From Diadema antillarum (taxonomy: Eukaryota): a stretch of 64,000 bases of DNA. Positions 1 to 64,000 of the stretch are shown here, piece by piece. The position numbers and the translations under genes are program-made. How positions within the stretch are numbered: position 1 is the stretch's first letter; each line of letters opens with the position of its first letter. The notes beneath the pieces were generated by a model, which did no database searches, had not been told where the DNA came from, and worked only from the letters and a program-made list of their open reading frames with translations. The stretch covers positions 248,001 to 312,000 of the forward strand of contig NW_027271595.1 of NCBI RefSeq assembly GCF_040938485.1, in the 5' to 3' direction.

Positions 1-1768
1 GATACGTAGAAAACTCACAAAAGGAGACGGGATGAAGCTCGGGGACATTGGTGGCGTCACTCACGTGAACTCTCGTTCATCATTGATCGCCGATTTTCAA
101 ACATTCAAAGAATTTCAGATGTGCATCATTGCCTTATAGATACCGTTTTATACAAGTAAATAGTGTAATTTCCTTTGAAACGCAAGTCTGGCAGCTGAAA
201 ATCCTTTGTGATTTGATGGTTGTGCCTCTTTGTATCTTTCACATCCAATTTAGGCTGTTTAAGCCCTTTGTTACCGATATTCCTTGGAAAGGTATTTACT
301 CTCACATGGCGTTGCATCAAACAGAGGTTAAGGTGGAGTTCAGTTGGATAGTTGCCGAAGAGTCAGTGATGATGCTCGCTGACAGAAATCTGCTCCCGTT
401 TTACAAACATTTCTCACTAGCACAAAGGAGCAGATGATCTTATCATTAGGTTTCATCCGCGGTGACCTGGTTTCCGAGAAGATTTTCCTATAATATGAGG
501 GAACAAAACAAGACGAAACAAAGGCTCTCAAAACACCATAGATAAAAAATATGTATATTACACGTGATTCACTATTAGCAATGCAGCATTCTGACGAATG
601 TGATGTCAAGAATCTCTTTTGAGAAATTAGGTTGGTTTCATACGACGCCAAAATGCTCTTACATTATGAAAAGCTTTGTCGAAAAAGTTTTTTTAACACC
701 ATGCACCTTTCTGTTCAGATAGCAAGTCGCATGATAATACTTGTATCAGTTTATCTGGCATTTAATTTTAGTGATTATATAGGGATAATTCTATTGTATA
801 GTGCTTCCTACACTTAAAGCATCATCATCATCAGCAAAATCTATACTTCTTCATTGATTCTGTCTATTCAATATCTATGATACAGGTCTATATTTAAGAA
901 TAAAACGATTCTCTGCTAACACACTACATAGACATATACCGCCGCTTTTGATCAATTAGAAAACTGTGATAATAATAGACGATCTAACAATTTTATACAC
1001 TCTAAGAAAAAAAAAATCAATTCAACTTTGTGCCTTTACCAGTATCACAAATAAATAAGAATTGGACAATTACACATGACTTCGAGAAAGAGTAATATGA
1101 TCACGACCGCTGTCCTCACAGTTTCTCACTACTCTTTCATTGCTTTGTACATAACAGTAAATATCTTGCTCGGATTTAACGATTGGGAAAATCAAAACCC
1201 TTTTTGCGCAATCACTTTAACTTAAGGGCAATTTGATGCCAAGAGTACAGTTCTAATTATTGTCATCTGTTGAGATCATTATGCAATATGATATTAATCA
1301 TTATCAATTCAAACAAGTATTGTCACAAATGGCACGTTCGCCTTGAAGAGACTTTCCTGTAGTCAATAAAGAGTCCCGTTGTTTGTTTGACAAATAACGA
1401 GATCTACTACTTTGGAACAAATACAGTATACCATTTGCATAATGAATAGATCTGATGAGGTACAGAGTACAAACAGCGCAGTGCCGAAATAAAAAAATGC
1501 AGACCTAAAAAAAAAGATGGAGATCAGTGTTACACAAATATCAGCAACAACGCTTACGGGAACAAACTTTTCTGTAGACTGCCATGTTGAATGATTTGGA
1601 GACACGATGATAATTTCAGTCATAACTTTTCGTAAGATATTATGTCTATAGATTACTTTTTGATTTAGTTTGTTCAAGTTTTGCTGCAAATTGGTTGCTT
1701 TTGGTATATCTATTAATTGTATACCCACGAAAAAGACCCATCAAAAGATCGAAAGCTTGGCAGATCGA

Positions 1769-1812
<44 letters not shown>
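1769..1812. repeat. (AAT)n microsatellite
   Basis: Pure AAT run; it explains the poly-Ile ORF at 1695-1919. Confidence 0.95.
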
Positions 1813-1815
<3 letters not shown>

Positions 1816-2137
1816 TCATTTATAAAGTGCTTATTACAATGTTTCTAAGCGCTGAAGAAGAAATTGGAAAGATAGATTCAATTATGGAATACGTGTATAT
1901 ACAAATTGAGATACGATGAAACGCAATACAAGATACAAATACATAAAATAAACATTGTAAGTTATAACTTATAGAACGAACTAAGATATATACAGCTAGG
2001 ACAGCTTTTTGGCTTCTCCTGAATTAATTTTGCTTATGTGAGATATGAGAAAGAAAGGAGAAATCGGTGCGTAGCTTTGACACCATTATTCCTCTCACTG
2101 TTCCTCTTTTTCGGAAAAGTGCAAGAGTTGAAAAGTT

Positions 2138-2210
2138 GGTCTCCGCCGGGAATCGAGCCCGGGTCTTTGGCATGGAACGCCAACGCGTGAAACCGTTCGG
2201 CCACGGAGAC
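2138..2210 (-). tRNA. tRNA-Gly(TCC)-like gene or tRNA pseudogene/SINE head
   Basis: Minus strand reads GTCTCCG-TG-GCCGAACGGTTTCACGC-G-TTGGC-GTTCCAT-GCCAA-AGAC-CCGGG-CTCGATT-CCCGG-CGGAGAC-C, then ACTTTT. Acceptor (7 bp), anticodon (5 bp) and T (5 bp) stems are perfect and the anticodon is TCC. Defects: D-stem mismatch, G at position 32, C instead of T at position 54. Confidence 0.55.
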
Positions 2211-2423
2211 GTCATCGCGGTTCATGCACGCATGCAGACCCAAGCTCGATTACCCGATGGACCAACCTTTCAACCCTCTTATATGCGCATGTTCCTTTTG
2301 GGGGCAGAGAGTTATGAATAACAACAAGCCGCATGCCTCAGCTGGATCTTTGAAATGAGATTCACGTATCGGTGAACTAATTGGGATAATGTTTTGCGAA
2401 AGAAATCACCGCTATGCATATAC

Positions 2424-2457
<34 letters not shown>

Positions 2458-4101
2458 TTATAAGTATGTACATATCATGATATGCAATCAGGCATATACT
2501 TATTGAATTCAAATTTGGTTTATTTATATCAAAATAATATGACAAATAATATTCCCATAAAATCAAAATCATAATGAACTAAAATCATTGGTAATTCTCA
2601 TATCTAAATTTTTGTAAAGACTTTGATTAAACCATTGGCTGACCTGCTGTTGGAATTTTATTCTATATTTCTGAAAATCATTATCACTTTTGACAAACTT
2701 CCAGCGTCTAGCATTTATGTTCTATACCTTCTAGAAGCTTCATCACTGCAAATTTAGTAATGTCAGTTAGGTTAAAGAGGTAGAACAGGATGAAGGTTTA
2801 TAATCGAACGAATGAACCACCTAAAATATCCTTGCAAAGTACATCGTTGCAGTGTGTAAAATAGTGAATTGGCAAGACGACAACTCAAGAGCAGTTCTGT
2901 ACTTGCGTCAAAACTAGTGTCAACAGTGAATAATTACTGTCATTCTCTTTTATCTTTTGCCATGTTGCCGAACAAAATGTTGGCGTTATAGGCTATTTAC
3001 GTCAATTATGACGAACATCTGACACCATAAAAAACCACTAAAGTTGCTTGAGATACTGTAGTGTAAGCATGCTTATTTGTTCGGATATAGAAAATCCGAT
3101 TCATTCTATCCAAGACTTTCGTAAATTCAGGATTAGACCTTAATGAAGGCCTACTTTATTGTACTTGACAATCCCACCTTCCACATCACGCAAATTTTCT
3201 CCTTCGTTTCTGTTTTTTCTGCGAAAGTTCGATTCTTCCTATACCTCAAGTGTATTATACTCTTATTCCTGACGCACGAACATTAACAGAAACTTCGAAA
3301 TAATGAATCGACATTGGTGGTTCACTAATAACAAACGTGGATAAAAGAGGACTGTTTTCTTGACATCTCTTAGTAATAACTATTCACGTTGGAAGAATTA
3401 ATTGAAGGTGTTTGACGTAGATTTGTGTAAGTGCAAACAACTGTGGTAACCATGTATCGCTCTCATCTCTTGGTCAGTAATGAAGTTTGGACCCGGATTT
3501 GACCGAAGTGTTGCCCACGCAGTACGTCACAAACATGCGCATTATTGTGATAAATGTTTGTGTATGTGTGTGGTTTTTTCTTATGATCAATGTGACCATT
3601 CCACTGTTGTGTCGACGGGATTTTTCTGAATCCTAATAACAATGATCACTATGTAGACATAAAGGAAAACTCAACCAATGACTTCTTGGCAGACCATTGT
3701 GCCAGTGAAATCTATACGCATTTCTTTTTTTCCCCTTCAAATTACTGATATTGGCCAATCTTACAATGCAATAATAATGTTAACCCTGTGGAATACGGTC
3801 TTCGTCTCACAATGGGTATAAAGGGATGTAATAAGTTGTGACGTATTCAACTCACCAAATGAAAGAGGAATTAGGTTTTTCGGGTTTTTGTTCCCCGAAT
3901 CGATTCACTGACCCATACCTAGGTCAGCAGGGCTATGTTGTCACCTTCTTTGACCTCGTCGCCTATTACGTAAATCGCGCTGGACAAACGGCAACAAAGA
4001 AAGGGGGCAGCGATGTTAGTTTTGGGTCGCTCTGTTTATGTGAAAGATGACGGTAAACAGACAGTGAAAAGTTTCTTTGATTTTCCTTTCTCTGGCTAGA
4101 A

Positions 4102-4140
4102 TATAAATATGGCAGATTTGGACAAGTTTCTCCAGATTGC
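4102..4140 (+). promoter_or_regulatory. Core promoter of gene 1: TATA box plus Inr-like element
   Basis: TATAAATATGG at 4102 and TCCAGATT with the A 32 nt downstream; same sequence and spacing as in the other paralogs. Confidence 0.7.
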
Positions 4141-4292
4141 TCAAGAAGAGCACAACTTGACCTACCATCCCAGGAAGAGCACAAGAAGTTATCAACACTC
4201 AATCTCTGCGAGAAAGATTGATGTACAGAAGACCGTTTTGAAGAAACTTCCCTACTACTTCTACTGCACAACAGGCCAACAAAGCTACCACA

Positions 4293-4551
4293 ATGCGAGT
4301 TTGCACGTACGCAGTACTTGCGCTGATAGCCCTCCTTGTCCCCGCTACCCTCGGGGTCCCGATCGGCAGCGGCGTACTACAAAGAGACGCCAATCCGCAA
4401 AAAGATGAACCAATGGTAAGCGCCTTTTCTCCCATACTCTTTGCTTTTCTTTGGGGAGTGGCAAATATTCAGACGGACTAGCTGTGTTCAGGACAGGGTG
4501 ATCCCGACATTTCCTGTATAGATTCTAGAATCGAAGATATGAAGGACCGTT

Positions 4552-4597
<46 letters not shown>

Positions 4598-7500
4598 TGT
4601 GTCTGTGTGTCATTATTCTCCTGCTATCTAATCACTTCTTTTCATAGGAATGTTCATTCTTGTAAGGCTGCCATTGCCATCGATAGTTATAGGGGTTGTT
4701 TTGTTTGTCAATAATGTGTTGAAACACGCCAACAAAATACGAAAATAAAAATTTATTCATGTGGCATACCATGATTCATTGTCGACAGGAAACCCCTCCA
4801 CCTAAGAAAGAAGTGGATCTCTCCGTCTCCGAAGAGAAGCCGGTGTCATCCCACCAGGAGCCCAAAGATGAAGAAAATACTCCAGGATCTTTTCAGGGAG
4901 ACATGATGTTGACTGACGAACAGTTGAGGGAAGTCATGGAGGCTATCGATGAAGAGAAAGCTGGTCGCAAGAAGAGGAAGGCTGTATCGAACACTTTGAC
5001 CCGCTGGAATCAGAACATCGTGCCTTACGTCATCTCAGCTGCTTCAAGTAAGTCTTTCAAAATGGCGCTTAAAATCATACGAACAGTTTTGCAACTACGC
5101 ATATATTTACGTCTTACCAAATACATTGCCTTGGAATTAGCTAAGATAACAGGACTGTAGTGCAGATATTGTTTCTGTTGTCATTTGCGTTGGAGGGGTC
5201 AAATGTCTTTAACTATAAACATCGGCAATTTGAGACCAGAACCTTACAATAAACACCTGAATTACTCCTGAAACAAATTCTATGAACACAAAAACAATGA
5301 ACAAGCTTTTTCTTTTTTTACTCGAAAACGAAAGTATAAAACACTCTACCAAAACACTTATACATGAACAAAAAATGGGATGTTAATTTCACTCATAGCC
5401 TACTATTTATAGAATGATTTTCTGTTTATGCTAATAAACATGTATAGGTATGTAACTATACTAGTCTAGTACTTACAGATGAAATATTTCCTCAATTCTA
5501 TTCTTTTAGTTTCTCCCGTTAAACTTTTTTTTTTCGTTTGTCACTTTGATCTCATCTAAGATTTTCATTCCGAGTGAAATGGCTTATACTCTATAGCTAC
5601 TATACTTCAAATTACTTCAACATTTTTGTGTTCATCTATTTCAATTTCAATTCATTTTATTCCAACAACGCAATAAGATAGAGCATATCTATACAGTGAA
5701 AGTATGCTAGAAGTCACTAAAATCAGGACACATTAATAATGGATGCTTTTGTTTTAGGGGGTGACACGAGTGTGATCCGTTCTGCCATGGACCACTGGGA
5801 ACAGCACACCTGTTTGAGATTCGAACCTCGAACCTCCCAGCACGCCCGTCAACTCGGTCACGGTACCTACCTGAACTTCATCAGGGACGGTGGGTGCTGG
5901 TCCTATGTCGGAAGGGTGTTTTCGTCTTCACAAGACGTGTCCATCGGCAATGGGTGCGCTTATGTGAGTACACTTTGTTCACTTTCTTGAGAGAGAGAGA
6001 GAGAAAAAAAAGTACTTAAGTTTCATTTGTATAGCAGATTGGCCATTGAACAATGTTGTTTATCGAAATCTAAATCTAACTTAACGGAGGTGATAGACAA
6101 TAGACGCTAGTTTAGTGAGATGCAGCCAGTAGAAGTGAAAATGTTCTTAACATATCTGTTTTGACACAAACAATAGCTGTGAATGATCCATGCGTACATG
6201 TATAATGTGATAAATCGTAAGCTTCCTCTCATTTTATGATTGTCAACAACAGCTCGGCATCGTCGCCCACGAGATCGGACACGCCATCGGTTTTCATCAC
6301 GAACAGTCTCGCCCTGACAGGGACGACTACATCAGAGTCCACTTCGAAAACATCGAACGCGGATTGGAAGGCAACTTTGAGAAATATTCCTGGAGCGAAA
6401 TAACAACCAACAACGTCGAATACGACATCGGATCCCTCATGCACTATGGATCTCATGTGAGTGTTTTTGTCTGTACATTGTTAAAGCAAGTATTAAAAAA
6501 AAAACTCATTTCGGCTACTTGATATTCACTTCAAAATCACATTTTGCGCGACGAATCAATGAACAGGATATTTCATGAAAAGAGAAACGACAAGTCCTGT
6601 TTTAGATAGCGATTATGGGATTGGAACCTTTGCTGAACTTGAATCACTTTCAGATCAAATCTATGCAAACTAAAACTTAAAAACGCCCTTGCTCTTCTTC
6701 AAAGACAATATTAATGGTTAGGTAAATAATTCAACTATATAATACATGCTTGTGTATTTATGCATTCATTTATAGACACATTAGTAATTTAGGCCTACTT
6801 TCAAATTCAACATGTCTTAACAAAATGTGATCGTATAGGTGAGTGTGGGAGATGAAGAACTTCGCAAACAAAATACGCAAGCAAGCGCCTTGTATTGTAG
6901 TTAGGAGCAGCAACCTCCCTGATGTCAGTAAATGTTTATCTTGTACATACCATAAATATCTTATTTCTATCTGATTTTGATTTGATTTGATTGATCGCTT
7001 CTCAAATAGGGTTTCTCCCGCAATGGCCAGCCAACCATCACTACCATCGACCCGTTGCAGATGAGTCGCCTTGGAAACCGGGATTTCCTAAGCTTCGCTG
7101 ACATCAAACTTGCCAATCTCATCTACAACTGCAACGACGACTGTAGCAATAACCTGGCCTGCCAAAACGGCGGCTACCAGGGTCCCAACTGTGATTGCGT
7201 GTGTCCTCCAGGATTCAGCGGAGACCTGTGTGAGAACGATGACGGCCCGACGGAGCCCGAAGGATGTGTCTACAGACTGACCGATTCCGAGGGAGAGATC
7301 ATGTCACCAAACTATCCAAGCAACTATGACAATGAACAAAGTTGCCAGTACATGATCGAGGTAAAGCATCTCGAAATAACCGATTCCTTTTGCACTAATC
7401 TTGTTTCCAATACGAATATTTGGCCCTGTGATTTTTGTGGTTTTTTATGTGTAGATAATATCAACTATGTGCCGCTCATGTTAACCGTTGCCATGTTTCA

Positions 7501-8512
7501 ATTTTGATGTTATCATTTTATTACATGTCTCTACAGTGATCATTAGATATAAAAACTAGATCAAGACTGTAAAAAATTGAATTCACAATATTTTCATCCG
7601 TACACTTATTTTTCCAGGGAGCTCCAGGTTCTACGATCACACTCACCTTCGTCGACATGGACATCGAGCCTCACCGTACCTGCGCCTATGACTCCGTGGA
7701 GGTCCGCACTGGAGATGTTAGCTTACCCGGACAGAGGTTCTGTGGTGCTAACCTACCAGGTGATCAGGTGTCTACCGGGAACCAGCTACTGGTTTCCTTC
7801 ACCTCTGACTACAGCGTGACAGGGCGTGGCTTCAAGGCTACTTACGTCATCAACGGTGGCACCGTCACCAGCAGCCCTGTTGTTAGCACCACCAGCCCTG
7901 TTGTTAGTACCACCGACAGTCTTGAGGAGTTCGTGGGTACTTGTGGGGGAGACTTCACCGGGAACAGTGGGACGATGGCCTCTCCAAACTACCCAGACAA
8001 CTATGACAATAACTTGGAGTGCGTCTACACCATCGAGGTCGATTCTGGTCGTCGAGTCGCGCTCAGCTTCCACGATTTGCTGATTGAGGATCAGAGGAGA
8101 TGCGGCTGGGACTCTCTTGTGGTGGACCTTGGAGAAGGGATCAAGGTGCCTATGAAGTGAGTATCCAACATCTCGGGATCTATCGAAATATCTAACACTT
8201 TCGATATTGACATCAAATTGTCATGACAATACGATTCATGTATAAAGGTATATGATGAACATACTGCTTGACAGTTTTGTATATAGAACTAATTTAAAGA
8301 CATCAATATTTTGTAAGTCACATTGTAATATTGCACTCAGATATGTATGTAACGTTTGCTTCTTGATCGATTACGTTTTCAGGTTGTGTGGAGGTGACTA
8401 TCCAGCCGGTTACTTGATTTCACTCGACAACAAAATGGAGCTGACTCTGAAGACCGATAGGAGTGCGACGGAAAAAGGCTTCGCAGCAATCTACCGCGCC
8501 ATCGACCTGTAA
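4293..8512 (+). CDS. SPAN/BP10-like: Gene 1: BP10/SpAN-type astacin metalloprotease, 7 exons, 603 aa
   Basis: join(4293..4415,4789..5047,5758..5963,6253..6456,7010..7360,7618..8156,8383..8512) = 1812 nt, all introns GT-AG with consistent phases. Signal peptide MRVCTYAVLALIALL, prodomain FQGDM, furin site RKKR, zinc motif [19 protein letters not shown], Met-turn SLMHYG, EGF (CQNGGY...[12 protein letters not shown]), two CUB domains separated by a Thr/Ser-rich linker. This architecture is that of sea urchin BP10/SpAN. Confidence 0.95.
4554..4610. repeat. (TG)n microsatellite in intron 1 of gene 1
   Basis: Direct reading of the sequence. Confidence 0.95.
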
Positions 8513-8794
8513 GCAGAAGGTACCAAAGAAAGAATCAGTGTTTCTCGACTGGTCACAGTAATGCATTGACCCAAGGCAAATATGAAGGTACTGATCGAAG
8601 TGTAGTTCTTTGGTGTGTAGAATTAATTCCGCTATCCTAAGTTATCATTTTTTTTTTTCAATCAGATGTCTAGTCCGTAGATGCCTGGAATAAGTTTCGG
8701 TCTCCGAAGGTAAATTTGAATTGAATGATCGCTGTTGTAGTAAAAAATATCCGGAACTTTGTCAACATTTTGTTAAAGGGGAATTCCAGACAAT

Positions 8795-9238
8795 GTGATT
8801 TCAAATCCAAATTTTGCCATTTTTAGAACGTTCTATATGGATTTTTTTCTCTCTCTTTCGTATAGAATTTATTCAATTTGGGAGTGGATTTCCTCTTTAG
8901 GAGAGAAATACTGACAAGGACAGTAATGCTTCAAATACTCCGTCAAACAGGACCTAATGAGCATTATGTATTTTAAACTTTGTTTATTAACAGACAGTGC
9001 TTTCATCAGAATTTGGTGATTTCAAATCCAAATTTTGCCATTTTTAGAACGTTCTATATGGATTTTTTTCTCTCTCTTTCGTATAGAATTTATTCAATTT
9101 GGGAGTGGATTTCCTCTTTAGGAGAGAAATACTGACAAGGACAGTAATGCTTCAAATACTCCGTCAAACAGGACCTAATGAGCATTATGTATTTTAAACT
9201 TTGTTTATTAACAGACAGTGCTTTCATCAGAATTTGGT
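8795..9238 (+). repeat. 221-bp tandem duplication (2 copies)
   Basis: GTGATTTCAAATCC starts at 8795 and again at 9016; the two copies look identical by eye. Confidence 0.9.
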
Positions 9239-10039
9239 TTGCACCTAGAGCTGCGAAGATGTTAGAGTGAAATTTCTATTACAAGATACAATGTGAAGGG
9301 TTAATGGAAGACGTTCTTTTAATTTACCATCTAATGATGGGTCAAGCGAAAGAAATGTATCGTGCGTGCAGTGGTTAGATTTGCATGAAAAGACACTTAA
9401 TAAGTGACAAAGTACTAGGGTAGAACGCTATCAACTGAAACTAGATTTCTATTTGAATGGCGCTTCTGCCAAAAGAACTACACTCAGACAAAAGCAGGTG
9501 TCTGTAAGTTGTTGAATAATTGCAATGAATAGAAACATTTTTTATCCCAGGCTAGACTGACAAGGTATACTATAAAAGGGATACAGTTGATATACAGCAC
9601 GATATATAGCACAGTCATATCATAGACGTTGATTTCATAAGACCCAATACCATCTTCGTCTTAAGTCACAAACATTGAATTACCTTTTCCAAAACAATCT
9701 TTTCCAATATCTTTATCTTTATTTGGTTGATTTAATCATCTCATACTTTTATATCTTCATCTCTATCGCTCGATTACAACTACAAAGAAGTGGAATACAG
9801 TTCACAGTGATATTAATATTTCATTCGCTCAGTTTCTCTGTATTTCGTTCACTCAACGGCGTATCACAACAGTAATCAACAGCATAAAGATGCTACGTTA
9901 GAATCTGATGAAAGAGAATGTGCGTAGTTTCATTATTATCTTAAAAATCCTCTGCTGGCTGTCTTTATCTACAGTGTGTACAGTGCAGTTTGAATCAGTA
10001 TACCTCTGGGTATTTGAGTGTTGCCTTATAGATCCGTCC

Positions 10040-10620
10040 AAATTCTTGATAGTACAAGGTTTGTATCTTGCAATTCATGTATGTTATTGCAAAGTGCCAA
10101 TGCAAAAATTCTTGATAGTACAAGGTTTGTATCTTGACATTCATGTATGTTATTGCAAAGTGCCAATGCAAAAATTCTTGATAGTACAAGGTTTGTATCT
10201 TAACATTCATGTATGTTATTGCAAAGTGCCAATGCAAAAATTCTTGATAGTACAAGGTTTGTATCTTAACATTCATGTATGTTATTGCAAAGTGCCAATG
10301 CAAAAATTCTTGATAGTACAAGGTTTGTATCTTGACATTCATGTATGTTATTGCAAAGTGCCAATGCAAAAATTCTTGATAGTACAAGGTTTGTATCTTA
10401 ACATTCATGTATGTTATTGCAAAGTGCCAATGCAAAAATTCTTGATAGTACAAGGTTTGTATCTTAACATTCATGTATGTTATTGCAAAGTGCCAATGCA
10501 AAAATTCCTGATAGTACAAGGTTTGTATCTCGACATTCATGTATTTTATTGCAAAGTGCCAATGCAAAAATTCTTGATAGTACAAGGTTTGTATCTTGAC
10601 ATTCATGTATGTTATTGCAA
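10040..10620 (+). repeat. 66-bp minisatellite, about 8.8 copies
   Basis: Unit AAATTCTTGATAGTACAAGGTTTGTATCTT(G/A)ACATTCATGTATGTTATTGCAAAGTGCCAATGCAA; the period is seen from 10041 to 10107. Confidence 0.97.
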
Positions 10621-10692
10621 TCAATGCAATGTGCCAATGATTTTGACTGAAGTGCTTTTCTATTTTTGTAACGATACATGTATAGCGAGAAA

Positions 10693-10962
10693 TCCGTCTG
10701 GAACGGCAGGATCTCTATATAGTACTATATGTACTGGAAGAAATGTATCTTTTTTTTTTAGATTTTAAGCCATTTATGCGTTTGCTTTCTAGGTGACATG
10801 TAAACTTCAAACTTGAATGTTTAAACTTGTAACTCTTTAAATGATTTATTTCTAATTTCCTTCAGTGTGTTATTTGAATTATATACCTACAGAATTACTT
10901 ACTGATCTTTGTATCATATCTTACCATAGATGGTGTGTGGAATTTCCGTCTGGTACGGCTGG
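10693..10962 (+). promoter_or_regulatory. Pair of putative Smaug recognition element (SRE)-like hairpins in the gene 1 3'UTR
   Basis: CCGT-CTGGA-ACGG at about 10694-10706 and CCGT-CTGGT-ACGG at about 10946-10958: 4-bp stem with a CNGGN loop. The same motif occurs twice downstream of gene 2. Confidence 0.5.
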
Positions 10963-11019
10963 TTTATGATTCTTTATCTTGCTTTATATTTGAAAATGTT
11001 CGATTGATTCGACATGATC

Positions 11020-11025
11020 AATAAA
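11020..11025 (+). terminator. Candidate polyadenylation signal of gene 1
   Basis: First AATAAA I found downstream of the stop codon at 8512. Confidence 0.45.
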
Positions 11026-11598
11026 TCAAAATCGAATATCGTAAATATTTGTGTTTTTTTCTCTTCACTGTTGTGGTTAATAAGTATCTATTAAGAATGG
11101 TTGATGTGTTGTTCCTTACCATAATGGTGTATGTTTTATCGCAGATTATTTTTTTTTCTATTCCTCTAAATGGATATCTGTATTCGTATGTGTCGAGTAA
11201 AATAGCATATAACATTTCATTTGACTAAAAAAAACGTATGATGTTTTCTACGGCGTCCTACGAAATCAATCAATGACAAAACATTTCGTGGAAATAGAGG
11301 CCAAATGAGAGAATAAGAAATACTGAGAAGGAAAACTACCCAGAGATAGATAGATAGATAGGGAAAGAAAAAGAAAGAGAGAGAGAGAGGGGGGGGGGGC
11401 AGGGTATAAAAAAGAGACAAAGAAGACAAAAGTAATATGAGATGGATTGTAAGTAGGAGTGAGCCCTGCTCTGCAAATCTCTGTTCACTTCTCTCACAGT
11501 TAGAAAGAATTAAAGCACCTTTACTTTTTTTTTTAAATTAAACTGAATAAAATATTTTTGGTGTTGTCGTACGTTTGGGCAACATACCATGACCTTAA

Positions 11599-23997: not shown

Positions 23998-24555
23998 AGG
24001 ACAAGTCCACCTTCATATACATGTGGATTGAGTGAAGGCAACAATATCAGAAGAACACATCAGTGAAAGTTTGGGGAAAATCGGACAATCCGTTAAAAAG
24101 TTATGAATTTTTAAAGTATCTGTGCAGTCCCTGCTGGATGAGAAGACTACTACAGTGTGTGATGTCACATGCGTGCAACAATAAAAGGAAAATAAAAAGA
24201 GAATTTCACAAAACTGTACTTTTTTAATAAAGTGCACATTTCTTCGACTTGTTACTGACGTATGTTTAGGGGAATATTTTCCCCCTGCCTTCTGAAAGAG
24301 AGAAGTTGAGTGTTCTTTTGTTATGCGAGAAAAATGGAAATATGTTGAATTTTCTTTATTCTTTCTTTATATCGTTGTACTCATGTGACATCACAATCTA
24401 CAGTAGTCTTCTCATCCAGCTGTGACTGAGTAGAAACTTCAAAAATTCATAACTTTTGAACGGATTGTCCGAGTTTCCTCAAACTCTCGCTGATGTGTTC
24501 TACTAATATTGCTGCATTCACTCAACCCACATGTCTATGAAGGTGAACTTGTCCT
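23998..24555. mobile_element. Foldback MITE with TTAA target site duplication
   Basis: TTAA (23994-23997) AGGACAAGTCCACCTTCATA...TATGAAGGTGAACTTGTCCT TTAA (24556-24559); inverted arms of about 200 bp. Confidence 0.9.
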
Positions 24556-25559
24556 TTAAAAGAATCCTTACCCAAAAGTGTTATACTTGTGGACAGAAAT
24601 GCTGAGTTTTTCAGAAGGACATGATTGGAGTAAATTGTATAAATCTAAGTTTAAAAAAATATTAAGTAGTAAAGTAAAGTAGTAAAACAATTATTTTTAT
24701 TCATTATATTACATCTCTATCTATCTCATCTATATCTGAGGGGGGTTAGTCTTTCAAAGAAAACTTGATTCAATTAAGGATAACATTACATGTGTTTTTA
24801 ATCATTGTAAAGACGTTGAAACAGTCTCTCATGTTTTGTTGCATGTCCATGCAAACTCATTCTTGCGACAATTGACCTATTTCTTTTAGCAGTCAATTTA
24901 ATGAAAATATTGGATTGGTGAGAAAAAAAAGGCATTTACTGGTAGTATAAGTCAAAATAATGAATATATTCATTTTGCAACTGTTATCTACATCTTCGCA
25001 AAATTCACGATGTCAGAGTGTATATAGAACGTTATGTCAGTTTTCTTCAAAACAGTTCAACTAATTTCTGCTATCATAATTCAAGAACAATCTTATTAGC
25101 AATGTAAAATTCCCTGAAAATATTATTAAGATGAATATTACGGGATGATAGCGTAAAGTAATACAAATTTCTTGATCTTTAAAACGATATTATTCATAGC
25201 TATATATGTTATAATTGTGAATACGATATAATTTCATTTGTTTGCCCCTTCATGGAAAAAAAATCTCTATGAAAAAAAAAAGAAAGTTTGTTTTTAATTA
25301 TCTTTGCATACTCATAGAATTGTGCACCTAATGTATGTTTTTGACACATATGATACAAATGAAAAGACGATTTTCTTCTTAATCATGTTATTTTTTTTGT
25401 ATAATTATTGCTCTCATGTGAGTGTGTGTCGTCGATTCATAATTGTGTGAATTATCAGTCGACTGATTTTCTACTTGACTAGATTCACCAGTAAAAAAAA
25501 AAAATCATAGAGAAATACAACAGAGGATAATGCACAAGAATCGAGAGGGTCATTTAGTT

Positions 25560-25990
25560 CTTGTTTGCCCAACATTTGTCAAAGTTTGGTACCCCTGCAT
25601 TCTTCCTTCATCGAACCTTTTCTCTCAAACCTGCGTCATCACCTTTGACCTATACACACTGGGTCAAGATGAGGCGGCTGCAGTGTCGTTGTACGCACGA
25701 GGGTCAATTGACGCTGCCTTTACGTCACAGAGAGATTATGACACATTGTCTTGACGAAGTTTAAGCACAATGGGATTAAGACTACTACACGACGTCGTTA
25801 ATTCTGATCTTGTATACTCTAACACATCCAGTGGCGAACCAAAATGGAGAGAAAGCGAGCAGTACGTATGAATGGCTCTATACGTCAGCTATGCACCACA
25901 CGGCATTGTGCACTGAAGCGCAGTATCACTGACTGGTCTTACCCAAATAAGGAAAATTCATCAATAGCATTCTAAAAGATTGGGTAGAAA
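25560..25990. promoter_or_regulatory. Conserved noncoding block A upstream of gene 2, containing a CArG box
   Basis: Aligns with 55690-56110. CCAAATAAGG at 25943-25952 corresponds to CCATATAAGG at 56067-56076. Confidence 0.6.
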
Positions 25991-26979
25991 AACAGGGTAT
26001 GACAAAACACGAAGATAGGACGAGAAAGCAATTCATGCACAGCATTTTGTGATATGCGTGACTTTTGATTTGAAAAAGTTTCTTTTTTTTTGAGGGGGGG
26101 GGGTTCTTAAGGAGATATATGAAACACTATTACTGCTCTGATAAAACTCGAATGAACAAATTCTAAGCAAGAAATATCATCTTAAGATCTTAAGTTTCTG
26201 TCCTCAGAATTGTTGCAAGGATATTCATGCAGAATTTATGTTGTGGCAACATAAGTATAAACCTTTTTTGGGGGTGGTGTTAGGTAGTATTTATTGGCTT
26301 TTTGGGAAGTATGTCTGTTTGTATAATATGTAGGCCTATATATTTACATGTGCGGTGAGCGTTTTAAACGCAAAAATGATGCCTGCGATTAATATTGCAT
26401 GTTTTTCAATGGGTTTGTGGTGTGTACTTTGTACGCACGAGTGTGTAGGTGTATTTATGCAGAAACGAATGTGGCCTAACTCAACAACAAGCCACAGCAT
26501 TTTCTCAGTGATTCAAACTGAAAAAAAAATGACCCATGTCATGTAGTTACGAATATATAAACCTCACTCATGAGATGGAAGATATGCAATTATGATTAAT
26601 TATGATTAATTATGATTATGGTTATCATCGTCGTTAGTATTATCATTATCATTATTATCATCGCAATGCTATGTCATCGCATGCATAAAATAAAGCAGAT
26701 TGACTTGCCACCATGATTAACTTTCAAAACAAACGGTTCAGCTTAAGGAATGGATGTAATTTTAGCTTAAGGAATGGATGTAATTTTCGCTGTTTCTTTT
26801 TTTTTCTGGTGCTAAACTTTGAAGTATGAGATACGAAGACACCAGAGGAAACATCATGGTTTTAAAATCATCTATCAAAGCTGTCCTGATGCGAATAGTA
26901 TTTGCTGAAGAGACGAACGCATAAACTATTAGTTCCTTCCTTTAGTTAAATAAAAAAATATGTTACAAGGCATGATTAT

Positions 26980-27215
26980 TATTATGTTCAGGGGCCGTTG
27001 TCCAAGTCAAGCGTTTTCCTTATTGATAACGGTCTCCTCCACCTGTTCACATAAAGATCTGTAATGAAGATTTATCCATTATTTCACATGACTATATATT
27101 TGTAATGCGACATTTTGTTTATATTTTCATGACTTGTGAATGATATGTTCGATATTGTTGTACTTATTTTCTGTTATGTACAAGTGGAGGAATAAAACTT
27201 ACTGAAACTGAAACG
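26980..27215 (+). mobile_element. Probable LINE 3' end remnant
   Basis: GC-rich 3'UTR-like segment followed by AATAAA and a (CTGAAA)-type tail. Similar AATAAA plus short-repeat tails occur near 32400 (+) and 16410-16445 (-). Confidence 0.35.
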
Positions 27216-27899
27216 ATTAGGCAACAAAATTCACGACAGTGGAATAAATCAGGGAGGTGAGCATGAAAATTTTGATCTCATCAGGTTAACGCATCGCTTA
27301 CGCTAACAGACATCCAAAAACGAGCGAACTCACGCTGGAAATTCTGCAAGGGATCTTTTTTTTTTTTTGCCGCTTTTTCAGTCGATAGATCTAAGTCTGA
27401 CATTATAGATTTGATTTAAACTGTCTTTGTTAATTTTGGTTTTTGGTAGGAAGAGACATGATTCCTGAAAATATCTGCATCAGAGAATGTCTGTAGGAAG
27501 TTCAAATCTGTCACAATCTCAACAAATACTTTAAGGATTCATAATAGTGTCGATCGGTCGATTAAAGATGCCACCAAAAGATATGACTATGCCCCCTTAC
27601 GCGCTGGGCTGGTGTTAACTTTTATCTCCATGTCTTGATGTACCTTTGTAGTAATCTTGCCAAGGTTTTCAAGTTTTCACTTGATATTTTCCATAACCCT
27701 CAGGATTTCCTTTATTTTCGGACAAATAACATCCCTCTTTGGTGTATAAATATGAGTTTTATATCTGCTATATACAAACAAATCATTCTATTTTTCTTTT
27801 TACATCATAAACTTTTACATTTGTTCAAGAGTTGTAGTTTATATCCGTCTTCTTTGAAACGGCAAAAGGAGGAATACCGATTGTCGTTTCTACCACGGA

Positions 27900-28470
27900 A
27901 CAGAGCACCGAAACCGGAAACACAGAAGCAGTTTGTGCTCGTATTTTTCAGATTCCTTTCGATGAACAGCTTTTCAGATATAACAGTTTCTTCTGCGTCA
28001 TTAACTGAGAACACATGAAACAAAATTAATGTCCTACCTACGTCACTGCGGCGACGTGAAGCGCTGGCGTGTTTGTTCCCGCACGTCCCCTAACCACGTA
28101 AAATGCGGGCAACCAATGGGTGCTTAACCCACTATTCAAGGGGGCTACGGTTCAACAGTCTCCATCCCACGACACGCGTTTTAACACGAGTTTAACGCCG
28201 AAGAAGAAAAGAACTTTTAGTAAAAGAGCAATTCTTGTCTCGATTGTCACGTAAGACCTCTGATGGACAATAGACGCACATAGAAAGGGGAGGATCTGAA
28301 GTCAAAGAAGCATTAGTTTAGTAAGGCGTTATTAAGTGGCACTAATCTAAGACCCGTCCTCGTAAGCCTTCAGTAATGACCCTCATGCACCTACGCACTC
28401 ACGAGGTGGGAAAACCTTTGTTTCAGCCCAAGAACAGAAACAACTTACCCTTATTGACGACGTGCAAAGC
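27900..28470. promoter_or_regulatory. Conserved noncoding block B upstream of gene 2
   Basis: Aligns with 58260-58860; shared ACCGGAAAC, AACAGCTTTTCAGATA, CCTACGTCACTGCGGCGACG and CAAGGGGGCYACGGTTCAACAGT. Confidence 0.6.
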
Positions 28471-29121
28471 GCAAAAGTGTAAGCCTCTTTTGAAAGATTG
28501 TACAGCAGAGGGGATGAGATTGCACCAAGAATCACCCAGATTTTAGGAGATAGTGTTTACAAGTATCATTTCCCTTTTCATAGAAGAGAGCAGGATTAGT
28601 ATTTGGCTTGACCGGTATAATACTATAACATTGAGAAATAGATGCATGCACTGAATATGAAACGTCAAACATAATACTCTTGATAACAGCAATGAGTGTA
28701 TAACAAAAATTGAAGAAAAAAATATGTATCATAATGATAACTCTTAATGGGAAATATTCTAAAAAGAAATTAAGTCTGAATCGGGGTGTGAATATACTGA
28801 TCTTCAAGCTTATGATCAGTAGCTTTGCCCTGGGCACATCAACAACGTACATATTCAGACCCGATGCATTGGCTGTCATGAATTTTAACATGGCATCCAT
28901 GTGCCGCAGTAATAATAATCCATTGTAAGTTCTCATGTTGAAAGACAAAAAGGGCAGTTTGCTTCAATTTTGAAAAACTAGTACATTCGTCAGGATGATT
29001 GTCAAATCTAAAACAACAACAGCAACAACAACCTGCAATGGAGGTGGCATAATAATTATTGTAAATAATAATTCTTATCCGATCGATTAGCTTATTTTGT
29101 TGCGACACGATTAGAAACCTA

Positions 29122-29657
29122 CACTGCAAAAAGTCCGGTGTTAAATATGAAACACCGAGCTGGTGTTAAATTTCCGGTGCTCATTCATGGTGTTAGATTA
29201 ACACCTCCGGGTGTCATTTCAAAATTTAAGATTGTGTTTTGAATAGTTTCTTAGTTACTGCACTTCTTGTTAATTTTGAACTTCAACAAGACGATAAAGA
29301 ATTTTCCGATAAAGTACTTGGTTTTTGAAAAAAAAAGTGTGTCAAACACATTTACACCACATTAACACCAGTTGGTGTGGTCCCCTATTGAAGCTGGGCG
29401 GGTGTTATACCATTGAAATCAACACCACCAGTATCACATCAACACCATGCGGTGTCATTATTGAGTTAACTCTAGCGCAGTGTCAAAAATATCACCAGCC
29501 ACAGTGTCAAATTAACACCACGAAGTGGTAGGCGAACACTTTTTAACACCGTCACAATACATTTTCAACACCTGTGGGTGTGGTCCTCTATTGAAGTTTG
29601 ATCGGTGTTAGATTTAACACCCATGTTGTTAAATCTAACACCGATGTTTTAACAGTG
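29122..29657. mobile_element. Non-autonomous element with CACTG...CAGTG ends flanked by TA (EnSpm/CACTA-like)
   Basis: TA-CACTGCAAAAAGTCCGGTGTTA ... TAACACCGATGTTTTAACAGTG-TA, with many internal AACACC/GGTGTT submotifs. Confidence 0.7.
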
Positions 29658-30516
29658 TAGCTCTCCTGAGATCACTACCCACAATATTGCTTCTGTAACG
29701 TCGGCAGGCTCCTATATGAAAAAAAAAATATCAAAACATTCTGCCTAATTGCATAATAGCCCATTTTATCCCCCGCCAATACTATCATATCATCAAACGC
29801 GTTCCAGCCTGTGTGCATTTAGTTTGTATATTCACAAACTTCCAAATTGATACTCAGTACTTCTGTCCTTCCCTAACAATGTATCTCTTTCACTTGGCAC
29901 AGCTTCCTATTAAACCTTGGGAGTGTTTTCATCTCAATTCTTCCTACCTAAAATGGTACATCAGGAGAATAACAGGTAATAAGCGGTATACATAAAGTCA
30001 AGCTAGCGAAGTGGTTTGCAATATTATGTGTAGGACCCTACATGTAGTGTGTAAGTTTAAAATGATACAAAAAACCGTTGTATTCTCAGTGAATATACAA
30101 TCAATGTATACAGAAAGTCTATTATGACGCCATTAAATGCATATATGTTTTTGATCGCTTGTTTATAAAAAGTAACGATAATCCATATCAAAGAATAATG
30201 TCCCGCATTGCTAAACTGGCATGAGTAAACGTAAAATTAAACGTAAAAGTTCAAGAGTACATCTGAGTACATCTGAGATGTATTAATGTTTCAGGTTTCC
30301 CTGGCGAGGTAGGGCTTGTGGAAGCAACTGACCTGATTTGTATATTGTGGACGCGCGCGTGTGTGTGCGTGTGCGTCTTTTTGATACTTAGTTGGGCGGT
30401 CTATGCTCATGATTCAGGTCGTTGGTTCATGACAGCCCAAATAATCGCTTGACCTCAAACCATTCCCTTATCTCGTCAGTAGGTATCTACTGCACGGGAG
30501 AAGTGTTAAAACGATT

Positions 30517-31614
30517 AGCTCATTTAAGCTACCGTTTGTAAACGTCTTATCCTTAAAGCTAATGTAATCTATCTTAAGAACGATTTTCGATTGTGAAGGA
30601 TTGAAGAATTATTCAAGACTATAAAGACTCTTTCTTAAAAGGGATTCCATGAAAGTAATAGTGAGTCTCGTTTGCCGACGGATTGTGGAGAACTGGTTAC
30701 AAATTAAGACCAACCGAACTGTTGAGCATTTCCGAAGTGTAATGCATTGAGAACGGTCCACGCCAGAATCTTTATATAAATCACTAACCAGAGGGAGGTT
30801 TATAGTCTGAATTGAAATGATGGCTACCCATGAATAAATCTTTATCTATGTAATACAAGCAATCGCCGGGAGGTCGTATATAGTCATGGTTTCCATTGCA
30901 AAGGAAACAACTGGTTGCCATGTGAAGAACTACATAACAGAGAAGAGCAACAAACCAGTCATCATTGGTGGTCTGTTCTTCTTCATGATTTTGACAATGT
31001 ACAACAGCATTGTCACCTCCTCTTGATCCTTATTGTTCTTGACCTCGTACTTGTACTCCATTAGGAAAAAAAAAAACAGGGAAAGAAAACTACGTCATTT
31101 CCTTTCTTTCCGGGAACGATGTAACGCTCGATTGTTCAAAACATTTAACAGTCTTCTTACCACTCAAGCAGTCCAAAGTATGAGGACCTAGGTACTTTCA
31201 CTATTAGTTTTTCACAACGGTTTTTTTTTCTTCAAATAACTCACGATTTTTTCCTCTATACGCCTAAACATCACAACGTATAGCAGCATTGCCATCTTCT
31301 CAGCACAACTGTATTGATTTGCGTACCTTGATTCTATTTCTATACTGGTCTGCTTGAATATCTCGAAATGCATCATTATCAATTCACGCACTACAATTCA
31401 GAAGCTATACAGCCATTACAAGAGATGTATCAATGACACAGGAGTATTACGACACAAAATCTCTATAATTTTTAATCATGGTCATTGTGCAATTCATCAA
31501 CTTTACTTTCAGAAAAAAACACAAATGATGTACGTTTTGGACTCAATTTAGCGGCATGCTACAATTTCATTTCGTTTCTGTATTTAGGTGGTTCTCATAA
31601 CAAATTTTCTTTTC

Positions 31615-31663
<49 letters not shown>

Positions 31664-32068
31664 AATATTAGTGTCTGATGTAAGATTGCTATTAAAACTT
31701 AACAGTGAAATCCGTTGTAGTGATATAGGAGCCAGTAGGATTGTTACTAGAATTCCTAATCAATACAGTCATTTGCAGTGCTTTCTATAAACACTAGCAA
31801 ACTTTTCGCCTGCATGTCTTTTTTTTTCATTCATTGAATTACTCAAAGACATTTCTCTTAAGGAGATTTTTGTGAAGTGCAAACAACCATAACTTACCAT
31901 TAAGATACTTCAAGAACTAGTGAAAACCTGGGGAACGGCTTACAGTCGAAAATTAACCATCCGACTAATTCCTGGGTTCACCAACCAGAAGGAATCTCAA
32001 TAATCGCTTTTTAAAATTTGGGATTCTGTGAACCTCAACATTTCTCTTCTGTAATCATTCTTAAAAAG
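30517..32068 (+). repeat. Diverged duplicated segment, copy B (partner 13621-15080)
   Basis: Shared anchors include AGCTCATTTAA, GGTTACAAA(A)TTAAGACCA, ATCAYTGGTGGTCT, GAAGTGCAAACAA and GATCTCAATAATCGCTT-like text. Confidence 0.8.
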
Positions 32069-32450
32069 CAACAAAAACAAAAACAAGAACAAAACAAAAT
32101 GTTGTATTGTTTAGACAATCATTCCTGAGGCCATTGTCCTCGTCAAGTGTTTGCTTATGATGATGGTCTCCTGAATTTCTGTACATCAAGAATTGTCTAA
32201 TTTGTCTTTGAGCAAGAGATATACTGTAACTTATGTTTGCGTAAATGTATGCACAAAATAGTTTATTTTCATTATGAATTGTGTCAGGAAAAAAAAAGTT
32301 GACTATTTTGATTAATCATATATTTGCTGTAATTCTCAGATTCAACCTATACTGTGCTCAATTTGTTTGTTCAATTGACTTTATGTATGAAGAAGTTCAG
32401 TAATAAAATCAGAATCAGAATCAGAATCAGAAAAACAAAACAATATATCA

Positions 32451-32484
<34 letters not shown>

Positions 32485-32545
32485 ATATATATTTATATAT
32501 ATATGAATATATTCGCATATATATGTATATAATTGTAATATGTAT

Positions 32546-32580
<35 letters not shown>

Positions 32581-32787
32581 CATATAAAGGAGTAGGCTGA
32601 CTGCTGATTTAATGGGGTACTATTTAGTTATCATCATTGTCTAAATATGTAATGAAACACGTATCCATCATATCTGTATGAATATGTGTGTGCACAAAAA
32701 CAAGCGAGCGTGCACACACACATTTGATTATGTATACACATATATATAAACCATGTAAATACATATGCATGGTTGTATGTGATTATG

Positions 32788-32831
<44 letters not shown>

Positions 32832-34277
32832 TGAAAACATAAGTAAGTATAAGTATATACTCACAGTACATAAGTATAAATGTATTCAATGTTCACGGTA
32901 GGTAAATGTAGGAATCTGAATGTTAAGGCCCTGCATATAATGTGTTAACAATTTTGTAGTTGAAAAAACAACAGCAGTTTTAATGCTTTTAGATAGTTCT
33001 GAAATGTGAGTTAGGGATAAGAATAACTAACATAAAAGTGTTAGTATAATATATACAAAAAGTGAACCATTGTTTTATTGAAAACCGCTTCTATAATATA
33101 CCGTCAACAGATATGGTTTATGGAGAAACTTAGTGATATCTTCTTATATTTGCGGCTTTATTGCAAATTGTTTGTGCGGTAGGGTGTTTTGTGATATACA
33201 TGTGGCTGAATTAAACATTCAGTGACATATGCAAGTTTAATTCGAACATTTCTTTTTTAATCACTGCTCCCAACGTTAGTTTGTGGCTTTAATGTGGTTG
33301 ATAAAGTGTGTATGTGCCGTAAGCGGTAGCCGGATCATTTCGATTTTCAATCCTGCATTTCCGTAAGAAGGTGATGCTTTGATATATAAATTGAAGAAAA
33401 GACAACGTCAAACATTGATAAATCATTTAGCACGATAAGTCCAACCGGATTTTCAACAAATACGCCTTTGTTCTACTTCATAAGAATGCAACAGTTATCC
33501 CATAAACAATACGGTGACAGTCATCTTGCGCAACTGCTAGGTCTTTAGCGGCCATTGTACATTGTTGTAAAAAGAATGTGGTGCATAGGCGTCTAAATAT
33601 TTGCACAGTACACAAGGAATACACTGAAAAAAAAATATCAGAAAGCAAAGCAATGAATAAGTAGTTAGGGTGGGAAGTTCAGATACAGCATTTACTGTAA
33701 TGGAGCATAATCAGACATTGAACTTTCAACCTTACTTGTTTCTTACGTGATCGTTACATCTGAACTGTAAGCGACACATATCGATGGCAAGATAGCAAAG
33801 GTCATCGTTAAGTCAAATTTCCGTTCATTATCGCACATTTTTTTTCCACTGCATGCCCCAAACAAAACCAATACCAGCATTATTTCAGGATTATGCATAT
33901 ATGAATAAGTAAAGTTTTGCAGTAAGAAGTAGTTGATGTTGATGCGTGACGTAATTGGCTAAAACCCATATGTTCTTTCAAATGTATAGTGATGGATGAT
34001 AGAAACGTTTTCTTATTCTAGCACATACTGACCAAAAAAATAAAAATAAAAAACCAATAATGATTTCAACTTACCTATGGAATTCCTTCTGTAAAGAACT
34101 TCGCTTTCTACACAATGACAGGAGTGTCGTTTGATTCCAACTGTATCTTCATTTACCATTTCAAACGTTTAAGAAAGAGGGATGGAGAAAGAGAGAGTAG
34201 GGAAATTGGGAGAGAGTGAGAGAATAGGGAAAAGGCGGAGAGAGAGAGAGAGCTAATTGCTGAAGTCCTCACTCCTC

Positions 34278-34322
<45 letters not shown>

Positions 34323-35730
34323 GAAAATTTATTTGAATGACATAATCAAAAACATTAAGGTGTACGTACATCTCATCAAGTGTTATCCGTAACAAGGATT
34401 GTTTGTAAAAAAACAAAAATGGAACGTGACACAGCGATTTCGTTTGACAAAAAGAAAAAAAAAGGTTAATCAATCAAAGATGGAAATAGACAATACATGG
34501 ATGCTTGACTGGACAAAATGAACAATAGAATTTGGTTCATGGTACGAAGATCCTGTTCTCGAAGTTTGCCTGCTACTCGTGTCCAAGTGAGCAAAACAAG
34601 TTTTCCACATCGCTCCCAAAGTGCGCATTAGGGTACATGATGGGAGGTTAAACGTCATGAAAGTCTGACGAGCATTTCCTTTAAATCATAATTCTATTTG
34701 TGTACTATGCTTTGTTTACTTACATAATTACACATATATTTTGGGAGGTGCTTAATTATGTTTAAAATTTTGTAGCATTTTATGATATTGACTACAATGT
34801 TTGCGATGGCTTTAATGGTTATAATGATGCTTTATTGTCACTGTAAATGACGTAGAACTGTCCACGATTTGACAACAGTAGGTATCATTACTTATTAGCA
34901 TGATTTTTAAATACTTCTTTGTAGTACTGTAATCCAAAAAGATCATTCTCATAATAAAGCATTTTGTATTCCAGAATTTATGCACACACTTATTTTCAGT
35001 CTGTGTGAAATGAAAAAAGTAGAAAAAAAAATCAATGTAAGTTAAAAACCATGGATTGCTGATGTCTGCTGAAATTAGCACTCGAGGAAAAGAAAAGAAA
35101 AGAAATTATTATATTTAGCGGCAATTAGAGTCGATTTATTTCAAGCAAGAACATAAAAGTGACCAGAATCATTCCTATTATTAAAGACCGGCGCTGCAGA
35201 TATAAGAATTGATTAAGCAAACTGAACACCCGAATTATCCCTCAATCCGTTAACTCTCTGCCTTAAATACTCTTCTAATTGAACAAAGCTTATTTGCTCG
35301 CAGGTGGAAAAAAAGCTTGAGCCTTCTAACACCAATTTTGATAGTTGTGGGTCGATTGTGGGGGAGAAAAAGGGCATTTAAAAATCCACCTGCAAATCCG
35401 GACTCAAATCCCCCTTCGTTTGAACGCTTCCCTGAAAAAAAGATTTGGTCGAGTTCTCGTACAAGCTGCAGGATCTGTTCCGGATGAACAATAACAAAGA
35501 CCCGTACGACTGTCTAATAGGGAGAAATTACTGTCGTAAATTCCTTGACTACCAACGGATACGGTTGACGTCATAAGGGGCCAAGTCGACTCGATTCAAT
35601 AATGAAGGTTCGAGGACTGCAACACACCTAACGGTGCAATCGTCGTCCTCGTTGTTGAGATTGGGATTTCAACTTTTTGAGAAAAAATTAAAACAAAGTG
35701 TTCCGAACAAAAGGCGGGACCCACCTTTAG

Positions 35731-36341
35731 AGGGTAAATCCAGTCCAAATATGAGTTAAAAGAGTAAATAAAAAAAGGAATAAAAAAAATCTTGCGAGTT
35801 CGACGGTAAAAATTCGACTGAAATCGGATGAAAAATAAGGAAGTTGTGTCATTTTGAAGTTTTGCTAATTTCTGCAGAACAGTTCTTGTACAGTGGATAT
35901 TAATACGCAAATGAGTGAGCTAACCATGTCATAACCTCACAATTTTCCATTGATTGTGTATAAAGAAATGACGAAAATTTAATGTTTATGTCATTGAAAT
36001 CTGAAACATGATGTTATTCCTGGTTGAATAACTTCAGAATAATGATCAGTTAGATATACCAGAATTTGAGCCTTGGGCATAATTGCGTTTGAATATAAAA
36101 CTGGAAATTTCAAAATCTTATGTACAAACTATATGGCAAGTTGTAAGGGGATGACATGCTCACTTTCCATTTGCATATTCATATTGACCGATCAAGAACT
36201 GTGTCATAAAAAATTAGCGAAACTTCAAAATGTCATAACTTCCTTATTTTTCACCTGATTTCCATCAAAATTTTACCGTTGAACTCATAATATTTTACTC
36301 TTTCTTATCAGCCTAACTTATATTTGGACAGGATTTCCCCT
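35731..36341. mobile_element. Foldback MITE, TTAA class
   Basis: Left end TTAG-AGGGTAAATCCAGTCCAAATAT, right end ATATTTGGACAGGATTTCCCCT-TTAA; long inverted arms. Confidence 0.8.
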
Positions 36342-36991
36342 TTAATCAGGACCAAATTGTTTTGCGTTTTGTTTGGATATCTCAGCCATTTTAAAATCGA
36401 CTTTTATCATATGGAATTTTATTTCCTCTTGAGATGTATGCTCTTTAACATTCCATACAAGCTGTTTCTAATCATCTCGTAAGAATGTTAAATCTGAATC
36501 CCCATCTCAACTAAAACTATACCATCTTTTTAAGTTCTATCATTCTAATGGTTTTGATGATGATTAGAGATAAGACATACAAAGATTTAATCATTGCATT
36601 GGGGTAGTACATTCCAATGAGGTTTTTGTTCGCACAATACTTTTGTGCATAACATTATATTCGTACGAAACAAAATACAATACGTAACAAAAACTACGCG
36701 CACCCTTCCAAAAAGACACAATTACATTACACGTAACACAATGACACATTGTCAGAGAAAAAAAGAAAGAAACAGGAACGAAAGCAAAATAAAACAAATA
36801 ATGAGACGAAGGAAATAAATGATGAGTTGACATGTCTTGAGGAAATGAAAAGCGGTAAAGTGCTGCTGTATTGCTTTTTCCCATTTTAGTTCACGTGGAA
36901 GAAATGTAATGTAATGGTAATACAGTAGTAGTGATATGCATCTATTTTTTCGGGGTGGGAGAGGGCTGGAAACTTTACAAGTGGAGAAAGT

Positions 36992-37027
<36 letters not shown>

Positions 37028-37243
37028 AGAAATTAAGTGTAAGCTTGATTAGAGGTAAAGCAAAGAGCAACGTCTGTCTCAAACTTAATTTCTTCCATTA
37101 CCGTGATTACTTATGTTTCACAATGAGACACCGAGTACGTTTTGGTAAGGATCGATCTCTCGCATGTATATATATCATATATATATATATATATACACAT
37201 ATGATCCGCCTATTGGCAGTAATATAGTATCATCATGATAGAG

Positions 37244-37395
37244 GAATGCCTTAAATGCCAAGTGGTGTTTATTAGAAATCAAAATTTTCGAGGGCCTACC
37301 CCTTTGCATTTTGAAAGTTTGCAATTTCATCCTAAAGGAGAAGGCCCCCGAAAATTTGGATTTTTCATGAATACCAATTGGCATTTAATGCATTC
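37244..37395. repeat. Inverted repeat element; related sequence at 54338-54402
   Basis: GAATGCCTTAAATGCCAAG...AATTTTCGAGGGCCT versus its reverse complement ending at the N gap. Confidence 0.6.
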
Positions 37396-39084
37396 NNNNN
37401 NNNNNNNNNNNNNNNNNNNNNNNNNNNNNNNNNNNNNNNNNNNNNNNNNNNNNNNNNNNNNNNNNNNNNNNNNNNNNNNNNNNNNNNNNNNNNNNNNNNN
37501 NNNNNNNNNNNNNNNNNNNNNNNNNNNNNNNNNNNNNNNNNNNNNNNNNNNNNNNNNNNNNNNNNNNNNNNNNNNNNNNNNNNNNNNNNNNNNNNNNNNN
37601 NNNNNNNNNNNNNNNNNNNNNNNNNNNNNNAATTCAGATCATGCATGTCTTCATGTTATTGATCAATTTACCAACATATTCAAATTTATGGATGTTTCTG
37701 TGGTTTTGACGTAGGAACGAGTTTTTCTAAATACACTTTTCGGTACACCTGAAATCCAGTTTATATACATTAATTGTTGCTGCGTTTAGCAGTCTCGAGC
37801 AAACCTTCAAGTAGGACAACTGTCATTTAGGCATGTACATGTATTAAAATTTGAATATGTCAGTAAACCGGTTAATAATTGCCTCCTTTGTCAGTATTGC
37901 AATCATAGAAACCGCTAATTATTTTGTGCAACATTTGGTTATTTGTTCTTCTTTGATCATATTTGACAAGAATCTTTTGTACCCAAAGCATTTTTTTTTA
38001 AACTTTTGTCTTTAGTTGAACTTGTGTTCCTCATCCTGTTCTTCACACTGGGCTTCTGTTGAGACCTACATATACTCAACAAGCTTACTTTTTGCTGGAC
38101 ATTATGTATCATCATATTTTGTTGTATTTTATGTATTTTCAATCGAAAAATACAAAAATGAAATTGAATTTGAATTTGAAGTAATAAGTTGTTGTTTTTT
38201 TAATCCATGGCTGATTATTGGTTGAATGAGCTAGGTGCTATTTCTATTGCAGCAGAACAATGCTCTTCCGTAAAGTTAACAAAAGCAATCAGATGCACGC
38301 ACGTTTTGAGATTAATTTTTTTTTTTTTCAAGTGTGTGGTGTCTAATCAGTATGTTGGGGGTGTTTTCCAAACACTGTGTCTTTGGTTTCTGTAGATGAG
38401 AGACAGACATGTTCTGATATGCGATCTCCCTATACGTTGCTAAAAAATACAATATGGACAACATAATTTTGAAAAGAAAAAAATATCAAAAATATAAAAT
38501 GTCAAGTCAGAAAGAAAGATGAATGTCATGTTTTTGTTGAAAGATAGAAATATACTTGAATTTGCATTCTAGTGAAAAGCACAAAAAATATCTGTTAGAA
38601 TTTGGCCACGTGTCAACCTAAGGTTTGAGCCATCCGGAACATACATGTTGTGCCTTTTATAACGTTCTGACATTGACTAGCTTCATAATAACTGATCATC
38701 AAATGGTCTGTAGATTGTACCTAGCATTGTAGGTTTGTGAGTTTTATTCAGAATAATCACAGCGAAAGAATATGATCTCTAGATCTCTAGAAGATCAAAA
38801 TATAAACAAATGTTATAAGAATATTAACTATACAAACATTAATACACTAGTACATTCATGTAACTACAACATATAGATTATAACCGCAATTCTGCCGTAA
38901 TCTCGGTGTATTCATGAACAGAGCTGTTCCTGTATCTTACTTTGAAATGTGTTTATACCAGGAAACACAGTGTAGGCCTAATGAGCGAAAATACCGACAC
39001 ATAGAATTCTAGAATATCTGAACATACAGTGCTTATCATTATGGCACTGGTTACTCTTGAATGTTTTTGAGTCAAAGAATCTCT

Positions 39085-39090
39085 TTTATT
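39085..39090 (-). terminator. Candidate polyadenylation signal of gene 3
   Basis: First AATAAA on the minus strand below the stop at 39417, about 330 nt downstream. Confidence 0.45.
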
Positions 39091-39416
39091 TTGCTTTGCT
39101 TTTCCCTCTTCTCACAGCAGTGAGCTAGTCTATAGTCCACGGACGTTATATTGTAACGTATGACGAAATGGAAGACATGGAAGTAGTAAGTAGTCTTACA
39201 GGTACTAACTCTTATCGCTGCTAATGTTGTAATCCTGAACGCAATTTCAACATTCTGTGCAGAAGAAACCAAACATCTACAAGACTTCATTTTCAGTACA
39301 AGTAAAAAATGAGAAAATAGATTTTTTTTTTTCCATTCGTGAGGAACTAGAAGAAGATTTTTTTCATTCGTACAGGTTTTGTGACGAAGACAAGTCATCT
39401 AAGCACTGATGAATTC

Positions 39417-42400
39417 TTAGACGTCGACAGCCCTGAAGATTGCTGCAAAGCCGCTCTCGGTCACGCTGCCGTCCGTCCTGAGAGTCACTATCATTTTGTT
39501 GTCAATAGAGACCAGAGGACCTGTAGGATATTCAATTCCACACATTCTGCAATGCAAAGAGAAGAAACACATCATTTATGAGACGGAAAATTACAGAAGC
39601 TTGACAAATTTACACGGCTGTAACAGAGATAATGTTCAAGGCCTCCTGACTTCTGGAAAATCGATGGACGAGACTGCAGCCAAAATTAACTAGTAAAATA
39701 ATTGATTGCGACAGTTGGAATTAAGTTTCTGGTCAGGAGAGGATATTAGACACAAACAGGTCACGTGACCGAACTTTCGTTTTCTTGGGGAGCCCACAAA
39801 ATAACGAAGTGATCAATGATCTGATTCGAGGACTTGCCATAAAAACCCTAGATTAAGTAGTTTTATATCAGGAAGCTGTACCAGAAGAGGTCGTGAGGAC
39901 GAAATAACATTGATTGACCTAATATCACGTAGGTTGGCTGTGATCCCATAAACCATAATCATGTTACAGAATTAAACGTACGTGTCCACGATGAAAGAAA
40001 TGATGTGCCATTAATACTGCAGTTTAAACCCATCATGGAGCTTCCGGACAAGAATGCAGATGATTAAATATGGGACTTGTTTACGAGAGAAGCAAAATGA
40101 ATAGTTGTCCAGGTTTGTTCCAAATTCGATCCCCCAGTGATATCGGTTACTTCTCAACTTATTTTTTGAAGTATTGGGAAGTTTATATGTCATCTTTGAA
40201 GGTTTTAATGACGATAGAATATTGGGTGATGACGGGTTTCGCTGCTCACCATGTATTATTTCTTGGATGTGAGTGTGGTCCTGAGAAGGGGAGCGTGGAG
40301 GGCGGTAACAACATACATACCATCGCGGTCAGACTTTAAAAAAAAATTCGCTATCACACTCACATCAAGAAAGAATACATTGTAAACCATGACACCCTCC
40401 ATTCAAGTGTCTTTGAATGTCGTGCTATTACGTAATACGTCACACTCAGTGAAAGGAAATAGAACCACGCTGGATTTATTCTCTGAAAAAAACAGAGATA
40501 TCAATCTCTGTCAATATTCATTGCCAAACGCATGCCATCCTGACGTCACTGTTAAATCAGATTTGGCGAATTCAGTTGTCAAAATAAATCAATGAGCACA
40601 TTTAATTACTATGTTGATTATTGCAATCACCGGCGGCAAAATGAAGAGTGGAGTATAATCATAAAGAAATGTCTTACTTCATAGGCACCCGCACTCCTTC
40701 TCCCAGATTAATTTCTAGCCAGTCCCAGCTGCATCTGGCGTTTCCCTCCAAATCAAACTCGTGGAAGGTGAGTGCGACATGGCGACCAGCGTCGACCTCG
40801 ATGGTGTAGACGCACTGCAAGCCGTTGTCGTAGTTGTTTGGGTAGTTTGGAGAGGCAATCGTCCCACTATTCCCTAAGAAATCTCCTCCACAAGTGCCGA
40901 CGAATTCTCCAGGACCCGTGGTCATGCTTGGGAGTGTGGTTGGAGGTTCAGGATTATTGATGACATAGGTAGCCTTGAAGCCACGCCTTGTCACGCTGTA
41001 GTCTGATGTGAAGGCCACCAGTAGCTGGTTCCCAGTCGACATCTGCTCCCCAGGTAGGGTGGTGCCGCAAAACTTCAGGCCCGGCAAACTGACATCTCCC
41101 GTACGGACCTCTACGGAGTCATAGTTGCAAGTAGAGTGGGACTCGATGTCCATGTCGACGAAGGTGAGTGTGATCGTAGAACCTGGAGCTCCCTAGAAAG
41201 GTCAATGTGGCGATGACAGTACGTGAAACTCTCATGTTCATTCATCCACTAGTTGACAAGGGATTGATAACATTGTGTAACCTACCATTCAATGAAATGC
41301 TGTTAAACGAACCTACTTCAAGGCATTGTCTTCGTTTCAATGAGCACAAGTGATTTCACTCGATCTTCACGTGTAAAGGAAGAATCAGGAGACAGCCATT
41401 TGTTTGTTTTTATATGAACGTAAATAGTATGGCTACTTCATTCAGCATAAGAACATTAAAGAAAGAACGTTTGTTTTGCAATCGTATATGCTTATTTCAT
41501 TCAATGCATGTGGGAACAAGTTGGAAAAATAGACGAATGCAATATAAGTCAGTTTTTGTATAATGCCAAGAAGAATGTCAAGCAAGAATGTCACGTGACA
41601 TGGTGGTTATATTTACGAGGCCAATATGGCGCCAAATTAAGTGTAGGCCTACTAACATTTAAACAATCATAGTTTTCAAGTGCCTTCGAACTTTCATCAG
41701 TTTCTCTCCCCCAGGAAGATGTTTACATGTAGATTTACCAAAATAAACGATGTGTCTTATTCCAGAATCTTGCATACAGTTTCAGTAATCTTTATTCCTC
41801 CATTAGTCTTGTTTGAAAGAATTCAGTTTGACAAATCAATAGAAATCACCTGAAAATGTGAACAGGGATACTCATAAGAAATAATACAAGTAGATCAAGG
41901 AAACCGTTATCGATAGGCAATGCGCTTGCCTTGAGTAACGGCCTCTGGACAATATGAATTGTTACTATTTTTATCTTATTTTCAGCTTAAGAAAGCCCAC
42001 AGAATAAATAAAAATATTTGTTTTGAGTATATTCGATGTAATTTGACCTAGGAGGACAAAACAAGATGAATATAACAGGCCAGAAAAAGAATTTTGGGAC
42101 AAGAATTAGGGGATACCCGAATAAGAAAACTTGAGAGAAGAGGAAAAAAGCGATAGCATATAGGCCTACCGTTTTCAGGAGTTGGGAGCTTTATACAGTA
42201 AAATAAGCCCTGCTAATGTTTACTTAAACACTTACTTTTTAAGAATGAGACTTTACAGCGAATCAATAATATTAGTTGGGGCGGGGGTAAACTGATCAAT
42301 TATACTCATAATTTCTCATTCGAGTGATACGTTGTAAGTTGTTGTTGTTGTTTTTTTTTAATAAGAATGATTGAAAGCATGGTAGAGAAGAACTGCGGCT

Positions 42401-43524
42401 AATATCGTCAGTCAACGAGTTCCATACATTCTCCATCAACCCAAGAAGATAATCATTTTTTTTCTTATTTTCACAAAGACTAGCCTAACTGGTGGGGAAA
42501 AGGGTCAGGAGATAAGAATGGCTTTATTTCAATCAATTTCAGTATGGTTGACTATCGTGCTCGCAGTGGCTGAATACTCACCTCAATAAGCCATGTGCAG
42601 TCTTCGTGGTTGTCGTAATTACTTGGATAGCTTGGTGATGTGATTTCACCATCTTCATCCGTCAGCATATAGACGCACCCTTGGGGAGGTGGTGGTCCGG
42701 TAGGACCGTCCTCACACAGGATTCCGGTGTGTCCTGGAGGACACACGCAGTCACAGTCGGGACCCTGGTAGCCGCCATTTTGGCAGGCCAGATTATTACT
42801 ACAGCCGTCGTTGCAGTTGTAGATGAGATTGGCAAGTTTGATATCAGCAAAGCTGAGGCCCTGTCGGTTTCCAAGTTGATTCATCAGCAGAGGGTCGATG
42901 GTGGTGATGGTTGGTTGACCGTTGGAGGAGAATGCCTATACAACAAACAATCAAAATAAAGAACAAAATATTAATCATTTTATAAAACCATCAAGGAATT
43001 TGCTGCAGAGATTATTGTTTCGAGGTCATTGAATTTTGAAAACCTTACAGCACTGTCATGTTGGAGACATAAAACTGCCTGTGTCCGGTTTAAATTACTT
43101 AATCTGTTGAAAATAATTTCTTTATTCCAGACATTATTTACAGAAGTTTACGATATTGAGAACACAAGGCAACTTAAATCTTGTAAAAATATGTTGGTAT
43201 TCAGATTCAAGACTCACATACAAACTTATTCTCTCAAAACAAAATTATGTGCAATTGATACAAACAATGAAAAAAGAAATATGGGCCAATAGTATAATGA
43301 TTGTTGAGAAAAAGACGCATATGCGTCGCCAATCCACAGGAATGTGGTTTCTGACACTTGATGAATATTAATATCAGATGCCCTTTGTCAAATGAATAGT
43401 GATAAATAATGATAAAAATTTTTTATAGACCTTTATGTTACTAAATTCAGAGAAAGCGGAGAATAGACAGATGTAGATGGCATTGGTTTTGCATATTTGC
43501 TATAATATTTGTGTCACACACACA

Positions 43525-43557
<33 letters not shown>

Positions 43558-46500
43558 GTAACGATGTACACCTCTCTTCGTGTCACTTTTTTCTCAATCC
43601 CTCACTCCATCTCTCTCTCTTCATGCGCAATGTTTGCAAACTTACTGTATTTATTCATAATTATATATCAAATAATTTGGATGAAGACATATACGTTCTA
43701 ATAACTATGTGTTAATGGGTTTCAACATATCTCTCTATATACATTGTAATATGATATGCTTGTATATATGTATGGAGTAGGACATATTCCTTTTTGCGCA
43801 TAAAAAAAATCAAAAGAAATCAAGTCTGACTTACACCAGAACTGTAGTGCATAACTGATCCAACGTCGTACGGAACATTTTCCGTGGTTACATCGTTCCA
43901 ACTATATTTCTGAAAGTTGCCTTCGAATCCCGACTGGATGTTTTCGAAATGGACCGTGACGTAATCGTCCCTGTCTGGTCGAGACTGCTCGTGATGGAAA
44001 CCCATGGCGTGGCCGATCTCGTGGGCGACGATGCCGAGCTATTTGTTAACATAATACAAAGAAGATATATTAAGCCTTCTCATTTCACACTGGATCAGCT
44101 GTAAATAAACATATTGATTAAAAGCGTCCTTCAAATTGGGTGCGCGCCAATTCTCAAAGATGCCCCCTCATTTTTCTTATAGAAAAAAAAACACGGTAAA
44201 TGAAGTATGACATTCTTAATGAGACGTGTCAAACGAAAGTTTATAAATGCCAAATTCACCTTAGTGAACATGTGAATCTAATAATTGCAGCAATGTCAGT
44301 ATAACACATCGGTGAAGGTTTAGATCCAACTATCCATTCAAAAGTTATGGATTTTGAAAGTTTCACTCACGTGGTCTACTAATATCAAGTATTTTTTTTC
44401 TCTCTGAAGAACGCAAATCATGGGTACTTACGTATGCACACCCATTACCGATGGACACATCTTGGGAAGACGAAAATACTCTTCCAACGTAAGACCAGCA
44501 TCCACCGCCCTTGATAAAGTTCAGGTAGGTTCCATGACCCAGTTGGTTGGCGTGCTGTGAGGTTCTTGGTTCGAATCTCAAACAGGTGTGCTGTTCCCAG
44601 TGGTCCATTGCAGAGCGGATCACATTGGTGTCACCGCCTGAAACAAAATCAGTTGATGTCCCAAGCTCGTAATTCTAAAATGCCTCTTTGCATATCACTG
44701 TTTTCTGAATAAAAAAATTAAAGCGATTATAAGCCAGTTTGTAATTAGCTCATGTGCACGTTGGTACAAATGACCTTTCTATTTTCTTGGTTGGTTAGGC
44801 ACTTAACTCATATTCAAAGCAACATAATGCGTACCGGTAAGTTTGCCTGGCGTAACAATTTATGGAATTCGTGTTCAACAAAAAATGATCATGCATAGCG
44901 AGACCAGGGCCCTGTTGCATAAAACCCTTACCGCTGGACTTACCGCTCCTTTCTAGCGGTAAGTCTTCAAATTAGCGGTAAATTTTACAATCCTTGATGC
45001 TGATTGGCTGTGACGCTTAATTTTGATGGTAGTTACCATTGAAATTCAACGGTAAGTTTTATGCAACGGGCCACAGGTGACCAGAATGGTCCGTCAAACA
45101 ACCCTGGGGGAAGCATCCATTTCTTTGTTTTGTATTGAAATCAATGCATTGAAACATGTTTATATTCGTATTGCCAAATACCAGGTTTGCAGTCAGGTGG
45201 ATGCAACGGCAAGTATCATGTACAAGGATTGCATAAATAATCACTATATGACACATGCTTATCTCCGTGAATTTAAAAACCATCATGCGTTTTGGTACCT
45301 ATAACCTTTTACTGCTCATGCGCAAAGTAGAACTACGAACTGGCTTATTGTGAGGGATCTCTGAATATGTATAATGTCGATTCAATCTCAATCGCCTTTA
45401 TGTGAGACACCTCAAAGTGGCATCATTTGCTCTCATAGAACATAATATGCAGTTCTTATTTAAATGGTGTTCAGTGAAAAACTTCACCAAAGTTCTGGTC
45501 AGCTTTGATGGAAGCAAATTAAAGACCGGGTGAAATGAATTTCAAGTGTTTTTAATTTCGCGGAATCCAGGACATTAACAGCGGGAACAACCCTCGAAGC
45601 AGGCAGGGCAGTAGAATACATGGAAAGCGATGACGTGATTACCTCTTCTAATTCTAAAGTTATTCATTTTATCCGAGTTTGATGAAACATATTCTGCTAT
45701 GATTCTTCATTAGCGTCAGCTTGATATAGGTTTGTGTTTCATTATCTGCTTTGAATCATAATTATGCGACTTCTGATGAAAAAAAAAGTGGGTAGTGATG
45801 CAGTCATAACCCATACGTCTGTACGTGCCGTCTTGATACACGAACAGTTATGTTTCTTGGTAGAAATACAATGCCGATTTCAATGTTGGAGTGCATTATT
45901 GTGGACAAAGAAAAAAATGTTCTTTCACCAATCTTATAATACTTTGTAAAATGGCGTATTTTCGCCCGAGGATTTTTTTTTCTGCGCGCGGCCGGGTAAG
46001 ATGTATTTCGCGTGTTTCTAATTGTGCAGAATCCAGTAACCACGGGAACAAAATAAAGATAGCATGCAAAATTTTATCGTGCTTTTATTTTCGCGCTAGC
46101 TTCCATGGTTGCGCGAAAGGCGCGAAAGTTTCCACACCTCGAAAAAATCCACTTTTACAGAGGGTAACAATATTTCGATAGAGATAGGTTAAAGGCCTTC
46201 ATGCCGAATTAAATTATACACTTATTTGATCCTGACGAAATTACATTTACCGACCTGCAGGTGACGAATCCTACAGAGATATCTTAAAGGGGATGGCTAG
46301 TAACTGATACAGTGGGAATCAGTGGTAATGCTGGGGGATGATTGTTCCAATTTTTGTGGGATTCATTTAAGAGTACATTATGTATCTATTGTTGTGCGAA
46401 AATTATTTGCTTCAGAATGGTCTCATATTCAAGTTATGTGCAGTTTAATGTTTCCAGGTTAGCATGCCTGCACAGTGACGGGGCGATTGAAGTGCACATT

Positions 46501-48924
46501 ATTTGAATATGAGACAATTCTTAAGCAAATAATTTTCACACAACAATAAATATATAATGTACTCTAAAATGAATCCCACAAGGATTGGAACAATCATCCC
46601 CCAGCATTCCCATTGATAAGTTACTAGCCAATCTCCTTTAAAGAGGGTCCGGAGTCTAAATTGCCCACGTTTTCTCTTCATTGTTGATATCGTACAGGTG
46701 TCAGAACTTACTAGATGAAGATGAGATGACGTAAGGCACGATGTTCTGAGTCCAGCGGGTCAGCGTATTCGATACTGCCTTCCTTTTCTCTCGGCCATAC
46801 TTCTCCGTGAAGATAGCCTCTTCGATTTCTTGAGCCTGTTCTGGCGTTAGTATCATGTCTCCTTCGAACGAGCCAGGAGTGTTGTCTTCGTCCTTCGGTT
46901 CCTCATGCTGTTCAACCGGCTTCTCGAAGGATACGCTAAGAGACTTCTCAGAGGAAAAGCGTGACAGAGGGAGAGGGAGATATATAGAGATAAAAAGTTG
47001 GGGGAGAGAAAGGAGACAGGGCGATAGAGGGAGAGATAGAGGGGAGAGAGNNNNNNNNNNNNNNNNNNNNNNNNNNNNNNNNNNNNNNNNNNNNNNNNNN
47101 NNNNNNNNNNNNNNNNNNNNNNNNNNNNNNNNNNNNNNNNNNNNNNNNNNNNNNNNNNNNNNNNNNNNNNNNNNNNNNNNNNNNNNNNNNNNNNNNNNNN
47201 NNNCAGGTAAAAGGGAAGTGAAAATGTAGCCCAGAAAAAAAAAATCTGGATGCGCGGGATAAAATTTATCAGAGCACCATGTGCACTCATGTTTTTTTTT
47301 TTTTTTAAGGTGGAACATAATTTGGAGCTATAGCAGCTTCCACACTCGCGACTTGTTTGAGCTATTAACTAGTCCTCACTATAGTACGTGTGTTTTAATT
47401 AATACACGATGAACGTTGTTGACTTGTATGCCATAGTGAATCCATTTACAACATTTAGATGTTTGTCAATTCACATCACAATGCATTCTTCATTGAAATG
47501 ATCTATATGGAGTATGTATATTGCATTGATAATTTATCTGGTGATTCTTCTACAAGAGAACATATCCGAAGAGGTATATAGGTCAAGTAGCTGTAAGCAC
47601 ACAAGTAAAAGAGCCAACAACGAAACACACATGTTTATGTACATAAAATTTCTCATACTACAACATGACACCAACTATAAACAATAGCAACGATATGACA
47701 GGGAATGAACAATATATGGAAGTCAGATTCAAGCAAATTGAACTATTTCTACTTGTTGATAACACCAATAGAAATTGGAGAGCATGTAAACAACGCCGTT
47801 GATTCAATTTTTAAGGCGTAGGGGATTCCACGGCTTTTAAGACACTTAACAGGTTGAGAGAGAAAATTAAGAAATGATTAGGGGTGTCTGACAAGTTTAA
47901 TTTCATCTTATTATTCCAGAGGGATAAAATCAATTTAAGGGCTTGTAGTTACGTGTGGTGAAAGTCCCTTCAGCATATTAGAAAAAAAAAACAAGTGGGA
48001 GAGAAAATGCAAAAATATGCACTTACACACACAAACAAAATGTATGACACGTATAGTGAAAATTGCTATTTTCCTTTTTTGTTTGTTTGTTGAAATCGAT
48101 CTGTAGAAATCATTAAAAACATTTTACAGGCATTTGAAACGCTACTAGAGTCTTCAGTGTGAAGTGTCTCTTGGCGTTGGTCATAGTGGCGTTGCACGTG
48201 ACGTAAATTTTCGTCCATGTGCAGTCACTGATAATTAGGACTTTGACAGTCTCTAATGCTGCCGATTATTGCTCTCTTTCAAATGTACGTTTTCTGGTCT
48301 TGGACATTACCTTTGCCAACTTTCTAGTGTCAACACGAAGGGTTTCTTAAAACTCAACGGAAATTGTAATTTTCTACTCTGGGAATGCTTGAAGATAATT
48401 ATGTGTCGTTTTGATGATATTTCTGCATGATTGCAGACTAATTTTCGGAATCATATATGATACAATATCATACTCACAGGTAAAGCAATCATTCAAAACC
48501 AAAGCACGCGGAAATAAAGACAGCCGTGCTAATCAGGTCGGAGGGAGATGGAGGGTAATATCAATAAAAGCAAAACAACGAAATAAAACTCGAGCAAATA
48601 GTGTGACAGTTTTTTTTAATAACAGTGTATTGTTAGTATTAATGATGATGATAATAAAAACAACAAGAAAAATATTATTATTACAACTATCATAGTATTA
48701 TTATTATCATTATCATTAGCATTATTACTATAATTATAATTATCATTATTATTATCATCATAGTTATAGTTATTACATTGGCACAGCGTACATACCACTG
48801 GTTTGTCTTCAAGGAGCTTCAAGTCGCGGGCAATCTTGTCCAGTAAGTCGTTAGCAGCAGGTGCACAAAGTAGGCCGGGAACGAACAGGGCTAGCAACAA
48901 CGATGACACCACTGAAACCGTCAT
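39417..48924 (-). CDS. SPAN/BP10-like: Gene 3: BP10/SpAN-type astacin metalloprotease, 7 exons, about 590 aa
   Basis: complement(join(39417..39546,40678..41192,42582..42935,43835..44038,44432..44637,46712..46946?,48796..48924)). Motifs [34 protein letters not shown]. The last exon ([17 protein letters not shown]...RAVDV*) is absent from the ORF track and was found by hand. The exon 2 acceptor is uncertain. Confidence 0.88.
44907..45073. mobile_element. Small MITE with GGCCC(T)GTTGCATAAAAC TIRs (PIF/Harbinger-like), in intron 2 of gene 3
   Basis: GGCCCTGTTGCATAAAAC at the left, GTTTTATGCAACGGGCC at the right, CAG near both flanks, internal TTACCG/CGGTAA repeats. Confidence 0.7.
46288..46637. 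mobile_element. Foldback MITE with TTAA target site duplication, in intron 2 of gene 3
   Basis: TTAA (46284-46287) AGGGGATGGCTAGTAAC ... GTTACTAGCCAATCTCCT TTAA (46638-46641); arms of about 150 bp. Confidence 0.88.
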
Positions 48925-49034
48925 GCTGCTGATAGTACTTTAAACACTTGCGAGTTTTTGGAGTTTTTCCGTTGGTGAAGAATACCTCTTGATGATGTCT
49001 ACTGACTTTGAAGTTAACGTAGCCGTCTTCGATG

Positions 49035-49074
49035 GCGAGTCTGAAGCTACGTTGTACAAACTGCCATATTTATA
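49035..49074 (-). promoter_or_regulatory. Core promoter of gene 3
   Basis: TATAAATATGG (plus strand TTTATA at 49069-49074) followed by CTTCAGACT at similar spacing. Confidence 0.65.
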
Positions 49075-50689
49075 TCTTCGAGCCAGCAAAGAGAAACCAT
49101 AAAAGCAACCTTAACCCGACCAAGTTAAGATGAAGAACACAATTGACAATCTTCTTTCAATAATCTTCTCTTCTTTTTGTTGGTTAGTTTGGTTGTTTGT
49201 TGTTTTAGTCATGTTGAATCCGAGTGGATAAGCGTTTAAGACCTGCTCGTAGTTTAATACAATGAGAACAGCTCTTGGGTATTAGACAAGAAATCTTCGG
49301 GGTTGACAATGTAAGAATATAAGAAGTGAAAAATCACTTCATCAGACCCTTTCTCTCTTGCAAGAAAGACCCCACCCTTTCAAACGGTAAGATTCGAGGA
49401 AAGTAGGTAATTGTTGATAAGTTGTTAAGCACCTTACGAGTAACCTTTGTTTCTTCTGGTCTGAGCGGAGACATTTACGTGGCTGGTTAATTACAGTTCT
49501 GTATAGAACGTACAAGGTTAGGTTATTTGTGAAGCGTTCGAGCGTCAAGAATCACTGCCCTATAATACAAAAGAAAGACACTCTTAACCATGTCTTACAA
49601 CCTACGCCTTGTATTCAGAAAGTCCATTTGAGGTGTTTTCTCTATGTGAGATTTTGACGCTATTATCGCCTCAGACATTGAAGACTGAAAGGGTTCGTTT
49701 CTTCTCACAAGAAGAGTATTACCCACCCTGAAACTAATTAGATTACTGATTGATATTTTTTTCGCCCACTAGTACTCAATCTCTGACGCACGAATCAGTA
49801 TAAGCGTCTGGGAGTAGACTGCTCATTTAGATTTGCTTGAGCACTATACTTGTAGTAAATGAATAATAACGATATAATAAATCAGTATTGTTCAGCGAAG
49901 AATCTATGTGTCTTAATTGGCCCTTATCTTGCGCTGTAAGAGCTCCTCAAATGCTATTTTTCCTAGTAATCTATTAATTTGTGAAATATTTTAAATAAAC
50001 ATTAGGTGAATAGAAAAAAAATAGACATATAAGTCTATATGTTGTGCTAATTTTCGTCAGCAGAATAAATTGATAAGAAAATAACTACTATAAAAGAAAT
50101 CCTATAGAATTTTTGATATGGGGAAACAATTTAATTCAGGAGGTGTTGTGAATAGTCTGACAAACCTAACGGAGACAGGTTTATTACCAGATATATTTAC
50201 CAGCAGTTAAAGAATTTGTTCATAGGGCAATTTCAACTCACGGGGGCTCCATAGTATAGGCCTATATCTATAGGTCTAACCCTTACAAGACCACCTTGCA
50301 TACAGTTCATTCCACATCATATCAAATTACAGCAAAATAAATGTATTATTACATTGACATCTGGATTTTAATCGATCAAAGATACTGTGATAAATCATAA
50401 TATAATCAAATATACTGTATGCACTATCTCTTTTATTCATTTATTATTTTCAACTATGCAAGACAGGAAATATGAATAACTCCCTGTTAAAGAAAAAGTT
50501 TCGAGTTTTGATCCGATGGCTTCTATAATGACTGAGATTTTCTGATATCCAGTGGTGATCTTACCTAGAGGCTGCCAAAGGAAAAAAAAGTCACCTGACT
50601 TTATGTATACTGTGTTTTACAGGGAATCTACAATACGAAAATAATATAACCATTGGTTCGAGGTTCATTTATTCCATTATTGTATTAAA

Positions 50690-51240
50690 AAGGAGTTAAA
50701 CCACTTAATGTTTTGTAGACTATGAGTCATCAGTATCTTCAATTCAACTCCTTGGCGAATGGGCAACCAGGTTTTGATTCTCCAGAAGTGGTGTAACACG
50801 GCCGAATCTTGGGAGGTTAGAAATAAATCTTGCATATCATGTGTTTTGATCCCGTTCCAACTTCACAATCTGCGTGTCTGATAATCCAAACAATAAATCA
50901 TTACACCACTCTAGTTTACAAAACTATGATGCATCCATGAATAACAGTTTTCATATTGTTTTAATCGACACATTTACGAATGCATCTCGGGTTACAGATC
51001 TACGATATACCAAATTGCACTCGTAATTTGTGATTTCATATTCAGGCGAGTATCAACGAACACTCCAAATCATTATTTGATGGCATTATCAATGTTTCCT
51101 ACTAATAAAACATTTGATCTAGATTTAGAAATATGATATGAATGACCAACAGGAAGGGTTGTTTTCTTGTCATTGAACATTAATTGTTCCGTAACAGACA
51201 TTTTCAAATGTACTTAACGCATGTACGATGTAATTATGAT
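50690..51240 (-). mobile_element. Decayed L2-type LINE, ORF2 C-terminal fragment
   Basis: Frameshifted minus-strand peptides LMFNDKKT, GVFVDTRLNMKSQI, KLEWCNDLLFGLSDTQIVKLERDQN and VTPLL...WLPIRQGVELKILM match the known L2 ORF2 motifs LN.dKT, LGVi.D..L, LDYCN.LL.GL...KLQ..QN and HWLP. May extend to about 51430. Confidence 0.75.
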
Positions 51241-51639
51241 GGAATTACAAATACAATACTATTTGTCAAAAATGTAAGGAGCTCTGTTAGTTTGTGTCTT
51301 TGTGAAATTTGAAATACTTTTCAAGTAGGCATATTATTGTGAGGAACAGTTTTGCAGAAAGAAGACGAAAATATCGTTTTGGATATAATGCTTAAATAAC
51401 AAATGAGTGCTGTCATGTCTGACTGTATATCCAAGGATCACATGTTATGTAGCCGCAAAAAAAAAAAATGACAGTGTGTGGTAGTGCTTACGAACGTTTT
51501 CACCACCATGCCGCGTCAAAAATATGTAGCTTGAAGGTGAAAGGGCTATAGAATCTTTTACATCTTCCACATCTTCTACATCTTCCAAAGAGTAGTTTGA
51601 TTCTGCGGTGCCATATATGGATGGAGAAGCCGATGTTTG

Positions 51640-51870
51640 TTATTTCAAAGGTTCGTTAAGCTGAAAATGAAAAAGGATTCATTAATCCGAAAGTTTGAGG
51701 CGTTATTCGGATCAGAGTTCGTTATTCCAAAGGTTCGTTAATCCGACAATGAAATATGATAGGGTTTATAATTCGAAAATAAAAATAAGATGCATACATA
51801 CTAACGAACCCTTCGGAATAACGAACCTTTCTCTTATTTTAAATTAACGAACCTTCGGAACAACGATTCT
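51640..51870. repeat. Cluster of AAGGTTCGTTA / TAACGAACCTT direct and inverted submotifs
   Basis: Repeated motif in forward orientation on the left and reverse on the right; likely a MITE remnant. Confidence 0.6.
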
Positions 51871-52189
51871 TCGCAAATTTAGCACACAACATCGGACAGA
51901 AACCTTTCAAAAGGCAAAATATTAGATTAATCTAAATAAAATAGAGAACAATCAGTGAGGAAACGGAGCAATCATAAGATACAAATGTGATGAGTGAAAC
52001 ATAATTATGATGCAATGAAACATCTTCGGTCAGTGTATCTACGTAACGCTCAAATGCTTCAAATGACATGGACAGAGTTATCGATCTTTCAATCTTGTTT
52101 CACAGTATATAGTGACTCCATTCTGCGTACCTACTACGATTGCAGTGATTTATGATTGGATTTGGGTTTAGCTTCAGTTGATAATAGCC

Positions 52190-54220
52190 AGATCATGTAT
52201 TGTACCTAGTGTCACGAGGACTAAAGAGTTCACTGATCCACGGAAGACCAGTAGTCAGCCCGCCAGCTCGGAAAGGAGAATGAGTTAATTGTTTGGACCT
52301 GCGAACATTTAGCAATAAGGGTGTAGAGTGTCCACAGGTCGTTTGTAGAGAACATACAATTAACCTGCAAAACATTTCTTACAGAACAATTTTGGATAAA
52401 AAGCAATATATCACATCAGTAATGCTTTCCAGTTTTCCCCCAGACTATGTTACAATCATCAAGATGAGACTGTATTATAGATTAATGTAATAACAACAAA
52501 GCACGGAAATCAAACATATCACGTCTCTACAAAAGATATTGACGCCTTTTCATTTCATTTCATTTCATTTCATTTATTTCATTTCATTTCATGTCATTTC
52601 ATTTCATTTATTTCATTTCATTTCATTTTGTTTATTTCCATTTTCATAATTGGTTTAAAATTTTTTGCATAAAAAAAAACTGTGTGTGAATAAGAAGAAA
52701 CGTGAACTTATATTTCTTGGTATAAACACCATCTCGTCCGAAGAAACCTGAACCAAATACCAAATACCAGGATTATGTAAGTAATCAAAGTGAGCGTTCC
52801 ATTGCAGATTCTCATATATCACTGCATGCTCCCAGATATGTACATGCTGTTCTCTGAATTACGTATTTGTCAATATGTACGTTCATAATCCTGGTATTTG
52901 GTTCGTTTCTTCAGGCGAGATGGTGTTTATACCAAGAAATATAAGTTCACGTTTCTTTTTATTCACACACAGTTTTTATCCGATAACGAGTCCGATAGCG
53001 AAGCAAGGTCTTCTTAAAATGTTTAACAACGTCACCGGGTTTCTTTGCAGAATAAGATGAACAGGTGTCATTTGCGTAAAGTGACAAGTCACTATACTTA
53101 ACAACAGCATGCAATTCATTCACATATAAAGAAAAGATTACAGGTCAAATCAGGGATCACTGTCGTACACCAACATCTCATAATTTGCTTATCTGAAACA
53201 AAACCACTCACACATGTACATCGTGTCCGGGTCGAAAGGTTATTTCAAAATCGTACAGTATTTCCATTAGAATCATGTATTTTTAGCTTTTGAGTCAATA
53301 TACAGTGATTTACAGCGTCAAAAGCCTTTTTAAAATCAATCATTACTACCTCAACAATATTTCCAGAGGCAATACCATCAGACCAGTACTCTGTTACATT
53401 AGCAATGCATCTTTGGAGGTGGAGTGCTTCGGATGAAAGCCAAACTGTTTATCTGTCTGTCTGTAAGATTGTGTGTTTTCAATCAGAGAAGTCTGTAGTT
53501 GGTCATAAGCAACTTTCTCTACGGTCTTAGCAAAAAACAGGGTAACAGAAATAGGTCTATGATTGCAGATATCATCTCTGCTGCCTTCCTTGTAAGCAGG
53601 TGTAACACGAGCCTCCTTCCATTCATCAGGTATTGTGCCCTTGTGTATTGATTGTTTTATTAAGTTGGCGGGGCTGCAGCTGTCAAGGATGCAACTAGTT
53701 CAGAAGTTTGACGGGTATGTTGACCCGTGGCTAGATCATAGGTAGTCACTTTAACAAATCGCACACGTTCTTGTATAGCTTTAAATGTTTTGAGGGGGAA
53801 TGTGGTCATGGTGGTGTAGCCTTTGCTGTAAAAAAAAAAGAATGCATTTATTTCATTGATTAAACGCTCAATTTTCACTCTCAATTTTTCCCTATGTTAA
53901 CCAAATAGCGATTAAACAAATCAGCTAAATATCTACCACTAACACTTTTGTCATTAACATTGATTGAAGTGATTTGTGAGTCTGTTTTCTCTCCCGGTAT
54001 CACATACCTCAAAGATTGCCAAATTTCTCTTGTACAATTTCCACCTGTTTCAATCTTAAGCGAGATTAACTAACTTGGCGTATTCTGAAAGTGACATTAT
54101 TTCTAACCTTGTGATGTTCCACATCCGAAGACAGCTTCGCTCTTTTCAACTATCTTGTGAGCTTGTCCCTATATCACAAATAATATAGTTCGAATGGCAC
54201 TTGCCATCCACCGAGATTGT
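52190..54220 (-). mobile_element. Decayed CR1/L2/Crack-group LINE ORF2 (reverse transcriptase), interrupted by a MITE
   Basis: Minus-strand peptides HKVRNNVT, IWQSL...LADLFNRYLVNIG, GTIPDEWKEARVTPAYK...NHRPIS, QFGFHPKHST, IDFKKAFDAVNH, LYVNE...YANDT (decayed YADDT), SHLDDCNIVWG and ELF...RYNT appear in canonical RT order with stops and frameshifts. Confidence 0.9.
52674..52978. mobile_element. Foldback MITE nested in the LINE
   Basis: AAAAACTGTGTGTGAATAA...ACCAGGATTATG at the left and its reverse complement at 52874-52978; a (CATTT)n tract lies just to the left. Confidence 0.85.
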
Positions 54221-54244
54221 CTTTTTACTCTCTCTCTCTCTGTT

Positions 54245-54301
<57 letters not shown>

Positions 54302-54554
54302 GTATGTATGTATATGTATAAGTAATAAGGTCACAGTAGAGGAATGCATTGAATGCCAATGGCCTTGATTTTATTTTAAGAATTTTCGGGGGCCTCCCCC
54401 TTCGTCAGGGATGACAGTGCGAATGAATTTTCAGTGATATTAATGATATATACATATATCATTCCGATTTCTTTATCGGTAATATCGAAATTCCTTTCTC
54501 ATCTTTTTTTCCTTAATTGTACATTTACTGTTGAAAATCTGTAACAAAATGCCC

Positions 54555-55260
54555 CCCCCCCCCACACACACACAAACACACACATTGCAAGCGACAAGTT
54601 TTCTACTGCGCAAGACAAAGCGATAATAACTCAGTACACATATCATGAATTATGGTAACATCCATGTAAAAGGACTTTAATTCATTTCAACTCGTTTCCA
54701 GCAGTCCACAGACGGACAAGTTATCATACACATCTTCGTCTTCGTATGCATGATATTAGTACATTAATAAATTACTAAAACTGATGCAGCTTTTCATCGT
54801 GAGGTCTTCTGCTGTTCTGCGTCTGATATGTGTGCTCTTCAGTCTCCTTAATTCTTTCTTCTATTCGAAGTCTACGCTGTCTCCTCTTGAACAATGTCAG
54901 TTGACTTCGTCGTGTCTCCCTTCTAGATAGATGTATCACAATTTGCTCTTGAAGAGTGATCTGAAGAAAACTGTTCAACCTAGCCATTTTCATACCTCGT
55001 CCCGATCAAGAGGCATAGTAGCCAATGTCTTCAGACCCTAACGTCTCCAGCCACAGCACTTGTCTCAAAGGCTATGTAGTCACTTATCTCTGTCTGGTGC
55101 GGTTCAAAAGAGAAGAAGCATTCCCAATCCTCTTTCATGAGATTTAGATGAAAGGTCTAAAAGGGTATTGATTCGGATTTACGCCGTGGTGTTGAACAAC
55201 AATAAACAATAAACGCACGGGGGAAAGAACACCCATTCTTTGACTGGGCTCAGATTTGTC
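54555..55260 (-). pseudogene. Hollowed BP10/SpAN paralog of gene 2 type: promoter, 5'UTR and ATG joined to the 3'UTR end
   Basis: 55260-54781 aligns with 23530-23066 (promoter, 5'UTR, ATG at 54797). The ATG is followed by an extra A (ATGAAAAGCTGCATC versus ATGAAAGCTGCATT) and gives a 13-codon ORF. 54730-54620 aligns with gene 2 3'UTR/flank 18430-18310. TATA is altered to TATGAAAATGG. Confidence 0.85.
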
Positions 55261-55689
55261 CTTATAAGTTATTGTACCATTGCACAAATTTACAGATAAC
55301 GGAGAGCTAGTAATGTAGTGTATCTTTAGCTATTTTTGTTTCCAGAATCGAGTGAGTGCCACATGTTATTTTGAAAATGGTAAATGAAGTGACGATTTAT
55401 TATCCTTACCCTTCTGTTTTTGCAATTGTGAATACACGTGCATTAATTTGATCAAACAGTAATTGCGAATACTATTTGTTGACTGATTATAATAACTGAC
55501 TGGATATAACAATGAAGGAAAAAAAAATCAGATCTGCCAAATTCTACCAGAATTGGGTAGGATAAGTAACCTAGGAATGTAATGATATTCATACACTTGT
55601 AGGGTGGCGATCTATGAAAAAATTAAGTATGTTATTAAAACAACAGTTCGACTTTGTATTTGGTCTCAAACTCTCAATCGTATTCGTCT

Positions 55690-56110
55690 TATTGGCCAAA
55701 TGATGACAAGGCTTGGTTCCCCCCTTTACCGTTTTTCATTGGACCTTTATCCGTCAAACCTGCGCTATGTCTAGACCTGGGTACACTAATTAAGTCAAGA
55801 CAAGGCTGCCGATCGTGAAGTGTCGGCCCTAAGCACTATAGGTCTCGGCTTAAATGAGGGCAATTGATTCTGTCTTCACGCGCAGTTTAACATATTATAA
55901 AAATAGCGATAGTACAAGGAGTCGTGTATCCTGATTTACCAGTTAATCCAGTGCTGATCGAGCCGAAACACAATGAGGGCACAGATTTCATGAATGAATA
56001 TACCACAACCACGCCCTGCGTCATCGTGCATTGAAGCGTGGTATCGCCAGGCGTTCTTATTCCTGTCCATATAAGGAGAATTCACTTCTTCTTCAGACTC
56101 GGTAAAAAAA
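55690..56110. promoter_or_regulatory. Conserved noncoding block A', with CArG box CCATATAAGG at 56067-56076
   Basis: Homologous to 25560-25990. Confidence 0.6.
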
Positions 56111-57343
56111 GCACAGACCTCGCTGTAGTAGAACAAATACAATACGCACAACATCAAGTGTTATTTGTGATTTGTACTTTGAAGATGATATGAATATGAG
56201 ACAACATAACATTATATCAGCACTTCCTATAGAAAACTTGCACATAAAAGGTCTTAAACTTATTCTAAAACATTTTCGGTTTTTAAATTATATACGATAT
56301 ATCATAATTTATACTCTATGCCGGTAAAACATTGCAATAATGTTTATTTGGAACATTCAGTTACAAATTCTGAATTCAATTCAATCTATTTAGTTTACTT
56401 TCCAGTTAAGGAAATGTGTATGTATAAATGTATGCATGTCATTTACTATACAGTGTTGATTCTATGCTACAAATTATCTGATTGTAGTGACACACAGTAT
56501 GTATCAATAGAGGTAGGCTAGATACGAGACACTATAGATCTTGTTTTTTTTAATTTTTTTTGTACAGTGTTTGCACACATGGCAAATGTACACACACATT
56601 TGTGTGGGCTTATCCATGAATCAAAAATGAATATTGTTTGTGCTTTTATGATATTTGTTTTTTTTCCTTTAATTGTTATTTACTTTATGTCAGTAGAAAT
56701 ATTCCAGTTTTGTTTATTTGGAGCGTCCATTTACAAACAATGTTTGATTTAATTCAATTCGTATAATTCACTTTCCANNNNNNNNNNNNNNNNNNNNNNN
56801 NNNNNNNNNNNNNNNNNNNNNNNNNNNNNNNNNNNNNNNNNNNNNNNNNNNNNNNNNNNNNNNNNNNNNNNNNNNNNNNNNNNNNNNNNNNNNNNNNNNN
56901 NNNNNNTTTATTCTGCTAGAATTATCTGATTGTAAAGACATACTTAGGTAGGCTGTACACGAGATACAAACACATCGTGTGGTTTTTTCCATGTATTGTA
57001 TGTATGGGTGTTTGTGTATACACGTGTGTATGGGGGAGGGGAGGGGCTTACTCATGCATGGAACTGAAAAATTGTTTGTGTTTTGATGGTATGTGCTTTT
57101 GTGCATGAACACAATGCGCATGTGTGTGGGTGTGATGCACGATTAAAAAGAATGCCCATGGACCAAAGAGCAGCCGAAATATTTTTTAGTGAATCGAACT
57201 AAGAAATTAAAACACGTTGCAAAAATATAAACACACTGAGTGACTGAAAAGATGTTAACTATTATGATCATCATTCCAATACTGTTACACTCCAACACAC
57301 ATCATTGATAAAGCCGATTGATTATCTATACATGATAGGTACA

Positions 57344-57388
<45 letters not shown>

Positions 57389-58259
57389 CACTATTTTGAA
57401 AATTGTACTTTTAGTTGCCTTTACTTTTTTTCCCTGCTAGATTTGGAAATGTTTGATTAGGAGACACATAAAACGGAACATCCTCATTTTATTGAATATT
57501 ATAATTCATACTATACTTATTACAACTATACGTAATACACAGATGCGCCATTCTGATGCAAACTGAATTTGCTACAGACACGAACATTATAACTCATCAG
57601 CTGGAATTTACAATCGTAGCATGCATTTAGACCATAAATAATGTTAAGTTTTATCGGCAGACACACACCGTTTACATTAACAAACACCAAGAATAATCAA
57701 CTCACATTGGTGCAAAGAATGCCGCTCATCGTGTTATTTAAGCCCATAAAATTACTGTATTAGACCTTTGCGAATTTCGGCCAATATGCCCGGAGACACA
57801 CAATATATCCCTGAACGTATTTGATATAGATGTCTAGAAAGCTAAAGTCTGTCACAGTCTCATCAAAGGTTGTTAGAAAAGCATGGGTCTTGGTCGATCA
57901 AAGTTTTATACGACCACTAAAAGATATGCGCTCTAGGCCGAGGTTCCCTCTCGAAGTCTATGTCATTATTGTTGTATTTTCAAGTTGTTCCGATTGTCTT
58001 TTTTTTTCGCTATAGTTCCTGTGCATTTCCTTTACTCTCAGGTAGAATAATTCCTCTTTCATGTTATGTGAGTTCCGTGCCTTTAATACATGTTATAAGC
58101 AAATTCTTCATGTGTTTTTGTTTGGTTTTATTTTGTTTTGTTTTGTTTTGTTTTGTTTTGTTTGTTTTTGTTTTGTTTTTGTTTTGTTTGTTTTTTTACT
58201 TTAGAACACATAGTCTGTTAAAACGGCGAATGGGAAATACTCATTTTACATTATTACCA

Positions 58260-58860
58260 TGGAACAACTCACACACCACGACCGGAAACAGTGATGTAGT
58301 TGCGAGTTTGTTATTTGTTCGTTTCCTTCCATTCAACAGCTTTTCAGATACCATAGTTTCTTCCGCGTCATTAACTAAGAACTTAATGAACAAAGCGAAT
58401 GTCCTACGTCACTGCGGCGACGGAGCACACCGCCAATGTGGTAAAGAGCATTATTGTTCCAGTGACCAGTGACTTGGTAACCAAGTAATTAGAAGGCAAC
58501 CCATGGGTGCTCAATAGACAATGCAAGGGGGCCACGGTTCAACAGTTTTCATCTCACGCATTTGTCATTTGTAAATAGTTACGCTGATTACACCAAAGAT
58601 GAAAGAAACATTTAGAAAAGCACGATGCTTGACTCAAACATGACGTAAAGCCTGTGATTAACAGCAGACGTACCCGAAGGATTTGGAGTAAAAGAAAAGC
58701 ATGAGTTTATTTATAGTTGTTGATGAGGGAACTTTCATTGTTCTTTATCCAAGACCATTCAATCAATAGCATTGACCTCCTGCACGTCTATACAGGGGGC
58801 GGGGGGGGGGGGACGTTTGTTTCAGCTCGAGAACAGTAACATCTTCCCTCTTTGACTAAG
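58260..58860. promoter_or_regulatory. Conserved noncoding block B'
   Basis: Homologous to 27900-28470. Confidence 0.6.
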
Positions 58861-60123
58861 TTAAACAATCTGCATTACACAACGGAGGAGGTGGCATGTT
58901 TCCATGCAAGTTTCCATTCACTTTTCAGAATAAAAAAGTAGAATGCTGAAAAGTGAAAATTTTATTCAACTTTTATTGAATTACTTAAGACTATATAGAG
59001 TCCAAAACTCTATGATCTTTGAAGGTGATGAACCGTAAACCCAATATCCGTTATTTACTCGTTATATATTAGAAATGTCGATAATGATAATTCTAATTAC
59101 GGTTATGACATAATAATGAAATTATAGTAGTGCAAATAATCGTAACACTTAACTCTGATATTTTTTAAAGATAAATCTTTGTCTTAATTATATCGCTTTG
59201 CTGCTGGGCGTATTATACATTGCATCATACCCCCTTTATGCGTTCATATGCCCGCAATACGAATATGTAATTGTAATTTTTTGTCTTGTTCACTATGTGG
59301 ACTACATGTAAAAAAAAAAAAACCAGTGAAAAGAGAATTTCCTTTATGGACAATAAAGCAATTCATTCATTCATTCATACAGACGGATTTTCGACGCTTT
59401 ATTATACCATACTCACTCAGTCCAAGATGATGGACATTTCAAATACGTCATACAGAGTATGCCTGCTTGTCCGGCTGTGATATGAACGTCATTTCCGTGA
59501 TTTTCGTCTCAGAACACTTATGAAAATTTTATTATTTCATATAGGGTATTTGTTAGATGAAAAAAAAAACACCCTAAATTCAACATCATTCGTATAGGGT
59601 ATATGGCCCCATTTTTTTTCTCTCTCTCTTCTCTAAAACAACAACAACAACATCATTCGTAGCTAGCTCCCCGGTAAGATCGCCGCTCGCATGATACACG
59701 AAAATAAATAATAATGTAGGCAGTGTAAATATGATATGCTTACTCCACTTACTTTGCATGAACATGATAGAATTGTATCATCATTCATCATTATCAGCGT
59801 CAGTATTGGTATGCAAAATGAGATTGTGAACATAAGGACAGATAGAGAGGAACTTCAACCTTCAAGCTTGCCTTTTATTCTCAATTTTCTCGCCCAAACA
59901 AAGACATTCAGAAAGTAGCTGTCAATTCTTAGACAATTTTTTTTTAAAGTAATATCACACTATCCACCTACGTAACCTAACAACAGGGAAACATTCGATT
60001 CATGTTGGACAAAAACAACTTCCGTTCTTTCCTAGTTCTCAAGATTGTTACAACAATTTCTTTTCAGGTCCTTTAGTATTAACTATTGAATCACATTTAT
60101 ACAACAGAGAAAAATTCAAAATA

Positions 60124-60313
60124 CACTATAAAAACGCAAATGTTGAATCAACATTTAAAAGGGCCGAGGAGTGACAGCATTTTTTGAAGTGTTGCATCCA
60201 ACTTTTAAAATAACATTTTAAATGTTGAATCTAGCAGGAAAACCAACACTTTGAAAATGTTGTCACTCCTCGGCCCTTTTAAATGCTAATTCAACATTTG
60301 GGTTTTTAGAGTG
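60124..60313. mobile_element. Small foldback element with CAC...GTG ends flanked by TA
   Basis: TA-CACTATAAAAACGCAAATGTTGAAT...TTTAAAAGGGCCGAGGAGTGACA and its reverse complement; arms of about 70 bp. Confidence 0.85.
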
Positions 60314-61933
60314 TACTACACGCTGAAATGAGTCGTGGTACCCAATTCCAAACCCCAAATTCAAGTGTTCATTCTCACACTTACTATAGTATAAGATGTA
60401 TCATAGTAACTGAGATTATTGGAACCATAAAAAGCCGGATCCAACCGTATAGCAAGGCGATGTACAATGAGGAACCTTCAAATTACCAAAACCCAGAATG
60501 AATCTGGATTTTTCGCCACCATAGGTCATGCGAAACAACTCGTTATGGTTATAGGACCCTGGACTCGGAAAAACCGTATTCTCGTACAAAGCAGCATTCT
60601 ATAAACGTGATACAACTAAACGACGGACGTAAATCTTTGTGAGATATCCTCTTCCCGCACAAAACTTCCGAAGGTATTGCTGCCAATGATTTTAGTCATA
60701 TTTTTGTTCTTTTGCGATTGTTTAAATTAACTGCATGTTTGGCTGGATTTCCTTTGCTTTTTAAATGCATACAGGAGTTGCGGAGATTTCCACTAAAACA
60801 GATAAACTGATTAAGTGATTACCTGAAATAAGAGTTTGCTTTGTTTGTGTTTTATTGCATAAAATGTGCATATATGATAACACCATCGAATTATAGTGCT
60901 GACACAAAGACATCCCGTTTCCGCAATAGTAATACTAGTAATCAATATCTATCTACCTATGTTGAAAGACAGAAAATACAAATAGCTAAACTTGAAGAAA
61001 CAATATCTTATTTTCTTTTCTAAGATGATTGTCAAATGTCAAAAAAAAAAAACCTGCCTCGCAGTGGGGAACTTTACTTGTGCTTCTCCAGAGGAACCTA
61101 CTCTATGTAAGACATTTCGATTTTCTTATGCTCCTCCCACAAAAATGTATATACCTGTATCTGTAGCTGTATTTTTCACCACCACCCCCCCCCCGAATCA
61201 TTATATCATCTTGAACGTGACGTACTACCAGGATCTGCTCATTGAGGCGACTGCATTCGTTTATAATTAGTTTGTCTTACTTGTTTTAACTGTATAACGT
61301 CAAGTGTTATTTATTAACTTGAATGCAATCAGTTTGTGTCACATCCGGTAAAAGTGAAAATAAATGTGAATTTGATCAGTGTTTGTTAAATCGACAGGTT
61401 AAAAAAAAAGCGCAATGGCAAAAACAACAGTGACATGAAACATAATATCAAAGCTATATATTCATGACATGGTTGTGACGAGCTTGCGCGTTCGTGCGTT
61501 GCGCTGTTTACGAGTCCCCATTATGTACCAGAGTTAAGTGCAAACACAGGGGGCGCCTTATCTATTACCACAGGCGGATGCTGATACGGTAAACTAGTTC
61601 TAGACAATGTGGACCGCGAACGGAAATGTCATCTATAAATATATTATTTAAAGAGAACAGCAGAGTCATGTTGATTTATTCTTTGAAAGAAACGATGACT
61701 TCGTTGCCTAAAGGTCGCAATAAAAATCACTTCAGCGAAACGGTCGCCCTCACCCCCTTGAAGTCGGAATAGTTAAGATCATCAGTCAAGCGTGTTTGAA
61801 AAAAAAATGTCATTGTCAGTGACATTTGAAAAAAAAAACAGAAGAGGGGTAGTGACGACATTCACTTAGTTGTGCAACATGCAAACAGTAGTCACCAGTA
61901 TTTGTTGTGGTACATGGACCGTGTGGGGGAAGA

Positions 61934-61970
61934 TATAAATATGGCTGGACGGACAAGTTTTCTTCAGATC
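61934..61970 (+). promoter_or_regulatory. Core promoter of gene 4
   Basis: TATAAATATGG at 61934 and TTCAGATC with the A at 61966. Confidence 0.7.
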
Positions 61971-62103
61971 GCTCATCAAGAGCAAACTGCGACACATCAA
62001 TCTAGAAGGGAGAAACGACGGAGTCAACTGTCAGCGTTGAAGAGAAGACAACATATATTTCGAATCGAAGAAATTATCAGTCAAGTTAGTATCAGATCTC
62101 AAG

Positions 62104-63928
62104 ATGAAAGCTGCATTAGTATTAGTGGTGGTTGCTCTGCTCGTCCCAGGTCTTCTCGCCGGACCGGTCGGCAGCGGCGTCCTCGACAGACTCGCTCGAG
62201 ACGTGCCTCCTCAGAAGGATGAGCCGGTGGTAAGCACAGTTAAATATTCACGAGTTCAAGTTCAGTTTCTTCTAGTTATTTCTTTCGCTCAGATTCTATA
62301 ACACCGCCGATATTGCAGCACTTTTGATACAATGGTTTGCTAAACTCCGCTCTCTAACATCCTAGTCCACCCCCATTCTTTGTGCTTTTCAGGAAACCCC
62401 TCCCCCTAAGAAAGAAGTGGATCTCTCCATCTCCGAAGAGAAGCCAGTGGCATCCCACCAGGAGCCCAAAGATGAAGAAAATACTCCAGGAACTTTTCAG
62501 GGAGACATGAAGATGACTGATGAGCAGTTGAGGGAAGTCATGGAGGCCATCGATGAAGAGAAAGCTGGTCGCAAGAAGAGGAAGGCTGTATCGAACACTT
62601 TGACCCGATGGAATCAGAACATCGTGCCTTACGAAATCTCAGCTTCATCTAGTAAGTTCTGGCAACTGTATGATATCAACAATGAAGAGAGAACGTGGGC
62701 AATTTATACTCTGGGCTCTCTTTAAGATATCATCTGTAGGTTTCGTCACCTGTAGGTCGGTAAATGTGCTGTATTTCAAGTCTTAGAGACAGGACTTTGA
62801 AGATAAAGATTCTACACAAATATACAGTAACTGGTATTCGTTGATTAAACTTTATATACTGATATTTTCATTCTTAAGGTTCATTATCTTCGTCTTGTTG
62901 ACTATATTTCAGGCAGTGATGTCAACGCGATCCACGACCACTTGATCATACTTGATAATGATCATTTATGCCTTCTTCGGCAAACAAAAACGCAAATTCT
63001 ATACCAAATGTAGTCAGAATCATTGATTGTGATTTTTTCCTGGTGTAGAGTTCTTGGTAGGCTCATTATCATGATTGTTATCATCTTGTTGATTGTATTT
63101 CAGGTAATGATGTTGATGCGATCCGGGCTGCCATGGATCACTGGGAACAGCACACCTGTTTGAGGTTCGAACCAAAAACCGCACAGCACGCCAGTCAGCT
63201 GGGACACGGAACCTATCTGAACTTTATCAAGAGCGATGGATGCTGGTCCTACGTTGGAAGATTCTCTTCATCCATCTCTTCGCCCAGAGCTCAGGATATT
63301 TCCATCGGATCTGGATGTGAATCCGTGAGTTTGCTGCTATAGCTGATTTTGTAATACACGTAACATTTTTTTTTTATTTGATGCCAAATCATTACATATC
63401 ATATGATTTCAAACAAATAATTTTCTAATCCGTAGTTCCAGAAAGGTACATCAAAAAATATAAGTATTATGTAAATATTCAAAAGATGTTAAGGTTCGGG
63501 TTCACACCCCCCCCCCCCTCACGTCCATTAGTGCGGATATTAAAAAGTGTGACGAATACAATGAGATGTTATTGCGGCAATATAACACCAGTGAAACATG
63601 TCACAATAGTAGCCCGTAGATGTAATTTCAGAATTGGTATTTTGGAAGAGTTGAAATTCGATTATGAATCATTTTTCTTCAGTTCCATTTAATAACTCCT
63701 TTCCTTTAATTCTAACAATGATAGCTCGGCGTCGTTGCCCACGAGATTGGCCACGCCATCGGTTTCCATCACGAGCAGTCTCGCCCTGACAGGGACGATT
63801 ACGTCACGGTCCATTTCGAAAACATCCGGTCTGGATTCGAAGGCAACTTTGAGAAATATTCCTGGAACCAAATAACAACCAGCAACGTTGAATACGACAT
63901 CGGATCCCTCATGCACTACGGATCTCAT
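62104..63928 (+). CDS. SPAN/BP10-like: Gene 4: BP10/SpAN-type astacin metalloprotease, exons 1-4 only (continues past the window end)
   Basis: join(62104..62229,62393..62651,63104..63324,63725..63928,...), all GT-AG. Signal peptide, [28 protein letters not shown] and SLMHYG are intact; exon 3 is 15 nt longer than in the other paralogs. Confidence 0.92.
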
Positions 63929-64000
63929 GTAAGTTTTCATGATTTCAAATCTATTAGGATATAATTGACATGTTCATTTTCTTCCCTTTCGTTTATACCC

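What the first reader, a model, noticed from the sequence alone, without database searches (positions are those of the whole stretch)
10693..10962. Paired Smaug-type stem-loops conserved in otherwise unalignable 3'UTRs of genes 1 and 2
Seen: CCGT-CTGG(A/T)-ACGG occurs twice after gene 1 (about 10694 and 10946, plus strand) and twice after gene 2 (18712-18728 and 18582-18599, minus strand). All four are in the sense orientation and upstream of the first AATAAA, while the surrounding UTRs do not align by eye. As RNA this is a 4-bp stem closed by U-A with a CUGGN pentaloop. Established: Smaug/SAMD4/Vts1 SAM domains bind CNGG(N) stem-loops and recruit CCR4-NOT for repression and decay in early embryos; BP10/SpAN mRNAs are transient blastula transcripts. 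Gene 3 has a short predicted 3'UTR in which I did not see the motif. Inference: a Smaug-like decay timer acting on a zygotic patterning protease and differing between paralogs; I know of no description of this for these genes.
Basis: partly seen in the sequence, partly recalled or inferred. Interest (0 to 1): 0.75.

Follow-up and report, generated by a model that had tools for sequence, protein, structure and literature searches.

The report
Conserved hairpin repeats in protease 3'UTRs
Two to six copies of a tiny, almost invariant RNA hairpin sit in the 3' untranslated regions of a family of early-embryo protease genes in at least three distant sea-urchin lineages, so it is very probably a real control element for these messages, but it is not proven to be a Smaug decay signal.

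Summary
CCGTCTGGWACGG occurs four times in the window (0 expected by chance), always in sense, and is the only similarity between the 3' flanks of genes 1 and 2.

The window is Diadema antillarum. The same element, U-CCGUC-NGNN-ACGG-CUGG, recurs in other BP10-like 3'UTRs:
- further Diadema paralogs;
- Lytechinus pictus;
- a third, unidentified echinoid lineage;
- seven intronless mRNA contigs, one ending in a poly(A) tail.

In total I found 43 copies in 14 UTRs, all in sense. None was found in window gene 3, its D. setosum orthologue, S. purpuratus SpAN or L. pictus SpAN-like.

Two thirds of the loops fit the Smaug consensus CNGGN with the yeast-type U-A closing pair, and the variable positions are exactly the N positions. 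One third carry conserved CNG(A/U/C)G loops, which fold as a 5-bp stem with a triloop and break that rule. Three features are unexplained by Smaug rules:
- the stem sequence hardly varies;
- a 3' CUGG tail is conserved;
- the last copy usually sits 18-36 nt before the poly(A) signal.

Verdict: a real, ancient, family-specific 3'UTR hairpin. Smaug-type reading is plausible but untested, and the direction of the effect is unknown. The scan also noted these hairpins just beyond this window's end (s1-225699).

The parts
10693..10712 (+). Gene 1, copy a: U-CCGU-CUGGA-ACGG-CAGGAU. The hairpin core is 10694-10706.
   Evidence: covariance model 32.6 bits
10945..10964 (+). Gene 1, copy b: U-CCGU-CUGGU-ACGG-CUGGUU. 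The core is 10946-10958, 74 nt (start to start) before the AATAAA at 11020.
18710..18729 (-). Gene 2, copy a: A-CCGU-CUGGA-ACGG-CUGGAU. The core is 18716-18728. An ATTAAA lies at 18736-18741, 13 nt upstream.
   Evidence: 41.4 bits
18580..18599 (-). Gene 2, copy b: U-CCGU-CUGGA-ACGG-CUGGAU. The core is 18586-18598.
18397..18414 (-). Gene 2, copy c, degenerate: CCGUC-UGU-GACGA-CUGG. It is a triloop variant with a C.A mismatch at the stem base, 34 nt before AATAAA.
   Evidence: (29.8 bits)
54698..54715 (-). Decayed copy, CCGUCUGUGGACUGCUGG, in the gutted fifth paralogue. It is homologous to gene 2 copy c plus its poly(A) region.
   Evidence: (15.9 bits)
8513..11045 (+). Presumed 3'UTR of gene 1 (P0162), about 2.5 kb. 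It holds a 223-bp tandem duplication and a 66-bp x ~9 array. It has no poly(A) hexamer on the sense strand until 11020 (0 against 4.8 expected).
18355..19532 (-). Presumed 3'UTR of gene 2, about 1.15 kb, ending after the AATAAA at 18374-18379.
11020..11025 (+). AATAAA, the first and only poly(A) hexamer after the gene 1 stop codon.
18374..18379 (-). AATAAA of gene 2.

Best explanation
Shown:
- The motif is one member of an ancient, multi-copy RNA hairpin element in the 3'UTRs of BP10-like astacin protease mRNAs of euechinoid sea urchins.
- Its core is a 4-bp stem (CCGU/ACGG) with a 5-nt loop C-N-G-N-N, preceded by U and followed by CUGG.
- Each UTR carries 1-6 copies.
- The 5' copies carry CNGG(A/U) pentaloops.
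- The last copy usually lies 18-36 nt before the poly(A) hexamer.

Inferred: the pentaloop copies, which include all four copies in this finding, are read by a SAM-domain hairpin reader of the Smaug/SAMD4 type. Such readers act on the poly(A) tail through CCR4-NOT, so these copies would set the lifetime and translation of the paralogues that carry them. The paralogues without the element (window gene 3, the SpAN/BP10 subclade) would escape this control. The triloop-type copies and the CUGG tail probably add a second contact or a second reader.

The 0.38 confidence applies to the Smaug-type repression or decay reading. I put the underlying claim, a selected RNA-level cis-element in the mature mRNA, at about 0.85.
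For: Excess over chance. Four exact copies against 0 expected. The general pattern gives 6 against 0.13 expected in the window and 6 against 0.09 in L001.

Islands of conservation. BLAST between the 3'UTRs of window genes 1 and 2 and of L001 genes A and B finds essentially only the ~20-nt element.

Depth of conservation. There are 43 copies in 14 UTRs, all in sense:
- D. antillarum: window genes 1 and 2, and L009 genes X and Y;
- L. pictus: L005;
- the unidentified L001 lineage;
- mRNA contigs L003, L004, L131, L047, L079, L098 and L063.
The protein trees place these in three deep echinoid lineages.

Mature mRNA.
- L003, L004, L131 and L079 have uninterrupted coding sequences, whereas the genomic genes have introns.
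- L098 ends in a poly(A) run about 25 nt after the ATTAAA that follows its last copy.
- In gene 1 the sense strand between stop codon and 11020 has 0 poly(A) hexamers against 4.8 expected (P about 0.01). The antisense strand has 9 and the next 2.5 kb has 8.

Hairpin.
- 98.8% of stem cells pair.
- Pair 3-11 shows GC 36, AU 5, GU 2.
- A competing fold that uses the CUGG tail is no better than shuffles.

Fit to the Smaug element.
- 29 of 43 loops are CNGGN.
- The low-information columns of the 18-nt block include loop positions 2 and 5, the N positions of the SRE.
- The closing pair is u-a, as in the yeast SRE uCUGGCa (PMC2275152).
- CUGG and 5-nt loops are the best-performing SRE variants (PMC4053848).
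- A simple scan for generic SRE-type hairpins found them almost only at these elements, and none in the SpAN-clade UTRs, the L006 mRNA or window gene 3's UTR.
Against: - No binding, expression or stability data exist for any of these mRNAs, and no RNA run was listed for this genome.
- 14 of 43 copies have A, U or C at loop position 4, which is invariant G in the SRE. They are conserved in three lineages and are not decayed copies.
- SRE stems are described as non-specific, yet two of the four stem pairs never vary in 43 copies and the CUGG tail is 84-91% conserved.
- The predicted probability of the hairpin in its native context is very variable (0.00-0.96, mean 0.40). The strict open-pentaloop form is no better with native than with shuffled flanks.
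- Covariation rests on essentially one double change and two wobbles.
- The best-studied transient genes of the family (S. purpuratus SpAN, L. pictus SpAN-like) lack the element, so it cannot be the general reason for transient expression.
- I did not verify that sea urchins express a Smaug/SAMD4 orthologue. The held literature has nothing on it.
Confidence: 0.38

Rival explanations
1. A dedicated, still unknown RNA-binding factor reads the whole 17-18-nt element: stem sequence, C and G of the loop, and the CUGG tail. The resemblance to the Smaug element is partial or coincidental. Because the last copy is tied to the poly(A) hexamer, the element may help to define the poly(A) site or control the tail.
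For: - Stem pairs 2 and 4 are invariant in 43 copies, pair 1 is kept in 41 of 43, and the CUGG tail is 84-91% conserved. This is more than a shape-only reader needs.
- Both loop classes share C1 and G3, and C1 always has a G partner. When position 4 is not G, position 5 is G in 14 of 14 copies (Fisher 4e-8, not corrected for phylogeny).
- The last copy starts 18-36 nt before A(A/U)UAAA in 9 of 10 complete UTRs.
- In L098 five earlier hexamers are read through, and the one used is the hexamer right after the last copy.
Against: - No candidate protein is known.
- The internal copies are not next to poly(A) hexamers.
- High sequence identity may partly reflect common descent of the copies plus the fragility of a 4-bp stem.
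- The copies with the CCAU/AUGG stem lack the CUGG tail.
Confidence: 0.3
2. The CNGGN pentaloops recruit a ZCCHC14-like SAM protein with a TENT4 non-canonical poly(A) polymerase. This lengthens or guards the tail, so the element stabilises these mRNAs instead of destroying them.
For: - ZCCHC14 binds short stem-loops with Smaug-type pentaloops, including a CUGGA loop identical to three of the window's copies, and recruits TENT4. TENT4 counteracts CCR4-NOT deadenylation (PMC9282228).
- The position close to the 3' end suits a tail-directed enzyme.
Against: - The system is known only from mammalian cells and viral RNAs.
- I did not check for echinoderm orthologues.
- It has the same problems as the Smaug reading with the triloop copies and with stem and tail conservation.
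Confidence: 0.12
3. The element is a Roquin-type decay hairpin (constitutive decay element). The triloop copies are the active form and the pentaloop copies are relatives.
For: - 14 copies fold as a 5-bp stem with a C-G closing pair and a UGA, UGU, UGC or CGA triloop. These fit the relaxed YRN triloop rule.
- UGU with a C-G closing pair is the form in all solved Roquin complexes (PMC6294493).
- Tandem elements are needed for strong Roquin effects in UCP3.
Against: - The four copies of this finding are pentaloops. Turning a CDE into a pentaloop abolishes its function (PMC6294493).
- The stem is 5 bp, below the 6-8 bp consensus and already weaker in reporters.
- The stem sequence is conserved, whereas Roquin shows no stem-sequence preference.
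Confidence: 0.07
4. The motif is not an RNA signal. It acts as DNA (a palindromic protein site in a 3' enhancer or terminator), or it is a remnant of a repeat or of gene conversion with no function.
For: - The core is an inverted repeat, and CCGTCTGAGACGG is a perfect palindrome.
- The orientation argument is weak, because copies inherit their orientation by descent.
- Thermodynamic support for the hairpin is modest.
Against: - The element is conserved as ~20-nt islands in otherwise unalignable UTRs across three deep lineages.
- It lies inside polyadenylated mRNA.
- A G-C to A-U double change keeps the pairing.
- No copy lies outside BP10-like 3' flanks in the 64-kb window or in the ~115 kb of other echinoid loci scanned with the model.
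- The AT-rich hits of the metagenome scan were BP10-like messages, plus one UTR fragment that resembles them around the element.
- Gene conversion cannot explain the match between Diadema and Lytechinus.
Confidence: 0.05

Closest known systems
Smaug recognition element (SRE) of Drosophila nanos/Hsp83 and yeast Vts1p targets
   Same: - A short hairpin with a CNGGN pentaloop.
- The closing pair is u-a, as in the structurally solved yeast SRE uCUGGCa.
- Loop positions 2 and 5 are free.
- Several copies occur per mRNA.
- The setting is the 3'UTR of an early-embryo mRNA.
   Different: - The stem sequence is nearly invariant, and a 3' CUGG tail is conserved.
- One third of the copies have a non-G at loop position 4 and fold as triloops.
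- The last copy is tied to the poly(A) hexamer.
- The host genes are presumed zygotic rather than maternal.
- No binding or function has been shown.
ZCCHC14-TENT4 binding stem-loops (HBV PRE SL-alpha, HCMV RNA2.7, HAV stem-loop Vb)
   Same: - A CNGGN pentaloop on a short stem. HAV Vb has CUGGA, identical to three window copies.
- The HBV element lies in the 3' region of the viral transcripts, and TENT4 acts on the poly(A) tail.
   Different: - These are viral RNAs in mammalian cells with a stabilising outcome.
- No CUGG tail and no triloop variants are described for them.
Roquin constitutive decay element (CDE)
   Same: - The triloop copies (CCGUC-UGW-GACGG, CCAUC-UGY-GAUGG) have a YRN triloop on a C-G closing pair.
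- They occur in tandem in a 3'UTR.
   Different: - The stem is only 5 bp.
- The majority of copies, including all four of this finding, are pentaloops.
- The stem sequence is conserved.

Membership tests
Smaug recognition element (SRE) | The hairpin loop begins with CNGG, followed by 0-3 further loop bases. | tested here: met
   All four window copies qualify: CUGGA three times and CUGGU once. Family-wide, 29 of 43 copies meet the rule and 14 of 43 do not.
Smaug recognition element (SRE) | The loop sits on a base-paired stem of any sequence. | tested here: met
   The stem is the 4-bp CCGU/ACGG, and 98.8% of stem cells pair across 43 copies. The u-a closing pair matches the yeast SRE uCUGGCa (PMC2275152).
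Smaug recognition element (SRE) | The hairpin is predicted to form in its native context, as in the Chen et al. scoring. | tested here: inconclusive
   The probability of the 4-bp stem is 0.00-0.96 (mean 0.40). The four exact window copies score 0.16, 0.12, 0.36 and 0.00. The strict open-pentaloop form is no better with native than with shuffled flanks.
Smaug recognition element (SRE) | The element lies in the mature mRNA. | tested here: inconclusive
   Met in relatives: intronless mRNA contigs L003, L004, L131 and L079, and the poly(A)-tailed L098. For the window's own genes the evidence is indirect only: depletion of poly(A) hexamers. No RNA run was listed.
Smaug recognition element (SRE) | The element is bound by a Smaug/SAMD4/Vts1 SAM domain and confers repression or decay. 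| not testable with these tools
   This needs binding and reporter experiments. The held literature has nothing on sea-urchin Smaug.
ZCCHC14-TENT4 target stem-loop | A CNGGN pentaloop on a short stem. | tested here: met
   The loop class is the same. CUGGA is the HAV stem-loop Vb loop (PMC9282228).
ZCCHC14-TENT4 target stem-loop | ZCCHC14 binding and TENT4-dependent tail protection. | not testable with these tools
   No echinoderm data are available, and I did not search for orthologues.
Roquin constitutive decay element | A YRN triloop. | tested here: not met
   The four copies of the finding are pentaloops whose first and last loop bases (C and A/U) cannot pair. The rule is met only by the 14 variant copies, including the degenerate window copy at 18397-18414.
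Roquin constitutive decay element | A stem of 6-8 bp. | tested here: not met
   The stem is at most 5 bp, and the flanks give no extended helix (mean z +0.24 against shuffled flanks). The consensus is taken from PMC6294493.
Dispersed repeat or transposon fragment | Copies scattered outside the 3' flanks of this gene family, on both strands. | tested here: not met
   - The covariance-model scan of the window plus about 115 kb of other echinoid loci finds no credible copy elsewhere.
- The AT-rich hits of the metagenome scan were BP10-like messages, plus one UTR fragment that resembles them around the element.
Known Rfam RNA family | A match to a curated covariance model. | tested here: not met
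   No Rfam hit lies at any copy in window 8400-19700, even at E up to 1.

The most novel reading that the evidence does not exclude
This would be an echinoid-specific, bipartite 3'UTR element: a fixed-sequence hairpin plus a CUGG tail. It exists in two interconvertible loop forms, a Smaug-like pentaloop and a Roquin-like triloop in which loop base C1 always keeps a G partner. It is arrayed with a fixed polarity, pentaloops first and a triloop-type copy at the poly(A) signal. A dedicated reader, or two cooperating readers, would use it to define the poly(A) site or tail and so time the expression of an early zygotic protease family. The element would have been kept for roughly 200 million years and lost whenever a paralogue changed its role.
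Probability: 0.3. Interest if true: 0.75.

Novelty: new variant of a known kind. Interest (0 to 1): 0.6.

Why it matters
Post-transcriptional control of zygotic patterning genes in sea urchins is poorly mapped, and I found no description of a Smaug-type element in echinoderms in the held literature.

This element is short and sharply defined. It is deeply conserved, present in several copies, and present or absent between neighbouring paralogues. It occurs in Lytechinus, where mRNA injection and knock-downs are routine. That makes it a directly testable handle on three questions:
- how the lifetime or poly(A) tail of early-embryo mRNAs is set;
- whether SAM-domain hairpin readers (Smaug/SAMD4, ZCCHC14) have conserved developmental targets outside insects and mammals;
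- how a pentaloop and a triloop version of one hairpin can coexist under selection.

Tried and rejected
- RNA evidence in this genome. The look-up of sequencing runs on window 8513-11060 listed no run, so read laying could not be used.
- Word search with the CUB exon. It reached only short fragments, but one of them, P0001, led to L001.
- The big representative search. It was swamped by multi-CUB proteins, and only P0095 was useful.
- Alternative fold pairing the 5' half of the core with the CUGG tail. It shows 86% pairing, no better than shuffles, and is broken by the A-U variant. Rejected.
- Extended lower helix from the flanks. No signal: mean z +0.24, and 0 of 39 copies below -1.64. Rejected.
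- Native flanks favouring the hairpin. Not seen.
- Rfam. The only hits in the region are weak microsatellite-like miRNA matches away from the copies.
- miRNA seed idea, from memory only. UCCGUC is an offset 6-mer for a miR-184-type seed. I set it aside because the base before the core is not constant and because the pattern of free positions fits a hairpin, not a linear site. It was not tested.
- Literature search for the 13-mers. It found only unrelated mouse PCR primers.
- Generic SRE-like hairpins in the UTRs that lack the element (SpAN, SpAN-like, L006, gene 3). None was found.
It supports family specificity but does not prove it.

Full report
**What is in the window**

The 13-mer CCGTCTGGWACGG occurs exactly four times: at 10694 and 10946 on the plus strand, and at 18716-18728 and 18586-18598 on the minus strand. 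None is expected in 100 dinucleotide shuffles. It is CCGTCTGGWACGGCWGG, usually preceded by T. A fifth, degenerate copy (CCGTCTGTGACGACTGG) lies at 18397-18413 (minus).

BLAST between the paralogues places the stop codons at 8510-8512 (gene 1, plus) and 19533-19535 (gene 2, minus). Downstream of the stops the motif is the only similarity between the two genes. All copies are in sense.

Gene 1's copies lie 2.2-2.4 kb after the stop. No AATAAA or ATTAAA occurs on the sense strand before 11020, against 4.8 expected (P about 0.01). The antisense strand of the same stretch has 9, and the next 2.5 kb has 8. Gene 2 has an ATTAAA 13 nt before its first copy and its AATAAA at 18379.

Gene 3's 3' flank has no copy.

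**Where the window comes from**

The window is Diadema antillarum, assembly GCA_040938485.1, contig JBFRCO010000707.1. L008 matches window 1-15512 at 100%. Gene 1 encodes P0162.

**Related sequences**

I reached full-length relatives in three steps:
- The CUB exon gave P0001 and a 58-kb ENA contig, L001.
- The representative search gave P0095.
- The word search with P0095 gave named echinoid proteins.

Their loci show the same element in sense between stop codon and poly(A) signal:
- L001, an unidentified echinoid whose exons are 70-77% identical to the window: two tandem genes with three copies each.
- L. pictus 'BP10-like', L005: three copies, plus a second set of three 2 kb downstream with its own poly(A) hexamer.
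- D. antillarum contig 1325, L009: genes X and Y with two copies each. Gene X is 98% identical to the end of the window.
- Intronless mRNA contigs L003, L004 and L131.

An exact-pattern scan of the metagenome collection returned mostly GC-rich bacterial chance hits. The AT-rich hits were L004 again plus four new contigs:
- L079, a near full-length BP10-like message;
- L047 and L098, the 3' ends of BP10-like messages with their UTRs;
- L063, a UTR fragment that resembles L098 around the element.

L098 ends in a poly(A) run about 25 nt after the ATTAAA that directly follows its last copy. In relatives, therefore, the element lies in spliced, polyadenylated mRNA. For the window's own genes this could not be tested, because no sequencing run was listed.

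**Where the element is absent**

A covariance model built from 25 copies (R1) was run over the window and all echinoid loci. It found nothing else except a decayed copy in the gutted fifth paralogue at 54698-54715. That copy is homologous to gene 2's third copy plus its poly(A) region. The model found no copy in:
- window gene 3;
- its D. setosum orthologue L007;
- the related D. antillarum paralogue L132;
- S. purpuratus SpAN (L002);
- L. pictus SpAN-like (L130);
- the mRNA L006.

The protein trees place the carriers in three deep lineages: Diadema, the camarodont 'BP10-like' genes, and the L001/L079 group. The non-carriers fall in a derived, long-branched SpAN/BP10 subclade, in the Diadema gene 3 lineage, and on the separate, unresolved L006 branch. 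The simplest history is an ancestral element with later losses. By published echinoid timetrees the Diadema-camarodont split is of the order of 200 million years. That figure is from my own knowledge and was not checked here.

**Anatomy of the family (43 copies, alignment A2)**

The informative block runs from the U before the core to the second G of the tail: U CCGUC N G N N ACGG CUGG. Flanks on both sides carry almost no information.

The 4-bp stem pairs in 98.8% of cells. Pairs 2 and 4 never vary. Pair 3 is G-C in 36 copies, A-U in 5 and G-U in 2. So there is one clear compensatory change, shared by related copies, and two wobbles. Covariation support is therefore real but thin. A competing fold that uses the CUGG tail is no better than shuffles and is broken by the A-U variant. 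There is no extended lower helix.

The loops fall into two classes:
- 29 copies are CNGGN: CAGGA 13, CUGGA 6, CUGGG 4, CUGGU 3, CAGGU 2, CUGGC 1.
- 14 copies are CNG(A/U/C)G: CUGAG 6, CUGUG 4, CUGCG 2, CCGAG 2.

Whenever position 4 is not G, position 5 is G (14 of 14, against 4 of 29 otherwise; Fisher 4e-8, not corrected for shared descent). So the first loop C always has a G partner. The second class folds as a 5-bp stem with a UGN or CGA triloop.

The arrangement is polar. Pentaloop copies come first. The variant copies lie downstream of a pentaloop copy, in the middle or last position. In the L001 group these variants are a CCAUC-UGY-GAUGG copy and a final CCGUC-YGAG-ACGG-CUGGAAUUAAA copy fused to the poly(A) signal. 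The last copy starts 18-36 nt before A(A/U)UAAA in 9 of 10 complete UTRs, and 74 nt before it in gene 1.

Thermodynamic prediction is lukewarm. The stem's probability in native context ranges from 0.00 to 0.96 (mean 0.40). The strict open-pentaloop form is no better with native than with shuffled flanks.

**Comparison with known systems**

*Smaug element.* It is defined as a CNGGN0-3 loop on a non-specific stem. CUGG and 5-nt loops perform best, and the protein contacts the loop and the 5' stem (PMC4053848). The solved yeast element is uCUGGCa, with a C1-G4 pair in the loop and the fifth base bulged out (PMC2275152). The four window copies (u-CUGGA/U-a) match this precisely. Across the family the low-information positions of the block include the two N positions of the SRE. 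A scan for generic SRE-type hairpins finds them in these UTRs almost only at these elements, and finds none in the SpAN-clade UTRs, the L006 mRNA or window gene 3's UTR. These points favour a SAM-domain reader.

*Against a plain SRE.* One third of the copies are conserved non-CNGG variants. The stem sequence hardly varies. The CUGG tail is conserved. The last copy is coupled to the poly(A) site.

*ZCCHC14-TENT4.* The same pentaloop class, including CUGGA itself, is bound by ZCCHC14. That protein recruits TENT4 and protects tails from CCR4-NOT (PMC9282228). The sign of the effect is therefore open.

*Roquin.* The triloop copies resemble Roquin decay elements: a YRN triloop, with UGU on a C-G closing pair in all solved complexes. 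However, their stem is 5 bp against a consensus of 6-8, and converting such an element into a pentaloop inactivates it (PMC6294493). Roquin therefore cannot account for the copies of this finding.

*Databases and literature.* Rfam has no match. The held literature has no mention of these sequences or of Smaug in sea urchins.

**Judgement**

The following is well supported (about 0.85): this is a selected, RNA-level cis-element of the mature mRNA. It is specific, as far as I could search, to BP10-like protease messages, and it has been gained or lost between neighbouring paralogues.

That mechanism is a Smaug-type reader recruiting deadenylation as a decay timer. It is untested, and I give it about 0.38. 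The rivals are a dedicated reader of the whole element (0.30), a ZCCHC14/TENT4-type stabiliser (0.12), Roquin (0.07), and a DNA-level or non-functional origin (0.05).

It therefore cannot be the general cause of transient BP10/SpAN expression. The carriers are the 'BP10-like' paralogues and most, but not all, of the Diadema co-orthologues examined.

**Earlier notes of the scan**

- s1-225699 reports paired SRE-like hairpins in three protease 3'UTRs starting 3.2 kb beyond this window's end. This agrees with L009 genes X and Y, which look like the other haplotype of that stretch.
- s1-229796 (the gutted fifth paralogue) led me to check 54.6-55.0 kb, where a decayed copy sits.
- s1-230008 (the four-gene cluster) agrees with my BLAST map.

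Noticed in passing
window 8795-9238 and 10040-10625: Gene 1's presumed 3'UTR holds a perfect 223-bp tandem duplication and an array of about nine 66-bp units. These account for most of its extra length (2.5 kb, against 0.7-1.2 kb in the paralogues).
   Followed up: partly
window 54698-54715 (-), context 54560-55000: The gutted fifth paralogue keeps a decayed copy of the hairpin plus a poly(A)-signal region. Both are homologous to gene 2's third copy.
   Followed up: partly
L005:12976-13360: L. pictus has a second set of three hairpins with its own poly(A) hexamer, 2 kb beyond the first poly(A) site of the BP10-like gene. It may be the orphaned 3'UTR of a lost paralogue or part of a long UTR isoform.
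   Followed up: no
L001:13858-20570: Downstream of the protease genes, the unidentified echinoid contig carries a cluster of genes typical of a Polinton/Maverick-like element: double jelly-roll capsid, rve integrase, and a faint Pox_A32-type ATPase hit.
   Followed up: no
L001:1-40 and 11100-11125: A perfect palindrome, GTCACCATGGTGAC, lies about 25-40 nt after the stop codon of L001 gene B. A near-identical copy (ATCACCATGGTGAC) lies at the matching place after gene A, at the very start of L001. It is one of the few other conserved islands between the two UTRs.
   Followed up: no
L005 and L130 (L. pictus CM073230.1, 12.79-12.83 Mb): The hairpin-bearing BP10-like gene and the hairpin-free SpAN-like gene are immediate neighbours in head-to-head orientation. 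The two regulatory states therefore coexist within one cluster.
   Followed up: partly
window 18736-18741 (-): An ATTAAA followed by an A-run lies 13 nt upstream of gene 2's first hairpin. If it is used, a short isoform would end within or just after that hairpin and would lack the other copies.
   Followed up: no

Follow-up and report, generated by a model that had tools for sequence, protein, structure and literature searches.

A fifth SpAN/BP10-type astacin gene emptied by internal deletion in a gene cluster of Diadema antillarum

Introduction

The blastula astacin proteases of sea urchins include SpAN of S. purpuratus, BP10 of P. lividus and proteins of Lytechinus and Diadema that are named 'SpAN-like' or 'blastula protease 10-like'. 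For early animal-vegetal regulation in sea urchins, the promoters of SpAN and BP10 have served as classic models. Other systems to which the locus described here can be compared are duplicated pseudogenes with an internal deletion, transcribed pseudogenes and promoter-derived long noncoding RNAs (lncRNAs), and processed pseudogenes.

The locus belongs to a stretch of 64,000 nt of Diadema antillarum DNA, hereafter the window, in which all coordinates are given. The minus strand of positions 54555-55260 carries a relic that we name the shell. An initial annotation, made from the letters of the sequence, had described it as a hollowed-out fifth paralog of a gene cluster. That description is borne out: the landmarks of a gene follow each other in the correct order, gene 2 of the cluster is the nearest copy, and the shell is a fifth paralog that was emptied by internal deletion.

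The gene cluster and its protein family

Four intact paralogs are found in the window together with the shell:

~4300 to 8512, plus strand: gene 1, intact paralog; best match D. antillarum P0158 (92% identity)
23082 to 19533, with the 3'UTR reaching ~18365, minus strand: gene 2, intact paralog; best match D. antillarum P0157 (90% identity)
~48920 to 39420, minus strand: gene 3, intact paralog; best match D. setosum P0161 (94% identity)
62104 to beyond the window end, plus strand: gene 4, intact paralog; best match D. antillarum P0160 (97% identity)

Pieces of the gene 2 ORF match the Pfam families Astacin and CUB. The products of genes 1-4 share a layout of signal peptide, astacin domain, EGF domain, CUB domain, threonine-rich linker and second CUB domain, and all four have the HExxH zinc site of the astacin catalytic domain along with the EGF and CUB domains. 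The family was named in two steps, from a search of representative proteins with a single gene exon to the full-length relative P0089, and from P0089 to named proteins; the one-exon search returned mostly giant multi-CUB proteins and P0089 was its sole useful match. The best matches of genes 1-4 to SpAN/BP10-type proteins of Diadema identify them as four intact paralogs. The family is thus SpAN/BP10, with the order astacin-EGF-CUB-CUB, and the shell is its fifth copy. The cluster in the window should be annotated as four intact genes and one relic, the latter receiving neither a gene nor an lncRNA label on sequence alone.

The locus L001 of a further D. antillarum assembly (see below) holds at 17610-20565 another SpAN-like gene of 521 amino acids, of the P0157 type, ~3.5 kb downstream of gene 4 and in the same orientation. 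The cluster therefore extends beyond the window end. About 2 kb upstream of gene 1 there is a tRNA gene at 2138-2210 on the minus strand (Rfam RF00005, 44.7 bits).

Anatomy of the shell

Read on the minus strand from 55255 down to ~54565, the shell is organized as a miniature gene:

Upper end at 55255, ~260-300 nt, minus strand: promoter, homologous to the gene 2 promoter
55057-55255, minus strand: orphan proximal promoter module, matching the gene 2 promoter at 23326-23528 and retained in D. setosum
54994-54987, minus strand: degenerate TATA box TATGAAAA, where genes 1-4 have TATAAATA
54961-54964, minus strand: Inr-like TCAG, 32 nt downstream of the TATA box
54798-54962, minus strand: 5'UTR remnant of 165 nt, its first ~85 nt being the conserved leader found also in gene 2 and gene 4
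54797-54795, minus strand: start codon ATG, followed by AAA AGC TGC ATC
54756-54797, minus strand: mini-ORF of 13 codons and a stop (54758-54756)
54781-54784, minus strand: deletion junction, with 2 nt (CA, 54783-54782) assignable to neither side
54655-54781, minus strand: retained end of the 3'UTR, matching gene 2 from 18526 to ~18365
54681-54676, minus strand: poly(A) signal variant ATTAAA, the same in the second haplotype; gene 2 has AATAAA

These elements agree with the initial annotation, which had read from the minus strand a gene-2-like promoter and 5'UTR (54784-55255, matching gene 2 at 23070-23528), a start ATG AAA AGC TGC ATC with a one-base insertion (found at 54797 onward), an ORF of 13 codons, and ATTAAA at 54676-54681 in place of the AATAAA of gene 2. 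It had also noted that the TATA box is weakened while an Inr-like element and upstream blocks persist, as the change from TATAAATA to TATGAAAA, the TCAG and the promoter blocks confirm. Over 54994-54984 the TATA region of the shell reads TATGAAAATGG, compared to TATAAATATGG in all of genes 1-4. Transcription is predicted to start at the A at 54962, and the predicted RNA would run from there to ~54655, a length of ~307 nt.

The coding capacity of the gene is lost. After the ATG of the shell there is one extra A relative to the ATG AAA GCT GCA of gene 2, and what remains is the frame-shifted ORF of 13 codons, composed of the start codon, four frame-shifted signal-peptide codons and a continuation into 3'UTR sequence. 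None of the protein features of SpAN/BP10 (astacin catalytic domain, EGF, CUB) is encoded by the shell, and neither astacin nor CUB sequence is found anywhere in 49500-61900.

Homology to gene 2 and the deletion junction

Self-comparison of the window aligns the shell to gene 2 in two blocks. The first (54784-55255 to 23070-23528, 74% identity, E=1e-77) covers the gene 2 promoter, its 5'UTR and the first 13 nt of coding sequence. The second (54620-54726 to 18313-18424, 78%, E=2e-16) covers the end of the gene 2 3'UTR, and the homology on this side extends in total from 54781 to ~54565, corresponding to gene 2 from 18526 to ~18248. Homology collinear with a live gene thus flanks a gap that holds the coding body, as in a pseudogene with an internal deletion. 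The 5' homology stops with GCTGCAT at 54784 and the 3' homology starts at 54781, where the shell reads GTTTTAGTAATTTAT and gene 2, from 18526, reads GTTTTAGTCAATTTAT. The initial annotation had placed the 3'UTR match within about 50 bp of the start codon. The match is real; the intervening ~50 nt that precede the GTCCGTCTGTG block are, however, also gene 2 3'UTR, and the two homologies therefore meet within 2 nt.

18527-23069, minus strand: stretch of the reference gene 2 without counterpart in the shell, 4,543 bp

The missing stretch comprises all exons after codon 5, all introns and ~1 kb of the 3'UTR; the hairpin motif CCGTCTGGAACGGCTGGATAT lies in it twice (18578-18598 and 18708-18728 in gene 2). 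This agrees with the loss of roughly 4.6 kb, including all exons and both SRE-like hairpins, that had been estimated initially. No copy of CCGTCTGGAACGGCTGGATAT is found in the shell at three mismatches or fewer. A degenerate look-alike of the hairpin, CCGTCTGTGGACTGCTGGAAAC, is found just before the poly(A) signal in the shell (54695-54716) and in gene 2 (18395-18416). The CNGG-loop stem of CCGTCTGGAACGGCTGGATAT is not kept in CCGTCTGTGGACTGCTGGAAAC, which may be a decayed third copy of the 3'UTR hairpin element.

Deletion mediated by microhomology or repeats was considered on account of GATGAAA and TTTTA, which occur near both gene 2 breakpoints; neither yields the join observed. There is no long repeat at the junction and its ambiguity is limited to 0-2 nt. 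End-joining would be the simplest reading of how the deletion arose.

The junction is real DNA

Tandem paralogs are hard to assemble and N gaps are found nearby, a general caution that could invite the reading of the junction as an artefact, namely a collapse or misjoin over an intact fifth gene. The nearest gaps lie at 47051-47203 and 56778-56906. There are no N runs between 47203 and 56778, which agrees with the absence of an N gap at the junction noted initially. Contigs of public sequencing runs were aligned to 54600-55500: X1 and X2 come from separate studies of one organism (organism A) and X3 from another (organism B). X1 has two contigs (rec1, rec2) over 54632-54879 at equal depth, one identical to the window and the other with 19 substitutions and 16 gap letters. 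X2 gives a 445-nt contig (rec9) over 54632-55097, of the second type only, and X3 a contig (rec14) over 54678-54908 with 7 differences, ~97% identity. The junction is crossed by five independent contigs from three studies and two haplotypes, and no joints or loose ends are reported there among the run contigs.

The D. antillarum assembly GCA_040938485.1 (locus L001) is collinear with window 51780-64000 at ~94% and has the same junction. L001 was considered as a possible second species and this was rejected, since it carries exactly the variants of the alternative allele of the organism A runs: its 8-nt deletion at 54809, 9-nt deletion at 55014 and 2-nt insertion at 54761 are those of the second contig type. 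The window and L001 would thus correspond to two haplotypes of D. antillarum or of a very close form. Misassembly, the outcome that the initial annotation had named as fatal to its reading, is contradicted by the contigs of three studies and by L001, and we give the artefact practically no chance. Both haplotypes carry the junction and the deletion is therefore older than their split.

Organism B has a Cys-to-Tyr change at 54787 in the mini-ORF. Its contig follows the shell up to 54908, within the conserved leader, and then departs; the last 24 letters have no match in the window. The departure reflects either an additional rearrangement that the relic underwent in organism B or an artefact of the assembly graph, the run being very small.

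Size and age of the duplicated unit

The interval 54555-55260 given initially for the relic describes the body of the shell correctly; the duplicated unit is larger and includes a distal block:

58218-58856, minus strand: distal upstream block of ~600 nt, matching 27854-28458 at 67-82% identity

Within the window this block is common only to the upstream regions of the shell and gene 2, at 3.3 kb upstream of the former and 4.6 kb upstream of the latter. Its position midway between the shell and the divergent gene 4 makes it a candidate distal regulatory element of the cluster. The sequence between the alignable islands can no longer be aligned, which dates the duplication of gene 2 and the shell as old. 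The islands would represent what stayed constant during most of the time since duplication. As only promoter blocks, leader, poly(A) region and distal block are alignable, the gene from which the shell derives probably remained functional for a long time.

The other paralogs share less with the shell. The similarity of gene 4 to gene 2 and the shell begins at the TATA box and continues downstream only: its region 61734-61933 matches 23283-23528 and 54999-55255 over TATA box, leader and 5'UTR at 77-81%, and upstream there is nothing. One paralog lineage has had its proximal promoter module swapped or replaced. Genes 1 and 3 have little in common with the shell beyond the TATA box. Gene conversion was discarded as the origin of the conserved leader: among all paralogs of the window and L001, gene 2 is the closest (88%).

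Decay within D. antillarum

The order of elements in the shell (TATA-like box, TCAG at the canonical distance of 32 nt, conserved leader, ATTAAA) invites the reading of a working unit whose product would be a micropeptide or a functional, polyadenylated noncoding RNA of ~300 nt, or whose core promoter would compete with genes 3 and 4 for enhancers that they share. With the Inr-like site, the leader and a usable ATTAAA intact, transcription is possible. The TATA box argues against such a unit. It is TATAAATATGGC in 4/4 intact copies, kept even in genes 1 and 3 although their promoters are otherwise unalignable, and the shell alone has TATGAAAATGGC, with two changes that are present in both haplotypes. 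When gene 4 is used as outgroup over the core promoter and 5'UTR, the shell has 18 unique substitutions and gene 2 has 8, a difference that is not significant (p=0.08).

Comparison of the two haplotypes also speaks against a working unit. They differ in the shell by 5.2%, with four indel events in 636 nt, which is no less than in the flanks (4.8% and 1.7%), and between ATG and poly(A) signal by 12.9% plus indels. An 8-nt indel lies in the 5'UTR and a 9-nt indel just upstream of the TATA box. The mini-ORF ends differently in the two, after 13 codons in the window and after 17 in L001. Allele differences affect 8/318 positions in the blocks shared with gene 2 and 7/159 outside them, which gives these blocks no significant deficit (p=0.28). 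The leader is quieter, with 1-2 differences in 119 nt, and two differences in 119 nt could be taken in favour of a functional unit. This was dropped as a sign of constraint: in the same pair of haplotypes the live gene 4 differs by 1.5% in an intron, which matches or beats the leader of the shell, and by 3.4% in its own leader. These gene 4 values identify the quiet leader as an effect of a mosaic of haplotype ages.

The predicted ~307-nt RNA has no unusual fold (z = -0.54 relative to shuffled sequence) and no match near the cut-off of any Rfam family. These two results, and the absence of the transcribed region in D. setosum, speak against a gene for a functional noncoding RNA. A processed pseudogene was discarded too: the promoter and the distal block are retained, the exons are absent and no A-run follows the poly(A) site.

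Comparison with D. setosum

The D. setosum chromosome GCA_964275005.2 served as cross-species reference through a 26-kb locus (L002). It is collinear with window 29654-56777 at 80-89%, and hence gives a true cross-species view. At the shell the following stretch is missing:

54627-55056, minus strand: 430 nt absent in D. setosum, reaching from the core promoter through the full length of the predicted transcript to the poly(A) site

D. setosum reads GAGACAAGTG and then directly TTATCGCTTTG, the alignment being clean on both sides, and the 430-nt piece has no match in the 26-kb locus. The transcript and core promoter of the shell are consequently not a conserved feature of the genus. The contig of organism B covers part of the 430-nt piece, from which it follows that organism B is not D. 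setosum. The ~300-nt noncoding RNA or promoter decoy proposed in the initial annotation finds no support, given the absence of the unit in D. setosum, the TATA changes, the indels and the ordinary fold; we regard a working unit as very improbable.

Other features are found around the shell. Window 49600-53000 differs from L002 ~3300-6700 by 22% mismatches and ~1.5 kb of gap columns, the surroundings having 9-12%, which suggests insertions or repeat turnover. Two imperfect palindromes flank the shell in the intergenic DNA: aligned to its reverse complement, the one at 52675-52977 matches at 75% over 322 nt and the one at 60122-60315 at 80% over 197 nt; no Rfam family reaches its threshold at either.

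A conserved upstream module

The proximal module of the shell is present in both species though both lost the gene body. Divergence between the window and D. setosum is as follows:

Module of the shell (55057-55218): 4.9% (8/162 differences, 95% identity)
Live gene 3, exon 1: 3.2%
Live gene 3, leader: 5.8%
Live gene 3, proximal promoter: 6.5%
Flanks of the shell: 10.4%

The module is as conserved as the promoter of a live gene and its flanks are about twice as diverged. This runs counter to the reading of the shell as a plain relic, since neutral decay following a shared ancestral deletion would not predict such conservation. The initial annotation had held that decay at the neutral rate would reduce the shell to an ordinary deletion pseudogene; this largely describes the transcribed part and less clearly the upstream module, which is unexpectedly well kept.

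The gene could be dead and its proximal module (55057-55255, ~160-200 nt) nevertheless kept by selection as a cis-regulatory element, an enhancer or a landing site of transcription factors for gene 3 (~6 kb away) or gene 4 (~7 kb away), with core promoter and transcript dispensable. Its presence in the two species speaks for this, as do its divergence (4.9%), below that of the flanks (10.4%) and of the leader and promoter of the live gene 3 (5.8-6.5%), its identity at the 97th percentile of 160-nt windows over 9.5 kb, and the tandem ATTGTT repeats that it has in common with gene 2, which we take to be Sox-type cores of putative binding sites. The difference between module and flanks is nonetheless modest (Fisher p=0.022, uncorrected for the choice of window), and four or five other intergenic islands in the same 9.5 kb are equally conserved. 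Furthermore, the blocks in common with gene 2 contain 6/8 of the module differences, 4 of which arose in the window species, so that no special protection of the presumed binding blocks is seen. Recent, independent losses of the gene would give the same conservation through past use of the module as a promoter. We consider retention of the module by selection unlikely.

Two histories fit the comparison of the species. The ancestor may have had an intact fifth gene that each lineage deleted separately and fairly recently, so that the module was for long a live promoter. Alternatively, the shell is ancestral, D. setosum lost a further 430 nt, and the module is under selection, for example as an enhancer of genes 3/4. 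An extended reading would combine loss of the gene body, in two Diadema lineages separately or in two steps, with purifying selection on a ~160-nt module that serves the neighbouring paralogs and a core promoter that in D. antillarum still fires a short polyadenylated RNA; this combination appears somewhat less likely again than retention of the module as such. If true, a promoter would have been caught turning into an enhancer inside a tandem gene cluster. If the module is neutral, the locus documents ordinary gene death only.

The locus offers a natural experiment: of one ancestral gene, a cassette running from promoter to terminator survives in one Diadema lineage, and only the upstream module in another. 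Given the standing of the SpAN and BP10 promoters as regulatory models, an orphan module that matches a live promoter in conservation makes a cheap and well-defined candidate to ask if the promoters of dead genes are reused as enhancers.

Proposed history of the shell

We favour the hypothesis that the shell is a functionless relic, left by internal deletion, of a SpAN/BP10-type gene, and hold it with good confidence. An ancient duplication would have given rise to gene 2 and the ancestor of the shell, with the 3' end and no less than 3.3 kb of sequence upstream included in the copy. This ancestor probably worked as a gene for a long time. A single deletion of ~4.5 kb, of end-joining type, would then have brought codon 5 next to the final ~160 nt of the 3'UTR, any filler between them being no longer than 2 nt. 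Drift since the deletion would account for the two changes in the TATA box, the base inserted after the ATG and the transition from AATAAA to ATTAAA, as well as for haplotypes that stand apart by 5% and several indels. The shell is probably without a function of its own; at most, a weak, short and unstable transcript may arise as a by-product of a promoter whose decay is incomplete.

Comparison with known systems

The shell is an ordinary, fairly old pseudogene, unusual only for its neat promoter-to-terminator cassette. Its resemblance to duplicated pseudogenes with an internal deletion is extensive: it is a tandem paralog, its non-coding landmarks are collinear with those of a live copy while the coding part is lost, it has accumulated degenerative changes and it differs between related species. 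It is an extreme case in that one deletion took essentially the whole body and left a cassette of ~310 nt from promoter to terminator, and it differs also by an upstream module that is more conserved across species than typical pseudogene DNA. A processed pseudogene would likewise be short and without introns; the shell, however, keeps ~300 nt of promoter and the distal block, and lacks the exons and the A-tract of a retrocopy. With transcribed pseudogenes and promoter-derived lncRNAs it shares a plausible core promoter and a poly(A) signal, but its transcribed part is not found in the sister species and gives no structure signal. With respect to the SpAN/BP10 blastula astacin proteases, promoter, leader and first codons of the shell are homologous to those of gene 2, whereas no part of the protein is encoded: the shell is a relic of this family rather than a member.
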